NCBI GenBank assembly: GCA_964608605.1
Contig: CAZSOS010000002.1
Location: 36,601-100,600 of the forward strand
Length of the DNA: 64,000 bases
Source of the DNA: an uncultured Candidatus Saccharibacteria bacterium
Lineage (GTDB): Bacteria > Patescibacteriota > Minisyncoccia > Phycocordibacterales > UBA918
Direction: 5' to 3'
In this document: positions 1-64,000 of the stretch, one piece after another
Position numbering within the stretch: position 1 is the first letter of the stretch
Layout of the letters: every line of letters begins with the position of its first letter
Made by a program: the position numbers and the translations under genes
The notes under the pieces: generated by a model
Databases searched by the model: none
The model's input: only the letters and a program-made list of their open reading frames with translations
Told to the model about the DNA's origin: nothing

Positions 1-99
1 GTGGTCGGCCACCTTCTTTTCGCAACCCCGACAAATACGAGAGTCAGGATCATCGATCTTGAAGGTGTCGGGCATTGGCACCATCACACAACGGATCAT
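1..99 (-). CDS. partial ORF; the N-terminal 33 codons are inside the window and the gene continues past the window start. It encodes a small CxxC-containing protein (MIRCVMVPMPDTFKIDDPDSRICRGCEKKVADH...).
   Basis: ATG at 97-99 on the minus strand, preceded by an AGGGGAG SD-like motif (revcomp of 103-110). The frame stays open to position 1. A CxxC motif suggests a zinc ribbon. Confidence 0.3.
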   Translation of the reverse strand, partial: MIRCVMVPMPDTFKIDDPDSRICRGCEKKVADH

Positions 100-144
100 T
101 TCGCTCCCCTTTCAGTTTTCTGGAACAGATGCTACCCGATATAA

Positions 145-1434
145 CTACGCTGTCAACATAGAAGTGACGCGGGTCACGTCCCCCGCCCCCATGACCAGCA
201 CCACGCCGTTTTGATCGGCGCTGTTTTTTATTTCGGCCGCGGCGGCGTTTAGATCGGATACCGTTCGGGCTTTCCCGCCGATAGCTTCAGCCAGCCGCTG
301 GCTCGAGACGCCGCTCTCATTCGGTTCGCGAGCGGCGTAGATCGGCGTCAGTATTACTTCATCCGCCAATGACAAGGCTTTCACGAAATCATCAAAAAGC
401 GCGTGCGTGCGGCTGTACATATGTGGCTGGTATACCAGGGTCAGTTGGCGTTCGGGATACAACTCGCGCGCGCCAGAAATAGTAGCCGCGATTTCGGTCG
501 GGTGGTGACCATAGTCGTCGTAGATCGGTGATCCGTTTATCTCGCCTTTGTATTCGAAGCGGCGCCAGGTGCCGGCAAAATCCGCCAGCGCGGACTTCGC
601 CACCTCGGAAGCAATACCGATCTTAGAGGCGGCGGCCAAGGCCGCCGCCGCGTTCATCCGGTTATGAAGCCCGGGCACTTTCAAGGGAAGGGACAGGTCC
701 AAGGACGGCTTGTAGTCGATGACCTCAACCGAAAGTCCGGCTACCACCGGCGCCACGTTCGGATTAGCGATTTCCGCTATTACAGCTCCCCCATCGCGCA
801 CTTTAAGGGCCAATTCACGGAAAGCCGCCTGCACGTCGGCCAGGTCTTTGTAGTAATCAAGATGCTCAGCCTCCAGGTTGGTGATAATCAGCACATCCGG
901 CTCCAGGTGAAGAAAATCGCGCTTGTATTCGCAGGCCTCGACCACGAAGTATTTACTCTTGCCAGCGCGGTAATTACTCTTCGTCTTGGCCCGCAACGAA
1001 CCCACTATAGCCGACGGATCAAGGCCGGCTTCCTCGAGCACGTCGATCAACATAGCCGTAGTGGTGGTCTTGCCGTGGGTACCGGCGACCGCGATCAGGT
1101 AGTACTGATTAGCTACTAAGCCGAGCGCTTCAAAGTAGTTCATCATCGGCACGCCAAGCGCTTTAGCGGCCACCATCTCCGGATGATCTTGGCTCATGGC
1201 CTCGGTATAGACCACCATGTCGATATCATTGGTGACATTCTCCGGCACCTGTCCGTCAAAGAATTGCACACCTTCGAGTTCCAAAGCATTGGTAATGTCC
1301 GACGGCGCCCGATCGGAACCGGAGACCACCTTCCCCTCATGCAGGAACAAACGGGCCAGCCCCGACATGCCGATGCCACCTACCCCAATCATATGGATCT
1401 GCGCAATATCCCCCAACTCCACCTTATTTGACAT
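145..1434 (-). CDS. murC: UDP-N-acetylmuramate--L-alanine ligase
   Basis: Mur ligase P-loop GTHGKTTTTAML and the N-terminal IHMIGVGGIGMSGLA typical of MurC. The start was chosen at MSNKVEL; the upstream ORF extension is probably spurious. Confidence 0.85.
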   Translation of the reverse strand: MSNKVELGDIAQIHMIGVGGIGMSGLARLFLHEGKVVSGSDRAPSDITNALELEGVQFFDGQVPENVTNDIDMVVYTEAMSQDHPEMVAAKALGVPMMNYFEALGLVANQYYLIAVAGTHGKTTTTAMLIDVLEEAGLDPSAIVGSLRAKTKSNYRAGKSKYFVVEACEYKRDFLHLEPDVLIITNLEAEHLDYYKDLADVQAAFRELALKVRDGGAVIAEIANPNVAPVVAGLSVEVIDYKPSLDLSLPLKVPGLHNRMNAAAALAAASKIGIASEVAKSALADFAGTWRRFEYKGEINGSPIYDDYGHHPTEIAATISGARELYPERQLTLVYQPHMYSRTHALFDDFVKALSLADEVILTPIYAAREPNESGVSSQRLAEAIGGKARTVSDLNAAAAEIKNSADQNGVVLVMGAGDVTRVTSMLTA

Positions 1435-1489
1435 ATAGCATGAAAATACTACTATTTCCGGCGGATTAGAACAAACGGAGGGATCAGCG

Positions 1490-2212
1490 ATGAAATTAGA
1501 GCATCCCATGGGCCTGGCCCACGTTACCCTCTTCGGCCGGGCCGGCTACGCGCTGACTCAGCTGCCGAAGATCAGAACCATCGCCAGGCACCGAGGAGCG
1601 GAAACGATCTTCGTCATCGATCCGCCCCGAGGTCCGGCCAGTCCGGGATTCCACAGAGTGGTCAGCTGGGAGAACGATTATCAGGAACCGTTCACTCAGG
1701 CCGAAGGCGGGGTCCTGTTCCGACCCGGACAAGCCTTGCTCATCCATAGCCGAGATTGTCCCGTCGTGGTCTTGATCAACTGGGCCAACGGCTTGGTGGG
1801 CGCCGTCCATGCCGGACGCGAAGCGCTTATCAAGCGCGGCAGCTCCTGTTGCGAGAACCTGGGCGTGGTAGAAAGGCTGATATCCGTGCTCGGCATAGAC
1901 GATGGTCGGCAGGTACAGGCTTATATCACCGGTGGCATAGGGGCGAAGCATTTCGAACATGGAGATCCCGCCTTCGTGGAGCCATTCGTCCGGCTCTACG
2001 GACCAAGCATGGTCACCGACCAGGACCGGCACACGCTTGATCTTCAGGCGGTCATTACGGCCAAGCTTCACGCTTATGGCATCAGACGGGTGAAGAGCGA
2101 TGGACTCTGCACCTTTACCCACCCGAACCTCGGCAGCGCCCGGGCGGAAGCGGCCGGTATACTGAACAAGCATCAACCCAACTGGATCCTCGTGGTCAAA
2201 GGTTGGAAATAA
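1490..2212 (+). CDS. pgeF: peptidoglycan editing factor / purine nucleoside phosphorylase, YfiH/PgeF (DUF152) family
   Basis: The motifs HSRDCPVVV and GAVHAGREAL match the YfiH/PgeF family. Preferred over the fully overlapping antisense ORF 1496..2233. Confidence 0.65.
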   Translation: MKLEHPMGLAHVTLFGRAGYALTQLPKIRTIARHRGAETIFVIDPPRGPASPGFHRVVSWENDYQEPFTQAEGGVLFRPGQALLIHSRDCPVVVLINWANGLVGAVHAGREALIKRGSSCCENLGVVERLISVLGIDDGRQVQAYITGGIGAKHFEHGDPAFVEPFVRLYGPSMVTDQDRHTLDLQAVITAKLHAYGIRRVKSDGLCTFTHPNLGSARAEAAGILNKHQPNWILVVKGWK

Positions 2213-2245
2213 GCTTCTCGACCGCAGCGACATTTGTCGCTGCGG

Positions 2246-3637
2246 TCATTCTTTTTCCAAATATTTTTTAACCAAGGCTACGAACTGATCGTTGCGGTCA
2301 TATTCGTTCACAAAGAGACCGAAGGAAGCGAAAGCTGGTGAAAAGAGGATGGTGTCGCCGGGTCCGGCTAGACGTACCGCCTCAGCCACAGCCGCCGCTA
2401 AATCAGCAAAGACCGAGACGCCCACCTCTCCACCGTGAAGGAGCGGAATCAATTTATCGGTGCCGGAGCCAGAGAGCAGCATCACGTTCTTGCACTGCTG
2501 ATTGATAGCGTATGCGAGCGGTGCGACATCAATATTTTTATCAGCTCCGCCAGCAATCAAAATCACGTTTTTATTTACCCGTCCGTCAGGGTTAGGGTCT
2601 TTCCCCACCGCCTCAAGGCCGGCGATGGTGGCCTGCGGCGTGGTGGCGTTGTTATCGTTGTAGATCTTCACGCCCTTGTCAGTGGTGGCCAAAAGTTGCA
2701 AGCGGCCTTCGACGCCAGGGAAACTGGCCAGCGCTTCGAAAATCTCCTCGTCCGATAAACCGATGGCGCGGCAGGCGGCCACCGCTAAAGCAGCGTTGAG
2801 CCGATTATGTTCCCCCGGTTGCGATAAGACGGCGTCCTCGGGAATAATGGAACTATCCACCAAGATTACTTCCTGCCCCAACGTTACCTGGCGCCCGGCA
2901 GCAAACTTCTTGGCGCGCTCAAATACTTCTGGCGTGGTTACCAGGACACCACTTTCTTCCTGATTGATGAATATGTTGGCCTTGTCGGCGAAGTAGGCGC
3001 TGGTATCGTTTTTATAGTAATTGAGGTGGTCGTCCATAAAGGTGGTGAAGACGGCCACTTGTGGCGAGATACCGGCCCAACCGAAACCCTGCAGTTGCCA
3101 AGAGTCGAGCTCGAAGACTGCTAGCGAATCTTCTTTTACGTCTTTCAAAAGCTGGAGGTTGGAGACACCGCGCACGTTACCTCCCTTGATGACCGACTCG
3201 CCAGTGGCCGTCTCGATAATATGAGCGATCATGGCGGTGGTAGTCGATTTGCCGCGGGTACCGGTGATACCGATCATCGGAATCCTGGAAAGCTTCGCGA
3301 ACAGCGCCGCGCTTTGCGCCAGCTCGATACCCTTTTCCTGTGCATGGGCCAGATAGGGAGAATCCAGCGGCACGCCAGCCGCCACTAGGATTATATCCCG
3401 CCCTTCAAAATCATCCATCTGGTGTTCACCGAGCGTAAATTTGATATTCGGATATGACTTCAGCTTTTCTAAAGATGAAGTCAGTTGTTCCTCGGTCTTA
3501 AGATCAGTCACGATTAACTCCGCTCCACACTCGGCCAAAAATTGAGCGTCCCCCACCCCACGGCCAAGGAGGCCCAGGCCCATGACCGTGATCTTTTTGC
3601 CTTTAAAATACTCCGAAAAATCCATAAGCGAAATCAC
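2246..3637 (-). CDS. murD: UDP-N-acetylmuramoylalanine--D-glutamate ligase
   Basis: N-terminal KKITVMGLGLLGRGVG Rossmann-like fold and the P-loop GITGTRGKSTTTAMIAHI. Confidence 0.85.
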   Translation of the reverse strand: MISLMDFSEYFKGKKITVMGLGLLGRGVGDAQFLAECGAELIVTDLKTEEQLTSSLEKLKSYPNIKFTLGEHQMDDFEGRDIILVAAGVPLDSPYLAHAQEKGIELAQSAALFAKLSRIPMIGITGTRGKSTTTAMIAHIIETATGESVIKGGNVRGVSNLQLLKDVKEDSLAVFELDSWQLQGFGWAGISPQVAVFTTFMDDHLNYYKNDTSAYFADKANIFINQEESGVLVTTPEVFERAKKFAAGRQVTLGQEVILVDSSIIPEDAVLSQPGEHNRLNAALAVAACRAIGLSDEEIFEALASFPGVEGRLQLLATTDKGVKIYNDNNATTPQATIAGLEAVGKDPNPDGRVNKNVILIAGGADKNIDVAPLAYAINQQCKNVMLLSGSGTDKLIPLLHGGEVGVSVFADLAAAVAEAVRLAGPGDTILFSPAFASFGLFVNEYDRNDQFVALVKKYLEKE

Positions 3638-3645
3638 TATACCAT

Positions 3646-4797
3646 TTATTTTAAGTAGCGTTTTTTCTTGAGTTTCTCCGGCAAGTAGCCCTTTTCATGG
3701 GCAAAGCCGGCCTCCCATTTTTGGCCTTGGCCGTAGCCGAGGTCTTTCATTAGTTTGGTGGGGGCGTTCCGAAGATGGGTAGGGATGGGCAGATTGCCGT
3801 ACTGCTTGATGTCGGCTTGCGCGGCGCGGAGCGCATCGTAGGAACGGCGGTCCTTTTTAGCCTGGGCTAGGTAGGCGACACCATGGGCCAAGTTGATGGC
3901 GCATTCTGGATAACCAATGACCTCGCAGGCCCGAAAGACCTCGTTAGCCACTACCAGGGCGGTGGGCTGGGCCAGACCGATGTCTTCGGAGGCAAAGACG
4001 ACCATACGCCGCGCGATGAATATCGGGTCTTCACCAGCCTCGATCATCCGGGCCAGGTAGTAGATGGCGGCGTCGGCATCAGAAGCCCGCATACTTTTTA
4101 TAAACGCCGAGATGGTGTTGTAGTGCTCCTCGCCCTTCTTGTCGTACCGGAGATGCGTGGACTGAAGCGTGGTTTCAAGCGTCTCGACAGTGATTTTCCC
4201 GTGCAGTTCTTGCGTTTGATCCATCAGGGTCAGCATTTGGCGCGCGTCGCCATTGGCCATCCGCACCAACCAATCCTGGGCCGCCTTCGGTACCTTTAAT
4301 TTCGTCCGCTTCACGATCAGGCGCATATCGTCTTCGGACAGTTCGTTGAGCACGAAGACGCGCGAGCGCGACAAGAGGGCGGAGATAACTTCAAAGCTTG
4401 GGTTTTCGGTGGTAGCACCGATGAGCGTCAGTTCACCCGACTCTACGTACGGCAAGAGAAAATCCTGCTGGGCTTTATTGAAACGATGGATCTCATCCAG
4501 AAACAACACTTTCCGCCGCAAGCTCGGGGTAGCGATGATCTTTCTGATATCTTCCTTGCCAGCCGATACGGCCGAGAGTTCGAACATCTCGGCATCAAGG
4601 GCGCCCGCATAGATCCGCGCTAAGGTGGTCTTCCCTACTCCCGGCGGTCCCCAGAGCACGAAGGAGAAAAGGTGCTTTTTTTCGATGGCTTCGCGGATGG
4701 GCTTCCCCGGGCTCACCAAATGCTCCTGGCCGATAAATTCGTCCAGATTGCGCGGGCGGATACGGGCGGCTAGGGGTTGCATATTAGGACTCATCAT
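3646..4797 (-). CDS. rarA: replication-associated recombination protein A (AAA+ ATPase MgsA/RarA)
   Basis: LWGPPGVGKTTLARIYA Walker A, followed by a RarA-like C-terminal region. Confidence 0.8.
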   Translation of the reverse strand: MMSPNMQPLAARIRPRNLDEFIGQEHLVSPGKPIREAIEKKHLFSFVLWGPPGVGKTTLARIYAGALDAEMFELSAVSAGKEDIRKIIATPSLRRKVLFLDEIHRFNKAQQDFLLPYVESGELTLIGATTENPSFEVISALLSRSRVFVLNELSEDDMRLIVKRTKLKVPKAAQDWLVRMANGDARQMLTLMDQTQELHGKITVETLETTLQSTHLRYDKKGEEHYNTISAFIKSMRASDADAAIYYLARMIEAGEDPIFIARRMVVFASEDIGLAQPTALVVANEVFRACEVIGYPECAINLAHGVAYLAQAKKDRRSYDALRAAQADIKQYGNLPIPTHLRNAPTKLMKDLGYGQGQKWEAGFAHEKGYLPEKLKKKRYLK

Positions 4798-4861
4798 ACC
4801 TAAACCCGGACAAAGGAAAAGCGCCGAGGAGGATCCCCCGGCGCTTCATAGAACTAAACGG

Positions 4862-5185
4862 CTACGCCACCAGGCTGGGCTGGCCCACCGCCCGACCAGG
4901 ATATTTGATGGCGACGGGATAAAAGGCCTTCAGGCCGCGATCCAACGCCGCCTGCTCCTGGACGGAGAAACAAAAACGGCTGGTCTCCAGGACGCAGTAG
5001 ATGGCGCTGTAGAGACCTCCATAGGTAGGTTCCTCCACCTGAACCGTCCCGTGGTGTTCGGACAGGATATCCACCATTTCCCGAATGGACTCACCTTCGG
5101 CTCCCAGGTCGTCCCGGGGCACTTTAGGACAGAGAAACCTGTCGTTCAGCATGAGATCGCCGATCTCCGACAAAGTTACGTTCAT
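4862..5185 (-). CDS. hypothetical protein (107 aa)
   Basis: ORF whose start overlaps the stop of the downstream nucleotidyltransferase gene by 4 nt, suggesting translational coupling. No recognisable motif. Confidence 0.4.
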   Translation of the reverse strand: MNVTLSEIGDLMLNDRFLCPKVPRDDLGAEGESIREMVDILSEHHGTVQVEEPTYGGLYSAIYCVLETSRFCFSVQEQAALDRGLKAFYPVAIKYPGRAVGQPSLVA

Positions 5186-5922
5186 CGCTTCCTCCTTTGC
5201 GCTTGAAGCGCGTCCTCTAGCGAGTTGATGCCGATGGCCTCCTCCGGAGGCATGGGCACGGTATGAACTTCCCTGCCGTCTACGATAGCGATTTCGGTGA
5301 GTTCCGTCAAATAATACTCGCCGGTGGTCTCATTCGGCCGCACGCGGGGCAAAGCCGCCTTCAGCCAGAGGGTATCGAAACAATTGCCGCCCGGAGTCAC
5401 TTCGTTGATGGCTCGTTCGTCCAAAGTGGCGTTCTTGTACTCGACCACGCCGATCACCCGGCCGTTCTCGTCGCGCTTCACCCGGCCGAAGGCCGTGAAA
5501 ACGCCGCGCCAGTCGTCATAGTCGGGCAAATCGACCGAGAACATGGCCATGGTCGGACGCGCGTCCACGAAAGCGGCGCGCATCCGTTCGATACTGGCCG
5601 TGGAGATGAAGGGATTGTCACCATAGAGGACGAGAGTGGGAGTCTCGTCGTCGAGCAACGGCAGCGCCGCCTTGGCGGCCGTGGCGGTGCCGGATAGTTC
5701 CACCTGCTGCGCGTAGCGGTACCGATCGCCCAGTTCGGCCTGAATGAGATCTCCCTGGTGCCCGACCACGATGATCGGCGGCAGAAAGCCCTCGGCCGCC
5801 TCCAGGGCTTCGATGACGTGGCGGATCATCGGCTTGCCTTCGAACGGAAAAAGCGGTTTTGGCAACTCGCTCTTCATCCGGCTTCCCTTGCCGCCGGCAA
5901 GGATAATGGGTTGGATGTTCAT
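5182..5922 (-). CDS. sugar-phosphate nucleotidyltransferase (GlmU N-terminal-like, NTP_transferase fold)
   Basis: The protein begins MNIQPIILAGGKGSRM, the G-rich nucleotide-binding loop. The ORF-track extension to 5991 runs into the tRNA-Ile gene and was rejected. Confidence 0.7.
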   Translation of the reverse strand: MNIQPIILAGGKGSRMKSELPKPLFPFEGKPMIRHVIEALEAAEGFLPPIIVVGHQGDLIQAELGDRYRYAQQVELSGTATAAKAALPLLDDETPTLVLYGDNPFISTASIERMRAAFVDARPTMAMFSVDLPDYDDWRGVFTAFGRVKRDENGRVIGVVEYKNATLDERAINEVTPGGNCFDTLWLKAALPRVRPNETTGEYYLTELTEIAIVDGREVHTVPMPPEEAIGINSLEDALQAQRRKR

Positions 5923-5933
5923 TCTGGTATTTG

Positions 5934-6006
5934 TGCGCGTTCTAGGGTTCGAACCTAGGACCTTTCGAGTATCAGTCGAATGCTCTACCAACTGAGCTAA
6001 ACGCGC
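5934..6006 (-). tRNA. tRNA-Ile (anticodon GAT)
   Basis: Hand-folded cloverleaf: acceptor GCGCGTT/AACGCGC, D-arm GCTC-AGTTGGTA-GAGC, anticodon arm TTCGA-CTGATAC-TCGAA, T-arm CTAGG-TTCGAAC-CCTAG. Confidence 0.8.
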
Positions 6007-6036
6007 GAATGTCGCTCGGCTATACTAGCAGAACGA

Positions 6037-6060
6037 AGGGCTATATTCAACCGCGGGTTT
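6037..6060 (-). promoter_or_regulatory. candidate sigma70-type promoter for tRNA-Ile (TTGAAT, 17-nt spacer, TAGTAT)
   Basis: The reverse complement of 6012-6042 reads TTGAAT, a 17-nt spacer, then TAGTAT, about 11 nt upstream of the tRNA 5' end. Confidence 0.45.
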
Positions 6061-6072
6061 CTGTGGTCGGAA

Positions 6073-6101
6073 TTGAAAAAGCCCGAGTTTTCAGGCATAA
6101 T
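6073..6101 (+). promoter_or_regulatory. candidate sigma70-type promoter for tRNA-Leu (TTGAAA, 17-nt spacer, CATAAT)
   Basis: TTGAAA at 6073-6078 and CATAAT at 6096-6101 with a 17-nt spacer, 8 nt upstream of the tRNA 5' end. Confidence 0.5.
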
Positions 6102-6109
6102 CAGGCGAC

Positions 6110-6196
6110 GCCGAAGTGGTGAAATTGGTATACACGCTACGTTCAGGTCGTAGTGGGGGCAACCCCGTGCTGGTTCAAGTCCAGTCTTCGGCACCA
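6110..6196 (+). tRNA. tRNA-Leu (anticodon CAG), long variable arm, CCA encoded
   Basis: Acceptor GCCGAAG/CTTCGGC, anticodon arm GCTAC-GTTCAGGT-CGTAG reading CAG, variable arm TGGGGGCAACCCCGTG, T-loop GGTTCAAGTCC, then CCA. Confidence 0.8.
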
Positions 6197-6204
6197 AAGA
6201 GAAA

Positions 6205-6231
6205 AACAGCCCTTGCGGGCTGTTTTTCGAT
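6205..6231. terminator. bidirectional intrinsic terminator hairpin (AAAACAGCCC-TTGC-GGGCTGTTTTT)
   Basis: A GC stem flanked by an A-run and a T-run, sitting between the tRNA-Leu end and the convergent gene's stop. Confidence 0.6.
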
Positions 6232-6312
6232 ACTGGTGCGAGGCGGGGCGGTGTATTTCGCTTCCTTTAACCTATCTTCTGTAGGCAGCTTTTTGCGTGT
6301 CTCTCTTCAGTT

Positions 6313-7008
6313 CTATTGCCGGCCGAACAGCATAGTGCCGTCGTCTTCAAGCTCCAGGACCAGCGCCCCGGAACCGGCGAAGAAGAAGCTCTTCACCCCT
6401 TCCAAGGCCGAGGTGAACTCGTGTTCTTGCGAACCTTCGCAATACATCATGGTCGAGGCTAGCGGACCAAAGGCCAACGCGTGATCGTTGACCTCGTAGC
6501 CGCCGAAGAAGCCGTTGCAGTCGGTCGTGCCGTTCACCCGACTCTCATCCGCGTCGAAGGTGATGGTGAAGGCGTCGGTCCGGCGCGGCTCGGTCACGAC
6601 CTCACCGATAGTGGTGGCTTGCCAAACCCAAGTGCCGGCCAACTTCAGGGCGTCGGTCAGGCCGCCGACGTTGCCGGAGAATATCTGCCGGCCATCTTTA
6701 GAAATGGTGACCGCCTCCCCCCGATTCCACAGCTCCAGACCCAGATCATCGTTGACGTAACGGGCTCCGGAAGCGGCGATGGCCAGGTCGAAGGCCAGGC
6801 CATCGTAGCCCAAGCCGTTCAAGACCGCGTGATCATCGCCTTTAAATTCCACCCTCACCGCCTCCCCCGTCTCCGGGCTGGTAAAGGTTATAGCTTCTTC
6901 CGCCATATTGGATCCCCAGGTTCCAGGTCCTTTCAGATAAAGGGCCAAGGATATCAGGGCGACCACTATGACCGCCACCAACAAGATCCATGATAGTTTT
7001 TTATCCAT
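6313..7008 (-). CDS. membrane-anchored MliC-like plus META/HslJ-domain protein
   Basis: N-terminal TM segment MDKKLSWILLVAVIVVALISLAL. The C-terminal part carries the META-domain pattern TTDCNGFFGGY...LAFGPLASTMMYC. The start was chosen at MDKK. Confidence 0.55.
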   Translation of the reverse strand: MDKKLSWILLVAVIVVALISLALYLKGPGTWGSNMAEEAITFTSPETGEAVRVEFKGDDHAVLNGLGYDGLAFDLAIAASGARYVNDDLGLELWNRGEAVTISKDGRQIFSGNVGGLTDALKLAGTWVWQATTIGEVVTEPRRTDAFTITFDADESRVNGTTDCNGFFGGYEVNDHALAFGPLASTMMYCEGSQEHEFTSALEGVKSFFFAGSGALVLELEDDGTMLFGRQ

Positions 7009-7225
7009 AAAATGATCGATGAGTTTAATTATTGATCCGAACTCCGCGTCGAAGGCCCTGACAAAGACAGCGCCATCGACAACTTCTTCGGCATGATTAG
7101 ATACCCCAAACTTCCCCAGCATCAGCGCGACCGACCTCTACCACGCTCGAAGGCATTCGTACTTCCAGTATACACCAGGCTTGATAAGTCGAAGGCGGTC
7201 ATGGGTCCGATGGTATAATGAGCGC

Positions 7226-7585
7226 ATGAACAGCCTTCAAGAGTTGCTCGGGTCGCTGATGACCTTTCTCAATAACGTCATAATTCCTTTCCTCTTCGGA
7301 CTGGCGCTCCTGTTCTTCATCTGGAACGCTTTCCGCTGGCTCATCCTCGGCGGGGCCGAAAAGGACGCCAAGGACAACGCCAAGCGGCTGGCGCTTTATG
7401 GCATCGGAGCTTTCGTGTTCTTGGTGAGCCTTTGGGGCATCGTGAACATGTTCGTGAACGGCTTGGGACTAGGCGGCGTGGATCAGGTAGAGCCGGACTA
7501 CATGTCGAACATGCCCGGCGGGTACGGCAGCGGAGGTGGCGGAGGCAACAACCAATATACCGAACCATTCCGAGGGCCCCGATAA
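7226..7585 (+). CDS. small two-TM membrane protein, TrbC/VirB2-like pilin (putative)
   Basis: Two hydrophobic helices separated by a Lys-rich loop, with a Gly-rich C-terminus. This architecture is common in CPR T4SS pilin-like proteins. The start was chosen at MNSLQ. Confidence 0.4.
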   Translation: MNSLQELLGSLMTFLNNVIIPFLFGLALLFFIWNAFRWLILGGAEKDAKDNAKRLALYGIGAFVFLVSLWGIVNMFVNGLGLGGVDQVEPDYMSNMPGGYGSGGGGGNNQYTEPFRGPR

Positions 7586-7587
7586 CA

Positions 7588-7616
7588 AAAAGCCGGCGCT
7601 ACGCGCCGGCTTTTTG
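7588..7616 (+). terminator. intrinsic terminator (AAAAAGCCGGCGC-TACG-CGCCGGCTTTTTG)
   Basis: Perfect GC hairpin followed by a T-run immediately after the stop codon. Confidence 0.7.
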
Positions 7617-7924
7617 TTATCTGTTTGAAAACTGAATCCGCATCACCAAATAAAACTTTCAGATTTGGATACAGTTGTGCTGGTTGGAGGAATTTTTACG
7701 CAGGAGACGTATATAGACATACGGCGACCAAGTAAAAATTCCGAAACCAGTGCAAATGTGCCAAATCTGGGAGTTTGTATCTTCTTTTGTCCCATCCTTT
7801 AGTTAATCTAGGTCTCTCCCTAGAGTCTCGATACCAGTTAAGGTTTGAGTATCATGACCATTGTGTACTCGATCGAGATACACAATATCGACGTAACCAA
7901 TGATCCGAAGATCACCGATGTCCA

Positions 7925-9385
<1,461 letters not shown>

Positions 9386-9750
9386 ACAGGTTTGGATAGC
9401 TCTTGGCTCTTAGTCGTTAGCTCTTAGAAAACTAAGGGCTAATTGCTAAGCGCTAGATGCTAACTTACCTGGGACCAGCCTACTCTGCGCCTGTACTTTG
9501 CTTGGCACTTCAGCTGATCCACCTAAAGGATGAGACAAAAGAAAGTGCAAACTGTTCTTTTGTCTCGCTACCAATACGGTGGTTGGCCGTATTGGATTTT
9601 CCGGTGCGGCCTTTGCTTCGCAAAGGCCGCACCGATGATGCGTAGAACCGGTTTTGAAACCGGTTCCATTATTCGATTGTCAAACAGCTCTGAGGACCGG
9701 ACCGGAGCGCTTCAAATAAGCCTTTCTCCCTTTCCCCCTCAAGTGGCGCT

Positions 9751-9778
9751 ATTATACAGATAAACAATAAAGATGCAA
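9751..9778 (-). promoter_or_regulatory. candidate 16S rRNA promoter (TTGCAT, 16-nt spacer, TATAAT) with a roughly 360-nt structured leader
   Basis: The reverse complement of 9751-9778 reads TTGCAT-ctttattgtttatctg-TATAAT. Leader hairpins lie at 9600-9680. Confidence 0.5.
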
Positions 9779-9862
9779 GCGGGCACGGTGGGTAAAAAGA
9801 AAGCCCGATGGATCCAATAAGGATTCCACCGGGGCTTGAATTTCGCCATCGATACCGGGAAC

Positions 9863-10204
9863 TTAATTGTTGGTATTGATAGCCACGGCCGAAGAGGCCA
9901 CGTTGACCGTCGCGGTAGCGGCGCTACCGAGGGCACCAAGCCCTCCGGCCACCACCCCGCCCGCGGCCCGGATCAGGTCTCCCCCGATGCCGTTGCCGCC
10001 TACGGCCGTCACGTTCACGCCACCCTTGACGCCGCTCGGAGCGGCGATGGCCGTGAGGCCGGGCGTGTTCATGGTGGCCGGCACGCGAATGGCCTTCAGG
10101 ACCACGCCGCTGCCGAGATTGACATCGGCGACCTGCACGCCATGCGTGCACGCGCCAAGCAGCATGATGCCGCCAAACGCCAGAGCCAGTCGAAACTTAT
10201 GCAT
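9863..10204 (-). CDS. Gly-rich lipoprotein (signal peptide with lipobox LLGAC)
   Basis: MHKFRLALAFGGIMLLGAC... is followed by a Gly/Val/Ala-rich low-complexity segment. The local GC content is very high. Confidence 0.5.
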   Translation of the reverse strand: MHKFRLALAFGGIMLLGACTHGVQVADVNLGSGVVLKAIRVPATMNTPGLTAIAAPSGVKGGVNVTAVGGNGIGGDLIRAAGGVVAGGLGALGSAATATVNVASSAVAINTNN

Positions 10205-10265
10205 CGCACCCTCCTAGTTGATGGGATCTGACGGCGCGGGACATATGTCCCGCGCCGTCAACGGC

Positions 10266-11108
10266 TTACAGGCCGTTGTTGCTCGCGAACGAGCTGGCCG
10301 AACCGGATGCCGAAGCATTGCCGCCGGCCGTCGACGTCGCGTCGGCCGAAACCGTCGAGCCCGTCGAGCCGCTCCACGAACCGGACATGATCCCAGAGAC
10401 GGTGGAGGCGGTAGCGCCTTCGTTCCAGGTATTGCCGTAGGCATTGGCATTACCGACAGTCGCGGCGTCAGCCGAAGCGTTGGAACCAGCCGAGACATTG
10501 GCCCCGGAGGGGCTGATATCCGTGCTGGACCAGACCGTGCCATCAGTCGACGCCGTCGATCTTCCCTGATTAGTGGAGCTCGCGCCCACGCTCGAGGAGG
10601 TATCGCCGGTAGAGACGTTGGTGGCCGACAGGAAACCGCCGCTGTACTGGAACCCGACCGTGCCGTTGCCGCCGCTCTGTGCGAAGGCGTTGCCCGCGCC
10701 GTTGCCGGGCGTGGCCTGACCGTTGTCGGTGCCCGCTGCCGCGCCGGTCGAGGCCAAGAACCCCGAACCGATCGAACTCGTCGAGCCGAGGAACCCGGAG
10801 ATCTGGCCCGAAGACCAGCCGGTCACCTCGTGCATGGCCGAGGAGCCGGCGCTACCGGAATTGCTGCCGGTCGCCTGCGCATCACCATGCGAGAAGCTGC
10901 CACCCCCCGTAGTCCAGCCGCCGGAGGACGAACCCGTCCCCGACCAGCCGGAACCGTTGCCCGTCTGGGTCGTTCCGTTGCTGGAGAAGGCGCCGCCGGC
11001 GCCGGACGAGCCGATCGAAGCCCAGCTGTCGGCCGCGGCCGCGCCACCCAGGAAGAGTGCCAGAGCCACGGCCGACGCGCCCGCCAGCATCGATTTGAAG
11101 AGATGCAT
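10266..11108 (-). CDS. secreted Gly/Ser/Thr/Asn-rich low-complexity protein
   Basis: Signal peptide MHLFKSMLAGASAVALALFLGGAAAADS, then 250 aa of G/S/T/N-rich sequence. Preferred over the antisense Arg-rich ORF 10218..11111. Confidence 0.5.
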   Translation of the reverse strand: MHLFKSMLAGASAVALALFLGGAAAADSWASIGSSGAGGAFSSNGTTQTGNGSGWSGTGSSSGGWTTGGGSFSHGDAQATGSNSGSAGSSAMHEVTGWSSGQISGFLGSTSSIGSGFLASTGAAAGTDNGQATPGNGAGNAFAQSGGNGTVGFQYSGGFLSATNVSTGDTSSSVGASSTNQGRSTASTDGTVWSSTDISPSGANVSAGSNASADAATVGNANAYGNTWNEGATASTVSGIMSGSWSGSTGSTVSADATSTAGGNASASGSASSFASNNGL

Positions 11109-11191
11109 TGAAAGAACCTTTCCGTTCGTTGTTCGAAAACACCGAGGCTTATGCCCCAGTGTTCACAAGTATACACATTTTTGAAAATTTG

Positions 11192-11566
11192 TCAACCCCC
11201 GCAGGCGGTAGCTGAGCCTTTGGAATCTTCCCTTTCTCCCAGGTGTCCTCGGCTATCGAGACACAGGTACCGGCCGGAGGTCATCCGGGTCTCGATGGCG
11301 TAAGAGTTGGCGTCGGCGGCGCAGGCGAATCCGGCCGGCAGACCCACGTCGCGGCAGAGGCCATCGTAGAAGCCGAGCCGTCCGTGATAGGCCTTGGCAC
11401 TGGCCTGAAGGCGCAGTAGGTGCGCCTTGGCCTGCTGGTCCGCGGTGTCCACTTCGGTATTCAGAAGAAACCAGGCCAAAAAGCCCACGCCGACGAGGAT
11501 GACCGCGACCAAAAGTACCTGGATCACCGTCACTAAATTACGATGCACGCGCATATGATGAATCAT
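11192..11566 (-). CDS. membrane-anchored hypothetical protein
   Basis: N-terminal TM segment VIQVLLVAVILVGVGFLAWFLL and several Cys residues in the ectodomain. Confidence 0.4.
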   Translation of the reverse strand: MIHHMRVHRNLVTVIQVLLVAVILVGVGFLAWFLLNTEVDTADQQAKAHLLRLQASAKAYHGRLGFYDGLCRDVGLPAGFACAADANSYAIETRMTSGRYLCLDSRGHLGEREDSKGSATACGG

Positions 11567-11625
11567 AACATTAGTGCCACCAAAGCAGTTAGGTCAGGGC
11601 GAAAGACTCTTGTAAGATATTCGTA

Positions 11626-12321
11626 ATGAAACCAGAAACCATCGTCATGTCGGTCGGCGGATCGCTGATCGTGCCTGACCAAATCGACACCGGCTTTTTA
11701 GCTTCCTTAAAACAATTCATCGAAACGGCGGTCGCCAAGGGCGACCGCCGTTTCGTCATTATTGCTGGCGGCGGCCGGACCGCCCGCCGTTATCAGGACG
11801 CTGCCGACTCGCTCCATCTTCTAAACAAGGAGGACCTCGACTGGATCGGCATCCACGCCACCCGCCTTAATGGCCATCTACTGCGCACCATCTTTAAAGA
11901 CGTGGCCCACCCGACGGTTATCACCAACCCCGACGAAGTCCTCGATGTGCCACACGATGTCAGCGTGATCATCGCTGCCGGTTATCGGCCGGGCGCTTCC
12001 ACCGACCTGAGGGCGATCCAAATAGCTGAGCGGGTGAGCGCTAAAAAAGTCATCAACCTCTCCAATATCGACCACGTTTATACCGCTGACCCGAAGACCG
12101 AACCGAACGCCACGCCGATCGAAGATATCACCTGGAGCGAGTTTCGAAAATTGATCCCGGCCGAGTGGGACCCGGGGCTCTCTTCCCCGTTTGACCCGAT
12201 CGCCGCCCGCGAAGCCTCCGATAAAGAGATCGAGGTAGCCTGCATCAATGGCGACAAGCTCAGTGAGTTGCAGAAATATCTAAATAACGAACCCTTTATC
12301 GGCACACGTATTCATATATAA
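11626..12321 (+). CDS. pyrH: uridylate (UMP) kinase, archaeal-type amino-acid-kinase fold
   Basis: SVGGSLIV, IIAGGGRTARRY, IDHVYTADPKTEPNA and the TD..A..IAE motif match archaeal-type PyrH. Confidence 0.7.
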   Translation: MKPETIVMSVGGSLIVPDQIDTGFLASLKQFIETAVAKGDRRFVIIAGGGRTARRYQDAADSLHLLNKEDLDWIGIHATRLNGHLLRTIFKDVAHPTVITNPDEVLDVPHDVSVIIAAGYRPGASTDLRAIQIAERVSAKKVINLSNIDHVYTADPKTEPNATPIEDITWSEFRKLIPAEWDPGLSSPFDPIAAREASDKEIEVACINGDKLSELQKYLNNEPFIGTRIHI

Positions 12322-12324
12322 AAA

Positions 12325-12358
12325 GAAAACGCGCCGCCACAAAGTGGCGGCGCGCGGA
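12325..12358. terminator. bidirectional terminator hairpin (CGCGCCGCCAC-AAA-GTGGCGGCGCG) between convergent genes
   Basis: An 11-bp GC stem with a flanking A-run and T-run. Confidence 0.6.
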
Positions 12359-12367
12359 AGAAAAGAA

Positions 12368-12802
12368 CTACGACCGAGCCACGAAAGCGTACCCGGCGCC
12401 CACTTTTATGGGGTCATGCCTGGACAAGAATGTCTGCGGATCCTGACCGATCGCCCTACGAGTTCCCCGCTTGATCCAACCATCCTTAGGACCAGCGCCG
12501 TTCGGCTCGAACAGACGCAAGCGAGCGTTCCAGGACTCAATGGTCCCCGGCTCATGACCCTCGTCACGCAAAATCAGTCTTTCCATCTCCTCAACAGAAT
12601 AGACCGCCACCGGCGCCGGTTCGTTCGGATCCCAATCTTCGCGCTCCACCAACCGAGCCGGCTGGCCGGCAGGGGCATCCGTATCCGGTTCGTACCGGCG
12701 AGAACGTTCCGCGAAATACGCCGCGGTATCGGGTTCGTAGCCGTCAGCCAAAAGAGACTGATGCGCTTCTTCGATGGAAACGGTTACCTTATTGCAGTAC
12801 AT
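12368..12802 (-). CDS. hypothetical protein (144 aa)
   Basis: ORF with acidic, Pro-rich composition and no recognisable motif. Confidence 0.35.
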   Translation of the reverse strand: MYCNKVTVSIEEAHQSLLADGYEPDTAAYFAERSRRYEPDTDAPAGQPARLVEREDWDPNEPAPVAVYSVEEMERLILRDEGHEPGTIESWNARLRLFEPNGAGPKDGWIKRGTRRAIGQDPQTFLSRHDPIKVGAGYAFVARS

Positions 12803-12825
12803 CTTTTCCTCCTGCTCTCAGTTTT

Positions 12826-12866
12826 GAAAGAACGATACCGAAACCAAACAAGGCCTCCCGTGAAGG
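12826..12866 (-). terminator. strong hairpin (ACCAAACAAGGCCTCC/GGAGGCCTTGTTTGGT, 16 bp); probable terminator of the upstream kinase gene
   Basis: Perfect 16-bp inverted repeat followed on the minus strand by a T-rich tract. Confidence 0.45.
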
Positions 12867-13144
12867 AGGCCTTGTTTGGTCCGGCGATTTATTTGAACCT
12901 ACCGGATGTTCACAAGACCTCCCCTCCTAAAGAGGAGAAACTGGACCACGAGGATCCATGAGGTCTTAGAACTTAAGGCGTTCATGATTCGAGAGTACTC
13001 CCGCCGCCAGAATGTGTCAACTTAGCCTGTGTATAAATACTATCCACGTATATATCCATATGGAGCTATACGTGGATAGTGGCGGCCAAAAAGAATCCGG
13101 TGTAAAGGCGGGTTCGTTGGCACTTGAGCCAACGAGTAATTTCA

Positions 13145-13699
13145 TCAGCGGCTGAACTTCTCTAAAAACACCTCCACTTCCTTGAAGAGCGCCTCGGTAT
13201 CGTTATCGTTATAGATAGTATGATCGGCCAGCTTCATGACGGCGGCGATATTCTGCTGGTGTGGCTCGGTACCGTGCATTTCCGTCTCCTCCTGCTCCAC
13301 GAACTTCGAAAAGGTCACGTGGTCCAAGGCGCTACCGCGTCCATGGATACGGTCGTAGCGCAGCTTTTGGTCGGCATCGACGGCTAAGAGGAGCGCGGAG
13401 TCGTGCTCGCGCAACGCCTTCACTTCCCCCAAGGTGCGCAAGGACTCGATGATCACGTTACCGCCCTGTTCCTGAGCTTTTTTGAACAGCTCCCGGAACA
13501 CGAAATCGGCACCGTGCTTGGCCCGCAGTCCATTGGCGAAGACGGCCATGGAGTCGCGATCTATCGGCAACCCGGCTTGCTCCATCAGCTCCTGGAATAA
13601 CGCGCGGGCGGAGAGGTGATGAAAACCTTTGGTCTCGACCAAGTACTTCACCACGGTTCCTTTTCCGGCTCCTAACGTGCCCGTTATTCCAATGATCAT
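13145..13699 (-). CDS. P-loop nucleoside-monophosphate kinase family protein (adenylate-kinase/CoaE-like)
   Basis: The Walker A motif GTLGAGKGT resembles the AK signature GxPGxGKGT. A conserved Arg lies in VDADQKLRYDRIHGRG. Confidence 0.45.
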   Translation of the reverse strand: MIIGITGTLGAGKGTVVKYLVETKGFHHLSARALFQELMEQAGLPIDRDSMAVFANGLRAKHGADFVFRELFKKAQEQGGNVIIESLRTLGEVKALREHDSALLLAVDADQKLRYDRIHGRGSALDHVTFSKFVEQEETEMHGTEPHQQNIAAVMKLADHTIYNDNDTEALFKEVEVFLEKFSR

Positions 13700-13704
13700 T
13701 TGCT

Positions 13705-14655
13705 TTAACTTTTTATCGGCTTATGTTTCTGATATTTCTCGATCACCACTAGCATCGGCGCCGCCAAAAGGATGGAAGAGTAGGTACCGGCGACCATGCC
13801 GACGGTCAGGGTGATGGCCAGCTCCTTGGTGGATTCCGGACCCAAGAAGGCCAGAGCGAACAGCATGAAGAGCACAGTCACCGAGGTGTTGACCGATCGG
13901 GTGATGGTCTGCGATAGGCTCCGCCAGACCACGTCGCCGAAAGGTTCGCGGACGCGCTTCTCCTCGTTTAGCTTCAGGTTCTCGCGGATGCGGTCAAAGA
14001 TGACGATGGTGTCGTTAATGGAGATGCCGAGAATGGTCAGCAGGGCCACGATGAATAGCGTTCCCACCTCGGAGCCATAGGCGTGGCCCAGATAGGCGTA
14101 GAGGCCGATCGGAATGATGACGTCGTGCGCCAACGTAACGATAGCTACCAGACCGTACTTCCAGGAAGGCACGTTGCCGCTCTCGGCGCTGCCGCCCACC
14201 CCGCGGAAGGCGATGGCGATATAGATGATGGTCGACAGGATGACCAGCGTGATGGCCCACCAAGCTTTGCGCACCAGCTCGCTGCCGATCGATGGGCCGA
14301 TCGAAGTGTAGCGGGTCTCCTCCAGAGGTCCGAAGGCGGTCAAGGCCTCAAGCAGGCCGGTCTTCTCTTCCGGGGAGAGCACCCGCTGCCGGAGGATGTA
14401 GTCAGAGTCGCCGGTAGGCTGCACCATCACCTCGCCGATGTCGAGCGCCGCCACGCGGGATTCGACCTCGCCGATGGACGGGCGCTCGGTCTCATAATGG
14501 ACCTGCAACAGCGAGCCCCCGGCCAGCTCCACGTTGGGCTTGAGACCCCACATGAACACGGTCAATAGCGACAGCGCCACCAGGACCACCGGAAGGATGA
14601 AGAAATGATTTTGATATTTCTGAAGTTTCATCCCGTTAGAAATTTTAGTTTGCAT
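13705..14655 (-). CDS. secF: protein translocase subunit SecF
   Basis: Six-TM SecF pattern, with a periplasmic domain after TM1 and the C-terminal TM bundle. Confidence 0.8.
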   Translation of the reverse strand: MQTKISNGMKLQKYQNHFFILPVVLVALSLLTVFMWGLKPNVELAGGSLLQVHYETERPSIGEVESRVAALDIGEVMVQPTGDSDYILRQRVLSPEEKTGLLEALTAFGPLEETRYTSIGPSIGSELVRKAWWAITLVILSTIIYIAIAFRGVGGSAESGNVPSWKYGLVAIVTLAHDVIIPIGLYAYLGHAYGSEVGTLFIVALLTILGISINDTIVIFDRIRENLKLNEEKRVREPFGDVVWRSLSQTITRSVNTSVTVLFMLFALAFLGPESTKELAITLTVGMVAGTYSSILLAAPMLVVIEKYQKHKPIKS

Positions 14656-14674
14656 ATCTGAATTATTTTCGGGA

Positions 14675-16081
14675 TTATCGGGTGAATCCGGAACTCATAA
14701 GGAACTTGCCGAGCTTGGTATCGGTGTTGACGGGGATGGCCAAGAGGAGCGTGCGGGAAATGGCGATGGCCGAGATCATCGACACGAAGACGCCGATCAG
14801 AAGCACCAGCGCGAAGCCCTTGATGAGCGCCGTGCCGAACCAGAAAAGGATGATGGCGGCGATGATACTGGTAACGTTGGCGTCGCGGATGGCCAGCCAA
14901 GCGCGGGCGAAGCCCTCTTTGATGGCGTCATTGGATGATTTGCCGGCGCGGATCTCCTCCTTGATGCGCTCGGCGATCAGGATGTTGGCGTCGACGGCCA
15001 TGCCGACCGACAGGATGAGGCCGGCGATGCCGGCGGCGGTCAGAACGACCGGCACGAACTTGAAGAGGGCCAGCATCATGAGTAGATACATGACGAGGGC
15101 CAGGGCGGCGATCAGGCCGGGCAAGCGGTACCAGAAGATCATGAACCCGGCCAAGGCCAGGAAGCCGACCATGCCCGCGAAGACGCCGGCCTCTAGCGCC
15201 TCGGCGCCCAAAGAGGCTCCGATGGACTGGGTGCTGTCGAGATGGATCGGCATCGGCAGCGCGCCGAAGCTCAGGTTCTCGGCCAGGGAGCGGGCCTCTT
15301 GAGGCGTGAAGCCGCCGGAGATGACCGCCTGGCCGCCCGCGATGCGCTCGTTGATGCGCGGACCAGAGATCATCTCACCATCAAGGAAGATGGCCAGCCG
15401 CCGGCCGGTGTTGGCCGCGGTGATCTCCTCGAACAGCCTTGAGCCTTCGTCGTTCCAGGAAATGGCCACCACCGGCTCGTTAGAGAGGCCAGCGCCACTT
15501 CCCTGGCCGGCGAACTGCAGCTGGGCGGTCTTAAGGTAGCGGCCGGTCAGACCGGTCTCCACGTAAGGGTCGATGGTCTCGCCCACCGGAACCACCGTGG
15601 CGCCTTCCGCTCCTTCCAGCTGGATGGCTTCCAGAGCCTGCTGTTTGGCCAGGGCTTCCTCGTCGATGAGTTTGAACTCCAAGAGCGGGGTCTCGCCGAT
15701 CGACTTGATAGCTTCGTCGATGTCGGTCACGCCGGGCAGCTCGACGATGAGACGATGCTCTTCAGCGTCGGACACGGCGCTGCTTTTTTCCACCTGCACG
15801 TTCGGTTCGGAGACGCCGAAGATGTTGACGCGGCGTTCGATCACTTCGCGCAGCACGCTCATGAGCTCGGGCACGTCGGCCGGGTCGACGGCCGAAACGT
15901 CGGCCACGTACACGAGCTGGCTGCCGCCTGAGAGGTCAAGGCCGAGTTTGAACGGGTACTTGCTGTCCTCGTTCACCGTGGTCGAGTAGATGAAGTAGCC
16001 GAGCCCGAAGCCGATAAGCAGGACGATAAGGGCTTTAAAGAGGTTCACGATCATATTGCTGCCGTTAGTGTCTTTTTCCAT
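14675..16081 (-). CDS. secD: protein translocase subunit SecD
   Basis: SecD architecture with a large periplasmic loop and a C-terminal TM bundle, lying immediately upstream of secF. Confidence 0.8.
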   Translation of the reverse strand: MEKDTNGSNMIVNLFKALIVLLIGFGLGYFIYSTTVNEDSKYPFKLGLDLSGGSQLVYVADVSAVDPADVPELMSVLREVIERRVNIFGVSEPNVQVEKSSAVSDAEEHRLIVELPGVTDIDEAIKSIGETPLLEFKLIDEEALAKQQALEAIQLEGAEGATVVPVGETIDPYVETGLTGRYLKTAQLQFAGQGSGAGLSNEPVVAISWNDEGSRLFEEITAANTGRRLAIFLDGEMISGPRINERIAGGQAVISGGFTPQEARSLAENLSFGALPMPIHLDSTQSIGASLGAEALEAGVFAGMVGFLALAGFMIFWYRLPGLIAALALVMYLLMMLALFKFVPVVLTAAGIAGLILSVGMAVDANILIAERIKEEIRAGKSSNDAIKEGFARAWLAIRDANVTSIIAAIILFWFGTALIKGFALVLLIGVFVSMISAIAISRTLLLAIPVNTDTKLGKFLMSSGFTR

Positions 16082-16196
16082 AATTGAGGCCTAATATACT
16101 CCCACACTCACTTTTTTGCTACCCGTCCCGAAGGTATCCTTCTAACGCGACCTAGCAATAAGCGAGAAATATGAACCAAAAACTCTCCGAGCGCCC

Positions 16197-16988
16197 TTAG
16201 GCTGATAGTAGCGCCAGGTTCCGAAGGAGGACGGCGATGGTGATGGGGCCGATGCCGCCGGGGACGGGCGTGAAGAGAGCGCATTTGGAGGCGACCGCCG
16301 GATCGGCGTCACCGCGAAGTTCTCCGCCCGCTTCGCTGGTGCCGGCATCGAAGAGCATGACGCCGTCTTTGATCTTATCGGGAGTGATAAGTCCGGGCAC
16401 GCCAGCACCGGAGATGATGATATCGGCCGCGCGCAGCGACTCATCGGCGTTCGGCGTGCCCTTATCAAGGACGGTGACGGCGGCGCTTTGGGCTTCCGCC
16501 CACAGTGCCGCTGGAGCCCCCACCAAGCGGCCACGGCCGACCACCACCACCTGCTTGCCGGTCCAGTCTATTCCGTGCCTCTTTGAGATCTCGGCGATGG
16601 CCCCGACGACCGGCGGCAGGACGCCGTCGACGCCTCCATGGTAGCCAAGCGCGTCCACGTCCAATTCCGGCGGGATGGCGGCCACCAGTCGATCGGTGTC
16701 GAAATAGGGAGGAAAAGGCAGCTGCACGATGACGCCGTCGCACTGGCCGACCGCCGAGCGGATGACCCGCTCGGCGTCCTCGGTCGTGGCCTCTGGCTCC
16801 AGCTCGACCATCACCAGATCGATGCCGACCTCGGCGGCGCGCCGCTGTTTCAGTTCTAGATATTTCCTGGTCTCCGCGTTCGGCGCGCAAGCGAACACGT
16901 TCAGACACGGGGCCTTACCTCGGCCCGCCAGTCGAGACTTTATATCGGCGTATATCTCGGCCGCGATCTTTTTTCCGTCGACTAACAT
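16197..16988 (-). CDS. folD: bifunctional methylenetetrahydrofolate dehydrogenase / methenyl-THF cyclohydrolase
   Basis: The N-terminal DGKKIA, VVVVGRG..VG.P and other FolD family motifs are present. Confidence 0.8.
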   Translation of the reverse strand: MLVDGKKIAAEIYADIKSRLAGRGKAPCLNVFACAPNAETRKYLELKQRRAAEVGIDLVMVELEPEATTEDAERVIRSAVGQCDGVIVQLPFPPYFDTDRLVAAIPPELDVDALGYHGGVDGVLPPVVGAIAEISKRHGIDWTGKQVVVVGRGRLVGAPAALWAEAQSAAVTVLDKGTPNADESLRAADIIISGAGVPGLITPDKIKDGVMLFDAGTSEAGGELRGDADPAVASKCALFTPVPGGIGPITIAVLLRNLALLSA

Positions 16989-17007
16989 GATCGGTATCCT
17001 AGCACAC

Positions 17008-17919
17008 CTAAGAGACGCCTAGGTGGCGCTTCAGTTCGCTGACGCCAGCTTCGAGCTTGATGGACGATCCCCAGCCCAGCCACTCCTTGGCCCGGCCGAC
17101 ATCGGCCACCGAACGCCGCGGCTCTAGCCGAGGCTCGGCGCGCGTGACCGGACCGCCAATGAGATCAGCCAAGTCCCGCACCGACGTTTCCAGGCCGCTG
17201 CCGATATTCATCACCTCGCCCTTCCCCACCCGCTCGCTTTCGGCGGCCAGGATGTTGGCGCGGGCCACGTCCGCCACGTGCACGTAGTCGCGGGTATTGG
17301 TGCCGTCGCCGGCGATGGTCAAAGGCTGTCCTTGCCGGCGCAACTCCAGGAAGCGTCCGACCACCAGGGCATAGGCACCGCTCGGATCAAAACCCGGTCC
17401 GTAGACATTAAAATAGCGCAATGACACGGTCGGCAGTCCATAGAGCTCCGACCACAGCGCGCACATCTGTTCCCCCATAAGCTTATGCAATCCGTACGGA
17501 CTCTTCGGCGAGGGCGTCATACCCTCTTGAAGCGGCATTTGGTCCTGGTCTCCATACACCGCCGCCGAAGAGGAGAAGACCAGCTTGCGGACACCTGCCT
17601 GTCGCGCCGCCTCCAAGACCGCCAGCGTCCCGTCCACGTTCACGCTGGCCGTCTCCACGGGATGATCGATGGAATCCTGCACCCGCGGCAAGGCGGCTAG
17701 GTGGAACACCGCGTCCACGCCTTTGAACACCTCCGCTCGCGAGACGCTGTCGCGGATATCGAATTCCTCGTAACGCGCTTCTGGGACCAGGCGCGAGTCG
17801 ACGCGACCGGCGGCGAAGTTGTCGATCACGGTCACCTCTGTCCCTTGGTCTAATAGCGCCTTTGCCAGGTTGGAACCGATGAATCCGGCGCCGCCGGTGA
17901 TGATGGCTTTCTTTAACAT
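17008..17919 (-). CDS. NAD-dependent epimerase/dehydratase (UDP-glucose 4-epimerase-like)
   Basis: N-terminal TGGAGFIGSNL Rossmann motif and the YxxxK catalytic motif (SPYGLHK). Confidence 0.75.
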   Translation of the reverse strand: MLKKAIITGGAGFIGSNLAKALLDQGTEVTVIDNFAAGRVDSRLVPEARYEEFDIRDSVSRAEVFKGVDAVFHLAALPRVQDSIDHPVETASVNVDGTLAVLEAARQAGVRKLVFSSSAAVYGDQDQMPLQEGMTPSPKSPYGLHKLMGEQMCALWSELYGLPTVSLRYFNVYGPGFDPSGAYALVVGRFLELRRQGQPLTIAGDGTNTRDYVHVADVARANILAAESERVGKGEVMNIGSGLETSVRDLADLIGGPVTRAEPRLEPRRSVADVGRAKEWLGWGSSIKLEAGVSELKRHLGVS

Positions 17920-17925
17920 ATCTAT

Positions 17926-19278
17926 CTAAGTGCCGCTTCTCATGATCAGGATGCGCAAGGTCTTCAGCGCGATCTCCAAGTCCATGAAGAACGAGCGGCA
18001 GCGCAGGTAATGCAGGTCATAAGACAACTTGGTGGCGGTGCGTTCCATGTCCACTCCCTGCCGAGGCGCGTCGAGATGGCTGATCTGCGCCCAACCGGAA
18101 AGGCCCGGTTTCAGGAAGTGCCGCATGTTGTAGTAAGGGATCTCCTCAGCGTAGGCTGCCGCCAGAGCCGGCATCTCCGGCCGCGGACCGATGAAGGAAA
18201 GGTCGCCGATCAAGACATTCCACAACTGCGGCAACTCATCGAGCCGGGCGCGCCGGAGGAAGCGGCCGACCCGGGTCACCTTAAGCGTGCTCTGGAGCGC
18301 GGCCGCGCCCTTATCCTGCCCGGTCATGGTGCGGAACTTGATGATCCTAAGCGGCTGATTGAACTGGCCCACCCTTTCGGTCCTATAGAAGACCGGACCG
18401 CCGTCTTCGAGCTTGATGGCCAGGATGATGAAAGGATAAGCCAAGAGCGCGGGCAGCAGCAGCACGGCCGCTCCCGCCACGTCCATGATCCGCTTCATCA
18501 CGTCATACACCGGGGTGTTCGACTGAGAGACATGGTCGACGAACCAGTCATAGCGCAGAGACGACATCGGAATGCGATCGAAGGTGTCCTCATAGAGCTT
18601 GTAGAAGTCGATGAAGGTGAATTCGAATTTGAGGAAGGCCAGGTCGAAGATGGCCGGCAGGATGCGCTCGGTATGCTCGCCGCGCGGATTGGCCACGATG
18701 ATCTTCACCCCTTCGCGGTCGATCAACTCCAGGAGCTTCTGCTCAAAGTCTGGTGTGTGGACAATGGCCCGTTCGTCGATAATCCTTACAAATGAATAGT
18801 TGTAACGGTCGTTGTTGTTGATCTCGTCAGCCAATTCGATAGCTTCTTCGCCGTCAGCGATCAGAAGGGCCTTGTGGAGCGTCTTTGGGGAGAAGAAGTT
18901 GAAGAAATAGAGCCGCCAAGCGGTGATGAGCCCAATCGAGACGACCAGGTAGATGGCCAAGTTGGTCTTCGGCGCGATGCCGAAAGGAATGGTGGCGAAC
19001 AAGATAGCCGCCAGCACGATGTTGGCGATCTGGGTGTTGATGATGCGCGACAGGAGCGTGTTCTTGAGGAGCACCGTGTGCTTGTCGTATAAACCGGCGA
19101 TGTAGAAGACCAGGAGCCAGAGCGAGGACAGCAACAGGAAAGGACCAAAATGAGCATTAAGCCTTTCAGCTGATGGCCACTCGAGATAACGCACCAACAG
19201 GGTCAGCCACAGCGCCAGCGTGAAGCAGACCACGTCGCCCAATATCAGTATGAATAATTCCCGTGTCCTTTCACCCAT
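17926..19278 (-). CDS. polyprenyl-phosphate sugar phosphotransferase (bacterial sugar transferase, WbaP/CpsE-like)
   Basis: N-terminal TM helices and the C-terminal catalytic domain with DELPQLWNVLIGDLSFIGPRP. The start was chosen at MGERTREL. Confidence 0.75.
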   Translation of the reverse strand: MGERTRELFILILGDVVCFTLALWLTLLVRYLEWPSAERLNAHFGPFLLLSSLWLLVFYIAGLYDKHTVLLKNTLLSRIINTQIANIVLAAILFATIPFGIAPKTNLAIYLVVSIGLITAWRLYFFNFFSPKTLHKALLIADGEEAIELADEINNNDRYNYSFVRIIDERAIVHTPDFEQKLLELIDREGVKIIVANPRGEHTERILPAIFDLAFLKFEFTFIDFYKLYEDTFDRIPMSSLRYDWFVDHVSQSNTPVYDVMKRIMDVAGAAVLLLPALLAYPFIILAIKLEDGGPVFYRTERVGQFNQPLRIIKFRTMTGQDKGAAALQSTLKVTRVGRFLRRARLDELPQLWNVLIGDLSFIGPRPEMPALAAAYAEEIPYYNMRHFLKPGLSGWAQISHLDAPRQGVDMERTATKLSYDLHYLRCRSFFMDLEIALKTLRILIMRSGT

Positions 19279-19461
19279 ATATTTATTTACAGTATCCCTA
19301 AAGTATAGCAAAACCGGGAAAGAGAAAAGACCGGCGCGCACGCGCGCCGGTCTTTTCTCTACTTATTTATCTTTTCATTATAGCACATTTTATATAAAAA
19401 TACAAGTGTCGGTCAAACAGCCTGCCAGGGTTATCATTGAACGATGATTAACTATCGAGTC

Positions 19462-19482
19462 TATACTAGTCAGACTAGTATA
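19462..19482. repeat. REP-like 21-bp palindrome TATACTAGTCAGACTAGTATA (copy 1)
   Basis: Perfect palindrome of the same consensus as the copies flanking the RAYT gene at 32.1-33.1 kb. Confidence 0.8.
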
Positions 19483-19653
19483 AAGAAGGTTTTATATCTG
19501 ATCACCAAGTCAAATTGGGGTGAGAAGCTCCGGGGGAGCTTCGCAAGACTCATTGAGATATTTTTGGAGTGCGGAGCTTGCGAACAAAAATATCCAATGA
19601 GTGGACAGCTTCTGTAAGAAGGGGCGCAGCTCCGCATCAATTACTCTCCTGTT

Positions 19654-20820
19654 ATGTTTCTTATAAACTCTATGGATAAACCTTCGATAAAGCATAAAAA
19701 AGTACTTTACTTAATTACGAAGAGTAATTGGGGCGGGGCTCAAAGATACGTCTATGACTTAGCGACCGGACTGCCTAAAGACGAGTTTGAGGCCGTGGTG
19801 GCGCTTGGAGGCGACGGGCCTTTGGCAACCAAACTACAAGAGGCCGGGATCCGCGTCATCTTCATCCCTTCCCTACAGCGCGATATCTCGCTGGCTAAAG
19901 AAGCCCGCTCGTTCTTCGAGCTCTGGCGCATCATCCGCGCCGAAAAGCCGGAGGTGCTACATATCAACAGTTCTAAAGCTGGGGCTTTGGGGACTTTGAT
20001 CGGCCGTCTGGCTCGCGTGCCTCAGATCGTCTTCACGGCCCACGGCTGGGCCTTTAACGAAGACCGTCCAAAGTTACAGAAGCTTATACTAAAGAAGATC
20101 CACTGGATGACCGTGTTACTCTCGCACACCACCATCGCCGTCTCACGCGAAGTGAAGCGGCAGATGAATTGGCCGTTCGCGGAGCGCAAGATGGAAGTGA
20201 TTCATAATGGCCGGGCGATAGATCATCTAAAGAGCCGCGAAGCGGCTCGGACGGAGTTAATCACTCATGAGCCTGGATTGCGCCCATACCAAAACGACTT
20301 CTGGTCCCTGACCATCGCCGAGCTGCATCCAGTAAAGCGCCATCAAGCTACTATCGGCGTCATTAAAAAAATAGTTGACGAAGGTGAGGTGATCCGTCAC
20401 CTAATTATCGGCGGCGGCGAGGAGGAACAAAAACTAAGATCTTTAGTATCTAAACTCGATCTGGAAGATAATGTCTTTCTACTTGGGGCCATACCCGAAG
20501 CCGCGGACTTTCTAGCCGCAGCTGACACCTTTATTCTGCCGTCTCTCTCTGAAGCGATGCCGTACGCCATCATCGAAGCCCTGATCGCCGAAGTACCGAC
20601 CATCGCCACCGCTGTCGGCGGCATTCCCGAAGTGATCGAGAACGGTATCAGCGGCCTCCTCGCTCCCCCACTTGATGACGAGGCTTTGCATGCCGCCCTG
20701 AAACGATTAATGAATGATATCGATCTGCGCGCTCGCCTCCAGGCCGGAGCCCGCGAGCGCCAAAGAGATTTCACCCCGGAAAAGATGCTAGAGAAAACCC
20801 TTGATCTCTATCGCGCCTGA
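19654..20820 (+). CDS. glycosyltransferase family 4
   Basis: LITKSNWGGAQRYVYDL and the C-terminal EAMPYAIIEALIAEVPTIATAVGGIPEVI (GT4 E-x7-E region). The start could instead be 19672. Confidence 0.75.
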   Translation: MFLINSMDKPSIKHKKVLYLITKSNWGGAQRYVYDLATGLPKDEFEAVVALGGDGPLATKLQEAGIRVIFIPSLQRDISLAKEARSFFELWRIIRAEKPEVLHINSSKAGALGTLIGRLARVPQIVFTAHGWAFNEDRPKLQKLILKKIHWMTVLLSHTTIAVSREVKRQMNWPFAERKMEVIHNGRAIDHLKSREAARTELITHEPGLRPYQNDFWSLTIAELHPVKRHQATIGVIKKIVDEGEVIRHLIIGGGEEEQKLRSLVSKLDLEDNVFLLGAIPEAADFLAAADTFILPSLSEAMPYAIIEALIAEVPTIATAVGGIPEVIENGISGLLAPPLDDEALHAALKRLMNDIDLRARLQAGARERQRDFTPEKMLEKTLDLYRA

Positions 20821-20886
20821 TATCACAAAGAAGCTAGCCGAGTAACGCTTATGATATCGTCAATGATATCATAAGCGTTACTTCTT

Positions 20887-22020
20887 CTATCCGCCCAAGA
20901 TAATGTCGCCAGTCTGATAGCGGGCCATGGTATAGCGACTCATGGCCATGACGACGCCGAGCGCCATGAACTCCACCAGCAAGTGCGTGCCCCCATAGCT
21001 CATGAAAGGAATAGTGAGGCCGGTGACCGGCATCAGGCCGATGTTCATGCCCACATGGACGGTGAAGTGCGCCACGATGAACAAGGCCACGCCCGCCGTG
21101 AACAGGCGTTCGAAATTGGTGGCGCCATGGAGAGAGAGCCGAATCAGTCGCCAGACCACGACCCCGAAGAGCGCGAAGAGGACCGCCGCGCCCACCAGTC
21201 CCCACTCCTCGGCGAAAGCGGCGAAGATGAAGTCGGTCTCGTGTTCCGGCAAGAACTCCATCTTGGACTGCGTGCCGTAACCGACTCCCTTCCCCCACAC
21301 CTGGCCGGAACCGACCGCGATGATGGATTGATAGACGTTGTAGCCCGCGCCTTGAATGTCGGCTAGGGGATCGATAAAAGTAGTGATGCGATCCTTCTGA
21401 TAAGGCAGCAGGACAAAACTCCACATGATGGTGAAGACGATCGCGCCGACGCTAAACACGAACAGCAAGTGCCGCAGGCGAATACCGGCAATAAGGACCA
21501 TCCCGAACCAGATGGCGAAGATGATCAGGGCCGATCCGAAGTCCGGCTGAACGAAGACCAGTCCGAAGACCAGAAAGGTATAAAGGCCGGAGATGAGGAT
21601 GTGCTTGAAATCGCCGATCATCTCATGTCGCTTGGAGAAATACTTGGCCAGAACGGCGACCAATATCAGCTTGGCGAATTCCGCCGGCTGGAAGGAGAAG
21701 AAACCCAGGTCGAAGCGGCTCTGAGCGCCAAGCGTCACCTCGCCGATCAGCAAAACCAAGCCCAACAGGAAGACCGTTACCAGATAGACGATGAAAGTGG
21801 TGTGACCGCTTCTAAGGAAACGATAGTCGGGCACCATGGCCGCCACCATCACCACGGCGGCGACGCCGATCCACACGATCTGGCGGTCGAAAAAGCCGCT
21901 GTCTCCATGGAAGGTGTACATCGTCGAAAGCCCGAGGAGCGATAGCGTCAACGCCGCCCCGAAAAGCCAAGGATCGAAACCGGAGAAGATGTTGCGGAGA
22001 AAAGACATGGGATCGAACAC
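20887..22020 (-). CDS. ftsW: SEDS-family peptidoglycan glycosyltransferase FtsW/RodA
   Basis: Ten-TM SEDS pattern with conserved motifs such as TDFIFA and GYG. Confidence 0.8.
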   Translation of the reverse strand: MFDPMSFLRNIFSGFDPWLFGAALTLSLLGLSTMYTFHGDSGFFDRQIVWIGVAAVVMVAAMVPDYRFLRSGHTTFIVYLVTVFLLGLVLLIGEVTLGAQSRFDLGFFSFQPAEFAKLILVAVLAKYFSKRHEMIGDFKHILISGLYTFLVFGLVFVQPDFGSALIIFAIWFGMVLIAGIRLRHLLFVFSVGAIVFTIMWSFVLLPYQKDRITTFIDPLADIQGAGYNVYQSIIAVGSGQVWGKGVGYGTQSKMEFLPEHETDFIFAAFAEEWGLVGAAVLFALFGVVVWRLIRLSLHGATNFERLFTAGVALFIVAHFTVHVGMNIGLMPVTGLTIPFMSYGGTHLLVEFMALGVVMAMSRYTMARYQTGDIILGG

Positions 22021-22067
22021 TGTTGATAACCTCTCTATCCTTTGAGTCGGAATACTATACTGAAATC

Positions 22068-22322
22068 ATGGACAATGACCTGCGGCTAGACGACCAGACA
22101 TACGCGCGCTCGACCAGATCCATTCCGAAGAAAGTTTCTGACACTACCCTCACAGGGTACCTAATTTCTTGGGGGGTTGCAAAAGATGCCGGCCAGGCCC
22201 GCTGGATCCTGATCGCAATTCTAGTGATGTTATTGGCCGTATTTTCGATCTCCATCAAGTCGACGCTGCCGACCGCCGATGATGGACCCGGGCCTTTGCC
22301 CAATACTTATGAAAGGATCTAA
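22068..22322 (+). CDS. small single-TM hypothetical protein upstream of the pilin gene
   Basis: ORF with a central TM segment WILIAILVMLLAVFSI. The start is uncertain. Confidence 0.3.
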   Translation: MDNDLRLDDQTYARSTRSIPKKVSDTTLTGYLISWGVAKDAGQARWILIAILVMLLAVFSISIKSTLPTADDGPGPLPNTYERI

Positions 22323-22815
22323 AGGCTTCACCTTGATCGAACTCCTGGTGGTCATCGCTATCATCGGCACGCTCGCCAGCGTGGTCCTGGCCAGTCTCAA
22401 CAACGCGAGGATGAAGGCCAACGACGCCAAAAGATTGGCCGAGATGAGGCAGGTCATGGTGGCACTGGAATCTTATTATTATGACCGAGGCTCTTACCCG
22501 GCTTCGGATGTGGATGGCTGCGGTGGCTGGGACGTCGGCAACGCCGATCGCCGCTTCATATCAGGAGGATTGGGCGCGGCCATGCCGGACCCGCCCGAGG
22601 ACACGGCTTTTTCGGGAGATTGTTCCGGATATTTTTACTACCGATACTTAGCCGGGAGTTCGGGATGCGACATCAACCGCGGCGCTTTTTACGTACTGGG
22701 AATAAGAGACCTGGAGTCCTCGGGCAGACCTCACTCCGGCAGTCCAGGCTGGGCCTGTCCGGAGCGGAATTGGCAAGCGGAGTTTGACTGGGTGGTCGGA
22801 AAATTCGAGAAATGA
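22309..22815 (+). CDS. type IV pilin / pseudopilin (prepilin with G|FTLIELLVV signal)
   Basis: MKGSKGFTLIELLVVIAIIGTLASV is a class III signal peptide with the prepilin peptidase site. Confidence 0.8.
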   Translation: MKGSKGFTLIELLVVIAIIGTLASVVLASLNNARMKANDAKRLAEMRQVMVALESYYYDRGSYPASDVDGCGGWDVGNADRRFISGGLGAAMPDPPEDTAFSGDCSGYFYYRYLAGSSGCDINRGAFYVLGIRDLESSGRPHSGSPGWACPERNWQAEFDWVVGKFEK

Positions 22816-22839
22816 CCTGACCGAGATCGGCGGCGGCGA

Positions 22840-24255
22840 TCACCGCAAAGGCACGAAGCCCGAAGTCGACTTAGGGACTATATCGATGACGGCCGGGCCC
22901 TGCTCGCAGATGGCGGAAGTGATGGTCTGGTAGATGCGATCGACGTCCCCGGCGGAGATAGCCTGAAAACCCTGAGCGGGAGCGGAAGCGACGGCGGACA
23001 CGAATTCCATCTTGACGCTATCACCCAGGCCGATGGCGTAGATATTGGTGCCGGAATCCTTGGCGGCGAGCGCCTCCTCGAGAGCGAAGGTTTCGGCCTC
23101 CTCGGTAGTACCGGGAGCGGTCGCCAGACCATCGGTCAAGACCACCATCACCTTGCGGGCGTTTTCGTTGTGGCGCGCTGATTGGAGCTCGGCGGCGGCG
23201 GCCTTGATGCCCTCACCGGTATTGGTGTAGCTTGAGGCCGGACTAGGAGGAATGACGATGCCGGAGACCGCTGTAGCGGCCGCCGCCGCGTCACCGGATA
23301 GCTCTCGCGCCAAGGAAGCGGCGGTGGCGAACGTAACCACGCCCGCCTTGTCATTGGCACCCAGGCGATTAATAAATCTAGCCGCGGCTTCTTTGACGGC
23401 TGTCAAAGGCTGAGGCGGGTCGACAGCATCGTCATCCATGCTGCCGGAGACGTCGATCACTACCACCACGTCGGTCGGTACTTCGCAGCTTCGCAGGGTC
23501 GGCGCGATCGGCTCGGGCCAAGTGAAGAAAAGACTGCTGTCGCTCCGGGGAGCGAAGTTATCGACGAAAGTGCGCGAAGCCGCCAAAGCGGTGCCTTCGG
23601 AATCAAACACCGTCGCCACCACCTCCACCTCCCGCACCTCTTCGAGGTTGTTGTTGCGCAGGGTAGCATCAAGACGCGGCCGGCTATCGGTGCTCTGGAG
23701 CTCGCGGCCGACCACGCTAAATTGCTCGCGGCCGATGGTGGCCGGCTGCCACACTTCGACCGGCTCTATGTCCAGGAAAGTGCGGGTCGGGGTCCGGCGG
23801 CCAGTATCGATGCGTCCCTCGAATATGGGGTAAAGGCCATCAGGAGGCAATATAGTGGTGCCTGAGACCTCTTTGATGATCCCCGCCTCATCCAGTAACG
23901 TGAACTTATACTTGACGGACGGAGACGCCGCCTCGCGGTTGGTGTTCTCTACGTAGGCCACGGCGTTATAGAGGCCGTCGGTGATCTTGAAAGCGCGAGA
24001 CCATTTCACCGTCGGCTGCTGCACGCTGTAGGCGCAGATGCGCACGCAGTCGCCGCCGCAGTCCATACCGGCCTCGCCGCCGTTTTGTTTACCGTCAAAA
24101 CAGTTTGGTGGTTGGTAAAAGTTGGCGTAGTAGATCCACCCGCCGATCAAGAGAAAGAACACGGCGAAGCCGGTGAAGTATTGCGCTCGCCGCCAAAAGG
24201 CCCAGGCTGCTGTGGTTCGCATGTGGGAAATTGTATCATGACCGATATATACCAA
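22840..24255 (-). CDS. von Willebrand factor A (VWA) domain membrane-anchored protein
   Basis: N-terminal TM segment. The VWA motif reads VVVIDVSGSMDDD...VVTFA...VMVVLTDG (a MIDAS-like DxSxS). Confidence 0.7.
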   Translation of the reverse strand: MVYIGHDTISHMRTTAAWAFWRRAQYFTGFAVFFLLIGGWIYYANFYQPPNCFDGKQNGGEAGMDCGGDCVRICAYSVQQPTVKWSRAFKITDGLYNAVAYVENTNREAASPSVKYKFTLLDEAGIIKEVSGTTILPPDGLYPIFEGRIDTGRRTPTRTFLDIEPVEVWQPATIGREQFSVVGRELQSTDSRPRLDATLRNNNLEEVREVEVVATVFDSEGTALAASRTFVDNFAPRSDSSLFFTWPEPIAPTLRSCEVPTDVVVVIDVSGSMDDDAVDPPQPLTAVKEAAARFINRLGANDKAGVVTFATAASLARELSGDAAAAATAVSGIVIPPSPASSYTNTGEGIKAAAAELQSARHNENARKVMVVLTDGLATAPGTTEEAETFALEEALAAKDSGTNIYAIGLGDSVKMEFVSAVASAPAQGFQAISAGDVDRIYQTITSAICEQGPAVIDIVPKSTSGFVPLR

Positions 24256-24261
24256 AGCCCC

Positions 24262-24297
24262 GTGACCGAAAGGTCACGGGGCTTTGGTTGCCTGGAG
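24262..24297. terminator. hairpin terminator downstream of the 5S rRNA (CCAAAGCCCCGTGACC-GAAA-GGTCACGGGGCTTTGG)
   Basis: 16-bp stem with a GAAA loop. Confidence 0.6.
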
Positions 24298-24309
24298 AGT
24301 ATTAAAATC

Positions 24310-24430
24310 TTGAAGTTGGCGCCTACCTACTCTGCCCCAATTAAGGAGTACCATCGGCGATGGAGGGCTTAACTGCCGTGTTCGGAATGAGAACGGGTGT
24401 ACCCCCTCCGCTAAAGCACCAACTTCAAAA
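24310..24430 (-). rRNA. rrf: 5S ribosomal RNA
   Basis: The reverse complement contains CCGTTCTCATTCCGAACACGGCAGTTAAGC...GCCGATGGTACT...GGGCAGAGTAGGTAGGCGCC, with helix I pairing TTGAAGTTGGTGC/GCGCCAACTTCAA. Confidence 0.8.
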
Positions 24431-24504
24431 CTTCAATATTCGATTTTCAATCTGTACTTGACCAACTTGGATATTCTGAAGCGTAGCCATTTCCAAGAAA
24501 TGGC

Positions 24505-24580
24505 TGGCTGGGGCGGAAGGAGTCGAACCAACACCTGAGGGATAGTACCCTCCGTTCTAACCGTTAAACTAAGCCCCAGC
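24505..24580 (-). tRNA. tRNA-like gene with a non-canonical anticodon loop (apparently 6 nt) and U-U pairs in the T-stem; possible pseudo-tRNA
   Basis: Hand fold gives a good acceptor stem, a D-arm and the T-loop TTCGACT, but the anticodon stem GAGGG/CCCTC encloses only 6 nt (TACTAT). The isotype cannot be assigned by hand. Confidence 0.35.
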
Positions 24581-24602
24581 AAAAGAACTTGAAACAAATT
24601 AT

Positions 24603-24680
24603 TGGTCGGAGCAACGGGATTTGAACCCGTGACCCCTGGCTACCCGAGCCTAGTGCGCTACCAGGCTGCGCTACACTCCG
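24603..24680 (-). tRNA. tRNA-Pro-like (D-arm identical to tRNA-Pro, loop CTCGGGT reading CGG), anticodon stem irregular
   Basis: Acceptor CGGAGTG/TGCTCCG plus A and CCA, D-arm GCGC-AGCCTGGTA-GCGC, T-arm ACGGG-TTCAAAT-CCCGT. The anticodon region CTAGG-CTCGGGT-AGCCA does not pair canonically. Confidence 0.5.
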
Positions 24681-24996
24681 ACCTAGAGTAGGTGATATTT
24701 TTATCTTCCTACTCAAAACCAGTTCCCCGCTGGTTTATTGTTCGCAGTCTAATTAAGACCGCTTCAGAATATCCAAGCTTGTCCCGTACCAAGACGAATG
24801 TCTTTGGTACGGGATATTTCGCACATCTTCTTACCAGGTTCACACTTCACCCAAAATCGTACAGCGATATCCAGCATTCCTTGCAGGAAATACGTCCGAT
24901 TAGTACTTCTCGGCTCAACGTATTACTACGCTTACACCTAAAGCCTATCAACCTAATCATCTCTTAGGGGACTTCATGATACCTAATCTCAGAGTT

Positions 24997-25029
<33 letters not shown>

Positions 25030-25171
25030 ATTCCCGACATAGCTACTGGGCAGTGCCGCTGGCGCGACAGCCCACAGACCAGAGGTCAGTTCATCCCGGT
25101 CCTCTCGTACTAGGGACAAATCTCTTCAAGTATCGACGCCTGCAGTAGATAGGAGACCAACCTGTCTCACG

Positions 25172-25530
25172 CAATAGTAGCTGATTAGCTTTTAGCACTT
25201 AGCTATTAGCCATTCAACGCCATCATTACTGACGGGATCGGACTGTAACTTAGCCGGTTCTCGGCTTCCGATATTCAGTCTCTACAAGTGCACGAGTAAA
25301 CTTTTTTGCCAGTTTTACTCTGCTTCTCTCGGTATTGCCCGCAACATTACTTGTTAGGGTTTTACCGATTTTAATCGGATCATATCACTGATATTCCTAT
25401 CAGTGACCGCCGTGTAGGTTGGTTCTTTTCTTTGTTCATAAACGAAAAGTAAAAACAATTCTTCGAAGGGGTTTAGACTGCTGAATTTCCCTTAGCCAAG
25501 AGCTAAGTGCTAATAACTAAGAGCTATTCA
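25172..25530 (-). mobile_element. 359-nt ORF-less insertion in 23S between GGGTTTAGACCGT and CGTGAGACAGG (E. coli ~2593, the I-CreI/I-CeuI homing site); group I intron candidate with TTAGC-repeat inverted ends
   Basis: Exon sequence is continuous across the insertion. The insertion ends are TTAGC-rich inverted repeats at 25178-25210 and 25497-25527. Confidence 0.55.
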
Positions 25531-26187
25531 ACGGTCTAAACCCAGCTCGCGTATCTTTTTAATTGGCGAACAGCCAAACCCTTGGGACCTGCTCCAGCCC
25601 CAGGATAAGATGAGCCGACATCGAGGTGCCGAACCGTGCCGTCGCTTTGGACGCTTGGGCACGACTAGCCTGTTATCCCCAGGGTAACTTTTATCGGGTA
25701 ATCTCCGGCGGCATCTAACGCCAACCATCGGTTCACTATGCTCCGCTTTCGCGTCTGTTCGGCATCTACGCCTTACAGTCAAGCCAACTTTTGCCATTGC
25801 ACTATCGGCACGGTTTCCATTCGCGCCTAGTTGACCTTGAGACCCCTCCGTTACATTTTGGGAGGGTAGCGCCCCACTAAAACTGCCTGCCACTCACTGT
25901 CCCCGCCGCGTTTGACGCGACGGGTTAGAAACTGCCCAATTTAAGATAGGTATTTCACTGACGACTCCACGGTACCCGAAAGCCCGCTTCAAAGTCTCCC
26001 TACTATGCTACGCATAAATCAAACAGCCCCAATAAGAAGCTACAGTAAAGCTCCTGGGGTCTCTTCGTCTAACTGCAGGTAGGCTGCATCTTCACAGCCA
26101 TTGTATTTTCACCGAGCAGGTCCTTGAGACAGTTTCCCAGTCGTTACGCCATTCGTGCACGTCGGAACTTACCCGACAAGGAATTGC

Positions 26188-26420
26188 GCTCTATAATTCC
26201 TTCTTTAATGTAGATACCCGCGTATCTACGTACACAATAGGACTCTATCTTCACCCTCTTATATACTAGTCAGACTAGTATAAAGGTGGGGTGTGCAACA
26301 TTTGGTCTCTTGTTGGTTGCAATTGGAAATACTAATGATTACTCACTAGTAAGGTAACTATGGCTCGGGCTGTTTAACTCTACAATCGTTCTAATCCGTA
26401 GAGCACACTTCCGAAGAAAC
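26188..26420 (-). mobile_element. ~233-nt ORF-less insertion in 23S between GGTAGAGCGC and (G)CAATTCCTTGTCGGG (E. coli ~1917 intron site); carries an internal REP-like palindrome
   Basis: Flanking exon sequence aligns to AACTATAACGGTCCTAAGGTAGCG|AAATTCCTTGTCGGG. Palindrome TATACTAGTCAGACTAGTATA lies at 26262-26282. A 7-nt direct repeat AGAGCGC sits at the junctions. Confidence 0.5.
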
Positions 26421-26647
26421 GCGCTCTACCTTAGAACGATTATAGTTATCGCTGACATTGACGGGGGCTTACACAGTCCAGCACCCAGCACCACTCTCAC
26501 AAACTTTGTTTGTGAAGATGGTGCTGGGCACCGCCCGTGCTTAACCTTCCCGCATTGGTCAGGCGTCACCCTCTATACATGGACTTACGTCTTCGCAGAG
26601 AGCTGTGTTTTTGTTAAACAGTCGCCAGGAAATCTTTCGCTGCGGCC

Positions 26648-26836
26648 GAGCGCATCACGCTACGCGCGATGACTAAATTCAAAATTGAAAAGTCAAAATG
26701 CAAAATTACAATGCAAAGTTCAAAATTTCGCTACGAACTCTATGAGTACGTGACGTAATTTTTACTTTTTATTTGTACTTTTGATTTTTGAGATTTTCCT
26801 TTTCAATTTAGCATCACATGCAATGTGATGCGCTCG
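26648..26836 (-). repeat. AT-rich IVS-like expansion in the 23S helix-63 region (copy A of a duplicated AT-rich element)
   Basis: Inserted between the complementary arms GAGCGCATCAC and GTGATGCGCTC. Contains a 47-nt segment (26689-26735) identical to 27405-27451. Confidence 0.6.
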
Positions 26837-27374
26837 GCAGGCCTTATCCCGAAGTTACGGCCGCTTTTTTGCCGAGTTCCTTAAGGACCCCTCACTCGTT
26901 CGCCTTGGTCTTCTCGACCCTACCACCTGTGTCGGTTTGCGGTACGGAACCACTATGCTTAACCCAAACGAAGTTTTTCTCGGAAGCGTGCTCCTTACAT
27001 TTCCTTGGCCGTAGCCGCAGATTCAGACTCTACTCGGATGATATCGCGCGGATTTGCCTACGCGACGTCCTCATAGCTCCAGCACCAATCCAATAAGATG
27101 CTGTAAGTACAACGCTCCGTCCCTCCATAGGAACATAGCAGTGTGCAGGAATATTAACCTGCTCTCCATCGCCTCCGGCGTTCGCCATCGGCTTAGGACC
27201 GACTAACCCTTCGCTGATCACCATCGCGAAGGAAACCTCGGTATTTCGGCGGACGGGGTTCTCACCCGTCTTGCGGTTACTTGTGCCGGCATTCTCACTT
27301 CGCATCGCTCCAGGTAGGGTCTCCCCCACCATTCATCGCAGATACGAACGCTCTCCTACCACTCAACGCACCTC

Positions 27375-27525
27375 ACAAAAGTTCGTTGCTAAAATAAAAA
27401 TGTAAAAGTCAAAATGCAAAATTACAATGCAAAGTTCAAAATTTCGCTACGTGCTATCCTGCGCGTTGCGTGATTTTGATTTTTGAGATTTCAATTTTCA
27501 ATTTAGCATCTCACCTCTGTGAGAT
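27375..27525 (-). repeat. AT-rich IVS-like expansion in 23S helix 45 (copy B)
   Basis: Inserted in the helix-45 stem CAGCGCATCTCAC/GTGAGGTGCGTTG, the site of the classical enterobacterial and Coxiella IVS. Shares the 47-nt repeat and the GATTTTTGAGATTT motif with copy A. Confidence 0.6.
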
Positions 27526-27615
27526 GCGCTGAATCCGCAGTTTCGGTAATATGCTTGAGCCCCGATCATCTTCGGCGCAAGGACTCTCGACCAGTGAGCT
27601 GTTACGCTTTCTTTA

Positions 27616-27650
<35 letters not shown>

Positions 27651-28210
27651 TAGAGAATCCTCACCTCCTCCAGATGCACTGAGCATATATTTAGGGACCT
27701 TAACTGGCGATCTGGGCTGTTCCCCTTTTGACCAATGGAGCTTCTCCCCCATAGTCTAACTGCCGAGCTATAATCTCTGGTATTCGGAGTTTGATAGGAA
27801 CAACGAGCTTTCGCCCTGTTTGTTCCTTCCAGTGCTCTACCCCCAGAGGGACCACTCGACGCCAACCCAAAAGCTGTTTCGGAGAGAACCAGCTATTACG
27901 GAAATCGATTAGCTTTTCACTCCTTACCACAAGTCATCCGATGGTTTTGTACGGCCAACCGGTTCGGGCCTCCACGAGGTTTTACCCTCGCTTCACCCTG
28001 CTCATGGCAAGCTCTTCCCGCTTCGGGTCGTACCCCAACTCCATATTCGCGCTATTCACGCTCGCTTTCACTGCGCCTCCGCGGGTTTTCCGCTTAGACA
28101 AGGAATTAAGGTACACTCGCCGGCTCATTCTTCAATAGGCACGCCGCAACCCCGAAAGGCCGCGACTCCTTGTAAGTGTATGGTTTCAGATCTATTTCAC
28201 TCCCCTCTCC

Positions 28211-28256
<46 letters not shown>

Positions 28257-28554
28257 TTAAAAGATATTTAGCCTTACCAGTTAGTGCTGGCAGATTCATC
28301 CGAGCTATTCATGTCTCGAACTACTCAGGAACAAGATCAACGGAGTCATATACATTTCAAATACGGGACTATTACCCACTGGGGTCGAGCTTCCCAACTC
28401 GTTCTTCTATATATATGTTTTGTAACTCCGCGCAACTAAATGCGGACCTTGCCCTACAACCCCGTAAATATTGCTATCAACGGTTTGGGCTATTCCCGTT
28501 TCGCTCGCCGCTACTAAGGGAATCGCGAGAACCTTCTTCCTGGTTTCAATGGCC

Positions 28555-28878
28555 CCAGCACCACTTTTTGGTTTCAATGGATTTGAGACGACTCACATCT
28601 TTTCAATAATTCTTGTTTGCCGCGACCATGTTGTTTAAGTCGCTGCTCACGCTTGTCCGCATCGTCTTTAGAACGGTATGCTTCTGCGTATATCAAGATC
28701 CATTTCCCTGATGTTCTGTGCGTAGACTTATTGCGTGAGCTATTATGCTCGCTAAGTCGTCGCCTCAAATCATTGGTTCTTCCAATGTAGATATCTCTAG
28801 TATCACTGTGTTGTATCACATAGACACTGTACATAATCCACATTGTATCAAAACCAAAAAGTGGTGCTGGGTAGTTTT
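28555..28878 (-). mobile_element. IVS-like element in 23S domain I (E. coli ~210) bounded by 21-bp perfect inverted repeats CCCAGCACCACTTTTTGGTTT; encodes a GIY-YIG protein
   Basis: Inverted repeats at 28555-28575 and 28858-28878. The flanking rRNA aligns to GAAAAGAAA...GATTCCC..AGTAGCGGCGAGCGAA. Confidence 0.65.
28574..28843 (-). CDS. GIY-YIG nuclease superfamily protein (89 aa) encoded inside the 23S rRNA gene
   Basis: YSVYVIQHSDTRDIYIGRTNDLRRRLSEHN carries the GIY...YIG motifs with conserved Arg and Glu. Confidence 0.6.
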   Translation of the reverse strand: MWIMYSVYVIQHSDTRDIYIGRTNDLRRRLSEHNSSRNKSTHRTSGKWILIYAEAYRSKDDADKREQRLKQHGRGKQELLKRCESSQIH

Positions 28879-29150
28879 AACCAGAAAGAAAGTTCCGTAT
28901 ATTGCTTTCTTTTCCTCTCGGTACTGAGATGTTTCACTTCCCGAGGTGTGCTCTCGCATAACGCGAGTTTCCGACGTAATCGGAAGGGTTTCCCCATTCG
29001 GAGATCTCCGGATCGAAGGTTGATTGTCACCTCCCCGAAGCTTATCGCAGACATTCTACGTCCTTCATCGCTCTTTTAAGCCAAGGCATCCACCATACAC
29101 CCTTACATTCCTGCAAGGAATGCTGTACACCGCTGTACGATTCTGATCAT

Positions 29151-29172
29151 CTAGTTTTCTGGTTGACTAGTG
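29151..29172. repeat. CTAGTTTTCTGGTTGACTAGT motif (member of a dispersed short motif family)
   Basis: Related copies lie at 35425-35461, 41905-41927 and 42531-42561. Confidence 0.5.
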
Positions 29173-29618
29173 TTCTGGCAAAACCAGAACACTATCTAAC
29201 TAGTCCACAAGATAACCAGTATTGAGTGTCGTGCGCGCACTTACGCGCGCACTGTGTGTTTTGTTGTCTGCCGGGGACGAAAAGACCTCCTTGCGGATGT
29301 TCTTTAACCCGGCAGACATACCTGCCGAACGAATTTGGCAAAGCCAAATTCGTTCGTACCTCCGGCCGTCGAAAGCCGGAGGATTTACCCAGCACCTATA
29401 CATAGGTGCTGGGTTTAAGAAGATATGCAGTTGTCAAACAACATTATCTCCGTGGAAATTTGGCCTAAAAAAACCGCGTTGCCGCGGCACAAATCGCTAG
29501 GCGACTTGATACCGCTACGATTTCTTAAAGGTGATTACCATAGATAATGAGCGATATATTACACTATATGAAAAATAACGCAAGGCCTGTCTCTGGATAG
29601 GTTCCGGGGCCAGGAAAA

Positions 29619-29652
29619 AGGGCCGGAAAGCTTCGCTTTCCGGCCCTTTTTC
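29619..29652. terminator. bidirectional terminator (AAAAAGGGCCGGAAAGC-TTCG-CTTTCCGGCCCTTTTT)
   Basis: Perfect 13-bp hairpin flanked by an A-run and a T-run, directly after the stop of the 29660..30283 gene. Confidence 0.65.
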
Positions 29653-29659
29653 TTAGCCT

Positions 29660-30283
29660 TTACCGTTTGATCTCATTCCGGATATCCAGACGATCCACGA
29701 TGATCTGATGCGGGTAGTCGAATACGTCCCGGGTCAACTTGTCGTACATGCCGACCCGGTACTTGAGCTCCTCGGAAGTGAAGACGGCATAGCGGATCTC
29801 GATGCCGCACTCCGCCTCCATGGATCTGATGGCATTCTCGATCTTCGATTCAAAGACCTTCTTGGTCGCCAAAAGCACGTCGAGTCTCTGCTCGAACTCG
29901 CGCAGAAAGACGCCGGCGATGCAGACGAAGTCGATGGGCCCGGCCTTGCGCAGGTGCTTCAAAAGCGTCTTGCCGTTTATCGGCGCCGTGTCAAAGAGGA
30001 AGGTCTGCAGCGCCTGGAGCTCATCGAAGTCCTTGTTGAGCATGTACGCCTGTACCCGCGAACGCTTGGAGCGGCCCTCGAGCTGCTGATACACCTGCTT
30101 GCTGCGGATGATGTCGGCGCGTTCGAGCGCGTTCATCTCGGTGCGGGCGGTGCGCCTGACCAGCTTGGCGCGACGACTAATATCGTCGAAGGTGAACTCC
30201 TTGGACGGATTAAAGAGAAAAAAGCGAAGCAATTTCACTCGAGCCGGACTGCCAAACAGGATCGATAGCGGATCAGAAGCCAT
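29660..30283 (-). CDS. hypothetical protein (207 aa), possible N-terminal winged-helix domain
   Basis: Clean ORF with its own terminator. No diagnostic motif recognised. Confidence 0.4.
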   Translation of the reverse strand: MASDPLSILFGSPARVKLLRFFLFNPSKEFTFDDISRRAKLVRRTARTEMNALERADIIRSKQVYQQLEGRSKRSRVQAYMLNKDFDELQALQTFLFDTAPINGKTLLKHLRKAGPIDFVCIAGVFLREFEQRLDVLLATKKVFESKIENAIRSMEAECGIEIRYAVFTSEELKYRVGMYDKLTRDVFDYPHQIIVDRLDIRNEIKR

Positions 30284-30354
30284 AGCGGAATAAGGGGATT
30301 ATAGCACGAAACGCCGCGGGCCTTCGGCCCGCGGCGTTTCGTGCTAGAAACGTA

Positions 30355-30786
30355 TTATTTCAACGTAACCTTAGCTCCAGCTTCCTCAAGCTTAGCTTTG
30401 AGAGCCTCAGCATCTTCCTTCTTCATGCCCTCCTTCACGACGGATGGAGCGGCATCAACCATATCCTTCGCCTCCTTAAGGCCGAGGTTCAAGACCTCCT
30501 TGACCACCTTAATGACGGCGATCTTCTGCGCGCCAGCGTCAGAGAGCTCGACAGTGAACTCATCCTTCTCCTCGGCGGCAGCGCCACCCTGGGCCGGGCC
30601 AGCTACGGCGACGGCCTGAGCCGAAACACCGAAGTGCTTCTCCAGGACCTTCACGAGCGCGTGCAATTCGAGCACGCTCATCTTCTCCACCTTCTCGACG
30701 AGTTCCTTGAACTCGGCCGGAACCTCCGCCTTGACCTCCTCGGCCGCGACGGTGGTCTCCTCCACCTTGTTTACTTCTTCAGACAT
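30355..30786 (-). CDS. rplL: 50S ribosomal protein L7/L12
   Basis: [21 protein letters not shown], an Ala/Glu-rich hinge and the C-terminal [24 protein letters not shown]... Confidence 0.9.
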
Positions 30787-30898
30787 ATTTGTGAATTTTT
30801 AATTTCCAATTTTTAATTTTGAATCAATGTTGAATTAACCAATTTTGAAACATTCACTCATTCGAATTTGATTCGAAATTCGTAATTCAAAATTCGAC

Positions 30899-31387
30899 CT
30901 ATGCGGACTTCTTCTCAGCCAGAGCATTCAACGCCACGGCCAATCCCTGGATCGGGCTGTTCAAGACATTGACGAACATGCCGCGAAGCACCTGCAGTGA
31001 CGGGATCGAAGCGATCTCGGTCATCTCCTCGCGGGTCTTGAAGACTCCCTCGAAGACGCCGCCGACGATGGCGATGTTTTCCTTGTACTTCTCGGCGAAG
31101 TCCTTGACGTTCTGTGCCGGAGCGATGGCGTCCTCGGAATACGCGACGGCGATCTCGCCATCGAGTTCGGGCATGGAGCCTTCGAAAGCCTCGCCGAAAG
31201 CGCGCTTCATCAGGGTCTTCTTGGCCACGAAGTAGCCTACTCCTTGTTCGCGCAAAGCCGCGCGCATGGCCACGGTATCATTGGCCGGCACTCCCTTGAA
31301 GGAAACGAAAACGAGGGACTTCGAAGAGTCCTTCACCTCCTCCAGCTTGCGGAGAATGTCCTGCTTCTTTGCTTTTGTAATTGCCAT
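30899..31387 (-). CDS. rplJ: 50S ribosomal protein L10
   Basis: L10 family pattern (KKQDILRKLEE..., VGYFVAKKTLMKRA). Immediately upstream of rplL. Confidence 0.85.
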   Translation of the reverse strand: MAITKAKKQDILRKLEEVKDSSKSLVFVSFKGVPANDTVAMRAALREQGVGYFVAKKTLMKRAFGEAFEGSMPELDGEIAVAYSEDAIAPAQNVKDFAEKYKENIAIVGGVFEGVFKTREEMTEIASIPSLQVLRGMFVNVLNSPIQGLAVALNALAEKKSA

Positions 31388-31480
31388 TTATTTAGCTTTT
31401 AGTCCTTAGCTTCCAGCTCTTAGCAGAGTTTTGCCTCCGGCAAAACAAAAGCTAAGTGCTAATAACTAAGTGCTAGATAA
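31388..31480. repeat. TTAGC/CTAAG-rich inverted-repeat element around a central hairpin (family member)
   Basis: AGCTTTTAGTCCTTAGCTTCCAGCTCTTAGC ... AAAAGCTAAGTGCTAATAACTAAGTGCTAG. A 22-nt stretch is identical to 25501-25522. Confidence 0.5.
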
Positions 31481-31788
31481 TAAACAGGCCCAGAGAAACG
31501 CGAACTCGCGTTTTCATAGGCTTCGACCCCACACTCACGCAAAGAGAGAAATGGACCTCGGCCGGCGAACCAAGCGGTTCTTTATCCTCTAGCCTTTACG
31601 CCAGCGGACCGACTGTCATGAGCCTGTTACTCGTAATCTATCAGATTATGCGAAAAAGGCAATGTCGGCTATAATCGTGCAGCTAGAGCGAATCGGGGTG
31701 TACCTTCGCCCAGCTGACGCTGAGGCTCGGTTCAACCCTCGCTCGAAGCTTAGATAGAAAAGTAAACTTTTCTATCTACCTTCTCACT

Positions 31789-31830
31789 CGGGGTGTAGCA
31801 TAGTGGTAGTGTGCACGCATGCTGGGATAA
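31789..31830 (+). pseudogene. truncated tRNA 5' half (acceptor 5' strand, D-arm and 5' anticodon stem), a tandem partial duplicate of the downstream tRNA-Pro
   Basis: CGGGGTG-TA-GCAT-AGTGGTA-GTGT-G-CACGC-ATG... parallels the 5' half of the tRNA at 31841 but lacks the 3' half. Confidence 0.45.
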
Positions 31831-31840
31831 AAACCAAGGT

Positions 31841-31913
31841 CGGGGTATCGTATAGTGGTAGTATGCACGCATGGGGTGCGTGTAGCGTCGGTTCGATTCC
31901 GGCTACCCCGACC
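31841..31913 (+). tRNA. tRNA-Pro (anticodon GGG)
   Basis: Acceptor CGGGGTA/TACCCCG, D-arm GTAT-AGTGGTA-GTAT, anticodon arm CACGC-ATGGGGT-GCGTG, T-arm GTCGG-TTCGATT-CCGGC. The acceptor stem is extended a further 8 bp by the flanks AAAAACCAAGGT/ACCTTGGTTTTT. Confidence 0.7.
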
Positions 31914-32074
31914 TTGGTTTTTATCGACAGTCCGGGGGACTGTCGATGTGGTCCGGGTTCGTCTGCCTACGGCAGCGGTCCACTTACTGGATATTTTGTT
32001 CCAAGTATTCACAAAATATCTCAATGAGTCTTGCAAAGCGCCACTAGCGCTTCTCACCCGGCTCCCCGACAATT

Positions 32075-32118
32075 TATACCAGTCAGACTAGTATATTTAT
32101 ACTAGTCTGACTGGTATT
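32075..32118. repeat. REP-like palindrome doublet (TATACCAGTCAGACTAGTATA then TATACTAGTCTGACTGGTATA) at the 3' end of the RAYT gene
   Basis: Two adjacent 21-bp palindromes in opposite polarity, a BIME-like arrangement. Confidence 0.8.
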
Positions 32119-32806
32119 ATTCTAAAACCTTCTCTCCTTGCACCCATTTTCCTCCCAAAATCACGTCCTTTGAATAATCTTTAAAAGATTGTGGGGTGAA
32201 GATATTGAATAATAAATTGTTATTATTCAAAATCGGAGATCCTTTCCTGACACCCGAGTAATCGCCCAAACTGGAGAAATTATAATCTTTGGCCCAACTC
32301 CAAGCTTTTTCAAAATCTTCTATAGCCGATCTCAATCCTCCATCCGGGTAAAGTTCGAATGTGTTCTTCACCATGACATAAGCGGCTACGTATCTTAAAT
32401 ACTCATCTTCAACGATCGTTTTAGATCGGAACGCTCCTTGGAACAGACTCCCCCGCTCTTCATATTTTTCATTCGAGTGATTGGTCATACTCTGGCCCAA
32501 CCTTTGCATAAAGAGGCTCACACCACCTTCGGATATCTCCTGAATCAATAAATGAAAGTGGTTAGGCATCAATGTGTACCCTAAAACCTCTACCAGAGGT
32601 TCCCTGTCGGGCCAACTCGACGGACGACTGAATACATGACGATGATCTTCATAAATCCAGTTTTTACTGAAGTGCTTGTCATTCAAAAGAAACAGCATCC
32701 TCAAAAAGCGCCACCGGTCACTTTCGTCACGAACTATGTTAAGTCCTCGTGCGCCTCGTTTGACAATGTGCAAGTATGAACCGACCGAATATGGTTCCAC
32801 CCTCAT
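32117..32806 (-). CDS. REP-associated tyrosine transposase (RAYT) / IS200-like HuH-Y1 transposase
   Basis: The HuH motif in LGYTLMPNHFHLLIQE and a catalytic-Tyr region (EYLRYVAAYVMVKN) fit the Y1 transposase fold. The gene is flanked on both sides by REP-like palindromes. Confidence 0.7.
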   Translation of the reverse strand: MRVEPYSVGSYLHIVKRGARGLNIVRDESDRWRFLRMLFLLNDKHFSKNWIYEDHRHVFSRPSSWPDREPLVEVLGYTLMPNHFHLLIQEISEGGVSLFMQRLGQSMTNHSNEKYEERGSLFQGAFRSKTIVEDEYLRYVAAYVMVKNTFELYPDGGLRSAIEDFEKAWSWAKDYNFSSLGDYSGVRKGSPILNNNNLLFNIFTPQSFKDYSKDVILGGKWVQGEKVLE

Positions 32807-32815
32807 AAACCTACT

Positions 32816-32836
32816 ATATACCAGTCTGACTAGTAT
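32816..32836. repeat. REP-like palindrome TATACCAGTCTGACTAGTATA immediately upstream of the RAYT start
   Basis: Same 21-bp consensus as the other copies. Confidence 0.8.
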
Positions 32837-32974
32837 ATATTTATTGTTTTGTTGATAGCTTTCACCTAGCCTGTGGCGCCGACGATGAGGACGATGAAGA
32901 GGCCGACAGTGATGACGATAAGGAAACTGAAGAGGAATTTGTAGAAAGTTGAGTTGAACATGAGTTTGATTATA

Positions 32975-33003
32975 ACAAACCCCGCGGCCATAGGCCGCGG
33001 GGT
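32975..33003. terminator. hairpin AACCCCGCGGCC-ATA-GGCCGCGGGGTT (terminator of the surface-protein gene)
   Basis: 12-bp GC stem flanked by T-rich sequence. Confidence 0.55.
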
Positions 33004-33011
33004 TTGTTGTT

Positions 33012-33055
33012 TATACCAGTCTGACTAGCATAAATATACTAGTCTGACTGGTATA
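33012..33055. repeat. REP-like palindrome doublet (TATACCAGTCTGACTAGCATA then TATACTAGTCTGACTGGTATA)
   Basis: Second BIME-like doublet, about 200 bp upstream of the RAYT gene. Confidence 0.75.
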
Positions 33056-33151
33056 GAAAAAAGAAAAGGTGGGAAACAAAAAGCCCGCCGCGGTTAGGCG
33101 GGGGCTTTTTGTTGATCTACTCACTCAAGCGAGCGGTAATTCACGCAATGA

Positions 33152-35083
33152 TTACTGAACGATAATTACAGTACCAGTGGTGAAGTCGCTAGCAGGGGTA
33201 AGGTTGATCGCGGTCTGGTTAGCAACTGCGTTAGCAGCATCACCGAAGTCGAAGCTGTTAGCAATAGCCTTGTATGCACCTGCAGAAGCTCCGATGCCCA
33301 TGGTTACGGTGTAGGTGACACGCTTGGTCTCACCATCGTAGATCACATAGTCACCACCGGCAGTCTTAGTCGCGTTGGACGTAAGAGTAGCGGTAGAGGA
33401 AGCAGTAGCAGCAGTATCAACTGCACCAGCAGCAGTCAAGATGTCGTAATCAACAACACCAGAAGTGGAAGCGAAGTAGAAATCGTCTCCATCAGCGGTT
33501 ACGTCGATCACGAACTTGAACTCACCGTACTGACGAGAACTGTTGTTGACAGTAGTCGAGAGCAGGTTAGCAGTGGTGGAATCGATAGCAGCGAAGAGGC
33601 CGTCGCCACGGAAGGTCTGAGCGTTACCGACAGCAGAACCAGAGATGGTCTGAACAGTATCGCCGTTGTTGTCTTCAATGGTAACAGCGTTGTAGCTAGC
33701 AGTGATCGAAGAACCAACGAAGGTGTTCTTGTTCATGCGAGCCACGAGCTTGTAGGTCTCGGTATCATCCTGATCTACATACTCTTCGTCATCGAGAGCG
33801 AAGGTAAGAACGCCACGTGAAGAAGTGGTAGCCACAACATCGCTGTTGTCAGCAGTCTCGATCACGGTAGAGCCCTTCATGAAGCGGAACTCGGAAGCCA
33901 TATCGCTCAAGAGAACGCCAGAAGTAGCGATAACGAAGCTGATCTGGTCGAAGCTCATGTCGGTACCTTCAGCCTTGATGCGGAACTCGAGAAGAGTTAC
34001 CAGGTCACCAGAGTTGGTGGTAGATACCTTGACAGCCTGCTGATTAGGGTTGGAAGGACTCAACGAAATGCGAGCCTTAACCTCACCAGAGGAAGCGAGC
34101 TTGATGACGTATACACCAGTGTTGGTGATGACATCGCCCTCAGAGATGATAGCGCCCTGAGCATCCACATAGCGGAAGTTGGTAGCGCTGATATCCCAGT
34201 TCTTGTTCTGGTCAGCAGTGTCGATGGTGGTGCGAGCGTGAGCCACTACGTAGAAGGTATTGCGGTCATCCTCGCGAACGATAGCGCCATTGAGGGCTAC
34301 AGTCTTAGAGTACTTGCCAGCAGAATCACGAGTGAAGTCATCAGCATCCACGGTAGCGACGGTCTTGCCCTCCATCACTACATCGAAGGAATCGAAGTAG
34401 CGCTCGAGGCGGTTGGAACCGTTACCCTTGTACTCAAGAGAGATCTTGAGGTTGGTAACTTCAACGTCAGAACCGTCAGCCTCGATGCGGAAGCCGAGAA
34501 CGTTCTCAGAGTCACCGGTAGCAACCTCATCCTCTACGTCAGAGGTGTAGCTGTTAACGGTGATGGAACCAGCTCCGCCCTGAAGGGCGCCGGTAGAACC
34601 GCCAGTGTTGCCACCGGTAGAACCACCCTTGCAAAGAGCGTTGGCCTTAGCCATCGAAGCCGGACCGAAGTAACCAGTAGGGCTGGTCAAACCGGACGGT
34701 ACGAGGATGTCAGCGCTGTACTTGGTCTGGAACTTAGACACGGCAGCGGCAGTAGCCGGACCGTAGAAAGAAGTCTCCATGCCGGCAGAACCAGCACCAG
34801 ATACCGCTACGATGGTAGCAGAATCGCTGTTAAGGAACTTCTGCAAAGCCATCACGTCAGCGCCGGTGGAACCCTGTCCAAGAGCGCGGGTGAAGGTGGT
34901 GCAGCTGGTGGCAGTACCGGTACCAGAAAGCTGGGCCTGGAGCTGATTCACCAAAGCGATGAGCTGTTCAAGGCTCATGTTGGAAACGTTCTGAGCCTGA
35001 GCCGGAGCCGCAAGCGTGAACGCCATAGCAACTGCCACGAAAGCTACGGAGAGCTTCGCAACAATGTTGTTGGTTATAGTCAT
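33152..35083 (-). CDS. large secreted surface protein: signal peptide, peptidoglycan-binding domain (PG_binding_1-like), then a Thr/Ser/Asp-rich beta-rich region
   Basis: Signal peptide MTITNNIVAKLSVAFVAVAMAFTLAAPAQA. LGQGSTGADVMALQKFLNSD...YGPATAAAVSKFQTKYS is the PGBD signature. The start could instead be 35134. Confidence 0.6.
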   Translation of the reverse strand: MTITNNIVAKLSVAFVAVAMAFTLAAPAQAQNVSNMSLEQLIALVNQLQAQLSGTGTATSCTTFTRALGQGSTGADVMALQKFLNSDSATIVAVSGAGSAGMETSFYGPATAAAVSKFQTKYSADILVPSGLTSPTGYFGPASMAKANALCKGGSTGGNTGGSTGALQGGAGSITVNSYTSDVEDEVATGDSENVLGFRIEADGSDVEVTNLKISLEYKGNGSNRLERYFDSFDVVMEGKTVATVDADDFTRDSAGKYSKTVALNGAIVREDDRNTFYVVAHARTTIDTADQNKNWDISATNFRYVDAQGAIISEGDVITNTGVYVIKLASSGEVKARISLSPSNPNQQAVKVSTTNSGDLVTLLEFRIKAEGTDMSFDQISFVIATSGVLLSDMASEFRFMKGSTVIETADNSDVVATTSSRGVLTFALDDEEYVDQDDTETYKLVARMNKNTFVGSSITASYNAVTIEDNNGDTVQTISGSAVGNAQTFRGDGLFAAIDSTTANLLSTTVNNSSRQYGEFKFVIDVTADGDDFYFASTSGVVDYDILTAAGAVDTAATASSTATLTSNATKTAGGDYVIYDGETKRVTYTVTMGIGASAGAYKAIANSFDFGDAANAVANQTAINLTPASDFTTGTVIIVQ

Positions 35084-35151
35084 AATAAGACTTAATAAGT
35101 TGTTACATGTCCGACGGACGAGTCCGTGGGCCATGGGTTAACTAATACTAG

Positions 35152-35171
35152 TAATATGAATTAATTCATAT
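35152..35171. promoter_or_regulatory. perfect 20-bp AT palindrome AATATGAATTAATTCATATT directly upstream of the surface-protein gene (candidate operator)
   Basis: Exact palindrome in a promoter-proximal position. Further perfect GC palindromes lie at 35212-35229 and 35241-35267. Confidence 0.35.
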
Positions 35172-35917
35172 TAACAATTCGGGAGTTAAAACCGAATTGA
35201 GAATATGCCAGCCGCGCATCGCGATGCGCGTCCGGCAGACTGGAGCCGCGGCCTTCGGCCGCGGCTCCAAGTTGCCAGACACGATCACGACAGTATTCGA
35301 CACCGAGGGATAAACCCTGCGCGATCCGGTGATAAGGGGGGACCGAATTTCTATCTGATTGCGACCGAACCCGGGAGCCATGAAGGCCCGGGCAAGCGGA
35401 AAAAGGAAGTCGGGAATGGTTTGCTTGGTTGACTAGTAACTGGTTTCTGACCAGAAAACTAGACAACCAGTGAACTAGAAGAGATATTCAATTTTCAAAC
35501 AACACCCGTGCGAGCCAGCTAATAAAAAAGCGTGCTACAGCACATCGCACATAAGTATACACAGAGCCCTGAGGCTTAAGCGGATCTGATGTGGAAAACC
35601 ATACCAAGTTACGTTAATCGTGCCTAAAAGGCAAGCAGTGAAGCGGGTTTCCTTGTCGGAAACGACATCGAAAAACTCCTTGGATATCTAGTGATTAAGA
35701 CGAGAGATGGACCGAGCTCTTACTATGGAAGTTTGATTAAGGAATAGATAATGATGAGTGTCAAAGAGACGAATCTGGCACCATGACCGAAGTCGTCTCA
35801 TATAAAATCGACCGGTTCTTGATATCCATCCGGGGCGCGAAGCTGACCTTTAGCAAGAAGCATTAAAGGACAGAAACAATAGCGAGCGATAAAAGACAAT
35901 GGGCTTCCCTTCCCCAG

Positions 35918-36622
35918 CTATACCAAAGAATATTTCGACCAACGACGCTCACCCTGTCTTTTAACGATATTGTCCCCTATCATGGCGTTTAGTTCACGTT
36001 GGATGGTCTTTGAGCTGACATCGGTAATTATGTCCGATATGTCCTTTATAGTCGCCTCCCCTTTAGCCCTCAGCACGACCTTGACGCGTTCGCGCCGATC
36101 GCTGGCTTCGTCGCCAGCAGCCGAAGACGCCGCGACGCGATCGGCGGCGACCGCCCGAGGACGGTCGGCCTTAGGGGCCTCGGGAGCGGCGACGGCCACC
36201 TTGTAATCGAGGTCATCGAAAGCGCTGGTCCGGACCAGGTATTTGTTCAGTCCACGGAGCACTCCGTCGACCTCCACGGCCAGGACGTGGAGGACCTCCG
36301 GGGAGATAAGGCCCACGGTGGCCGCCACCCGGAGCTTGCTGTCGAGCACGATGAGAGAATGGGCCGCCTCGCGCAGAGAGTCTTCGGCCAGATGGGCGCG
36401 CATCTCCAAAGTGCGCAGGATCTTGTCATGGACCGCTCGGGCCGCGACCAGGATGTCCTCTAGCATGGCCTCTGACTTTTTGTCTGTCTCCAGGCTATTG
36501 GAGACATAAAAGATCACCGAGACTATCTTCTCTGTCTTTTTAAAAATATATTTATAATAGGCTTCATCTTGGACAAGACGCTTGGTCGACTCAGTGGCCT
36601 TTATGATGTCTCTTGTGTCCAT
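35918..36622 (-). CDS. hypothetical protein with a C-terminal winged-helix-like DNA-binding domain
   Basis: A C-terminal wHTH is predicted from RVKVVLRAKGEATIKDISDIITDVSSKTIQRELNAMIGDNIVKRQGERRWSKYSL. Confidence 0.4.
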   Translation of the reverse strand: MDTRDIIKATESTKRLVQDEAYYKYIFKKTEKIVSVIFYVSNSLETDKKSEAMLEDILVAARAVHDKILRTLEMRAHLAEDSLREAAHSLIVLDSKLRVAATVGLISPEVLHVLAVEVDGVLRGLNKYLVRTSAFDDLDYKVAVAAPEAPKADRPRAVAADRVAASSAAGDEASDRRERVKVVLRAKGEATIKDISDIITDVSSKTIQRELNAMIGDNIVKRQGERRWSKYSLV

Positions 36623-36763
36623 AATAGTGTCTCTTTATCTGTCTTATAGGTGTATCGGACAGTGTTAGGGACAGTATACTGATGGGTGGCTAGTTGTCTA
36701 GTTGGCTGGTTGTCTGGTCTCCTGGTTTACTGGTTTCTTGTTGGTCATAGTAATCTAGTAGTG

Positions 36764-37126
36764 ATGGGCACCTACCATGATCTTGAGGTATATAAGCGCT
36801 CCTACAAACTAGCGTTGGAAACACATTCGTTGGCATCCTCATTACCGAAGGAATTGAAATTCGATCTAGCAGATCAGATCAGACGCGCCTCCAGATCGAT
36901 ACCGTCTAACATCGCTGAGGGATACGGGCGTAATAAATCAAGGAAGGATACCGCTAATTTTATTAGAAACGCCTTGGGTTCTAATGATGAGATGTTGTTT
37001 AACCTAAGATTTATCTCAGACGCAAGTTTAGCGGATAGAGCCACGTGCCAGGCTCTTTGCAGAGAGTACGAAATTTGCGGAAAACAAATGAACAAGCTTC
37101 TGCAGCAGCTGAACAAGTCTAACTAA
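36764..37126 (+). CDS. four-helix-bundle protein of the '23S rRNA intervening-sequence protein' family, located outside any rRNA gene
   Basis: The family signature is YHDLEVYKRSYKLALETH...LPKELKFDLADQIRRASRSIPSNIAEGYGR...FIRNALGS..E. The start was chosen at MGTYHDL. Flanked by CTAGTTG/CTGGTT-rich imperfect inverted repeats. Confidence 0.65.
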   Translation: MGTYHDLEVYKRSYKLALETHSLASSLPKELKFDLADQIRRASRSIPSNIAEGYGRNKSRKDTANFIRNALGSNDEMLFNLRFISDASLADRATCQALCREYEICGKQMNKLLQQLNKSN

Positions 37127-37207
37127 CAAGTCAACCAGACAACAAGTAGACCAGTTCGTGATATCATTTAGGGATAGTTATGAATTTTTTGGGAAGCTTT
37201 TTCGTGT

Positions 37208-39370
37208 ATGGCGAGGCGTAAGAAACAAGTGGTAGAGGAGAAGCGATCGTTCTTCGACGATCTCTCGCCGCACACCAAGCAGGCTATCGGAGCGGTGGCT
37301 TTCGCCGTCCTCGGCGTCTACTTCTTGCTGGCGCTCATAAACGTCTCGGGCGTGGCCGGAGAGGTGACTAAGGACGTGCTCATATATATATTCGGCAGCG
37401 GCGCGTACCTGGCGCCACTAGTCTGCGCCTTTTACGTCTACGCCCTGTTGCGGCCGCGCGAGGACGAGCGCGTCAGCCTGTCTAAGGTCATCGGTATCGC
37501 GCTCATCTTCACTTCGCTCTTGGGAGCGCTCAGTCTCTACGAGGCCGACCTCGGCGGACATCTGGGATATTACCTACAGTACCCGCTCTCACTGCTTTTC
37601 GGTCCAATCATGGCCGGAGTGGTGTTCGGAGCCACGACGCTGGCCGGCGTGTTCCTGACCTTCAATATCGGTTTCCAGAAGCCGAAGCGAGAAAAGGCCG
37701 ACGAGGGAATGCTGGCGGACGAGATCGACCTGCCGCTCATCACCGGCGGAGGCGACGATAACGACGAGCCGGCCGAGACGGAAGCGAAGGCCGAGGAGAA
37801 GCCGGCGAAGATCAAGATCAGCGAACGCCTGGGCATCACCCCGGGAGACAACTTCACCATATCGGCTTTCGAAGGACCGTACGACCCGCCGCCTTTGTCG
37901 CTACTATCGAAGGATAAGGGCAAATCGAAGAGCGGCGACGTGAAGGCCAACGCTAACATCATCAAGCGCACCCTGAAGAACTTCAACATCGAGGTGGAGA
38001 TGGACGAGGTATCGATCGGCCCATCGGTGACCCGCTTCGCCTTAAAGCCGGCCGAAGGCGTGCGCATCTCGAAGATCGTGGGACTACAGAACAACCTGGA
38101 GCTGGCCCTGGCCGCCAGCCCGATCCGCATCGAAGCGCCGATCCCGGGCAAGTCGCTGGTCGGCATCGAGGTGCCGAACACGCAGAAGGCCACGGTCGGC
38201 CTGGCCTCGCTCTTGGGTTCAGCCGAATACGCCGATTCGCCGAAGCCTTTACTGGTAGCGCTGGGCCGCGATATCACGGGTATCCCGCACTTCGCCAACG
38301 TGGCTAAGATGCCGCACGCCTTGATCGCCGGTACCACTGGCTCGGGTAAGTCGGTAACGATCCACACGCTCATCACCTCACTGCTGTTCCGCAACTCTCC
38401 CGAACAGCTCAGGTTCATCATGGTGGACCCGAAGCGGGTGGAACTCACTCTCTATAACGGCATCCCGCACCTCTTGACCCCGGTCATCACCGACGCCAAG
38501 AAAGCGATCCTATCCTTGAAGTGGGCCATCAAGGAGATGGAAAGACGTTACGACATCCTGCAGGCTGAAAGGGTGCGCGACGTGGGATCGTATCATGAAA
38601 AGGTGTACAAGCCGGCCAAAGCGGAATTCGTGAAGAAGGGTTCCCGCGACGAAGATCGAGAGGGACTGCCGGAGCCGATGCCGTACATCCTCATATTCAT
38701 CGACGAGCTGGCCGACCTGATGTCTAGCTATCCGCGGGAACTCGAGGCTTCGATCGTGCGTCTGGCGCAGATGAGCCGCGCCATCGGCATCCACCTGGTG
38801 CTCTCGACCCAGCGGCCTTCGGTGAACGTCATCACCGGCCTCATCAAAGCCAACGTGCCTTCCCGCGTGGCTTTGCAGGTGGCTTCCCAGATCGACTCCC
38901 GCACCATCTTGGACCAGATCGGCGCCGAGAAGCTTCTCGGCCAAGGCGACATGCTCTTCCTATCCGGAGAATTGGCCAAGCCGATACGCCTGCAGTCGGC
39001 CTACATATCGGAGGAAGAACTGCACGGGGTCGTGGACTATCTGAAGAGCCAGGGCGGCGGACACGACCTGGATTCGATCGATCTCGATAACGTCGGCGGC
39101 ACCGGTGCCGAGAGCGCCTTCGGTTCGATGGGAGGAGACGATGACGACGACCTCTTCGAGGAGGCCAAACAGGCGGTGGTGGAGGCCGGTAAGGCCTCGA
39201 CCTCCTACCTGCAGCGCAAACTCCGCATCGGCTACTCACGCGCGGCGCGGCTGATGGACATTCTCGAAGAACGCGGCGTCATCGGACCGCAGGACGGCTC
39301 GAAACCGCGAGAGATCCTGGCCGGACCAGGGGAAGGCGGGGACGATGGCGATAGCGACGCGCGCTTTTAA
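37208..39370 (+). CDS. ftsK: DNA translocase FtsK/SpoIIIE
   Basis: N-terminal TM helices, an acidic linker, a motor domain with GTTGSGKSV and the C-terminal gamma wHTH (YLQRKLRIGYSRAARLMD). Confidence 0.85.
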   Translation: MARRKKQVVEEKRSFFDDLSPHTKQAIGAVAFAVLGVYFLLALINVSGVAGEVTKDVLIYIFGSGAYLAPLVCAFYVYALLRPREDERVSLSKVIGIALIFTSLLGALSLYEADLGGHLGYYLQYPLSLLFGPIMAGVVFGATTLAGVFLTFNIGFQKPKREKADEGMLADEIDLPLITGGGDDNDEPAETEAKAEEKPAKIKISERLGITPGDNFTISAFEGPYDPPPLSLLSKDKGKSKSGDVKANANIIKRTLKNFNIEVEMDEVSIGPSVTRFALKPAEGVRISKIVGLQNNLELALAASPIRIEAPIPGKSLVGIEVPNTQKATVGLASLLGSAEYADSPKPLLVALGRDITGIPHFANVAKMPHALIAGTTGSGKSVTIHTLITSLLFRNSPEQLRFIMVDPKRVELTLYNGIPHLLTPVITDAKKAILSLKWAIKEMERRYDILQAERVRDVGSYHEKVYKPAKAEFVKKGSRDEDREGLPEPMPYILIFIDELADLMSSYPRELEASIVRLAQMSRAIGIHLVLSTQRPSVNVITGLIKANVPSRVALQVASQIDSRTILDQIGAEKLLGQGDMLFLSGELAKPIRLQSAYISEEELHGVVDYLKSQGGGHDLDSIDLDNVGGTGAESAFGSMGGDDDDDLFEEAKQAVVEAGKASTSYLQRKLRIGYSRAARLMDILEERGVIGPQDGSKPREILAGPGEGGDDGDSDARF

Positions 39371-39384
39371 GAAAGAACGAATCC

Positions 39385-39807
39385 ATGAGACCGATAAAGA
39401 CCAGGACCTTCATACTGCCGACCATCCTTAGATACGCGCTATTCGCGATACTGCTTAGCGGCGGTGTCTGGTACGCCTTCTGGCAAGGAAGACATCTGAT
39501 CGCCGGACCGGGAGTGGCTATCACCGAAGAACCGGACATGGTGGAGAACAGCCGAGTGGTATTCGTCCGTGGCGTGGCCGAAAACGCCACGGCGCTGTAC
39601 CTAAACGGCCGCCCGATAGTGACGGACCAAAGCGGGGCCTTCGCCGAGGGCGTGGTGCTGGAGAACGGCTACTCGGTCATCAGCATAGACGCCAGGGACC
39701 GCTACGGCCGACGGGTCCACTGGGAGAAACCGGTGGTCTTCGTGGCCAAGGACGAGGTAGAGACCGCCTGGCTACCCTTGGGGTATAATGAGGGGGTAAG
39801 ACGATAA
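39385..39807 (+). CDS. membrane-anchored hypothetical protein
   Basis: N-terminal TM segment [24 protein letters not shown]. Confidence 0.4.
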
Positions 39808-39823
39808 TCCTAAATTCCCTATC

Positions 39824-40897
<1,074 letters not shown>

Positions 40898-40902
40898 GAG
40901 AT

Positions 40903-40938
40903 AAAAATAAGCGGGTGCCTTTGGCACCCGCTTATTTT
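40903..40938. terminator. bidirectional terminator (AAAATAAGCGGGTGCC-TTT-GGCACCCGCTTATTTTT)
   Basis: Perfect hairpin with an A-run and a T-run between convergent genes. Confidence 0.65.
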
Positions 40939-40945
40939 TATATAC

Positions 40946-41275
40946 CTAAACCCATTCGGCTCGGTTGGCGATGTGCACGAAACGGCGGTCGCGGAAGAGA
41001 CGCCAGATCAAAGACGCGACCGTGACGATGATGATAGCCAGCCAAACAATGGTGAGAGTTCCGGTATTCAAGAGCGCGCCGAGGAAAAACTGCAGCACCT
41101 CCCCCACCTTCACTTGCATCAAATTGGCCAGGACATCGGGTACCGAGACCACGCGCGACAGGGCGAACAAACTGATCAGCAGCAACGCCGCGTGCAAGAA
41201 GACGGGGTGAGTAACCTGGCGCAGGAAAAAAGCGTAGTAGACGCGGCGCATGATCTTTTTACTTAGCTCGGCCAT
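40946..41275 (-). CDS. membrane protein downstream of the ECF sigma factor (possible anti-sigma factor)
   Basis: Three hydrophobic segments. The position immediately 3' of the sigma gene suggests co-transcription. Confidence 0.35.
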   Translation of the reverse strand: MAELSKKIMRRVYYAFFLRQVTHPVFLHAALLLISLFALSRVVSVPDVLANLMQVKVGEVLQFFLGALLNTGTLTIVWLAIIIVTVASLIWRLFRDRRFVHIANRAEWV

Positions 41276-41308
41276 ATATCGATTATAACTTGGATAAAAG
41301 TCGAAACG

Positions 41309-41887
41309 TTACGACCGGTCGGCCGCGATCCTTCTAAAAACGGCCTTGGCGCGATGGATCCTAGCTTTAACGGTGCCCACCTCTTCCCCGTTCTTCTCGG
41401 CTATGTCTTGCTGGGTCCAGCGCTCTAGATAGAACAGTCTGAGGACTTCGGCCAAGTGTCCGGGCATGGACGCCAATAATCGCTCCACTAAGTCTCGGTC
41501 TTGATCAAAAGCGGCAGGCAAACTTTCGTCCTTGATGAACTGTTCGAACTCGGGATCGATGACCGTGAATCGCTGGCCCTCTTTTAGCAACTTTTGATAG
41601 CGCGTGAAGGCGGTATTCATCAGGATACGGTAGGCCCAGGAGGAAAACGAGGCGCCCTCCTGAGGCTGGAATCGATCGGCGTTGATATAGATCTTCGTGA
41701 ACGCATCTTGAACCACCTCTTCAGCATCCTCCGGCCGATGCACGATGCCTCTGGCCTTACGCAGAAAAGCCTCCTGGTAACGCTCTAAAAGCACGGCAAA
41801 AAGCCAAGGTTCCGAGCGCGAGCGCTGCAGCACGACCTCATCGCTTAATTCCTGAGCCTGTTCCTTGGATGGAAAACCGAGCATCAT
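41309..41887 (-). CDS. RNA polymerase sigma factor, ECF (sigma-70 group 4) family
   Basis: Region 2 EEVVQDAFTKIYINADRF and region 4 LAEVLRLFYLERWTQQDIAEKNGEEVGTVKARIHRAKAVFR. Confidence 0.75.
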   Translation of the reverse strand: MMLGFPSKEQAQELSDEVVLQRSRSEPWLFAVLLERYQEAFLRKARGIVHRPEDAEEVVQDAFTKIYINADRFQPQEGASFSSWAYRILMNTAFTRYQKLLKEGQRFTVIDPEFEQFIKDESLPAAFDQDRDLVERLLASMPGHLAEVLRLFYLERWTQQDIAEKNGEEVGTVKARIHRAKAVFRRIAADRS

Positions 41888-41956
41888 CTTGTTTGCTAGT
41901 TTACCAGTTTTCTGGTTAACTAGTGGACCAACACACCAGCTAACCAGCCAACTAGT

Positions 41957-42532
41957 ATGTCCGTCCTATCATATAACGAGATCCTCCCCAAGAAAGTTAT
42001 CATCTTCAACGACGAGCCGTACGTGGTGGTCTCTAGCCACGTCTTCCGCAAGCAGCAGCGCAAGCCGGTCAACGTCACCAAACTCAAGAACCTGAAATCC
42101 GGACGCGTGGTGGAATACTCCTTCCACCAGAACGAGAACGCCGAAGAGGCCGATATGGAGAAGAAGTCGATCACCTTCATTTACGAACAGAAGGGTGAGT
42201 ACTGGTTCCATGAAGTCGGCGATAAAGGACAGCGCTTCGCGCTCGCGGCCGATCTGATCGGTCCGGCGGCCAAATTCATGAAGGCCAATACCGACGTCGA
42301 GGCTTTGGTCTTTGACGAGGAGATAATCGGCGTGACCGTGCCGATCAAGGTGGAACTGAAGGTCAAGGAAGCGATGCCGGCCGTTAAGGGCAACACTTCT
42401 TCGGGCGCGCAGAAAGAGGTGACTCTCGAAACCGGCGCGACCATCATGGTGCCGATGTTCATCGGCGAAGGTGATGTCATTTCTATCAATACTGAGAGCG
42501 GCACCTATTCCGAGCGGATGGAGAAGGCCTAA
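41957..42532 (+). CDS. efp: elongation factor P
   Basis: KOW-like N-terminal domain, KLKNLKSGRVVEYSF and the three-domain EF-P length. Confidence 0.8.
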   Translation: MSVLSYNEILPKKVIIFNDEPYVVVSSHVFRKQQRKPVNVTKLKNLKSGRVVEYSFHQNENAEEADMEKKSITFIYEQKGEYWFHEVGDKGQRFALAADLIGPAAKFMKANTDVEALVFDEEIIGVTVPIKVELKVKEAMPAVKGNTSSGAQKEVTLETGATIMVPMFIGEGDVISINTESGTYSERMEKA

Positions 42533-42562
42533 CTAGTTTTCTGGTTTCCTAGTAGCTAGTTA

Positions 42563-42600
42563 CCCGGAAAAGATAAAGCCGGGCGCGAAGCGCCCGGCTT
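42563..42600. terminator. bidirectional terminator (AAAGCCGGGCGC-GAAG-CGCCCGGCTTTTTGG)
   Basis: GC hairpin with a T-run. Confidence 0.6.
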
Positions 42601-42605
42601 TTTGG

Positions 42606-42833
42606 TCACTGGAATAGATCGACGAATCGATAGACCAGCTGTACCGAGGATGGCGTCTCCTTCAGTTGGGAATGCACCACAGCCAGAACCCAAACCACCA
42701 GCAGTAGCAGCGCTATGACCACCATGATAGCCTCGCGCGCTTCACCGATATCGTCGGGCCTTGGATCGAACGGCGGGATAAACGGCTGGTGTTCGTCCTC
42801 ATTCGTCCGCCACCAGTCGTAGTTGTCGTTCAT
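42606..42833 (-). CDS. small membrane protein (75 aa)
   Basis: Single TM segment AIMVVIALLLLVVWVLAVV with an acidic Trp/Pro-rich N-terminus. Confidence 0.35.
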   Translation of the reverse strand: MNDNYDWWRTNEDEHQPFIPPFDPRPDDIGEAREAIMVVIALLLLVVWVLAVVHSQLKETPSSVQLVYRFVDLFQ

Positions 42834-42881
42834 ATCACTCCTCCCTCACGTATGAACCTCTGACTGTAGCTTGACGCCTTT

Positions 42882-42925
42882 TGCGCCAAAAGTAAAGCAC
42901 GGCCGGGCATTCGCCCGGCCGTGCT
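42882..42925 (-). terminator. terminator hairpin after rpsR (AAAGTAAAGCACGGCCGGGC-ATT-CGCCCGGCCGTGCTTTACTTT)
   Basis: 20-bp perfect stem. Confidence 0.6.
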
Positions 42926-42938
42926 TTACTTTCAGATC

Positions 42939-43145
42939 CTAATGGCTGACGTACGGCATCAGGGCCATAAAGCGCGCGCGCTTGATGGCTTTGGCCAGAT
43001 CGCGTTGAGCGCTGGCCTTGAAGCCGGTGCGCTTGCGAGACAGGATGCGAGCGTGAGGATTCACCTGAGCGCCAAGCTTGGTGATGTCCTTGTAGTCTAT
43101 GTGGTTTTGTGTTGAATCTTTCCGTTCAGTGTTTTTGTTTTCGTT
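42939..43145 (-). CDS. rpsR: 30S ribosomal protein S18
   Basis: YKDITKLGAQVNPHARILSRKRTGFKASAQRDLAKAIKRARFMALMPYV is the S18 signature. The start was chosen at MNENKN; the longer ORF start at 43211 lies in an AT-rich repeat. Confidence 0.8.
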   Translation of the reverse strand, partial: NENKNTERKDSTQNHIDYKDITKLGAQVNPHARILSRKRTGFKASAQRDLAKAIKRARFMALMPYVSH

Positions 43146-43283
43146 CATATATTGGTTATTGGTATCGGCTACTCGCAAATTTTGAATTACTAATTTTGAA
43201 TTTTGATTCAATTTTTAATGTTTAAATTTTGAAACATTAGCTAATTCAACATTGATTCGAAATTTGAAATTCATCATTCGAAA

Positions 43284-43730
43284 TTAGAAGGGTATATCAT
43301 CGGGATTTATTTCTTCTTCAGGGTAGTCAGGTAGCTTAGGCGCGTTCGGAGTGTTGGCGGCATTGGAAGCGGAAACGGTATTGTCTCCGCCACCAGTACC
43401 CCGGCCGCCGTCGGCGCCGAACTGGAAGTTGTCAGCCACGATCTCGGTGCGATAGCGCTTCACGCCATCCTGCTCCCAGGAACGGGTCTGCATGCGGCCC
43501 TCGATGTACACTGGCCGGCCCTTCTTGAGCCACTGCCCCATGACGTCGGCCAATTTGCCGAAAGCCACGACATCGTGGAATTCGGTCTGCTCCTGTTTCT
43601 TGCCGTCCTTATCGGTATAGGTGCGGTTGGTGGCGACAGCGAACGAACAGACCGCTTGGCCGCTCGGAAGCGCTCTCTTCTCGGGATCACGGGTCAGGTT
43701 GCCGTAGATGATGGCCTTGTTGATGTACAT
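43284..43730 (-). CDS. ssb: single-stranded DNA-binding protein
   Basis: OB-fold core, a Gly-rich linker and the acidic C-terminal tip DDIPF. Confidence 0.85.
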   Translation of the reverse strand: MYINKAIIYGNLTRDPEKRALPSGQAVCSFAVATNRTYTDKDGKKQEQTEFHDVVAFGKLADVMGQWLKKGRPVYIEGRMQTRSWEQDGVKRYRTEIVADNFQFGADGGRGTGGGDNTVSASNAANTPNAPKLPDYPEEEINPDDIPF

Positions 43731-43775
43731 AAGCTAGGTTTTTAGGGTGAAGGACTTGGTAAGACTTGTCCCCTA

Positions 43776-44309
43776 TTATACCTCTTTTTCTTCGGTCGCG
43801 GACTCCTCCTTGGCCTCCTCGGTCGGGGCGGCCTCGGCCACCACCTCTGACTCCTCGTAGTTGGTGACCTGCTTCAGGTCGCGGATGGCGTCATGGAAGC
43901 GGAACGGATTCTCCTCTTCGACACGAGTGAGCTTGACCAGGAGGTGGCGCAAGATGGCCGCGTTAGCATCAACCTCAGCGTTGAGGGTCACCGCGCTCGC
44001 CGGCGCCGCCTTAAAACGGACCCAGCCGAAGTAGGCCGAGCGGAACTTCCGATTCTTGCCTTCGATGTGTTTCTCGATCTCGTAGGCCAGTTCGAAACGC
44101 TCAGGCGCTTCTTCGCCGACGATCTCACCGCCGGCCTTATCGATAGTGTCTTTGATCTTTAGAAAGACCTCTGCTACTTCCCCTTCGGCGATCGTTGGAA
44201 GTACGTGGAAAGCGAGCTCGTAGCTCTGGACATCCTTTTCGTCCAGCTCCGCGTTCTCGACTTCGACCGCCGGCATGTTGTTTTCTACCATTATGTTGTT
44301 TTTAGACAC
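43776..44309 (-). CDS. rpsF: 30S ribosomal protein S6 with an acidic C-terminal extension
   Basis: YELAFHVLPT...RSAYFGWVRFKA aligns to S6. The gene order rpsF-ssb-rpsR is conserved. The exact start is uncertain. Confidence 0.65.
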   Translation of the reverse strand: MSKNNIMVENNMPAVEVENAELDEKDVQSYELAFHVLPTIAEGEVAEVFLKIKDTIDKAGGEIVGEEAPERFELAYEIEKHIEGKNRKFRSAYFGWVRFKAAPASAVTLNAEVDANAAILRHLLVKLTRVEEENPFRFHDAIRDLKQVTNYEESEVVAEAAPTEEAKEESATEEKEV

Positions 44310-44419
44310 CTGGCCGCGAGGCCAGATATCAACTTATAACGGCGCTACCGTACCACGGATTCATAACAAATTCAACAGGGTAGACCTTTTTGTCGGGGCC
44401 GATATGTTAAAATTCGAAC

Positions 44420-45322
44420 ATGGAAACCAATCTCCGGAATATCCTGACCATCATGCTCGCAGTGGCCGCCCTGGGAAGCGGCGCCTTCTTCTGGTGGCAG
44501 AGCACCCAGCATAAGGAGACGGTAGCAACGCTTAATCAGCGTCTCGAAGCCCAAGGCGAAGAGCTGGCCCTCAAAGAGAACGTCATCACCGAGCTGTCCG
44601 ACCGCCTGCAGATGACCAGCCAGGAGCTATCTGACACCGAAGACCGGCTGCGCGACGAGAAGGACCGCAACGACGAGTTCGAGGACCGGATCAACGACCT
44701 GGCCGGCACGGTGTCGGACCTCGACAAGCTTTCGAAGACCGATAAGGAACTGCTGCAGAAATATTCCAAGGTCTACTTCCTCAACGAACACTACGTTCCG
44801 GAAGCGCTCTCGGAGATCGACAACGAGTGGAAGTACTCCGAGTCCCGCACCCACCAGCTCCACAGCAAGGTCATGCCCTTCTTCGAAAGAATGCTGAAAG
44901 CGGCCAAACGCGATGGTATCGATCTTTGGGTCACTTCGAGCTACCGCTCGTTCTACGACCAGGCTTCGCTCAAGGGAGCCTACACCGTCACTTACGGCTC
45001 AGGCGCCAACGCCTTCTCGGCCGACCAAGGATTCTCGGAGCACCAACTCGGCACGGCCATCGACTTCACCACCGCTAACATGAACGGCGCTTTAACGAAC
45101 GCTTTCGCCGCCACCGAAGCTTTCAAGTGGCTCCAGAAGAACGCCCACAAATACGGCTTCACCCTCTCCTACCCGGAAGGCAACCAGTACTACGTTTATG
45201 AACCGTGGCACTGGCGCTTCGTCGGCGTCGAGCTGGCCACCGACCTCCATCGCGACGACGCCCACTTCTATGACTGGGAGCAACGCACGATCGATCAGTA
45301 TCTCCTCAATATCTTTGACTGA
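44420..45322 (+). CDS. D-alanyl-D-alanine carboxypeptidase, VanY / peptidase M15B family, membrane-anchored with a coiled-coil
   Basis: SEHQLGTAIDF...EPWHWRFVG contains the zinc ligands of the M15B fold. There is an N-terminal TM segment. Confidence 0.7.
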   Translation: METNLRNILTIMLAVAALGSGAFFWWQSTQHKETVATLNQRLEAQGEELALKENVITELSDRLQMTSQELSDTEDRLRDEKDRNDEFEDRINDLAGTVSDLDKLSKTDKELLQKYSKVYFLNEHYVPEALSEIDNEWKYSESRTHQLHSKVMPFFERMLKAAKRDGIDLWVTSSYRSFYDQASLKGAYTVTYGSGANAFSADQGFSEHQLGTAIDFTTANMNGALTNAFAATEAFKWLQKNAHKYGFTLSYPEGNQYYVYEPWHWRFVGVELATDLHRDDAHFYDWEQRTIDQYLLNIFD

Positions 45323-45366
45323 CGCTAAAGCCCGCGGCCACAAGGCCGCGGGCTTTGAAGAATGAT

Positions 45367-45480
45367 TCATTCGCGTCCGGTAATATCGTCCGCGTGCCGC
45401 TTCACTATCCCGCGCCACAGCACGTAGCCGAGGACGGCGATGACGACGGCGAAGATCAGGACCATGACCAGATAATCCAT
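45367..45480 (-). CDS. unannotated 37-aa hydrophobic peptide (MDYLVMVLIFAVVIAVLGYVLWRGIVKRHADDITGRE)
   Basis: GGAG SD 6 nt upstream of the ATG and a single TM helix. Not in the ORF track because it is shorter than 60 aa. Confidence 0.4.
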   Translation of the reverse strand: MDYLVMVLIFAVVIAVLGYVLWRGIVKRHADDITGRE

Positions 45481-45493
45481 CTCAATCTCCTTT

Positions 45494-45574
45494 TCAGGTC
45501 GGGAACCAGAAGGCCATCAGTACCAGGCTCAAGATCGGGATGGCTATTTCAGCCGCTATCAGAGTCTCGAACAT
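45494..45574 (-). CDS. unannotated 26-aa hydrophobic peptide (MFETLIAAEIAIPILSLVLMAFWFPT)
   Basis: Strong GGAGGTG SD 5 nt upstream of the ATG. Arranged in tandem with the 37-aa peptide. Confidence 0.4.
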   Translation of the reverse strand: MFETLIAAEIAIPILSLVLMAFWFPT

Positions 45575-45607
45575 CCAAACACCTCCATGTCTGAACGGTA
45601 AATTACC

Positions 45608-46474
45608 CTAAATATCCAATTTGTACAGAGCCGCGGCGTTGGCCACGAGCTGCCTCCTCACCCCCTCCTCGTCCTCCCCGCGGATCTCCGCGATCTTCTT
45701 ATAGACCTCCTTTACCATCCACGGTTCGCACCGCTGACCGCGATACGGTACCGGCGCCACGTACGGGCAGTCGGTCTCGGCATGAATCATGTCCAAAGGC
45801 GCGTTCCTGACCACTTCCTCGTAATCTTTGGCGAAGGTGATGACGCCGGTAAACGACACCGAAAAATCGATATCGAAGAATCTCTTGGCCTGCTCCCAAT
45901 TACCGGCATAGAAATGCACGTTGCCCGGAACCTTGGCGTGGGCTTTCAATATCTCATAAGTGTCGTCGTAGACGTTGCCGACCCCCGCGGAGGCCTTGGC
46001 CGAAGCGCTGTTCCCTTTGGCGTCCCGCGTATGGATCATGAGAGGCAAACCAAGTTCGTTAGCCAATTCGATCTGCGCGATAAAGGCTCTCTCTTGCACC
46101 GCTTTAGTGTCGCTTTCCAGACGATAGTAGTCCAAGCCGCACTCACCGATCGCCACCACCTTCTTACTCCCGGCCAGTTCGCGATAATAAGCAGCGTCGA
46201 ATTCTTCCCCTCTCGAGGTGAACCCTTTCATGTTGGCGCCGAGTTCCTGTTCGTCGTGATATGAAGCGGAGGTGTGGACCGGATGCAGACCGACGATGGC
46301 GAAGCAGTGGTCGGCCTCCATCGCTAATTCCACCGCCCGACGACTGGTGTCGGCCTGGGTACCGACGTTGATCATCGCTACTTCCTCCGCTTGGCAACGC
46401 TCCATCACCGCTTTCGTGTCATCCTGGAAAGCGTTGATGTTCACGTGGGCGTGGGTGTCGATATACCGATACAT
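45608..46474 (-). CDS. tatD: TatD-family metal-dependent hydrolase/DNase
   Basis: IDTHAHVN start and the conserved His/Glu/Asp pattern of the TatD TIM-barrel. Confidence 0.8.
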   Translation of the reverse strand: MYRYIDTHAHVNINAFQDDTKAVMERCQAEEVAMINVGTQADTSRRAVELAMEADHCFAIVGLHPVHTSASYHDEQELGANMKGFTSRGEEFDAAYYRELAGSKKVVAIGECGLDYYRLESDTKAVQERAFIAQIELANELGLPLMIHTRDAKGNSASAKASAGVGNVYDDTYEILKAHAKVPGNVHFYAGNWEQAKRFFDIDFSVSFTGVITFAKDYEEVVRNAPLDMIHAETDCPYVAPVPYRGQRCEPWMVKEVYKKIAEIRGEDEEGVRRQLVANAAALYKLDI

Positions 46475-46498
46475 TGCCGGTACGATAACACAAAACGG

Positions 46499-46987
46499 CT
46501 ATTTTTTGCGGAAGACCATCGTGCCGAAGTCGCGATCCAGCTTGAGGTAAAGAGTGCTACCGCTGACATGGTAGGAGTTCACTAGCGTCAGCTGCTCGGC
46601 GTAGATCGACTCCATCGAACCGGCGCAGAACATCTTGGTGGAAGCGAGGGCGCCGAATCGAAGCGAGTTGTCCGTGCTAAGCAGATAACTGCCCATCAGG
46701 CTGTTACAGTCGGTGGTGCTGGAGACGCGCTTCTCTTCGACGATCAGCGACAGCACGAAGGAGCCGTCCTTGGGCTCCACCACCGAGCCGTCGGCCCGTT
46801 CCGTACGCTCCCACACCCAAGCCACCCCTTCGACGCTTACCTTCTCGCCGAATCCGACCTTGGCGACCCATTCACGGGCGGTCGCGTCGCCCGAAGCATA
46901 GAGCATGCACCAAGCGGCGCCGCCGAACACGATCGCGCCGATCAGCAGTAACGCGGCGGCTGAGATCCCTTTTTTCTTTTTACTCAT
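46499..46987 (-). CDS. META/HslJ-domain protein with an N-terminal TM anchor
   Basis: TTDCNSLMGSY...LRFGALASTKMFC META signature. Paralogous to the C-terminal half of the 6313..7008 protein. Confidence 0.55.
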   Translation of the reverse strand: MSKKKKGISAAALLLIGAIVFGGAAWCMLYASGDATAREWVAKVGFGEKVSVEGVAWVWERTERADGSVVEPKDGSFVLSLIVEEKRVSSTTDCNSLMGSYLLSTDNSLRFGALASTKMFCAGSMESIYAEQLTLVNSYHVSGSTLYLKLDRDFGTMVFRKK

Positions 46988-47001
46988 GACAAGACAAATT
47001 G

Positions 47002-47320
47002 TTAGTTCTTATCCCCGACCTTGCACTTATGGTCATAATATCCCTCGAAGTAACCTTCCTCGTGTCCATCCTGACGCACGAACATGTAGATCGGGTAAGC
47101 GAACACGATCAGACCGACCAGATCGAATAGCGGGCTACGGGCCATGAGGACGATGGCCACGCCTATCAGGGCGATGACCAGCAAGATGGGCATGTCGGCA
47201 CCGCGCGAGTTCTCCATCAGCTTCTCGTAGCTCGAGCGCAGCTCGGAAAACTCCTCTTCGGTGACTTCGCGAAGCCGGCGGGCGTGCTTCTTGATGTTGT
47301 CTTTGGTTACCTTTTTCATA
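47002..47320 (-). CDS. small two-TM membrane protein
   Basis: Hydrophobic segments ILLVIALIGVAIVLMA and LVGLIVFAYPIYMFV. Confidence 0.4.
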
Positions 47321-47403
47321 GATATTGCTATTTCAAACGGCCCGCGATACCCGCGCAAAGCAGGGGCTCTAGTTTATAAAACGTCACGCGAGCACGGGTC
47401 GGA

Positions 47404-47499
47404 TCATTTACGCAAGAAGACGTACCAGATGATCAGCGCCAGTATCAACCCTCCGCCCAATAACCAAGATATGGCATAGGCTCCGAGAAATTCCAACAT
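47404..47499 (-). CDS. possible 31-aa hydrophobic peptide (MLEFLGAYAISWLLGGGLILALIIWYVFLRK)
   Basis: ORF with a single TM helix. No clear SD. Confidence 0.2.
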   Translation of the reverse strand: MLEFLGAYAISWLLGGGLILALIIWYVFLRK

Positions 47500-47722
47500 A
47501 TGATGTGGTTTTAAACTTTATAATTAATGAATACCCCTTCTACTCGTTAATCTTACCGCGGCTCTGCCCCATCGACCCGGACTATCCCCAGCTAATAATC
47601 GAAGAGGCCGATGCCTTCCAATATCACCTGCGGTCCCATTTGATAGTTTTAAGGAAATAAAAGCCCGCGGCCTACGGCCGCGGGCTTCTTGTTCGACTGT
47701 CAAAAATATTCTGTGAACAGTG

Positions 47723-49165
47723 CTATTCCGGTAGCCTGGAAAAAAGATTTTCTGGTTTTTTGTTAGCCAAAATAGCTTCTTTAATGATGATGTTGGTCTT
47801 GGGCATGATGGGATTCAGCAGTCGGCCGATGACATATAGTTCCCTTAGAAGCTCACGGATCAAGGTCTTGGCTTTTTCCGGCTCGGTCTTCACGAGCTTA
47901 AAGGGCGCCTCGGCGGTGATGCGTTCGTCGAGTTCTCCCACCTTTTTCCAGATATGATCGCAAGCGGCCTGAAGGTTGAACGCGTCGAGCGCCTGTCGAT
48001 AATCAGGATCAAGCTCCGCCATCGTTGGCTTCTCAATCGGAGCCTCAAGATGCGTCTCGGCCATCTTGGTGATGCGGGCCACCAGGTTGCCGAGGCCATT
48101 CACCAGTCCGGCCGTATACCACTCGTCCATCTTCTCGAAGGTAACGTCAGAGTCATCGAAGGGGTGCACGTGGCGCGACAGGAGGTAGCGCGTGGCCTCG
48201 GTGCCGTAGCGAGTCACTAGATCGTAAGGGCTGATGACGTTGCCGAGCGACTTGGACATCTTCTGTCCGCCGGAATTGATGAAGCCGTGATAGACCACGC
48301 TGTCAGTAGCCTTCACGTCCGCGCTTTTTAGCATCGCCTGCCACATGATCGACTGGAAGCGCACTTGGTCCTTGCCGGCCAATTGCACCACCTCTCCTTC
48401 CGTCCAAAACTTCTTGAAGTTCCCATTTTTATCTTCCGGCCATCCCAGCGTGGAGATGTAGTTAGTAAGAGCGTCGAACCAAACGTACATGACCTGGTCT
48501 TCGTCGTCGGGAACATCCACACCCCAGTTAAGTCGGGCGCGTTCGCGGGAAATGGAGAAGTCTTCCAGGCCACCCTCAACGAACTTAACCGCCTCTTCTC
48601 GTCGCCACTCCGGCAGGATCACCCCCGGCTTTGCCAGATATTCCTTCAAGTAATCCTGGTATTTGGACAAGGCGAAGAAGTAATTCTCTTCCTCCACGAT
48701 CTGCGGTTCCATGTTGGGATGATTCGGACAGCGACCGTCGACCAGGTCGCTGTCGCGCAGGAACATCTCATCACCCACGCAATATAATCCCTGGTATTTC
48801 TTTTTATAGATATCGCCATTCTCGAGGCACTTCCGCCAGATGGCCTGCGCGGCCGCTTTATGTCCCGCGTCGGTGGTGCGGATGAAGTTGTCGAAAGACA
48901 GGTCAAGCGCGGCCCCGAGCTTTTTGAATTCACCCGCGAAATGATCGACGTAGGCTTGCCGATCCTGACCTTTCTCATCGGCCTTTTCAGCGATCTTCTG
49001 GCCGTGCTCGTCGGTACCGGTATTGAAGAAGACCTCATGACCCATTAAGCGCCAATAGCGAGCCAAAACGTCACCAGCTACCACTTCGGAAGCAAAGCCG
49101 ATGTGCGGATCGGCGTTCACGTACGGCAGCGTGGTGGTGAGATATCGAGGTCCCTTGTCAGACAT
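47723..49165 (-). CDS. metG: methionyl-tRNA synthetase (short form)
   Basis: PYVNADPHIGFA (HIGH-class) and KMSKSLGN motifs. Confidence 0.85.
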   Translation of the reverse strand: MSDKGPRYLTTTLPYVNADPHIGFASEVVAGDVLARYWRLMGHEVFFNTGTDEHGQKIAEKADEKGQDRQAYVDHFAGEFKKLGAALDLSFDNFIRTTDAGHKAAAQAIWRKCLENGDIYKKKYQGLYCVGDEMFLRDSDLVDGRCPNHPNMEPQIVEEENYFFALSKYQDYLKEYLAKPGVILPEWRREEAVKFVEGGLEDFSISRERARLNWGVDVPDDEDQVMYVWFDALTNYISTLGWPEDKNGNFKKFWTEGEVVQLAGKDQVRFQSIMWQAMLKSADVKATDSVVYHGFINSGGQKMSKSLGNVISPYDLVTRYGTEATRYLLSRHVHPFDDSDVTFEKMDEWYTAGLVNGLGNLVARITKMAETHLEAPIEKPTMAELDPDYRQALDAFNLQAACDHIWKKVGELDERITAEAPFKLVKTEPEKAKTLIRELLRELYVIGRLLNPIMPKTNIIIKEAILANKKPENLFSRLPE

Positions 49166-49228
49166 AATAAGCAAGAATAGCACCGATTTTGGGTAAAAAA
49201 AAGCGGGCGGCGCTAACGCGCCGCCCCT

Positions 49229-49669
49229 TCATCCTGGCAACATCAATCCCAGTTTCTCGCCTACCAGATAAGCGCGACGAGGCGTGCCGCGCTGTAGCAT
49301 GCGGATGTACGATCCTAAACAGCTTTCAGCCGGAGTGTAGTTGCTGACGGGTATATCGTAATCACGGGACAACGCCGTCCTGATGACCTCGCGGGCGTAA
49401 ACGCTTGAACCTCGCCCGGCCACCCATACCTTTCGTACTGATCGGAAAGACCGTTTGTGTATATGCGAGAAGATGTGATCGAAGCGAAAACCCTTATCGA
49501 TCGCCTGATCTAGTACCTCGTAATTCAGCGAGGAAAAGATGGCGGTCACTTGGCTGTCGATCACCAAAGAATTGATCTTCTTGAACTCTTCGGTGTTCAA
49601 CACGTCTACCTGTTCCTTGCCGGGCACATATAAAACGTAGACCAGCGGCGTTCTTGGTTTCAATTCCAC
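49229..49669 (-). CDS. hypothetical protein (146 aa)
   Basis: Clean ORF between terminators. No motif recognised. Confidence 0.35.
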   Translation of the reverse strand: MELKPRTPLVYVLYVPGKEQVDVLNTEEFKKINSLVIDSQVTAIFSSLNYEVLDQAIDKGFRFDHIFSHIHKRSFRSVRKVWVAGRGSSVYAREVIRTALSRDYDIPVSNYTPAESCLGSYIRMLQRGTPRRAYLVGEKLGLMLPG

Positions 49670-49709
49670 TTTTCCCTCCCCTTAGGAACTCCTGGAAGGT
49701 AAGTTTGGG

Positions 49710-51083
49710 CTAACGCAAAGCGTCTGTCAACTCACCGATGGCCACGCGTTTCTGTTCCCCAGTATCGCGGTCGCGGACGGTAACGGTGTCCAGAAGTTCG
49801 GGATTTTCGCCCAGAGTGTCGAAGTCGACGACGACGCAGTATGGCGTGCCGATCTCGTCCTGACGGCGGTAGCGCTTGCCGATGTTGCCGTTATCATCGA
49901 AGGCCACGTTGCCGAATTCCTTTTTGAGCATGGCGTATACTTCCCTAGCCTTCTCCACTAGTTCCGGCTTGTTCTTTAGAAGCGGCGAGACGGCCACGCG
50001 GTACGGCGCCAAATGGACCGGGAACTTCAAATAAGTGCGGGTCTCGCCTCCCATTTCATCTTCAACGTATGCCTCAGACAAGACAGCTACTATGGCGCGG
50101 CCCAAACCAAAAGAAGGTTCCAGGACGTGCGGGATAAAGCGGGTACCATCTGGCTCGATATATTCGAGGGAAGCGCCGCTGGCGTTCATGTGGCTCTTCA
50201 GATCATGATCGGTGCGATAAGCAAAACCGGAAAGCTCGCTGAATCCTTTGCCTGGATAGTCGTATTCGAAGTCGATGGTGCGCTTTGAATAATGAGCCAG
50301 GTCGTTCTCCGGAACCTCGAGTTCACGCACATGCTCGCGCTTCAGGCCGAGACGATCGAACCACTTCCAGATGGTCTCGCGCCACTCTTCGAAGCGTTCT
50401 TTCCATTCTGATTCCTTCACGAAGTATTCGATCTCCATCTGCTCGAACTCACGCACCCGGAAAAGAAAATCTCGCGGCGCGATCTCGTTGCGAAATGCTT
50501 TGCCTACCTGGGCGATACCAAAGGGCATCTTCGGACTCATGGTGTCCACCACGTTCTTGAAGTTGACGAAAATGCCTTGAGCGGTCTCCGGTCGCAGATA
50601 TGATCTCATGGCGCCTTCGGCGCCCACCTGCGTCTCGAACATCAAGTTGAATTGCCGCGCCTCTGACAAAGGATTGCCTTTTGGGCTTTTGATACCCTTG
50701 ACTTTGATCAGGTCATTTATGGCTGCGAGCGACAAGCCGTCAGCGTCGATACCGTTGTCTTTGAGCAGATGATCGGCGCGGTAGCGATCGTTGGTCTTCA
50801 GGTCCTCCACTATCGGATCGGCGAAACCGGCCCCGGTGTGGCCACTGGCCTCCCAGACCTTTTCATTCATCAATATCGAGGCGTTGAGTCCGTACATGTC
50901 CTCGCGGTCGGTCACGAACATCTTCCACCACTCGCGCAGGATATTCTCCCGCAGCATCACTCCCAAAGGTCCGTAATCATAGGCGCCGGCGAACCCGCCG
51001 TATATCTCCGATCCCGGGAACACGAAACCCTTTCGCTTCGCCAGCGACACGATCTTCTCCATCTTATTCTCAGTATCTGCCAT
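49710..51083 (-). CDS. glyS: glycyl-tRNA synthetase (alpha2, archaeal/eukaryotic-type class II)
   Basis: Class II motifs and the length and pattern of a dimeric GlyRS (FNLMFETQ..., RNEIAPRDFLFRVREFEQMEIEYF). Confidence 0.8.
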   Translation of the reverse strand: MADTENKMEKIVSLAKRKGFVFPGSEIYGGFAGAYDYGPLGVMLRENILREWWKMFVTDREDMYGLNASILMNEKVWEASGHTGAGFADPIVEDLKTNDRYRADHLLKDNGIDADGLSLAAINDLIKVKGIKSPKGNPLSEARQFNLMFETQVGAEGAMRSYLRPETAQGIFVNFKNVVDTMSPKMPFGIAQVGKAFRNEIAPRDFLFRVREFEQMEIEYFVKESEWKERFEEWRETIWKWFDRLGLKREHVRELEVPENDLAHYSKRTIDFEYDYPGKGFSELSGFAYRTDHDLKSHMNASGASLEYIEPDGTRFIPHVLEPSFGLGRAIVAVLSEAYVEDEMGGETRTYLKFPVHLAPYRVAVSPLLKNKPELVEKAREVYAMLKKEFGNVAFDDNGNIGKRYRRQDEIGTPYCVVVDFDTLGENPELLDTVTVRDRDTGEQKRVAIGELTDALR

Positions 51084-51101
51084 GCTGAATGTAAAAGTTA
51101 A

Positions 51102-53000
51102 CTAATTCTGCACCACGCCGCTGTTGCGCTGGCCGGAGAGCTCGGCCGTCACGGCTCCCACCGAATGCCGCAGGGTCGAGCCGGTGAAGTTGTCCTGGCT
51201 CCTAAGAGCCGCCGTCTCCACCAATGTAGGTGTTCTACCAACAAGCGACGAACTTGGCAAGAAGTTCACCTTGAAGGTGCCGGAAACCTCGCCGCCAGCG
51301 TTCACGCTCCCGGCTCGCCACTCCACGGTCCTGGTCGAGGGGTTGTAGCTCCAAGCGCCGGCACCGGCCGTCTCTCCCGCCCATTCCACGTAAGAAGGCA
51401 AGGTAGCCGTGACCACCGCTCCGGAGATGCTGTTGGCGGAGTTGACCACCTTCCAGCGGAGGTCGTAGGTCGTGGTCTGTCCCACCTTCGGCGGGACCGA
51501 ACCGGAGGCGGCACCGAGCAATTCCGCCACCAGGGTCGGACGGCTCTCGACCCGGATGACGCGCTTGATCGTGCCCGCGATCCGCTCGCGAGCGCTGTTC
51601 TCGGAAAGGCGACGCGCCGAGGCTGAGACATCGAGAGTTACCTGTGGCGTCTCCAAGCCCACGGCTTCGGGACGGATGCTGAAGGAAAGGTTGGCCGAGG
51701 AGCCAGGATTGATGCGGCGCAGCCCCGAGACCGAGGCCACGTCGAAACGAACGGTATTGGTATTGGAATCATAATAGCCGTTATTCACCCGCACGCCCCC
51801 GTCGGACAGCGCGTTGCCGCCGAGTTTCACCTCGATCAGTCCGTCAAAGACGGCGGTGTCCAAGGTATTACGGATCTCTAAGGAGACGGTGGCCTGCCCG
51901 TCGGGTCCAAGACTGACTGTCTCGTCGGAGCGGTTATCGACCAGCACTTTGACCGCCAAAAACGGATCTTCAAGAGTGAACTCGGTGTCACCGACCGCCA
52001 GTACCGAAGCCAGGCTGCTTTGATCACGCTGATCGGCCACTCCGGCCGTGAAGCGCATCACGTATTTCTCGGTCTTGGTTCCCACCACTACGCCAGTAAC
52101 CTCGATGGTGGCGCTGCCCTCAGGCTGAAGCTCGGGAATGGACCAGACGTTGCGGCCGCTCTGCGGTGATGGCGTGGAGCGGGTGAAGTCGAAGCCGGCG
52201 GGATACTCGGCCCGCACCATGAGATTGCTGATGGGGGTCGGCGAGTTGGAAGTGAGAGTGAGCCGCACCGTAGTCTCCTGTCCGGATGATATGGTCTTCT
52301 CGGCGTCGACCTTCAAGACGACCGGGGCGCTGCCGATCTTGAAACGATGCGGGGCGGCCTCTTTGTAGAAAGTGGCGCTCGATCCGGCCACCCGGTACTC
52401 CACCGAAACCCGAATGGAAGCTTCCTGGTTCTCCTCGCCGAAGACGCGGGCGCGGAGCGGCACGTTCCTGGTCTCCCCCGGCGCGATACCGGCCGTGATC
52501 GGTATGCGTTCGGAGTAGAGCTCCTTGTCCTGGCCGTCGGCCGAGCGGGTGCCCGAAGGATATTCCACCACCACCGTGGCGAATTCGATAGCCACGCTAT
52601 TTTGGTTGGTGATACCGACCTGTAGCGACAGCGCTTCCCCGCCGCCGGCCGTGAACGGCCCAGTGACGCCGACCGCGATGTTGGAGCCGGACACGGTGTT
52701 GCGGCCCAGCATGATATAGAGGCTAGACACCAGTATGGATAGTATGAAGAAAGACAGCCCGATGATGATCATGATCATCCGGAACTTGCGGCCGCTACCC
52801 CGACCTTCGGCGGCGAAGGATTCTTCGGTCGGAGGCACTGGCGGAGGTGGTGGGGGCGCGGCCGGCGGCCGCGCCCCCATTTCATCCACCACCTTCGTCT
52901 CCCGGAGAGTGGAACGACGGTATGGTCTTTGGGTTTCGCCGCGCGCGTAAAGCCGTTCGCGCAAATTGTTCATCTGTTCGTGAGAGCGCTTGTCCGCCAT
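51102..53000 (-). CDS. large membrane-anchored surface protein with a Pro-rich N-terminal region and repeated beta-sandwich-like ectodomain
   Basis: PPAAPPPPPPVPP linker, TM segment MIMIIIGLSFFILSILVSSLYIM, then about 550 aa of Thr/Val/Ser-rich beta sequence. Confidence 0.45.
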   Translation of the reverse strand: MADKRSHEQMNNLRERLYARGETQRPYRRSTLRETKVVDEMGARPPAAPPPPPPVPPTEESFAAEGRGSGRKFRMIMIIIGLSFFILSILVSSLYIMLGRNTVSGSNIAVGVTGPFTAGGGEALSLQVGITNQNSVAIEFATVVVEYPSGTRSADGQDKELYSERIPITAGIAPGETRNVPLRARVFGEENQEASIRVSVEYRVAGSSATFYKEAAPHRFKIGSAPVVLKVDAEKTISSGQETTVRLTLTSNSPTPISNLMVRAEYPAGFDFTRSTPSPQSGRNVWSIPELQPEGSATIEVTGVVVGTKTEKYVMRFTAGVADQRDQSSLASVLAVGDTEFTLEDPFLAVKVLVDNRSDETVSLGPDGQATVSLEIRNTLDTAVFDGLIEVKLGGNALSDGGVRVNNGYYDSNTNTVRFDVASVSGLRRINPGSSANLSFSIRPEAVGLETPQVTLDVSASARRLSENSARERIAGTIKRVIRVESRPTLVAELLGAASGSVPPKVGQTTTYDLRWKVVNSANSISGAVVTATLPSYVEWAGETAGAGAWSYNPSTRTVEWRAGSVNAGGEVSGTFKVNFLPSSSLVGRTPTLVETAALRSQDNFTGSTLRHSVGAVTAELSGQRNSGVVQN

Positions 53001-53047
53001 CGTCAAATTGTAAAATTTAAATCTCAAAATGTAAAATGACATTGGCG

Positions 53048-53079
53048 GCAATTTCCCTTCGGGAAATTGCCGCCATCTT
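53048..53079 (-). terminator. terminator hairpin (GGCGGCAATTTCCC-TTC-GGGAAATTGCCGCC) after the recO-like gene
   Basis: Perfect 14-bp stem embedded in an AT-rich element. Confidence 0.6.
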
Positions 53080-53105
53080 TCATTTTAAGATTCGACCTTT
53101 AACTT

Positions 53106-53672
53106 TTACAGGTGGCTGGCCTGCTTGGCCTTATCGATCGATACCAGAGCTTCGGGAGGCAGGGATGGCAAGGTCCACCACTCGGGATCCGCCAGATAGG
53201 CCGAGAATCTCTGCGGTGAAGCGATATAGCCCAGACGGTCGAGGAAGCGCAGCGAGAATACCGAGAGAAAGTCGCTACTTGAAAGTCCTTCCTCGGAAGA
53301 CATCGTGAGTGCCGTCTTCACGTCATCGAACACCGCTTCGTGCGCCACTTCCCCATGGACGAATTGCCGCACCAGCTTCACGATGACGCTGACGCGGTGG
53401 CGGGCTTCCTTGGTATCGCAGGCCGAGAAGAAGTTCCGCTCTCCCTCGGCGCTGCCGATCTTCCAGCCGCCCTTCCCCTTGATGAGAGACACCCGGATGA
53501 AGGAAAAATCCTGGAGCGCGAAGCGCTGCCGCGAACGCTCCTCGCGCACGCTCTTGGCAGAGGCCCACAACATCCCCGCCTCCCGCGTGAAAAGCAAGAA
53601 GGATTTGTCGGAAGTGTTATTCGCCCGCGAGCCGCAGACGATCGCCTCGGTGGTATAGGTTTTATAGGACAC
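53106..53672 (-). CDS. recO: putative DNA repair protein RecO (short form)
   Basis: N-terminal OB-fold-like region (AIVCGSR...SFLLFTREAGMLWASAKSVREERSRQRFALQDFSFIRVSL) resembling RecO. Weak. Confidence 0.4.
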   Translation of the reverse strand: MSYKTYTTEAIVCGSRANNTSDKSFLLFTREAGMLWASAKSVREERSRQRFALQDFSFIRVSLIKGKGGWKIGSAEGERNFFSACDTKEARHRVSVIVKLVRQFVHGEVAHEAVFDDVKTALTMSSEEGLSSSDFLSVFSLRFLDRLGYIASPQRFSAYLADPEWWTLPSLPPEALVSIDKAKQASHL

Positions 53673-53760
53673 GATGTATAGGGTACAGGGTTTAGGGTGT
53701 AGGGTCTAGTAGAAAAAGCGGAAGCAAACTCGCACCCTTCCTACCGACTAAACGACTCGA

Positions 53761-56700
53761 TTACAAAACCTTCAGCTCCACGGTGAAGGAGTGGTCGCCG
53801 GCTTTTATTTCAATACCGGAAGCATCGCCGAATTCTATGGAGTCGGTGCCAGTGACGCGCCGGATCTCGGCTTCGAAAGCTTTGATGATCGATTCGCCAG
53901 CATCAGAGGTCTGGACCTTGAGGGCGATGCGATCGCCAGGCTCCAGACCTTCGGCCTTGCGCCGCTCCTGTACCGCGCGGATGAATTCACGGGCGTCGCC
54001 TTCGGCCTTAAGTTCCGGAGTGATAGTCGTATCCAACACTGCCCGTTCTATCTGATCGGCCGCGCAAACTATTTCCTTCACATTTATCTCATCTGCAACT
54101 ACGGCGGCATACTCATCCTCCAGCTCGATGTTGATGGTGAGCTTCGGCAGCGGCTGACGCACTTTCACGTTCGCTTTAGTACGGGCTTCGAGGGCCAAGG
54201 TAACGAACTCGCGGACCAAACTCATTTCACCCAGGACTACCGGGTCGACTTCACGCACCTCCGGCCAATTTGATAGATGCACGCTTTCCTCTCCACCCTC
54301 GCCTTTCACCTTGCTCCAAAGGTAGTCAGCGTAAAAAGGCATCGAAGGGGCCATTACCTGTGCCAGCGTTTTCAACACATAGCGCAAAGTGGCCAGCGCG
54401 AGTTTCCTATCCGCCACGTCCTCTCCTTTTAGGCGGTCACGCGAACGGCGCAAGTACCACACCGACAAATCATCAATGAAGTCTGTTATCGGTCGAGTCG
54501 CCTTATCAAGCTCGTAGTTCTTGAAGCCTTCGGTGGATTCGTTTATCAACTGATGCAGGCGCGCCAGAATCCAGCGGTCGAGTACATTTTTCGAATCAGC
54601 ACTCGCTTCCGTGCCATCAGCGAACATTTCGTACATCTGAAGCACATTATGCAGACGGCCCAGGTTCTTGCGCATCTGTTCGGTCACTTCCTTTTCGGAG
54701 AAGTTAAGGTCCTCGGCCCGCATGATTGGCGCGGAAAGTAAGTAGTATCGCACAGCGTCGGCCCCCACCCGATCGACCAATTCCATCGGATCGGGATAGT
54801 TCTTCAGGGATTTCGACATCTTCTTGCCGTCCTCGGCCAATACCAAACCGTTCACGATCACGTTCTTGTAAGGCGAGTGTCCAAAGAGCGCTGTGCCGAG
54901 CACGATAAGCGAATAGAACCAGCCGCGGGTCTGGTCTAAACCTTCAGCGATAAAATCAGCGGGAAAACAGTTGCTAAAATTTTCTTTATTCTCGAACGGA
55001 TAATGATGCTGGCCGTACGGCATCGAGCCGGACTCGAACCAGCAGTCGAAGACGTCCTTCACTCGCTCTAAGCGGATACCATTCTCATCGAACACCTCGT
55101 AGTCATCGATATACGGCCGGTGGTAGTCAAGTTCATAGAAGTCGTTGTGTGGCAATTTAGTGAACTCCAGTGTTAGCAATTGGCCCGGAGTAGTACTTTC
55201 TTCCGCGATCTGCCGCGAAGCGGCATCATCGGCGCCGATCGCCACCATGCGCAGATTCTTGAGGCCAATAGCGTGCGTGACTACCAAGACCTTTTCATCG
55301 TTTACGTTAGCTTCCACTTCATACAAGAATTCTCCGAACCGCTTCTTGGAGTCCTTCTGACTCTCGCCTCCTTCTGGTACGGCCGTGAACCAATCCGGAG
55401 ATGACTCCTCGAAAGCCCGATACTCGCCGTCCGGCTGGTCGCTGAACACGCCGAATTTATATTCCCCTAAACGCTCGTCGGTAATGACCGCTTCATCGGG
55501 CAAGCCTAATTCCTTGGCCACTATCCGCGCGGTTTCGAGACAACGCTTAAATGGCGAGCTATATATCTTAGTGATACCTTCACCGGCAAGCTTCAAAGCC
55601 GCCTCTAATGACTGCTCTTTACCCTTCTCGGTCAAAGCGTATTCCTTTGAGTTATCGGAAGAGAATATCCCGGCCACGTTATGCTCGGCCTCGCCATGAC
55701 GCAACGCGAAGTACGTATTGCCGCTCTTTTTGCCATGAGCGGTTAAGTCAGTGAGTGAACCGAATACTTTGTATTCCTTAGTTTCCGGATTGCGCCAGAT
55801 CGGCAGGGGCGCGCCCCAGTAGCGCTGGCGGCTGATGGCCCAGTCGCGCGCGCCTTCGAGCCACTTGCCAAAACGGTTAGCACCCACGTGTTCCGGTACC
55901 CACTTCACTTTATTGTTCTCGGCCACTAACTTGTCTTTCAAGTCGGTGACTCGCACAAACCACGAAGTGGTGGCGTAGTTAAGGAGCGGCGTGTCGCAGC
56001 GCCAGCAGTGCGGATAACTGTGGGTGATGTTTTCTTTTCGGAAAAGTACGCCTTTGGCACTCAAAGCCCGAACCACTTCGATATCGGCATCGAGGTGCGT
56101 GATCTCGGCGTCATCGTCGTCTTTCGGCTTCACCAGACGGCACTCGAAGTCGGAAATAAAGTCCATGAACTTACCTTCCTGGTCGACGTGGTGCGCGATC
56201 GGGATGTTATGTTCCTGCGCCAATTTCATATCGTCCTCGCCGTAGGCCGGAGCCAGATGCACCGCGCCCGTACCTTCGGTACCCACTTCTACATAATCAG
56301 CATGATAGATCTTCCAGGCCTGCCCGAATGATTCGTTCAGGCGGGTGTTCTCCTTCTTCTCCACTGCCCGGTCCTTCCAGTAGTCGAAAGGCGGGTTATA
56401 TGAGCGACCAACTAGCTTGGCACCTTTGAACTCTTCAACGATTTCGTACTCTTCGGTGGCCAATTGCGCGATCCTCTCTTTAGCGAGTACGACGAATTCG
56501 TCACCCACTTTTACCTTGGCGTAAACCACATCCTGGTGAACCGCGGCGGCGAAGTTGCCCGGCAGCGTCCAGGGGGTGGTGGTCCAGACCAGGAGCGAAG
56601 TGTTCTCCTCGTCAGTAAGCGGTAGCTTCACCGTCACCGCGATATCCTTGATGTCCTTGTAGCCTTGATTGACCTCAAAGTTCGATAGCGTGGTGCCACA

Positions 56701-57285
56701 GCGCGGACACAGATGCATGGTCTTGAAGCCCTCATAGACCAGGCCTTTTTTATTAAGCTCGCTGAAGACCCACCAAACGCTTTCGGTATAGGTGGCGTCC
56801 ATGGTGCGATAGTCATTCTCCATATCGGCCCAGCGACCCAGGCGAGGGATGATGCGCTTCCAATCGTCGCGATACTCCAAGACCGCCTCGCGGGCTGCTT
56901 CGTTGAAGTTCTTGACGCCGTACTCCTCGATATCCCGCTTAGTCGCGAGCCCGAGTTTCTTCTCGATCAGGTTCTCAAGCGGCAAGCCGTGACAATCCCA
57001 GCCCCACTTGCGGGCCACGCGGTAGCCATTCATGGTCCAGAATCTAGGAATGGCGTCCTTGATGGTGCCAGCTAGTATGTGTCCGTAGTGCGGGAGTCCG
57101 GTGGCGAATGGCGGACCGTCATAGAAGACGTAGTCGCCGTTCGGGGCTTCCTTCTCTACCGATCTATTGAAAATATCGCGCTCCTCCCAGAAGGCTTGGA
57201 TCGCCTCCTCGCGAAGCGCCACGTCGCTCTTCTCCGGGGCAGGCTTCGCCTGCCCCGTTTCTTTATGCAAATCTCTTTTCTTCAT
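53761..57285 (-). CDS. ileS: isoleucyl-tRNA synthetase with an in-frame ~200-aa histidine-phosphatase (PGAM-like) domain insertion
   Basis: PHYGH, the CP1 editing domain and KMSKSLKNY are present. Between WRNPETKEYKVFGSLTDL and LDYHRPYIDDY lies a block with the FALRHGEAEHN and VVTHAIGL motifs (roughly aa 517-715). Confidence 0.85.
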   Translation of the reverse strand: MKKRDLHKETGQAKPAPEKSDVALREEAIQAFWEERDIFNRSVEKEAPNGDYVFYDGPPFATGLPHYGHILAGTIKDAIPRFWTMNGYRVARKWGWDCHGLPLENLIEKKLGLATKRDIEEYGVKNFNEAAREAVLEYRDDWKRIIPRLGRWADMENDYRTMDATYTESVWWVFSELNKKGLVYEGFKTMHLCPRCGTTLSNFEVNQGYKDIKDIAVTVKLPLTDEENTSLLVWTTTPWTLPGNFAAAVHQDVVYAKVKVGDEFVVLAKERIAQLATEEYEIVEEFKGAKLVGRSYNPPFDYWKDRAVEKKENTRLNESFGQAWKIYHADYVEVGTEGTGAVHLAPAYGEDDMKLAQEHNIPIAHHVDQEGKFMDFISDFECRLVKPKDDDDAEITHLDADIEVVRALSAKGVLFRKENITHSYPHCWRCDTPLLNYATTSWFVRVTDLKDKLVAENNKVKWVPEHVGANRFGKWLEGARDWAISRQRYWGAPLPIWRNPETKEYKVFGSLTDLTAHGKKSGNTYFALRHGEAEHNVAGIFSSDNSKEYALTEKGKEQSLEAALKLAGEGITKIYSSPFKRCLETARIVAKELGLPDEAVITDERLGEYKFGVFSDQPDGEYRAFEESSPDWFTAVPEGGESQKDSKKRFGEFLYEVEANVNDEKVLVVTHAIGLKNLRMVAIGADDAASRQIAEESTTPGQLLTLEFTKLPHNDFYELDYHRPYIDDYEVFDENGIRLERVKDVFDCWFESGSMPYGQHHYPFENKENFSNCFPADFIAEGLDQTRGWFYSLIVLGTALFGHSPYKNVIVNGLVLAEDGKKMSKSLKNYPDPMELVDRVGADAVRYYLLSAPIMRAEDLNFSEKEVTEQMRKNLGRLHNVLQMYEMFADGTEASADSKNVLDRWILARLHQLINESTEGFKNYELDKATRPITDFIDDLSVWYLRRSRDRLKGEDVADRKLALATLRYVLKTLAQVMAPSMPFYADYLWSKVKGEGGEESVHLSNWPEVREVDPVVLGEMSLVREFVTLALEARTKANVKVRQPLPKLTINIELEDEYAAVVADEINVKEIVCAADQIERAVLDTTITPELKAEGDAREFIRAVQERRKAEGLEPGDRIALKVQTSDAGESIIKAFEAEIRRVTGTDSIEFGDASGIEIKAGDHSFTVELKVL

Positions 57286-57464
57286 GGTGGGCTTGGTGAA
57301 TCAGACCAATATGGCTAAAGCCATACAGCCTTCGCTCGCTCGGTCATGAATGAAACTGCTCTTCGTTTCGTCTCATTCACGACACTCGCTCGCTTGGCTG
57401 TAATGACGCGGATATCAGCCGCGTTTATTGATACTACCATCGACAAATCGAAAAAGAAACCGCC

Positions 57465-57740
57465 TCAGCTTGGCTGAGGCGGTGGTCCTAAATTGACGAT
57501 GATGGTGGGCAGGCTCGGTTCGGCGATCGGAGCTTCCGGATCGTCTTTCAGCGATCCCCGCTCCGGCTGCTTATGGCCGCGACGGGCGATCAGCTTCCGT
57601 TTCCGGCCTTTGTGGATCAACACCGCTTCCACCTCACCATACTGACCCACCCAATCCCGGATATCCGAGAAGGTCGTACCCGAAGTGATCATCAGAGTAT
57701 GGCCGCGATCCCGGCAATAAATGACGCTGTCGATTCGCAT
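57465..57740 (-). CDS. hypothetical protein (91 aa)
   Basis: ORF downstream of ileS. No motif recognised. Confidence 0.3.
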   Translation of the reverse strand: MRIDSVIYCRDRGHTLMITSGTTFSDIRDWVGQYGEVEAVLIHKGRKRKLIARRGHKQPERGSLKDDPEAPIAEPSLPTIIVNLGPPPQPS

Positions 57741-57845
57741 CGGAACCCTCCTAAAGGAACTGCCGACTATAACTACACTAATTCCGGGAAACTTTCAATG
57801 GCCAAAAAAGAAAACGGCGGCCAGAGCCGCCGGATTCCCCTTATA

Positions 57846-58004
57846 TTATAGATGACGCTTGGCGCCGAAGTACCAGCGATTGATCGCAATCATGCCCAGA
57901 CCGATGATGATGCCGGCGATGCCGACGGAACCGACGGTCGACGCGATGCTAAAACCGATATTCACCGTTGTCATGTCTTCCTCCCAGGCCAACCTGGGAA
58001 TCAT
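57846..58004 (-). CDS. small membrane protein (~52 aa) whose start overlaps the stop of the upstream gene
   Basis: The start MIPRLAW overlaps the Tag-Ogt stop by 4 nt. TM segment IASTVGSVGIAGIIIGLGMIAI. Confidence 0.3.
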   Translation of the reverse strand: MIPRLAWEEDMTTVNIGFSIASTVGSVGIAGIIIGLGMIAINRWYFGAKRHL

Positions 58005-58756
58005 GCTATCACCCCTTCCCGCTTTAGAATAGCCGCCTTGCTGCGTCCGCGAAGCCCATTGTAGCCACCCAGTCCAGAACGGGCGACCACCCGATGGCAC
58101 GGGACGCCCTTGTCCTGGTTCTGTTTCATCAAAGCGCCGACGGCCCGAGCGGCGCGAGGATTACCGGCGTGCTTGGCCACTTCCCCATAGGTCATGGTCT
58201 GCCCCTTAGGGATAGCTTTAACGATCGCCAATACTTTGGCTTTGAAGATATCTTTGTTCACGGGACAAAGTTTATCATGCGGACTCGGTAAGTGACCGAT
58301 GCTCTGTAGAAATTCCTTCAAGACTTCTCCACCGATGAATTTGAAACCCTGTTGTTTAAAGTGCTTTACTTGCTCCTTTTCGATTAAAGCCGACCATTCA
58401 GTCTTTGCTAACCAAGCCGTGAACGAGCCGTGTTCTTTTTGAATACCTTTGATGACCTTGGCGTTATGGATGACCGCCTCGATCTTGAGCCGGTTGCGCA
58501 CGATACCGGCGTCCTGCAAGAGTCTCTCCACATCACGCTTTCCAAATCGCGCCACTTTCTCTACCTCAAAATTCTTGAAAGCTTTATTAAAAGCCGCGCG
58601 TTTCTTCAGCATCAACTCCCACGACAAACCGGCCTGATTGATCTCTAGTGCCAACCTTTCCAAAAGTACGTTATCATCCGTTACCGGAAAACCATATTCC
58701 TTGGCGTGGTAATGCTTATGAATCGGGTTGCCTGGAGCGAATTTGCAATACGACAT
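58001..58756 (-). CDS. fusion protein: DNA-3-methyladenine glycosylase I (Tag) N-terminal domain plus methylated-DNA-protein-cysteine methyltransferase (Ogt/MGMT) C-terminal domain
   Basis: The N-terminal part aligns to Tag (YCKFAPGNPIHKHYHAKEYGFPV, AGLSWELMLKKRAAF). The C-terminal part carries the MGMT active site VPCHRVV within MTYGEVAKHAGNPRAARAVG. Confidence 0.65.
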   Translation of the reverse strand: MSYCKFAPGNPIHKHYHAKEYGFPVTDDNVLLERLALEINQAGLSWELMLKKRAAFNKAFKNFEVEKVARFGKRDVERLLQDAGIVRNRLKIEAVIHNAKVIKGIQKEHGSFTAWLAKTEWSALIEKEQVKHFKQQGFKFIGGEVLKEFLQSIGHLPSPHDKLCPVNKDIFKAKVLAIVKAIPKGQTMTYGEVAKHAGNPRAARAVGALMKQNQDKGVPCHRVVARSGLGGYNGLRGRSKAAILKREGVIA

Positions 58757-58757
58757 T

Positions 58758-59111
58758 TTAATTTTTGGACTGAGCGGAATGATAAAAGTATCTACAGAGT
58801 CCTTGCTCATTCAGTTCTATTAGATAAGCGCCCGCAGATTCTTTTTCGAAATGTGAAAAATACCACCTGACTCCATATCTCTTTCGTTCAGAGTCCATCG
58901 AAAAAATTTCATAAGTCAGTTGCATATTTTGCAACGGCAAAATTTCTTCCCACGCCTTCCTCAAATCCACGCCCTTACTTAGTCTCTCAAACGGAGTTTC
59001 CCAATACTCAACGTCATCAGTAAAAAGGTTGAAAACTTGGTCAATGTCTTTCGTCAGCCAAGCTGACTTGAATTTCTCCATCCAATCCTGAATATCTTTT
59101 GTGTGTTCCAT
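58758..59111 (-). CDS. NTF2/SnoaL-like fold hypothetical protein
   Basis: Size and the alpha+beta pattern (WMEKFKSAW..., YEIFSMD...RYGVRWYF). The start was chosen at MEHTKD. Confidence 0.35.
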   Translation of the reverse strand: MEHTKDIQDWMEKFKSAWLTKDIDQVFNLFTDDVEYWETPFERLSKGVDLRKAWEEILPLQNMQLTYEIFSMDSERKRYGVRWYFSHFEKESAGAYLIELNEQGLCRYFYHSAQSKN

Positions 59112-59113
59112 AC

Positions 59114-60829
59114 TCACATCTTCTCCGGTGCTTTGATGGCGAGGAGCCAGAGGCCACTCTTGAGGGTCTGCTTCACCGCTGAGGCGAGGAGGCATTTGTA
59201 CGGCGCGTGCGGGTCGGACGGATCGGCAATCTTTTCGTTACCATAGAAAGAGTTGAAGCTGGCCGCTAGCTCCGTGAGGAAAGTGGCCACCTGATGCGGC
59301 TCCCGCGTTTCAAAGGCCTCTTCCACTACTTCGGGAAAACGATAGAGAATTTTCTCGACCGCAAAAGCTTCAGCCGGGACATTTTCAGCTTTTACTTCAC
59401 TAGCTACTCCAGCATTCCGGGCCTTCTCTAACACGGAAGCGATACGCGCGTGGGTGTACTGGAGATACGGACCGGAAGCGCCTTCAAACGACAATGCCTG
59501 GGTTTTGTCGAAGATAGAATCCTGATAAATACTGCCCTTGAGGGTCGCGTACTTGATAGCCGCGATGGCGATATCGCGCGCCGACTCTTCGTCGGCCTCC
59601 CGACCAGACTCAGTCACCTTTTCTTTGGCGGCTTCAGTGATCTCATCGATAAAGTCTTTAGCAGCGATCACGTCGCCGGTCCGCGACGACATCTTGCCGG
59701 TCGAAAGTCGCACCATGCCATGCCCGATATGTTCGGTCTTCTCTGCCAGATCGGGATAGACAAAGCTCATGGCTTTGAGGAGCACCTTGAAGTATTCGTT
59801 TATCTCCTTGGCGGTGGAGATGACCGAGTGGTCGTACTTCACGTACTCATCTTTTAGCTTGGCTAGCGCCAACTCTTTGGCCTCATAGGTGGGGAGACCT
59901 TGTGAGTTTAGAAACACTCGTGAATGCAAACCATACTCTTCGCCCTTAAACACTCGCGCGCCATCGCTCTCGGGAAATACTTCGGGATTATTCAACACCA
60001 ACTCCTTCCCCACCGGCGCGGCCTCGCTTTCGAAGAAGTAGTGGTCGAACTTGGTGTCGACCATGGCGTAGATGGTCTCAAAGTAATCGAGGGATACTTG
60101 GCGACCCCGGTCGTAGAGCGCGTTTATCTCAGCGTCACTCCGTTCATAGACAGCTTTGTTAATGACTTTGATCTCAGCCTTGGCCTCCTCATTATCCTTA
60201 TTGGCCGTGGCACCCAGAGCGTAGGCCTTGCCTAAATCTTTGGCAGTAAATTCATCAGCGGCAGAAATACCGAGCTGTTGCATGCCATAGATAGCGCAAG
60301 CCACATGAAGACCGACGTCTCCTTGATAGTTCACCCGACGCACGTCCGCCCCTTGGGCCATAAATAGGCGAGCGATCGATTCGCCGACGGCATTGGTGAA
60401 CAGGTGTCCGATATGAAATTCCTTGAAGGGATTCGGGTCGGTGTACTCGACCAATACCACCTTGTCTTTCCAATGGTCGTTACTCCCCCACTCATCACCT
60501 TCCTGGACGGCACGGGCGGTTTCCGCGGCGAAGAAATCGCGAGAGAGATGGAAGTTGATGAAGCCGGGACCGGCGATATCGACACGATCGACGTATTCGA
60601 TCTGACCTTCGAGTTTGGCGACGATATCTTCGGCTAGTTGTCGTGGATTTTGCCCGGCGGCTTTAGCCAGTACCATGGCGACATTGGTAGCATAGTCACC
60701 ATGAGACAAATCGCCCGGATGCTCCACGGCAACCTGCCCGACTAATTCATTCAGGCGGGAATCCGCGCTCGGCAAACCCAGCTCGTTCACCACCTCTTCG
60801 ATCGCCGTCCTGATAACTTCTCGCATAGA
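59114..60829 (-). CDS. argS: arginyl-tRNA synthetase
   Basis: Class I HIGH-like HIGH motif (FHIGHLF), the anticodon-binding domain, and the C-terminal ...GLWLLAIKAPEKM. The start was chosen at MREVIRTA; the 105-aa upstream ORF extension is Arg-rich GC noise. Confidence 0.85.
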   Translation of the reverse strand, partial: SMREVIRTAIEEVVNELGLPSADSRLNELVGQVAVEHPGDLSHGDYATNVAMVLAKAAGQNPRQLAEDIVAKLEGQIEYVDRVDIAGPGFINFHLSRDFFAAETARAVQEGDEWGSNDHWKDKVVLVEYTDPNPFKEFHIGHLFTNAVGESIARLFMAQGADVRRVNYQGDVGLHVACAIYGMQQLGISAADEFTAKDLGKAYALGATANKDNEEAKAEIKVINKAVYERSDAEINALYDRGRQVSLDYFETIYAMVDTKFDHYFFESEAAPVGKELVLNNPEVFPESDGARVFKGEEYGLHSRVFLNSQGLPTYEAKELALAKLKDEYVKYDHSVISTAKEINEYFKVLLKAMSFVYPDLAEKTEHIGHGMVRLSTGKMSSRTGDVIAAKDFIDEITEAAKEKVTESGREADEESARDIAIAAIKYATLKGSIYQDSIFDKTQALSFEGASGPYLQYTHARIASVLEKARNAGVASEVKAENVPAEAFAVEKILYRFPEVVEEAFETREPHQVATFLTELAASFNSFYGNEKIADPSDPHAPYKCLLASAVKQTLKSGLWLLAIKAPEKM

Positions 60830-60882
60830 TACGGGAAACAATAACAAAAAAGCGGGGTGCTCGCCATCGGCGAGCACCCCTT

Positions 60883-61248
60883 TCATTTGGGCCAAATGAC
60901 CAAGTACACCCGGCCGGAACCGCGCCACCATTCGATGGCGTCGCATTCGTACGACTGCCCGATCTGACAGAGAACGCGCATCAAGCGCGGGATGAACAGA
61001 TCGGACCAGCCGCACTCGCCGCGTTGCTGGAACGGAACGAGGTGAAAGATCTCCGCCACGGCCGCGCCATACAGCACGCCGGCCCAATAGACCTCGCTGG
61101 CCGCCCTTTCCGAAGCACAGACCGGCAAGTTGACCACTTCCCAATCTTCGTAGGCCGATCCCGAGTCTCTCACTCCTACCGCGCCCGCGGAAGCGGGAGC
61201 GAACACCAGCAAAAGCAGAATCATCAGCACCCTTCTCACTGCCGGCAT
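60883..61248 (-). CDS. secreted Cys-containing hypothetical protein
   Basis: Signal peptide MPAVRRVLMILLLLVFAPASAGA. Confidence 0.35.
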   Translation of the reverse strand: MPAVRRVLMILLLLVFAPASAGAVGVRDSGSAYEDWEVVNLPVCASERAASEVYWAGVLYGAAVAEIFHLVPFQQRGECGWSDLFIPRLMRVLCQIGQSYECDAIEWWRGSGRVYLVIWPK

Positions 61249-61590
61249 GTCAGCCTCCTCTATTTCGCCTGCGACATAGCATATACCTGCGCTGGGAAAA
61301 GACAAACAAAAAGGCGCTCGTTAAGAACGAGCGCCCGACGCAAGCACAACGAACTGGCTACCTGACGATCTTCCGCTTCGGGTATCGGGACTCGACCGTC
61401 ACGCCGGAACAGTTCCGGCCGGCCGAGAATCCTTCCCCCGACCTCGGAGTCTCCTCGAGACGTTTTGGCGACGAATGCCTCACGCCTCCGTTGTGGAACT
61501 TGATGTGCTCCTTCGTTTTCCAATTCTGTCTTGCAACTGCATTCCCTCCTCAAAGGACCTTACCTTCCCATTATAGCACATAATGGCAAA

Positions 61591-62691
61591 TTAATCAACT
61601 CTGGTCACCAGGTCCTCCGGTTGGCGCGAGCTGTCGATCTTGAACTTCTCCCGGCCCAAGACCTGCCCCCGGGCGGTCTCTACCGTACACCGCCAGGTGC
61701 CGTCGCGGAAGCTGCCGATCTGCGAGTAGCCGCGGTAGCCATCATCGCGGCCACCGAAGATCGGATAGTGCACCCGGGCGTGCGTCACCCAGTCCTTGCT
61801 GGCCTCGTCGTAGTATTCCCAGTGATGGTAGATCTCGACGTTCAAGCGGGTGGGCGTGAAGACGCGGGTGAAACAGAAGACGTTCCCTCCCGGCGTGGGA
61901 TGGAAAGCCGTGTCCGACCGCTTCCAGAACTGCCACCAATCGCCGTCCTCGAACGAAAGCTGATACTGGCCGTTCTCGAAGCGCACCACTGAGTGGTAGA
62001 TGCCGATATCCTTGATCGAGAGCGGGATGGGGGGGATGATGTTGAGGAAATAGAGGAAGTTGAGGGCGGCGAAGATGCTGCCGATCGAAAAGATAATGGC
62101 GCGCGTCTGGAGAGCCAGGAAATTCGGAATGACCAGCTTGAGGCTCCAGAGGAGCGCGTACATTACGAGCAGCGCCGCCAGGCCGCTGCCGACGAAGACC
62201 CACGCCCCCATGTAGCCGAGAAAGGTCGGGACCACCAGGACCACGTACGAGAAAAGCCCGATGAAGAACATGGAGAGCGTCAGCACCAATCGTCCCGCCT
62301 TGTCGCTCACGGTCTCGTTGAGGTAGATGAGGGCGGCGATAAGAAGGAGGAAGGGCCAACTGTCGATCAAGGAAGCGCTGCGGCCATAGAAGATGAGCAT
62401 GCCGGACATGAGGCCGCCGAAGGCGTACTGCATCAAGAGCGGCGCGTAAGTGCGGACATAGGGCAATATGCGCTCCGGCAAGCGGCCGGCCACCGAAGCG
62501 TAGAGGAAGAAGATGGAGAACATCGCCAAGAGGACATAGAGAAAAAGTATCAGGTTATCAAAGAGGCTATCGACCTTGTTGAGGAGCATCAGGTCGGTCA
62601 AAAAACCCGCCACGAAGGCGATGGTGAGCCAGTGGCGTTTCAAGTGGTGCGCCGGTCGGGAATTCACTAGGGCCTTGAGGCGGGCGTTCAT
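61591..62691 (-). CDS. polytopic membrane protein with a C-terminal soluble domain (DUF2914-like)
   Basis: About 8 TM segments, then a Trp/Tyr/His-rich C-terminal domain (IYHHWEYYDEASKDW). Confidence 0.45.
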   Translation of the reverse strand: MNARLKALVNSRPAHHLKRHWLTIAFVAGFLTDLMLLNKVDSLFDNLILFLYVLLAMFSIFFLYASVAGRLPERILPYVRTYAPLLMQYAFGGLMSGMLIFYGRSASLIDSWPFLLLIAALIYLNETVSDKAGRLVLTLSMFFIGLFSYVVLVVPTFLGYMGAWVFVGSGLAALLVMYALLWSLKLVIPNFLALQTRAIIFSIGSIFAALNFLYFLNIIPPIPLSIKDIGIYHSVVRFENGQYQLSFEDGDWWQFWKRSDTAFHPTPGGNVFCFTRVFTPTRLNVEIYHHWEYYDEASKDWVTHARVHYPIFGGRDDGYRGYSQIGSFRDGTWRCTVETARGQVLGREKFKIDSSRQPEDLVTRVD

Positions 62692-62766
62692 GACGCTAAT
62701 TGTATACCACCGTCCCAAAAGAAAAAGGCCGCGCAAAGCGCGGCCTTTCGCGATGGACGACCCGAC

Positions 62767-63129
62767 TCAGCTTCGCAGGGAAAGCGACTCGGGTTCGAAC
62801 GCGTCGACGCAGAAATTGGCCAGTTCGTAAGCGGTCGGCAGTTCCTGGCTGACGTTTCGATGAGCCCTGTAGGTCACTTCAGGTTCGACCGACAGATCCT
62901 CTTCTTCATCCTTACCGTAGACGATTATCGACAGATCGACCCATTCCACCGGGCCGGACGTGACGATACCGACCATCACATATCGGTCAGGCAGATAGTC
63001 GATAACGACGCAACGACAGCTGCCATGCCATCTCATCCCGTTCGGGTCCAAGAACGTGAATCTTCCACCGGCTTGCTCGAAATTTTTTCGAGCCACCCTT
63101 AGTATCTTGCGCAAGAGAAAATCCTCCAT
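62767..63129 (-). CDS. hypothetical protein (120 aa)
   Basis: Clean ORF. No motif recognised. Confidence 0.3.
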   Translation of the reverse strand: MEDFLLRKILRVARKNFEQAGGRFTFLDPNGMRWHGSCRCVVIDYLPDRYVMVGIVTSGPVEWVDLSIIVYGKDEEEDLSVEPEVTYRAHRNVSQELPTAYELANFCVDAFEPESLSLRS

Positions 63130-63178
63130 CTTTACTGCCTGTCCAAGATGGTAACGGATAGACTACATCTGTCAACAA

Positions 63179-64000
63179 CTAGACAAACGTCTCCGGTACC
63201 GGGAATTTGAGACACAACCCCTCTACCTCGGCGCGGAAGCTTCGCTTCCGCGCCTCATCACCTTTGCTCCGCAGCGTCTCTATCATGATCTCCGCCACCC
63301 GCGTCGCCTCCCCTTCTTTCATATTACGAGTGGTCATGGCCGGCGTACCGAAGCGAATACCGGACGGGTCCATGGCCGTGCGCGTCTCATCAGCGATCAT
63401 GTTCTTATTCAGCGTAATACCCACTTCATCCAGTACCGTCTCCGCTTCCTTGCCAGTCACACCGAGAGAACCAAAGACATCGGCCAGAATGAGGTGATTG
63501 GAGGTGCCGCCGCCCAGCATGCGGATTCCCTCGCGGACCAAGACCGCTTCCATGGCTTTGGCATTCTTTAATATCTGAGCCGTGTATTCCTTAAACGCGG
63601 GAGTCAGGGCTTCACCGAAAGCTATCGCCTTGGCGGCCACCACGTTCATATGCGGCCCGCCCTGAAGGCCCGGGAAGACGGCCTTGTCGATTCGCTTCGC
63701 GATCTCTTCGCTCTCGCGCGTGAGGATCATGCCGCCGCGCGGGCCGCGCAGCGTCTTGTGGGTGGTAGTGGTAATGACATCAAAGCCATCATCAAACGGG
63801 TTCCGGGCCGCCCCGCCGGCGATCAGGCCGGCGATATGGGCCATGTCGGCCACGGTATACGCACCGACTTCCCTGGCGATGGCCACGAACTTGGCGTAAT
63901 CGAGCTCGCGGCTATAGGCCGAGAAGCCGGCCAGGATGATCTTCGGTTTTTCGCGCAAAGCTACTTCACGCAGTTCATCGTAGTCGATCTCACCGGTATC
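63179..64000 (-). CDS. glyA: serine hydroxymethyltransferase (3' part; the gene continues beyond the window end)
   Basis: TTTTHKTLRGPRGG (the PLP-lysine region) and a C-terminal SHMT pattern. The ORF is open to the window end. Confidence 0.8.
   Translation of the reverse strand, partial: DTGEIDYDELREVALREKPKIILAGFSAYSRELDYAKFVAIAREVGAYTVADMAHIAGLIAGGAARNPFDDGFDVITTTTHKTLRGPRGGMILTRESEEIAKRIDKAVFPGLQGGPHMNVVAAKAIAFGEALTPAFKEYTAQILKNAKAMEAVLVREGIRMLGGGTSNHLILADVFGSLGVTGKEAETVLDEVGITLNKNMIADETRTAMDPSGIRFGTPAMTTRNMKEGEATRVAEIMIETLRSKGDEARKRSFRAEVEGLCLKFPVPETFV

Follow-up and report, generated by a model that had tools for sequence, protein, structure and literature searches.

A GIY-YIG nuclease cassette at a hairpin tip of a Paceibacterota 23S rRNA gene, probably one copy of a selfish cassette family of stable-RNA genes

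Results

[quoted passage not shown] As the corresponding model has 2,925 positions, the gene holds insertions at five or six sites, with a total of about 1,300 nt. The insertion studied here contains a cassette of 318 nt, of which only about 57 nt are non-coding. Read in the sense of the RNA, it consists of a 21-bp repeat arm, an extended -10-like box, an ORF for a GIY-YIG protein of 86 amino acids, and a second arm that adjoins the stop codon and shares its last base. The features are the following:

24879..29116, minus strand: host 23S rRNA gene (Rfam RF02541, 2293 bits, full length)
26484..26528, minus strand: 45-nt mini-hairpin without ORF in the same 23S gene, between E. coli positions 1852 and 1889; locus L038 has a mini-hairpin at the same site
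28529..28545, minus strand: 3' arm of the host expansion stem (AACCAGGAAGAAGGUUC), from the RNA fold
28554..28574, minus strand: 3' (RNA-sense) arm of the inverted repeat (AAACCAAAAAGUGGUGCUGGG)
28574..28834, minus strand: GIY-YIG nuclease ORF, 86 aa plus stop, from PF01541, the family alignment, dN/dS and the AF2 model
28574..28843, minus strand: longest ORF, from the upstream ATG at 28843, 89 aa; contains IYIGRTNDLRRRLSEHN
28842..28850, minus strand: extended -10-like box (TGATACAAT), 7 nt before the ATG; it may serve as the promoter of a leaderless mRNA
28851..28871, minus strand: 5' (RNA-sense) arm of the 21-bp inverted repeat (CCCAGCACCACUUUUUGGUUU), in agreement with the family consensus YCCAGCNCCANTTTT
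28879..28896, minus strand: 5' arm of the host expansion stem (GGAACUUUCUUUCUGGUU), with the cassette at the stem tip, from the RNA fold

The two arms (sequence CCCAGCACCACTTTTTGGTTT) are 100% complementary over 21 bp and lie 276 nt apart. No repeat of this kind was found in any of 100 dinucleotide-preserving shuffles of the window, even when 3 mismatches were permitted. The original prediction had the sequence and its exact reverse complement right, with coordinates that were off by 1 nt for one arm (28555-28575) and by 7 nt for the other (28858-28878). It had also put the ORF on the strand of the rRNA, and this is the case, since the 23S gene and the ORF both lie on the minus strand. All 25 homologues of the protein begin at the second ATG (28834 in the window), so that the product is probably 86 and not 89 amino acids long.

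The position of the insertion was determined in two ways. With cmscan, 375 nt are inserted between model positions 228 and 231, in a hairpin of two base pairs (model 224-231) where the model has 2 nt. With blastn against the E. coli 23S gene (L009:978-3881), the insertion falls between E. coli positions 227 and 229, in domain I. The cassette sits in the tetraloop of a small hairpin at E. coli 224-231 (U224-C225/AACC/G230-A231 in E. coli), which we take to be helix 12. Folding of the RNA of 28500-28920 (minus strand; -157.5 kcal/mol, z = -12.0) gives a host stem of 17-18 bp, then an internal loop, then the repeat helix of at least 21 bp, in keeping with the earlier proposal of a 21-bp helix that extends a domain-I hairpin. 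The outer host stem is also present in the relatives L001, L005 and L063, with differing tips.

The same 23S gene contains insertions of about 150 nt in helix 45, about 150 nt in helix 63 and about 34 nt between E. coli 1852 and 1889, as well as 236 nt at 1931/1932 and 360 nt at 2593/2594. The elements of helices 45 and 63 have stems unlike that of the cassette and no nuclease gene. The insertions at 1931 and 2593 gave sub-threshold matches to Intron_gpI in an E-value scan of 24800-27700. At the Rfam gathering cut-off, neither a group I or II intron nor, by covariance model, a group I ribozyme core (P3-P9) was found in the cassette region (28527-28902); the scan by E-value covered 24800-27700 only.

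The host, and a class already catalogued in CPR

The host is a Paceibacterota (CPR/Patescibacteria) bacterium: the 16S gene in the window matches that of 'Candidatus Paceibacterota bacterium ABC1.92' (L029) with 91-94% identity. In agreement with descriptions of CPR, the 16S and 23S genes are unlinked and the 23S gene is intron-rich.

Insertions are present in 82% of CPR 23S genes (PMC11270868), and the same survey, citing Brown 2015 on this point, gives them as removed from the transcripts. It counts 30 GIY-YIG ORFs in CPR rRNA insertions, none of them in intron-like insertions (Tsurumaki 2024, PMC11270868); these ORFs are treated by counts and positions only, and are called 'sparse' and 'outside homing'. 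The gene for RNase III, rnc, is retained in CPR genomes (PMC12641178). With its CPR host, an rRNA insertion of at least 100 nt relative to E. coli without intron match, and a PF01541 ORF inside, our locus belongs to the catalogued class of CPR non-intron rRNA insertions that encode GIY-YIG proteins (Brown 2015; Tsurumaki 2024). The original prediction called such a cargo unusual, which is overstated: because the class is already catalogued in CPR (30 ORFs, PMC11270868), the word holds only outside this group.

In the literature searched, we found no report of E. coli 224-231 as a site of GIY-YIG insertion. Nor did we find there, for GIY-YIG cassettes, a shared stem sequence, RNA covariation, ORF-less derivatives, hosts among RNase P RNA or protein genes, a promoter-like box, or an affinity to Slx1/UPF0213. 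Queries combining GIY-YIG with RNase P RNA, inverted repeats or intervening sequences (IVSs) returned nothing on the cassette family, in a search that left most subscription journals outside.

The protein is a minimal GIY-YIG domain

The profile check bears out the proposal of a genuine GIY-YIG ORF: Pfam PF01541 matches with E=9.9e-19 and 67.9 bits, for a cut-off of 22.6. PF05635 (23S_rRNA_IVP/S23p) gave no match to the ORF in Pfam, even at E <=1. In the alignment of 26 sequences, Y8, Y19, G21, R29, H33, N34 and E54 are invariant. The domain match, the conserved catalytic Tyr/Tyr/Arg/Glu and the alpha/beta fold place the predicted nuclease in the GIY-YIG superfamily. The ratio dN/dS is 0.14 relative to the copies in helix 63 and 0.03-0.16 among the copies at E. 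coli 228 described below, with dS at 0.7-1.4 or saturated. Judged by its codons, the ORF is functional and under purifying selection, with a dN/dS of about 0.1.

The AF2 model (pLDDT 80) has strands and helices in the order E-E-H-E-H-H. Its best Foldseek matches are the UPF0213 protein BH0048 (1zg2) and Slx1 (TM 0.6-0.66, rmsd 1.9-3.3 A), and I-TevI and UvrC appear at E values of 0.6 or worse (I-TevI E=0.6). The sequence profile ranks the relatives as the structure does, with 1zg2 at E=1e-10, so that the initial guess of a UPF0213/YhbQ-like protein was a good one. TIGR01453, the model for group I intron endonucleases, scores 22.3 bits for a cut-off of 56.05. The 86 amino acids comprise the catalytic domain only, and no DNA-binding domain is present. 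The Slx1 and UPF0213 matches, the low TIGR01453 score and the length of 86 aa together argue for a minimal catalytic domain of the structure-specific branch. A domain of this size without a DNA-binding module may by itself lack specificity.

A profile search of 1.84 billion representatives returned 1,934 sequences at E <=1e-10, and 9 at E <=1e-30. The remoter CPR homologues (38-46% identity; L056, L058-L060, L062) are without flanking repeat, which suggests that the nuclease was recruited from a cellular gene.

Relatives occupy many sites in several genes

Related loci were collected in three ways. A protein search gave 25 homologues of 55-80% identity, all 85-86 aa long and all metagenomic; with one genome scanned per species, 53 loci were found, nearly all in CPR MAGs; and an exact search with the 20-mer of the window's stem gave 37 metagenome stretches. 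In total there are more than 80 related loci, the flanks of which were mapped on the E. coli 23S and the window's 16S. The 43 intact copies occupy 17 contexts, and for 22 of them the nearest protein neighbour resides at another site. Overall, the contexts (at least 17) lie in 23S and 16S genes, at three RNase P RNA helices, and in two genes for proteins.

The closest proteins are divided between two sites. Those at E. coli 227/232 belong to the window, L063, L064, L065, L070, L094 and L098, the cassette being truncated in L094 and intact in the six others. In this site-228 clade, the ORF has remained intact at a single site over a dS above 1, which is unusual for a purely parasitic homing gene. 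A second group of nearest proteins is found in helix 63 (E. coli 1702-1768), in L001, L005-8, L066 and 13 metagenome loci, with a stem identical to that of the site-228 group. Three of these proteins (L001, L005, L066) are 77-80% identical to that of the window, and lie within an identical 21-bp repeat. Further 23S sites are 270-422, 541-667 (helix 25 region) and 2397-2419. Cassettes were also found at three sites in 16S, as well as outside rRNA genes, 24 nt ahead of a 23S gene and 41 nt past the end of a 16S gene.

At eight cassette loci without rRNA in the vicinity, the flanks include GAGGAAAGUCCGGAC and CCUAGAUAAAUGA, which we took for conserved sequence of RNase P RNA. Matches to class A RNase P (RF00010; E=1e-25, 4e-12 and 1e-8) span or abut the cassettes, at sites P3, P16/17 and P19; because of the cassette insertions, these matches score 88, 48 and 38 bits for a gathering score of 100. 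Two cassettes interrupt protein genes. In L057, an rfbB-like gene is split at the Rossmann motif, and excision in silico, with a boundary ambiguity of 2 nt, restores a frame of 370 codons; in L045, the gene split is that of an IS91-like transposase. For L018 and L036, we found neither an Rfam family nor a spanning ORF, and L036 has a run of N. As to orientation, all of the roughly 65 cassettes mapped in RNA genes, and both of those in protein genes, lie on the same strand as the host gene.

A neighbor-joining tree (86 aa, without support values) groups the site-228 copies into a single clade, which has a clade of helix-63 copies as its sister and lies nested within deeper branches from helix 63. 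This nesting suggests a single move from helix 63 to site 228. The original prediction had proposed to look at sister genomes for the same site with or without the element, and E. coli 228 is found in three states: a plain hairpin of 100 nt in L005, an ORF-less element of 326 nt with a related stem (CCAACACCATTTTTGATTTT) in L001, and the cassette in the clade of the window. No Rfam match and no GIY-YIG remnant were found in the 326-nt element. Helix 63 is empty in L063 and L046 and filled in L001 and L005, and in the window it bears the unrelated 150-nt hairpin. Because related genomes show the site filled, ORF-less or plain, the element is not a fixed rRNA sequence.

Across 13 distinct junctions, we found neither a target-site duplication nor a shared target motif. 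No transposase fold (DDE, HUH or recombinase) was found in the protein, which is GIY-YIG by Pfam. A phage origin was considered and rejected, as no relative was found in the viral contigs of IMG/VR. Taken as a whole, the distribution supports the view that the cassette behaves as a selfish mobile module. The earlier alternative of 'a homing or selfish module' is in this way upheld for its second term; classical site-specific homing is not in accord with at least 17 contexts, a protein without DNA-binding domain and a score below the TIGR01453 cut-off.

The stem is conserved in sequence and selected in RNA

Nearly every cassette is bounded by an inverted repeat of 16-26 bp with the consensus YCCAGCNCCANTTTT(T)GG, regardless of the host gene. 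When 44 stems were aligned, 97.6% of the cells were paired, and 18 of the 20 pairs had changes on both sides (201 cells). None of 500 shuffles equalled these values for pairing and covariation, and pairing fell to 37-54% when the partner was slid by 1-3 columns. Mismatches between the arms, read on the strand of the ORF and the host gene, are G.U in 19 cases and A.C in 3 (p=0.0009; the p-values for the stem are optimistic because the loci are phylogenetically related), and 83 versus 19 when a few flanking positions are added. The direction of this bias, G.U over A.C, indicates that the helix is selected in the sense RNA, and not only as DNA ends.

Between the window and L001, 64% of synonymous sites differ and both 21-nt arms are identical; the exact 20-mer also flanks proteins that are only 59-79% identical to that of the window. 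The repeat is thus more conserved than the protein, to a degree that pairing alone does not explain, and this hints at a partner that recognises its sequence. A correlation between protein clade and stem subtype was dropped as evidence of recognition, since physical linkage alone suffices to produce it.

A promoter-like box precedes the start codon

Of 46 cassettes, 33 have a TAnnnT hexamer ahead of the ATG, at a distance of 5-8 nt and mostly of 6 nt; in 1,000 shuffles the mean was 7.7 and the highest count 16. A TGn extension is present in 16 of the 33. In the site-228 clade the hexamer reads TACAAT or TATAAT, and its spacer of 6-7 nt is freely variable. A conserved hexamer with a variable spacer is the pattern expected of a -10 element that sets the start at the ATG; from it we infer a leaderless mRNA, and suggest that the TAnnnT box is its promoter. 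Two loci have a Shine-Dalgarno sequence, AAGGAG, instead. In a simple sigma-70 -35/-10 scan of the minus strand, no promoter was found at the cassette, and only an extended -10-type box fits. The original prediction had the nuclease expressed from the excised fragment of the rRNA. Such expression may take place, but it is not the only option, as a leaderless transcript of its own is suggested by the conserved -10-like box at 6-7 nt from the ATG.

Duplicated, broken and ORF-less copies

Hairpins of 32-125 nt without ORF, with cassette stems, are found at other variable helices of the same genes: three in L012, five in L038 (two of them near-identical at different sites of one 23S) and two in the RNase P RNA of L020. 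Six metagenome loci have ORF-less hairpins with the exact 20-mer of the window. In the window itself, the mini-hairpin at 26484-26528 and the cassette stem have the same outer 10 bp (CCCAGCACCA/UGGUGCUGGG), and on this resemblance the mini-hairpin is probably a non-autonomous relative of the cassette.

Eight of 51 ORFs are broken. Two cassettes are present in one gene in L025, L031 and L052, and L041 and L043 have decayed second copies that retain the 3' end of the ORF. A rule of one nuclease gene per genome was rejected, since L025, L031, L043 and L052 hold two cassettes in one gene. Duplicated, broken and ORF-less copies together form a series of gain, duplication and decay.

Discussion

A probable selfish cassette of stable-RNA hairpin tips

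The reading that we favour, and hold to be likely, is that the cassette of the window is one copy of a CPR-specific family of selfish cassettes that reside in the apical loops of peripheral helices of stable RNAs. As the arms pair in the host transcript, the insert extends the hairpin tip by a long perfect helix and leaves the core of the rRNA undisturbed. This helix is a presumed substrate of RNase III, and the insert may be removed in the way of classical IVSs or persist as a tolerated expansion. The nuclease would be made from a leaderless mRNA starting at the ATG, possibly also from processed pre-rRNA. Comparison of the loci shows the cassette to be mobile: its lineage appears to have moved from helix 63 to site 228, relatives are found in 16S, RNase P RNA and protein genes, and old copies decay into ORF-less mini-hairpins that keep the stem.

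The question arises as to how the nuclease could drive this spread. It may cut DNA at or near a hairpin, a cruciform or an 'empty' stem, after which repair would copy the cassette in. To our knowledge, GIY-YIG enzymes do not catalyse strand transfer. Given the lack of a target duplication or motif, and the Slx1-like fold, a cut directed by structure or by the stem and followed by copying repair seems more plausible than sequence-specific homing.

A more specific proposal, which we put forward tentatively and would not bet on, is that the stem and the GIY-YIG gene form an undescribed mobile system for the tips of stable-RNA hairpins, with autonomous and non-autonomous members, whose nuclease recognises its own helix and drives both spread and removal. 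In such a system the Slx1-like nuclease would recognise the helix as a DNA hairpin of the non-template strand in highly transcribed genes, or as RNA.

Other scenarios

The main rival is a role in RNA processing: the conserved stem, as present in pre-rRNA and pre-RNase P RNA, would be recognised by the nuclease, which would excise its own cassette as well as the mini-hairpins, so that the host depends on it, in the manner of a maturase or of an addictive element. Several observations are in line with this: stem sequence conserved beyond the protein, selection of the stem at the RNA level, an intact ORF that persists for long at a fixed site, and mini-hairpins that match the stem subtype of the resident cassette (L012, L020, L038, L041 and the window). 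However, no RNA endonuclease is known to us among the GIY-YIG enzymes. The elements of helices 45 and 63 in the window have other stems and no nuclease, several genes hold two divergent cassettes with different stems, and the arrival of copies at new sites is left unexplained. In addition, the RNase III kept in CPR genomes would suffice for processing (PMC12641178). We regard this scenario as unlikely, though it is the strongest of the rivals.

A classical site-specific homing endonuclease gene of the I-TevI/Seg type would cut an empty 23S at E. coli 228 and be copied in by means of the flanking rDNA. Site 228 is indeed polymorphic for presence and absence, its copies belong to a single clade, found in hosts that have 76-91% identity between their 23S genes (blastn segments), and flanking rDNA would give the homology for repair. 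However, the protein of 86 aa has no DNA-binding domain, scores 22 bits with TIGR01453 for a cut-off of 56, and is a poor structural match to I-TevI; moreover, the family is found in 17 contexts without shared flank motif, and has a conserved repeat of its own that homing does not need. We consider this explanation somewhat less probable still than processing.

A fixed, lineage-specific expansion segment of the rRNA, with an ORF that is open by chance or a dead relic, has in its favour that CPR 23S genes have many expansions, and that the host already has an extra stem of 17 bp at the site. However, the Pfam match (E=1e-18), the invariant catalytic residues, a dN/dS of about 0.1 with synonymous sites near saturation, and the relatives without insert at site 228 all speak against it, and the dN/dS values together with the polymorphism effectively refute this reading, to which we give very little credit.

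The least credible scenario, a self-splicing group I or II intron that carries a homing endonuclease, could appeal to the same 23S gene, where the classic sites 1931 and 2593 each have a group-I-like insertion, and to the LAGLIDADG introns in relatives, and was rejected given that the cassette has no Rfam intron match at the gathering cut-off (the E-value scan covering 24800-27700), only about 57 non-coding nt and a non-conserved loop as insertion site, and that no GIY-YIG ORF was found in intron-like insertions by Tsurumaki 2024 (PMC11270868).

Consequences for intervening sequences and for annotation

The preferred reading, that of a selfish cassette family, bears on an old question. How bacterial rRNA IVSs originate and move has been unresolved since their discovery, and their usual ORF (S23p) is without known function. 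In the cassette family the nuclease is recognisable, the stem is conserved, the donor, empty and decayed states are clear, and the hosts extend beyond rRNA; with these features, the question of IVS origin becomes testable with one small protein and a few oligonucleotides. If a mobile system that recognises its own helix were confirmed, it would explain in concrete terms how bacterial rRNA IVSs come into being and move, and many of the short 'uncharacterised' rRNA insertions of CPR would be decayed copies.

As far as the literature searched shows, RNase P RNA is here reported for the first time as a host of such cassettes. There are also practical consequences, as the cassettes push RNase P RNA below the Rfam gathering score and inflate or break the calls of CPR rRNA genes; recognition of the stem motif YCCAGCNCCANTTTT would improve annotation. 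For the locus of the window, the result is mostly a clarification, of a real feature that was for the most part rightly interpreted in the original prediction and that belongs to a class already catalogued in CPR, and it is the properties of the family that add interest beyond it.

Comparison with known element types

The cassette resembles the classical 23S IVSs (Salmonella, Leptospira, Campylobacter, Coxiella), which are excised by RNase III without re-ligation: both lie at the tip of a variable surface helix, have complementary ends that form a long duplex, and occur sporadically among related genomes, and classical IVSs likewise have no ribozyme and sometimes an ORF in the loop. It differs from them in its cargo, a GIY-YIG nuclease and not the four-helix 23S_rRNA_IVP/S23p, in its site (E. 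coli 224-231, and not helix 9, 25 or 45), and in a stem sequence that is conserved across sites and genes; moreover, excision is only inferred for the cassette.

Archaeal rRNA introns with homing endonuclease genes are also protein-dependent, non-ribozyme elements of rRNA that encode an endonuclease, and have ORF-less derivatives at many sites. Bacteria lack the archaeal splicing endonuclease that acts on bulge-helix-bulge motifs, and as the cassette helix is a plain perfect duplex, re-ligation is not expected. The homing endonucleases of the I-TevI/Seg type have a C-terminal DNA-binding domain and one cognate site, and the cassette family has neither.

With MITEs and their transposons, and with REPIN-RAYT systems, the family shares terminal inverted repeats, a coding version accompanied by many ORF-less hairpins, and several sites per genome. 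In contrast to these, it lacks both a target-site duplication and a known transposase fold, and it targets almost exclusively the loops of stable-RNA genes, always on the transcribed strand. The Slx1 and UPF0213 (YhbQ-like) proteins are the best matches, in both sequence and structure, of the cassette protein, which is a minimal catalytic domain. Slx1 is a structure-specific nuclease on branched DNA; unlike these relatives, the cassette protein is without RING or partner domain, and is encoded in a mobile hairpin inside an RNA gene.

Finally, the CPR insertions already described (Brown 2015; Tsurumaki 2024) agree with the cassette in host group, in being non-intron sequences of at least 100 nt and in their PF01541 ORF, and those of Tsurumaki 2024 also in the scattering of the ORFs across several non-conserved sites.

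Hosts of the cassette family

RNase P RNA genes were found to harbour embedded GIY-YIG cassettes and mini-hairpins (short ORF-less hairpins with the same kind of stem), in the following helices:

P3: loci L010, L011 and L054
P16/17: loci L014, L020, L049 and L050
P19 and P16/17: locus L052, with two cassettes within a single gene

Because of these embedded elements, RNase P RNA genes with inserts fall below the Rfam gathering score (88, 48 and 38 bits, versus 100). In the literature searched, we found no report of GIY-YIG cassettes or mini-hairpins in such genes.

Other contexts were encountered among the retrieved loci:

L057:2280-2593, cassette on the coding strand of an rfbB-like gene, inserted between GGAGF and IGS
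L045:3971-4270, cassette on the coding strand of an IS91-like transposase, in the Zn-finger
L018:3973-4275 and L036:3976-4272, cassettes without recognised host gene
L001:3921-4246, 326-nt ORF-less cargo at the 23S site where the window has its cassette
L038:6076-6328, 253-nt element directly past the 23S 3' end, bounded by CCAGATCCGGTTTT/AAAACCGGATCTGG

No target duplication was seen at either protein-gene insertion, and in the rfbB-like gene the 325 codons 3' of the cassette remain open. The regions around the L018 and L036 cassettes contain no rRNA, RNase P or any other Rfam match; these contexts may be structured RNAs so far unrecognised, and the flanks of the L018 cassette form a hairpin adjoining a tRNA gene. 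The L001 cargo, which has neither ORF nor Rfam match, is GC-rich and highly structured, and its flanking arms are related to the cassette stem (CCAACACCATTTTTGATTTT).

Further elements in the window's 23S rRNA gene

Besides the cassette, the 23S gene contains five insertions:

26484-26528 (-), 45-nt hairpin, in the E. coli 1852 to 1889 interval
~27364-27531 (-), ORF-less hairpin element in helix 45
~26646-26837 (-), ORF-less hairpin element in helix 63
~26190-26426 (-), 236-nt insertion exactly at the classic intron site E. coli 1931/1932
~25171-25531 (-), 360-nt insertion exactly at the classic intron site E. coli 2593/2594

The 45-nt hairpin is probably an ORF-less relative, because its outer 10 bp (CCCAGCACCA/TGGTGCTGGG) are identical to those of the cassette stem; locus L038 also has a mini-hairpin at the 1852-1889 site. 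The insertions in helix 45 and in helix 63 are paralogous to each other (blastn E=2e-25, with one 60-nt block 100% identical). Their stem family, (C)AGCGCATCTCAC / CCGAGCGCATCAC, is distinct from that of the cassette; they are a second family of mobile hairpins within the gene.

In the full-length fold, the start-codon region (28832-28843 (-), AAUGUGGAUUAUG) pairs with the ORF end (28574-28585 (-), AAAUCCAUUGA), so that initiation of the GIY-YIG ORF would be occluded in the pre-rRNA context.

Comparison with known systems

The 236-nt and 360-nt insertions, both lacking an ORF, match Intron_gpI at sub-threshold level only (E=0.0025 and 2e-5, respectively); they are probably compact group I introns. 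As to gene layout, two regions are concerned:

7925-9384 (-), 16S rRNA gene
24314-24680 (-), 23S-5S region

[quoted passage not shown]

Follow-up and report, generated by a model that had tools for sequence, protein, structure and literature searches.

A probable REPtron-like module in Patescibacteria: a single-copy HUH/Y1 endonuclease gene bracketed by cognate hairpin-forming palindromes

Among domesticated bacterial transposases that live alongside their miniature repeats, REP/RAYT systems are the principal case, and the locus at positions 32075-33055 of the analyzed stretch of DNA (64,000 nucleotides in full; the window) raises the question of whether its gene and palindromes form such a system, and of which kind. 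The probable answer is a REPtron-like module, in which a domesticated, single-copy HUH/Y1 endonuclease gene is bracketed by cognate hairpin-forming palindromes. The module's features are:

32117..32806, minus strand: predicted HUH/Y1 single-strand DNA endonuclease gene, 229 aa (ORF, Pfam Y1_Tnp, AlphaFold/Foldseek)
32075..32118, no strand: downstream inverted doublet; its two hairpins of 21 bp, 32075-32095 and 32098-32118, are nearly reverse-complementary to each other
32817..32837, no strand: single hairpin, with the start codon 10 nt further downstream
33012..33055, no strand: upstream inverted doublet of hairpins 33012-33032 and 33035-33055
32866..32958, minus strand: small hydrophobic ORF of 30 aa, with the upstream single hairpin on one side and the upstream doublet on the other

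The 21-mer TATACYAGTCWGACTRGTATA is present in seven copies in the 64 kb window, each with zero or one mismatch, where none is expected. A pattern search that allows up to three mismatches locates exactly the sites beginning at 19462, 26262, 32075, 32098, 32817, 33012 and 33035, in agreement with the sevenfold occurrence proposed in an earlier note on this DNA; none of 100 dinucleotide-preserving shuffles contains a copy, and a looser fuzzy search of the window adds no convincing ones. Five of the seven lie within 250 bp of the ORF and are the gene's own flanks, so that only two are dispersed, and any genome-wide copy number is an extrapolation from 64 kb. A scan for the 21-mer in a genome-contig collection that does not hold the source genome returned one unrelated match, in a Rickettsiales genome.

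The arrangement around the gene is largely as the earlier note described it, with doublets at 32075-32118 and 33012-33055; its middle element, however, is a single copy at 32817-32837 and not a doublet at 32816-32836. Each hairpin of the downstream doublet has an internal mismatch, and jointly the two form one hairpin with a 19-bp stem (-18.7 kcal/mol when folded as single-stranded DNA, z = -10.7), whose final three bases overlap the gene's stop codon. The upstream doublet folds with -14 kcal/mol (z = -6) as single-stranded DNA and is flanked by GC-rich palindromes at 32972-33010 and 33084-33102. The 30-aa ORF has no family match; according to tblastn, it occupies the same relative position in two related loci (L002, 77% identity; L016, 47%), and is possibly carried as a passenger by the gene-hairpin module.

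The 229-aa ORF with its MPNHFHLL motif is confirmed at 32117-32806, and Pfam, motifs and the match of its modeled fold identify it as an HUH/Y1 enzyme. In particular, Pfam Y1_Tnp scores 29.9 bits against a cut-off of 23; the HuH motif reads N82-H83-F-H85, FQG stands at 122-124 and Y143 lies within Y[VI]MVKN. Across 25 homologues, N82, H83, H85, Q123 and Y143 are invariant, and H83, H85 and Y143 are still so in homologues with identities as low as 28%; K16, R17, R20, K147 and N148 are conserved as well. The AlphaFold model has a pLDDT of 90, and its top Foldseek match in the PDB is 4er8_A (E. coli TnpA_REP with a REP hairpin), followed by the TnpA proteins of IS608 and ISDra2. The link to TnpA_REP rests on this fold, because a sequence search against solved structures left 4er8 unmatched up to E = 10 and matched ISDra2 TnpA only marginally (E = 0.12).

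The profile search that had been suggested for a Y1/RAYT assignment thus succeeds for Y1_Tnp and falls short for the RAYT equivalog, where the protein scores 29.3 bits against a cut-off of 80 (NCBIfam REP_Tyr_transpos, NF047646). The RAYT model is nevertheless the sole NCBIfam model that the family matches, in 19 of 20 relatives and with E-values of 2.6e-14 or weaker; no NCBIfam IS200 model is matched. Further, Y139 of the protein is specific to its clade, and the C-terminal domain is helical and contains FSS; Pfam finds no helix-turn-helix domain there. The clade passes gradually into relatives at about 30% identity that are about 230 aa long and carry a YIHLNP Y-motif. Its sequence places it in a Patescibacteria clade of Y1 enzymes. 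A phage or defense affiliation was considered and rejected, as neither PHROGs nor PADLOC gave a match.

Is the gene a mobile element or a resident of its host? An autonomous IS200/IS605-type insertion sequence, with the flanking hairpins as its ends and the solitary ones as footprints or miniature derivatives, would have the same HUH/Y1 fold (IS608, ISDra2), and it would likewise have hairpins beside the gene as the enzyme's DNA partners, a role that is putative here. Similar hairpins on both sides of the gene are indeed seen in IS200. In 34 of 35 loci, the AT content of the gene exceeds that of the neighboring DNA, with a difference of 12.9 points in the window; mobile or transferred DNA shows this feature as well. 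In two loci (L019 and L030), the gene lies between L12 and p207 instead of upstream of L10 and has therefore moved at least locally; between L052 and L072, identity is 98% in the flank and only 87% in the gene. These observations are outweighed by the gene's copy number, context and anatomy, and an insertion sequence is quite unlikely. No near-identical second copy was found in the window or in any of 75 non-redundant related loci from tiny-genome Patescibacteria, where most protein clusters derive from one contig and the gene sits within long contigs (up to 381 kb) whose assemblies are unbroken there. The order FtsK, p234, p660, gene, L10, L12, p207, 23S is common to the window, L005 and L027 and is largely kept in L023 and L024, a synteny that spans four to five lineages; the gene's protein identity of 60-65% resembles that of its housekeeping neighbors (L10, 64-69%; FtsK, 67-68%). 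Moreover, the protein has no Y---Q motif and, at 229 aa with a C-terminal domain, exceeds the ~150-aa core of IS200/IS605 transposases (subclass 1.1), which are multi-copy, often come with tnpB and are bounded by left and right ends that differ from each other and have guide tetranucleotides, whereas here the same palindrome stands on both flanks. The available sequence near the gene contains no tnpB-like ORF, and the neighbors are housekeeping or surface-protein genes. Within the available sequence, the gene behaves like a single-copy, vertically inherited (domesticated) host gene.

Cognate palindromes adjoin the gene in all 75 related loci. Their tip is exactly GTCWGAC in 62 loci, and the other 13 have a variant tip and are still flanked by palindromes. 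Within 400 bp of the gene, 120 palindromes with a stem of at least 9 are centered on GTCWGAC, whereas other 3-nt cores account for at most 7 each; similarly, 77% of GTCWGAC heptamers near the gene lie in stems of at least 8 bp, compared to 26% elsewhere. The stems differ from lineage to lineage and are nonetheless 96.5% paired, with double changes at all seven variable pairs, a count that is descriptive only, as the sequences were chosen as palindromic; the non-circular evidence for hairpins is therefore the enrichment of cores and of heptamers in stems. By these patterns, the hairpins look like structures rather than mere sequence motifs. At most loci they are situated 0-30 nt from the start codon, a spacing typical of the family's upstream hairpin (median gap of 23 nt), and just past the stop codon. 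A position table of 124 hairpins shows conservation of the tip plus T(-10)/A(+10), with no conserved tetranucleotide at the foot and no information outside the stem, contrary to the earlier expectation of a conserved tetranucleotide 5' of the hairpin. The hairpins are almost perfect palindromes in which only the center is oriented; the central base shows no preferred orientation with respect to the gene, and inverted doublets yield perfect palindromes of about 44 bp. The literature searched does not describe this gene-hairpin arrangement in Patescibacteria.

The association itself could have arisen the other way around, if the hairpins were pre-existing host palindromes beside which the gene or other elements landed, and not products of the enzyme. 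REPs are known insertion-sequence targets (PMC1525189), and at 26262 the palindrome copy forms the tip of a hairpin that was already there. Such targeting is highly improbable, as each lineage has a different stem that is matched on both sides of its own gene; relatives at 36-38% identity each have their own flanking palindromes, and a paralogue at 32% identity (L077) has its own distinct palindrome family. The dispersed copies also carry the same stem as the local gene's hairpins, which argues that gene and hairpin are co-inherited and that no generic host motif is targeted.

By its sequence, the system is REPtron-like and not a canonical RAYT. The REPtron exemplars are E. coli YafM (PDB 4ER8), the Pseudomonas RAYTs and subclasses 2.2, 2.4, 2.5, 2.7 and 2.8 of Quentin et al. 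2018. The present module shares with them the HUH/Y1 fold (best matched in structure by 4er8), a gene that is single-copy and syntenic in the loci examined, and cognate palindromes that bracket the gene and recur elsewhere; its inverted doublets fold into one long hairpin as REPINs do, and the L077 paralogue carries its own palindrome family, as each RAYT paralogue does (PMC6006769). It is set apart from canonical RAYTs because the protein is below the NCBIfam cut-off (and without a sequence match to 4er8), its Y-motif is Y[VI]MVKN instead of the Y---NP of RAYTs and of class 2 as a whole (Quentin 2018), and its hairpins are without the GTAG tag. In particular, there is no GT[AG]G foot and the conserved part is the tip; the hairpins differ also in being near-perfect palindromes oriented only at their center, and the hosts differ in being Patescibacteria-type small genomes. 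The notion that REP/RAYT systems are mainly proteobacterial is contradicted for Y1 genes outside insertion sequences (PMC6006769), which have been reported to favor large genomes.

The closest motif signature, judged by motifs only against Table 1 of PMC6006769, is that of TIRYT or subclass 2.1 (Bertels Group 1, 'TIRtron'), which has NH[YF]H, FQ and not WQ, a C-terminal SS, a length of ~238 aa and Y[IV]HLNP; the window's protein has NHFH, FQG, FSS and 229 aa, and its gene is likewise flanked by repeats inverted relative to each other, which form moderately abundant families. In contrast, TIRYT genes have long terminal inverted repeats with a GGGGWSAS motif, and here there are short GTCWGAC hairpin palindromes and no G-rich inverted repeat. 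The Y[VI]MVKN motif and the absence of a helix-turn-helix C-terminal domain by Pfam are further differences, and no REP-like hairpins were found adjoining subclass 2.1 genes.

The two copies away from the gene bear on whether anything is mobilized. Both single copies named in the earlier note, one intergenic and one within an insertion in the 23S gene, were recovered by the pattern search:

19462..19482, no strand: dispersed perfect copy TATACTAGTCAGACTAGTATA, intergenic, in the 312 bp that separate a sugar-transferase gene from a glycosyltransferase gene
26262..26282, no strand: dispersed perfect copy with the same sequence as at 19462, capping a P8-like hairpin in the 23S intervening sequence

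If the palindromes were solely cis-regulatory or structural elements of the gene (operators, mRNA-stabilizing hairpins or terminators), these two copies would be incidental and nothing would be mobilized. The positions of hairpins near the start and stop codons suit translational or mRNA control, and few copies lie away from the gene (two in ~63 kb of the window). However, the two distant copies are identical 21-mers where chance predicts none, and in 506 kb of the relatives' sequence, 15 cognate copies lie at a distance of over 400 bp from the gene, compared to 1.06 per control core, an approximately 14-fold enrichment over background at a density (~0.03 per kb) that is low for a RAYT system. 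A function as RNA hairpins was rejected, as G.U mismatches on the sense strand are no more common than C.A mismatches (23 versus 19), and the lack of a G.U excess gives no sign of RNA-level selection. A terminator scan scored no T-tract at the 21-bp hairpins and flagged only the GC-rich palindrome at 33084-33102 as terminator-like. The fast flipping of hairpin centers, described next, also speaks against this reading, and a solely cis-regulatory role is unlikely. Hairpin copy number is far below that of classical REP families.

At hairpin centers, A/T flipping far outpaces the expectation from point mutation. Of the 10 hairpins in five close pairs of loci, 4 have an A/T-flipped center and 9 have unchanged arms; at third codon positions, A/T changes amount to 8 of 711. 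Gene conversion between copies, instead of enzyme action, could cause the flipping; the speed of the flipping hints that hairpin DNA is actively processed today. The earlier note had looked to presence/absence polymorphism of copies among relatives; no clean pair of filled and empty sites was found among close relatives, where L052/L072 and L053/L070 have larger indels near hairpins and no simple hairpin-sized indel. For the copy at 19462, the intergenic region of L030 is too diverged to align as an orthologous empty site.

The other dispersed copy lies within the following feature:

26192..26431 (about), minus strand: intervening sequence of 240 nt that interrupts the 23S rRNA gene after LSU model position 1953

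A three-genome alignment shows homologous insertions at the same 23S site in L030 and L005. The intervening sequence is probably a small group I intron: it aligns to Rfam RF00028 over P3, P7, P8 and P9, with P4-P6 unaligned, at 24.1 bits (E = 2e-4). Since this is below the gathering score of 50 and the homologous L030 insertion has no RF00028 match, a firm intron call was dropped and the status is probable only. The copy at 26262 occupies a peripheral, P8-like loop of the probable intron and is therefore probably absent from the mature ribosome. Thus, the palindrome is inside the 23S gene as the earlier note reported, within the intervening sequence, and it does not appear to reach the mature rRNA.

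Overall, a REP/RAYT-like reading is supported by a Y1_Tnp score above threshold, TnpA_REP as the best structural match, flanking palindromes at every related locus and the enrichment of distant copies. In the REPtron-like module favored here, the palindromes would extrude as hairpins in single-stranded DNA, for example on the lagging-strand template, and the enzyme would recognize the near-invariant tip GTC-W-GAC together with a generic stem of ~10 bp. Single-stranded DNA would then be cut and rejoined by means of the HuH-bound metal and Tyr143, and hairpins would occasionally be copied, moved or inverted, singly or as ~44-bp inverted doublets. Such activity would give rise to the dispersed copies at 19462 and 26262 and to the low-copy dispersed families in relatives. 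Tip binding, the cleavage chemistry and the enzyme as the cause of dispersal and flipping are inferred, as is mobilization of hairpins by the enzyme.

A broader proposal likens the module to the hairpin origins of rolling-circle and parvoviral HUH Rep proteins, which combine a conserved tip with variable stems and show flip-flop of an asymmetric palindrome center; in two-tyrosine Rep proteins, the tyrosines are one helical turn apart. By analogy only, the hairpins here have a conserved tip, variable stems and a flipping center, and the enzyme has the Y139/Y143 pair; unlike HUH Rep systems, it has a Y1-transposase fold, and its gene context includes no replicon, helicase domain, phage or plasmid setting. 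It is conceivable, though doubtful, that the family constitutes a hairpin-processing system of its own, separate from RAYTs as well as from IS200 and inherited vertically throughout the Patescibacteria. Such a system would read the GTCWGAC tip, nick in or next to it, possibly via Y139 and Y143 one helical turn apart, and resolve or invert palindromes with a center flip-flop as in parvoviral terminal resolution. If so, retention in many lineages with very small genomes would reflect a role in how the host deals with single-stranded DNA or palindromes, and not selfish spread of repeats.

The module extends hairpin association to the Y1 branch closest to subclass 2.1/TIRYT, previously without reported REP-like hairpins. 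Its anatomy is simple and low-copy, with one gene and a few hairpins; the near-invariant 7-nt tip is a direct biochemical handle, and natural covariation separates what the enzyme would read (the tip) from what merely pairs (the stem). The host genomes rank among the smallest free-standing ones in bacteria, which are prone to lose non-essential genes, and this Patescibacteria clade could help with the still-unknown cellular role of REP/RAYT systems.

The earlier note had described seven copies of a 21-bp palindrome in 64 kb and a Y1 gene bracketed by them; both statements are confirmed, the feature is real, and that outline reading is correct. In particular, the degenerate 21-mer TATACYAGTCWGACTRGTATA occurs at seven sites in the 64-kb window with 0-1 mismatch each, has no match in 100 shuffles of the window, and yields no convincing further copies there in a looser fuzzy search. 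Five of the seven are no more than 250 bp away from a 229-aa ORF, arranged as follows.

32117-32806, minus strand: 229-aa ORF, the Y1 gene
32075-32118: inverted doublet (21-mers starting at 32075 and 32098), overlapping the stop codon of the Y1 gene
32817-32837: single copy, 10 nt upstream of the ATG of the Y1 gene
33012-33055: second inverted doublet (21-mers starting at 33012 and 33035), upstream of the Y1 gene beyond the single copy
19462: start of a dispersed copy
26262: start of a second dispersed copy

In both doublets the paired 21-mers are (near) reverse complements of one another, so that each small hairpin has a mismatch; the long hairpin formed by the whole doublet is perfect in one case and near-perfect in the other. 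Single-stranded DNA folds give the doublets -18.7 and -14 kcal/mol, versus -2.9 to -5 for unextended single copies. The two dispersed copies are perfect palindromes and identical to each other. Between the single hairpin and the doublet upstream of the gene there is a 30-aa hydrophobic small ORF (32866-32958, minus strand), which has no family match; it keeps the same relative position in two related metagenomic loci, L002 (77%) and L016 (47%). ARAGORN predicts a tRNA-Ser with an unusual anticodon (ACT) and two tRNA-Pro(GGG) genes among 24505-24578 (-), 24603-24680 (-) and 31841-31913 (+), one tRNA-Pro gene being about 160 nt from the downstream doublet on the strand opposite to the Y1 gene.

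The ORF's proposed HuH/Y1 identity holds, as it scores 29.9 bits against Pfam Y1_Tnp (cut-off 23), and an alignment of 25 homologues keeps N82-H83-x-H85 (HuH), FQG, Y139, Y143, K147 and N148 invariant. A match above cut-off to a RAYT profile (RAYTs, or TnpA_REP, being domesticated Y1 transposases) was not obtained, the NCBIfam equivalog score of 29.3 falling far below its cut-off of 80; PHROGs and PADLOC searches gave no match. The AlphaFold model is confident (pLDDT 90), and its best PDB match is E. coli TnpA_REP bound to a REP hairpin (4er8), followed by the IS608, ISDra2 and IS200 transposases; by sequence only, ISDra2 TnpA alone was detectable among solved structures, marginally. Of the 580 homologues found, most are about 228 aa long with 55-71% identity. 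Nearly all derive from a single contig apiece, and the few with a name bear the label Patescibacteria or Kaiserbacteria. The family is sizeable, since a profile search yields 149 clusters at 50% identity with E <=1e-30 and 3276 with E <=1e-10.

The association of gene and hairpin extends across relatives. From 80 metagenomic loci fetched and several others, 75 non-redundant loci carrying the homologous gene were counted for palindromes with a GTC-W-GAC centre, a stem of >=9, <=1 mismatch and a distance of <=400 bp from the gene. There are 120 such palindromes, and every other 3-nt core gives <=7. The exact GTCWGAC tip occurs in 62 of the 75 loci, and the remaining 13 have flanking palindromes with the variant tips ATCWGAT, GTCGGAC, GTTWAAC, AGCAGCT or CTTSAAG. 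The closest relative, L002 (71% identity), has the same 21-mer as the window; it also contains two N runs (3856-4103 and 4850-5079) with hairpin sequence on either border, possibly an artefact that the palindromes produced during assembly. More distant genes, in L087 and L088 (36-38% identity), are bracketed by their own palindromes. Moreover, locus L077 carries, 9 kb from its main gene, a 32%-identical paralogue (386-1199; Y-motif YLHLNP) whose own palindrome family, TCGGGATTTACGAAATCCCGA, occupies both flanks and one in-frame site within the ORF, recalling the subclass 2.4 tnpA_REP genes with reported internal REP insertions.

The hairpin consensus is T(-10)...R(-4)-GTC-W-GAC-Y(+4)...A(+10), most commonly with a 10-bp stem, whose positions -9 to -5 vary by lineage and keep their complementarity. 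The conserved tetranucleotide expected 5' of the hairpin was not found: nothing outside the stem is conserved, and a GT[AG]G-type foot is therefore absent. Whether A or T is at the centre shows no link to the gene's orientation. Among 51 representative hairpins, pairing is seen in 96.5% of cells and double changes in 7/7 variable pairs, a descriptive count, as the sequences had been chosen as palindromes; the non-circular evidence is the core enrichment near the gene, together with the 77% of GTCWGAC heptamers there that lie within stems >=8 bp, versus 26% elsewhere. G.U is not in excess among stem mismatches on the sense strand, a point in favour of a role at the DNA rather than the RNA level. 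A purely cis-regulatory function, which the hairpins at the gene's ATG and stop codon favour and the dispersed copies oppose, is improbable. Inverted doublets also occur in L046, L067, L082 and L083; L020, L064 and L077 have looser versions. In L080 (5423-12458), four distinct stems, all with the GTCWGAC tip, lie within 16 kb of one gene, which suggests that stems diversify inside one genome with the tip retained. Another conserved palindrome, AATATGAATTAATTCATATT, directly upstream of the gene for a 660-aa surface protein (weak PG_binding_1 match) in three genomes (window 35152-35173; L005 7654-7673; L002 413-440), resembles a conserved operator and has no relation to the GTCWGAC hairpins.

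Five independent close pairs of loci (gene identity 89-96%) provide 10 orthologous hairpins. The central base is flipped A/T in 4/10, in the pairs L053/L070, L056/L069, L058/L059 and L065/L066 and not in L052/L075, and 9/10 hairpins show no difference at any of the 20 arm positions. For these pairs, the gene's third codon positions give an A/T interchange rate of 8/711. Our binomial estimate for the flips against that rate is about 4e-6, from a small sample, and suggests palindrome inversion or conversion between copies, not point mutation.

Further, 15 GTCWGAC palindromes lie >400 bp from the gene in 506 kb of related loci, where control cores average 1.06, and most have the same stem as the hairpins of the gene nearby; that the hairpins are pre-existing targets, against which these shared stems speak, is very improbable. 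Distant copies have a density of about 0.03 per kb in relatives, and the window, with 2 in about 63 kb, matches it. With a genome of about 1 Mb, which we assume for this kind of organism, the extrapolated total would be tens of copies, low for a REP family.

The earlier note also placed a copy within an insertion of the 23S rRNA gene. The copy at 26262 does lie inside a 240-nt insertion (26192-26431), 3' of LSU model position 1953, which by helix 69 numbering we take to be near E. coli position 1931; the hairpin itself is probably absent from mature rRNA. The insertion is a probable small group I intron: the Rfam model gives 24 bits (gathering score 50), with P3/P7/P8/P9 aligned and P4-P6 not. 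Loci L030 and L005 have homologous insertions at the identical 23S site, and that of L030 does not match the model. By Rfam alignment and predicted fold, the palindrome is the tip of a P8-like hairpin; its place is taken by a short loop in L030 and an unrelated extension of about 90 nt in L005, and it thus sits in a variable peripheral loop. The 23S gene (24879-29116, minus strand) carries several insertions, being 4238 nt long against a 2925-position model; another is a 168-nt AT-rich long hairpin at 26644-26839. The 16S gene (7925-9384, minus strand) is unlinked, 15 kb from the 23S-5S pair (5S 24314-24423, minus strand).

The order FtsK, p234, p660, Y1 gene, L10, L12, p207, 23S is common to the window, L005 and L027, and largely to L023/L024; in L019 and L030 the gene lies between L12 and p207. 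Identity to these relatives is 60-65% for the gene, 64-69% for L10, 70-73% for L12 and 67-68% for FtsK, so that its divergence resembles its neighbours'. An observation that speaks against simple vertical inheritance is the gene's higher AT content relative to its surroundings in 34/35 loci (mean -6.3 GC points; window 42% versus 55%, -12.9 points); even so, its GC partly follows that of the host in the window and 34 related loci. An active insertion sequence, a reading that this AT-richness favours and the synteny opposes, is quite improbable; no locus has a near-identical second gene copy, and the gene is found inside contigs up to 381 kb long. Identity as an IS200 transposase was rejected, the protein being longer and without Y---Q, and the gene lacking tnpB and not being multi-copy in the available sequence. 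Between the strains L072 and L052 the upstream flank is 98% identical and the Y1 genes only 87%; L072 has two extra small genes inserted beside its gene (3128-4114), and hairpin tips ATCAGAT upstream and GTCTGAC downstream.

The system resembles a REPtron (a RAYT gene with its REP/REPIN palindromes): the Y1 gene appears to be single-copy and is flanked by cognate palindromes, some of them in REPIN-like doublets, and each paralogue has its own repeat family. It fails three defining features of canonical RAYTs (NCBIfam cut-off, Y---NP motif, GT[AG]G foot); the family merges gradually into relatives bearing YIHLNP. The closest class by motifs, given NHFH, FQ, a C-terminal SS and a length of about 230 aa, is subclass 2.1, or TIRYT (Quentin et al. 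2018, PMC6006769), for which no REP-like hairpins were found and whose repeats are long inverted repeats with GGGGWSAS, in contrast to the GTCWGAC-tip hairpins here. The study drew on 1354 species with complete genomes and associated Y1 genes outside insertion sequences with large genomes; its text contains no mention of Patescibacteria, Parcubacteria or Microgenomates, and literature text searches gave no paper tying RAYTs or IS200-type palindromes to Patescibacteria or the candidate phyla radiation.

A variant reading, tip-directed nicking with hairpin resolution, possibly by two tyrosines and in a host function, is unlikely but a serious candidate. Alongside the observed anatomy, association, covariation, synteny, dispersal and flipping, the account we consider likely is that the enzyme would bind the extruded hairpin through its near-invariant tip, would cut and rejoin single-stranded DNA using the HuH motif and Y143, and would thereby occasionally copy, move or invert hairpins.

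What the first reader, a model, noticed from the sequence alone, without database searches (positions are those of the whole stretch)
55141..55737. Isoleucyl-tRNA synthetase carrying an in-frame histidine-phosphatase (phosphoglycerate-mutase-like) domain
The 1174-aa IleS has all canonical motifs. Between WRNPETKEYKVFGSLTDL and LDYHRPYIDDY, a link that is normally ~40 aa, it contains ~200 extra residues. These begin YFALRHGEAEHN (the RHG catalytic motif of the histidine phosphatase superfamily) and include the second catalytic His in VVTHAIGL. A complete His-phosphatase fold nested in an aaRS catalytic core is not a described IleS architecture. It could act in trans (for example dephosphorylating a nucleotide or alarmone, or as a moonlighting phosphatase) or be a parasitic domain insertion. 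The reading frame is uninterrupted, so it is not an assembly artefact of two genes.
Basis: partly seen in the sequence, partly recalled or inferred. Interest (0 to 1): 0.76.

Follow-up and report, generated by a model that had tools for sequence, protein, structure and literature searches.

The report
Phosphatase domain nested inside isoleucyl-tRNA synthetase
In this tiny-genome (CPR/Patescibacteria) bacterium, the enzyme that charges tRNA with isoleucine carries a complete, apparently active histidine phosphatase inserted in a surface loop of its catalytic core; hundreds of relatives share the arrangement, no paper I could search describes it, and the phosphatase's substrate is unknown.

Summary
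Window 53761..57285 (-) encodes a 1174-aa type-2 IleRS. Residues 517-718 (window 55132..55737) are a full His_Phos_1 domain (Pfam E=3.5e-30; insert-only AlphaFold pLDDT 96.9). It is not an artefact: all 120 closest full-length homologues and 80 GTDB species genomes of Patescibacteria carry it. The insert evolves fast (41% identity versus 72-87% for the core domains of IleRS), yet R529, H530, N536, R581, E608 and H671 are invariant, so catalysis is under selection.

Three further findings:
- Other lineages carry His_Phos copies at other IleRS sites, and up to four copies in one protein.
- The closest stand-alone phosphatases (six of six loci examined) lie directly next to ArgRS and/or an insert-less IleRS.
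- In 49 of 80 insert-bearing loci, ArgRS lies directly upstream of IleRS.

The domain resembles small metabolite phosphatases (PspA, PhoE, CobC). It fails every specific family cut-off, including dPGM.

Best reading: a bifunctional IleRS-phosphatase whose phosphatase function is tied to aminoacyl-tRNA synthetases, with an unknown substrate. I found no description in the literature.

The parts
53761..57285 (-). Complete IleRS gene (1174 aa plus stop), type 2 (eukaryote-like) with a DUF5915 C-terminal domain
   Evidence: ORF. TIGR00392 ileS scores 890 bits against a cut-off of 621. The best solved relatives are P. megaterium IleRS2 (8C8U) and human/yeast IleRS.
55738..57285 (-). IleRS aa 1-516: first half of the Rossmann fold (HYGH 57079..57090), CP core, CP1 editing domain (WTTTPWT 234-240; GTGAVHLAPAYGEDD 338-352), CP2, the CP2-3 linker WAISRQRYWG, and the first part of CP3
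   Evidence: Subdomain names were transferred from the yeast IleRS boundaries in PMC7955072 through the alignment.
55132..55737 (-). Nested histidine-phosphatase (His_Phos_1) domain, aa 517-718
   Evidence: Pfam PF00300, E=3.5e-30. The insert-only AF2 model has pLDDT 96.9 and pTM 0.93. Its pLDDT is 86-96 within the full-length model. Foldseek TM is 0.75-0.78 to PspA, PhoE and CobC.
55693..55701 (-). RHG motif (R529, H530 as predicted phospho-acceptor, G531)
   Evidence: R529 and H530 are invariant in 120/120 homologues and in 190/190 domain instances.
55543..55545 (-). R581, second phosphate-binding Arg
   Evidence: Invariant in 120/120 and 200/200.
55462..55464 (-). E608, predicted general acid/base (aligns with the catalytic Glu in the DERLRE motif of PhoE)
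   Evidence: Alignment to 1EBB/1H2E. Invariant in 120/120. In the wider set it is E in 189 and D in 8 of 201 instances.
55273..55275 (-). H671, second catalytic His (in VVTHAIGL)
   Evidence: Invariant in 120/120 and 193/193.
55141..55152 (-). P712-H713-N714-D715, a conserved motif at the C-terminal junction. It is specific to IleRS-embedded copies and absent from stand-alone relatives.
   Evidence: P712 and N714 are invariant and H713 is present in 119/120. Stand-alone homologues end before this motif.
53761..55131 (-). IleRS aa 719-1174: remainder of CP3 (LDYHRPYIDD), second half of the Rossmann fold (CWFESG 748, KMSKS 54808..54822), anticodon-binding domain and DUF5915
59114..61144 (-). ArgRS gene, upstream on the same strand. 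It belongs to the conserved ArgRS / His_Phos / IleRS neighbourhood.
   Evidence: Pfam. ArgRS lies directly upstream of IleRS in 49/80 insert-bearing loci. The stand-alone phosphatase lies next to ArgRS and/or an insert-less IleRS in L081-L083 and L085-L087.

Best explanation
This is a genuine, vertically inherited bifunctional enzyme. It is a complete housekeeping type-2 IleRS. A short surface loop in its CP3 subdomain hosts an independently folding, catalytically competent small histidine phosphatase of about 200 aa. CP3 lies 23-30 residues after the CP2-3 linker that lines the tRNA CCA-end pocket.

Shown here: the nesting, the fold, the invariance of the catalytic set, the distribution across the lineage, and the gene-neighbourhood link to aaRS genes.

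Inferred: the phosphatase works by the standard family mechanism. The phosphate is transferred to H530, bound by R529, R581, N536 and H671, with E608 as general acid/base. It most likely acts on a small phosphomonoester, nucleotide-like or metabolite-like, as in its nearest structural relatives PspA, PhoE, CobC and GpgP. It is not a glycolytic mutase and not a passive spacer.

The domain most likely derives from a stand-alone phosphatase gene. In insert-less relatives that gene sits between ArgRS and IleRS. The phosphatase function therefore seems tied to aminoacyl-tRNA synthetases, and nesting makes its stoichiometry and expression identical to those of IleRS. The substrate is unknown.
For: - Architecture.
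- Independent fold: pLDDT 96.9 alone and 86-96 in the full-length model. Secondary-structure order is typical of the family. Best superpositions are PspA 4IJ6 (TM 0.78, rmsd 2.4 A), riboflavin HFP 9MMH, PhoE 1H2E and CobC.
- Selection on catalysis: the insert averages 41% identity against 72-87% for the IleRS catalytic, editing and anticodon-binding regions (54% for the C-terminal domain). Even so, R529, H530, N536, T552, G555, R581, E608, E641, R649 and H671 are 120/120 invariant. R529, H530, R581 and H671 are invariant in 190-200 domain instances, including distant and tandem copies. Insert length is held at 200-207 aa.
- Not an artefact: 120/120 top homologues and 80/80 retained GTDB species loci have the full insert.
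- Link to aaRS: 80 of the top 143 newly retrieved 50%-cluster representatives hit by the insert alone are IleRS. His_Phos copies occur at other IleRS sites. All six close stand-alone relatives examined lie beside ArgRS and/or an insert-less IleRS, and this holds after rearrangement in L086. ArgRS is adjacent to IleRS in 49/80 insert-bearing loci.
- IleRS looks functional: HIGH and KMSKS motifs, editing motifs and Zn-knuckle cysteines are all present.
Against: - No biochemical data exist, and the substrate is a guess based on fold class.
- All specific NCBIfam equivalog cut-offs are missed, so no known specificity can be transferred.
- Gene neighbourhood in reduced genomes may reflect shared ancestry rather than selection. 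The six stand-alone loci probably belong to one clade (47-69% identity to one another).
- The orientation of the domain relative to the IleRS active site could not be determined. The core of the full-length model has low confidence, and no coordinates or PAE were available.
- Repeated insertion into IleRS near the catalytic domain is more than simple co-expression would require. This leaves room for a cis-acting role.
Confidence: 0.55

Rival explanations
1. The phosphatase is a cis-acting repair or immunity module. Tethered beside the aminoacylation site, it would remove phosphate marks that block charging. Candidates are a 3'-phosphate or 3'-pyrophosphate on the tRNA CCA end (as added by toxSAS toxins) or an inhibitory phospho-Ser/Thr/His on the synthetase itself (as HipA/HipT kinases place on GluRS/TrpRS).
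For: - His_Phos copies have been placed at several IleRS positions: the CP3 loop, the CP3 hairpin, the loop after CWFESG..PY, and just after the KMSKS/stem-contact region.
- The insertion site lies about 25 residues after the CP2-3 linker, which forms part of the CCA-end/reveromycin pocket in yeast IleRS (PMC7955072).
- The stand-alone relative is translationally coupled to ArgRS and adjacent to IleRS.
- Both kinds of blocking mark exist in bacteria: tRNA CCA pyrophosphorylation (PMC11559606; bioRxiv 10.1101/2021.04.30.441581) and aaRS phosphorylation (PMC6581861, PMC8262856).
- The superfamily includes protein and phospho-His phosphatases (SixA; weak hit).
Against: - The domain has the helical cap typical of small-molecule phosphatases. 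It is structurally closest to PspA, PhoE and CobC, not to SixA.
- It is acidic (net charge -3 to -20), which does not favour RNA binding.
- The site tolerates two to four bulky copies, which argues against a precise geometry relative to the active site.
- No toxSAS or HipA gene was looked for or seen.
- It is unclear why only IleRS would need this function.
Confidence: 0.2
2. The embedded domain is the 'missing' cofactor-dependent phosphoglycerate mutase of Parcubacteria, fused to a housekeeping gene.
For: - Jaffe et al. [quoted passage not shown]
- The insert hits the archaeal short dPGM model NF038349 at E=1.8e-22 and the S. pombe short PGM 1FZT at E=1.9e-9.
Against: - The scores are far below the dPGM cut-offs (80 against 225 bits; TIGR01258 24 against 81.7).
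- In the alignment with S. pombe PGM, the insert lacks the NK and RR(S)Y substrate-binding segments.
- Structural fit to true dPGMs is poorer (rmsd 6-7 A) than to phosphatases (2.4-3 A).
- The genome carrying a stand-alone relative also encodes a canonical iPGM (L081).
- Nothing explains why a glycolytic enzyme would be placed in or next to IleRS repeatedly.
Confidence: 0.08
3. The domain is a catalytically irrelevant structural or tRNA-binding appendage (a pseudo-enzyme), or a selfish or neutral insertion tolerated at a permissive loop.
For: - The insert evolves much faster than the core.
- The loop tolerates multiple copies and other IleRS loops tolerate inserts.
- One relative even carries an IS200-like Y1 transposase domain inside IleRS.
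- NCBIfam already has an IleRS-with-GNAT model. Together with the previous points, this suggests IleRS readily accepts inserted domains.
Against: - The whole catalytic set is invariant across 190-200 instances against a background of about 40% identity.
- Length is tightly constrained.
- No Hint/intein or transposase signature is present in this protein, and no flanking repeats were found.
- GC content is not anomalous.
- Stand-alone orthologues keep the same residues.
Confidence: 0.06
4. Chimeric assembly or gene-calling artefact that joins two genes.
For: None beyond the general risk in metagenome-assembled genomes.
Against: - The same nested order (IleRS-N, His_Phos, IleRS-C) appears in 120 independent 90%-identity clusters and 80 species genomes, on contigs up to 0.9 Mb.
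- IleRS sequence continues on both sides in one reading frame.
Confidence: 0.01

Closest known systems
Type-2 (eukaryote-like, mupirocin-resistant type) isoleucyl-tRNA synthetase, e.g. Priestia megaterium IleRS2 (PDB 8C8U/8C8V), yeast and human cytoplasmic IleRS, T. thermophilus 1ILE
   Same: The full domain set is shared: Rossmann fold with HIGH/KMSKS, CP1 editing domain, CP2/CP3, anticodon-binding domain and the DUF5915-type C-terminus. Sequence E-values are about 1e-215 to 1e-200. Foldseek E is 1e-62.
   Different: None of the solved IleRS structures has anything in the CP3 loop. The aligned gap is 8 aa in human IleRS. Here about 196 residues of a second enzyme are nested at that point.
Small broad-specificity histidine phosphatases of the dPGM superfamily: PhoE/YhfR (1EBB, 1H2E), phosphoserine phosphatase PspA (4IJ5/4IJ6), alpha-ribazole phosphatase CobC (6E4B, 6NRU), GpgP Rv2419c, riboflavin-pathway HFP (9MMH)
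   Same: Same fold and size, with TM 0.75-0.78 and rmsd 2.4-3 A. The R-H-N-R-E-H catalytic set is the same.
   Different: Identity is 24-28% and the domain falls below every equivalog cut-off. It is not a free protein but is nested in another enzyme. It also has a conserved PHN(D) junction motif that is absent from free relatives.
NCBIfam NF040702 'isoleucine--tRNA ligase, N-acetyltransferase domain-containing'
   Same: It is a precedent for an IleRS carrying an extra enzymatic domain, recognised by an annotation model. GNAT-bearing IleRS fragments also appeared in my searches (P0111, P0331).
   Different: The inserted domain is different (GNAT). In P0111 it lies at a different site, ahead of the WAISRQ region. 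No comparable NCBIfam model matched the His_Phos form. The window protein is named only by the generic ileS model.
Rv2228c-type bifunctional RNase H / acid phosphatase (NF005567)
   Same: This is the best NCBIfam hit for the insert (E=1.5e-25). It is also a CobC-like histidine phosphatase fused to a nucleic-acid enzyme.
   Different: It is an end-to-end fusion, not a nested insertion. The partner enzyme is different. The score of 90 bits is well below the cut-off of 326.
Lineage-specific insertion modules of class Ia synthetases (established knowledge, e.g. the leucine-specific domain of LeuRS; the INS subdomain in ARD2 of IleRS2, bioRxiv 10.64898/2026.02.03.703510)
   Same: These are also idiosyncratic insertions in surface loops of the catalytic or tRNA-binding body.
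   Different: Those modules are small and non-enzymatic, and they contribute to tRNA binding or catalysis. Here the insert is a complete second enzyme. A survey of 96,219 IleRS sequences does not mention a phosphatase.

Membership tests
Isoleucyl-tRNA synthetase (TIGR00392 ileS), type 2 | Whole-protein score above the curated cut-off | tested here: met
   890 bits against 621.4. The match is split into two stretches by the insert.
Isoleucyl-tRNA synthetase (TIGR00392 ileS), type 2 | Class I signature motifs HIGH and KMSKS | tested here: met
   HYGH 66-69 and KMSKS 822-826. H66, G68, H69, K822, S824 and K825 are invariant in 69 homologues.
Isoleucyl-tRNA synthetase (TIGR00392 ileS), type 2 | CP1 editing domain with the Thr-rich peptide and the GTG.VH..P..G..D motif | tested here: met
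   WTTTPWT 234-240 and GTGAVHLAPAYGEDD 338-352 are present in the translation and conserved. Assigning these motifs to editing rests on established IleRS knowledge.
Isoleucyl-tRNA synthetase (TIGR00392 ileS), type 2 | Type-2 C-terminal organisation (no IleRS1 zinc-binding domain) and closest relatives among IleRS2 and eukaryotic enzymes | tested here: met
   PF19302 DUF5915 is present at the C-terminus. The best PDB hits are IleRS2, human and yeast enzymes, with IleRS1 much weaker.
Isoleucyl-tRNA synthetase (TIGR00392 ileS), type 2 | Aminoacylation of tRNA-Ile | not testable with these tools
   Inferred from intact motifs. A tRNA-Ile(GAT) gene lies at 5933..6006.
Histidine phosphatase superfamily, branch 1 (PF00300) | Score above the Pfam gathering threshold | tested here: met
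   105.5 bits against 21.7, E=3.5e-30, covering profile positions 4-170 of 194.
Histidine phosphatase superfamily, branch 1 (PF00300) | Catalytic core: RHG His nucleophile, two Arg, second His, Glu proton donor | tested here: met
   R529, H530, R581, E608 and H671 are present and invariant. They align with the PhoE catalytic residues.
Histidine phosphatase superfamily, branch 1 (PF00300) | Alpha/beta fold of the family | tested here: met
   AF2 pLDDT 96.9. Foldseek probability 1.00 and TM 0.75-0.78 to family members.
Histidine phosphatase superfamily, branch 1 (PF00300) | Phosphatase or mutase activity | not testable with these tools
   Requires an enzyme assay.
Cofactor-dependent phosphoglycerate mutase (TIGR01258; NF038349 archaeal dPGM) | Score above the equivalog or subfamily cut-off | tested here: not met
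   NF038349 gives 80.2 against 225 bits. TIGR01258 gives 24.2 against 81.7.
Cofactor-dependent phosphoglycerate mutase (TIGR01258; NF038349 archaeal dPGM) | Residues that bind the distal carboxylate/phosphate (equivalents of K100 and R116/R117 in E. coli numbering; from established knowledge) | tested here: not met
   In the HMMER alignment to S. pombe PGM, the 'NK' and 'RRSY' segments fall in gaps or insert states relative to the query.
Alpha-ribazole phosphatase CobC (TIGR03162) / phosphoserine phosphatase PspA (NF045917) / SixA (TIGR00249) | Score above the equivalog cut-off | tested here: not met
   77 against 162.9, 64.6 against 350, and 33 against 74.5 bits.
Intein / mobile in-frame element | Hint splicing domain, with a C/S/T at the +1 extein position after the terminal HN | tested here: not met
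   No Hint or intein Pfam hit. The whole insert is accounted for by the phosphatase fold. The residue after the conserved H713-N714 is D/E. No flanking repeats were found.

The most novel reading that the evidence does not exclude
The embedded phosphatase is a built-in repair or immunity module for aminoacylation. [quoted passage not shown] That would explain why this phosphatase subfamily has been wired into or placed beside IleRS and ArgRS in an episymbiotic lineage exposed to host and phage toxins.
Probability: 0.12. Interest if true: 0.9.

Novelty: new variant of a known kind. Interest (0 to 1): 0.62.

Why it matters
Aminoacyl-tRNA synthetases are among the most conserved enzymes. Known additions are mostly terminal, non-catalytic domains, and mostly eukaryotic. 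Here a second, catalytically intact enzyme is nested in the connective-peptide region of a class I catalytic body.

Four features make this more than a curiosity:
- It is fixed across a large part of Patescibacteria.
- It recurs at other positions in the same host enzyme.
- It reaches up to four copies in some proteins.
- When it is not fused, it is encoded as a neighbour of IleRS and ArgRS.

This fusion-plus-neighbourhood pattern points to an unrecognised phosphate-dependent step linked to tRNA charging in organisms with minimal genomes. It gives an uncharacterised phosphatase subfamily a concrete functional context to test. It also matters in practice. The split PF00133 match and the 'histidine phosphatase family protein, partial' names on fragments show that annotation pipelines mislabel these genes. 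Metabolic reconstructions of CPR genomes may also wrongly count or miss this domain as a 'phosphoglycerate mutase'.

Tried and rejected
1. Domain orientation. The full-length AF2 model has patchy confidence in the IleRS core (pLDDT below 50 around the HIGH, KMSKS and CP2-3 regions). No coordinates or PAE are exposed. The distance from H530 to the aminoacylation site could not be measured.
2. Co-divergence of insert and core. Pairwise identities correlate only weakly (Pearson 0.27), probably because the insert is saturated and the core range is narrow. This was uninformative and I did not use it.
3. Intein or mobile-element idea, prompted by the invariant 'HN' at the C-terminal junction. Rejected.
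4. Recent horizontal acquisition. There is no GC anomaly.
5. A second His_Phos paralogue in the window. An HMM built from the inserts hits only the IleRS ORF.
6. dPGM, CobC, PspA or SixA membership. All fall below their cut-offs.
7. Literature. Six searches, plus full-text checks of Jaffe et al. 2020 and of a 2026 survey of 96,219 IleRS sequences, found no description of the architecture.
8. Taxon names for the stand-alone and multi-copy proteins. The listing of cluster members returned none.
9. RNA binding inferred from charge. The insert is acidic, but so is the rest of IleRS, so this is only weak evidence.
10. Whole-genome co-occurrence with PGM genes.
Full report
**1.
The ORF at window 53761..57285 (-) is uninterrupted and encodes 1174 aa. 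Pfam splits the class I catalytic domain PF00133 into two stretches. Between them it places PF00300 His_Phos_1 at aa 528-694 (E=3.5e-30, 105.5 bits against a threshold of 21.7). NCBIfam names the whole protein ileS (890 bits against 621).

One detail in the finding is wrong. The link between the two flanking IleRS motifs is normally about 8-10 residues, not about 40. In human IleRS the aligned blocks end at 489 and restart at 498. In an insert-less relative the gap is about 9 aa. The insertion is therefore about 196 aa. I place it at aa 517-718, which is window 55132..55737.

**2. Where it sits.**
The host is a type-2 (eukaryote-like) IleRS. The closest solved structures are P. megaterium IleRS2, human, yeast and T. 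thermophilus IleRS, and none of them has an insert. The published yeast boundaries are CP2 420-458, CP3 459-526, and the CP2-3 linker 453-465 that lines the tRNA CCA/reveromycin pocket (PMC7955072). Using these with the alignment (the break falls between yeast residues 488 and 499), the domain is nested in the middle of CP3, about 25 residues after that linker.

**3. It is a complete, independently folding enzyme domain.**
In the full-length AlphaFold model the insert is the most confident part (pLDDT 86-96), while the IleRS core is patchy. Modelled alone, it reaches pLDDT 96.9 and pTM 0.93. Foldseek places it with small metabolite phosphatases: PspA 4IJ6 (TM 0.78, rmsd 2.4 A), riboflavin-pathway HFP 9MMH, PhoE 1H2E, GpgP Rv2419c and CobC. 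True dPGMs fit worse (rmsd 6-7 A). By sequence, the best solved relatives are PhoE (1.8e-10), the short S. pombe PGM, PspA and CobC. Every specific NCBIfam equivalog is missed by a wide margin. In the alignment to S. pombe PGM, the dPGM-specific NK and RR segments are absent.

**4. It is not an artefact and not a one-off.**
All 120 best full-length homologues (64-100% identity, 1150-1218 aa) carry PF00300. One of them is an identical NCBI protein on a 190-kb contig. A scan of GTDB species genomes found 154 relatives. The 80 retained loci all match the whole insert plus both flanks. Their record titles name Kaiser-, Nomura-, Zambryski-, Adler-, Jorgensen- and Moranbacteria, and Paceibacteria. 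Fragments labelled Uhr- and Vogelbacteria appear. Searching 1.84 billion cluster representatives with the insert alone gave 610 hits at E<=1e-10. Of the top 143 newly retrieved representatives, 80 have IleRS flanks. The window itself is CPR-like. It has an unlinked 16S rRNA gene and a 23S rRNA gene with about 1.3 kb of inserted sequence.

**5. Selection acts on catalysis.**
Among the 120 homologues the insert averages 41% identity to the window protein. The figures for the IleRS regions are 87% (N-terminal Rossmann part), 74% (editing), 83% (CP2/CP3 flank), 77% (second catalytic half), 72% (anticodon-binding) and 54% (C-terminal domain). Even so, R529, H530, N536, T552, G555, R581, E608, E641, R649 and H671 are invariant in 120/120. 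Across 190-200 domain instances, including distant, tandem and stand-alone copies, R529, H530, R581 and H671 remain invariant. E608 is E in 189 and D in 8 of 201. Insert length is held at 200-207 aa. A junction motif (F708, then P712-H713-N714) is invariant in embedded copies and absent from free relatives. Its role is unexplained.

**6.
(a) Other lineages carry His_Phos copies elsewhere in IleRS.
- P0303 (1419 aa; members on contigs up to 1.06 Mb) has a normal short CP3 loop. It carries one copy between CWFESG..PY and FP.ADFIAEG, and another between the catalytic domain and the anticodon-binding domain.
- P0278 has copies at two further positions.
- P0348 combines a copy at the window's site with a post-KMSKS copy.
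- P0310 and P0374 have two tandem copies.
- P0241 has at least four copies.
- Copies within one protein are only 23-36% identical, so they are old, and all keep the RH of the RHG motif (G is occasionally A).
- In my sample the CP3 site is by far the commonest.

(b) The closest stand-alone relatives are 184-194 aa and 37-41% identical to the insert. All six loci I could examine place them next to aaRS genes.
- The gene lies immediately downstream of ArgRS, with stop and start overlapping in L081.
- It is convergent with an insert-less IleRS in L081, L082, L083 and L087.
- Only ArgRS is visible in L085, where the contig ends.
- In L086 it lies directly downstream of IleRS, with ArgRS convergent.

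(c) In 49 of 80 insert-bearing loci, ArgRS lies directly upstream of IleRS on the same strand. In the window it is 1.8 kb upstream, at 59114..61144.

This is a Rosetta-stone pattern. The same phosphatase subfamily is either nested in IleRS or encoded beside IleRS and ArgRS.

**7. Mechanism.**
Shown: the points in sections 1-6.

Inferred: the domain is an active phosphomonoesterase that uses the family mechanism. H530 forms the phospho-enzyme. R529, R581, N536 and H671 hold the phosphate. E608 acts as general acid/base, by alignment to PhoE and established family knowledge. It folds and acts as an independent module on the IleRS polypeptide. Its fold class points to a small substrate, either nucleotide-like or metabolite-like.

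I give about 0.55 to this reading: a bifunctional enzyme, an in-trans small-molecule phosphatase, functionally tied to aaRS.

Rivals:
- A cis-acting module that removes blocking phosphates from the tRNA CCA end or from the synthetase: about 0.2. Precedents for such marks are in PMC11559606 and PMC6581861. Placement of copies at several IleRS sites and the aaRS neighbourhood favour it. The capped small-molecule-type fold, the acidity and the tolerance of several bulky copies count against it.
- The 'missing PGM' of Parcubacteria (PMC7304191): about 0.08. It is weakened, and by a canonical iPGM in the genome of a stand-alone relative.
- A non-catalytic or selfish insertion: about 0.06, contradicted by the invariant active site.
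- An assembly artefact: about 0.01.

**8. Comparison with what is known, and novelty.**
Both parts belong to well-known families. Domain-bearing IleRS proteins have a precedent in the NCBIfam model 'ileS_w_GNAT'. The architecture is present in public databases, but under generic names. Six full-text searches, plus checks of Jaffe et al. 2020 and of a 2026 survey of 96,219 IleRS sequences, found no description of it.

I rate it a new variant of a known kind (aaRS with an accessory domain). What is unusual is that the accessory domain is a complete second enzyme nested in the catalytic body, that it recurs at other sites, and that it is linked to aaRS genes by neighbourhood when it is not fused. 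Interest: 0.62. The anatomy and evolutionary pattern would surprise a specialist, but the function is unknown and no long-standing question is directly resolved.

Noticed in passing
Related proteins P0303, P0278, P0348, P0310, P0374, P0241 (not in the window): IleRS of other CPR lineages carries His_Phos domains at other positions (after CWFESG..PY, in the CP3 hairpin, after the KMSKS/stem-contact region). Some have two to at least four copies per protein. Copies within one protein are only 23-36% identical.
   Followed up: partly
Loci L081 (8331..13835), L082, L083, L085, L086, L087: Stand-alone phosphatases of about 190 aa, closest to the insert, lie between or next to ArgRS and an insert-less IleRS. 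In L081 the phosphatase start overlaps the ArgRS stop. L081 also encodes a canonical iPGM at its end.
   Followed up: yes
Related protein P0331 (1066 aa, JGI): This IleRS has a Pfam IS200-like Y1 transposase domain (aa 340-461) inside the editing-domain region, plus His_Phos (680-854) and a GNAT domain (935-1063). It may be a triple-insert IleRS or an assembly or gene-call chimera.
   Followed up: no
window 24879..29116 (-): The 23S rRNA gene spans 4238 nt against a 2925-nt model, so it holds about 1.3 kb of inserted sequence. Two sub-threshold group I intron matches lie inside it (25219..25466 and 26219..26386), and no ORF of 150 aa or more is present. This is typical of CPR rRNA insertions.
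   Followed up: partly
window 7925..9384 (-) and 24314..29116 (-): The 16S rRNA gene is not linked to the 23S-5S genes (about 15 kb apart). Two tRNA genes lie between the 23S and 5S genes.
   Followed up: no
window 24505..24578 (-): ARAGORN calls a tRNA-Ser with anticodon ACT, which is unusual because of the A at position 34. Rfam supports this tRNA only weakly (38 bits).
   Followed up: no
window 58001..58810 (-): A single 269-aa ORF combines 3-methyladenine DNA glycosylase I (PF03352) with the DNA-binding domain of O6-methylguanine methyltransferase (PF01035). It is a DNA-repair fusion.
   Followed up: no
window 47723..61144 (-): Four aaRS genes cluster on one strand within 13.5 kb: MetRS 47723..49183, a class II aaRS with an HGTP anticodon domain 49710..51083, IleRS, and ArgRS 59114..61144. 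A DUF11 protein, a RecO-like gene (53106..53672, downstream of IleRS in 57/80 related loci) and the repair fusion are interspersed. The first Pfam domain of ArgRS starts only at aa 110, so it has an N-terminal extension.
   Followed up: partly
window 55141..55152 (-), aa 712-715: A PHN(D) motif at the exit of the insert is conserved in embedded copies (P712 and N714 invariant, H713 in 119/120) but missing from free phosphatases. It may cap the phosphatase pocket or dock the domain onto CP3. It is unexplained.
   Followed up: partly
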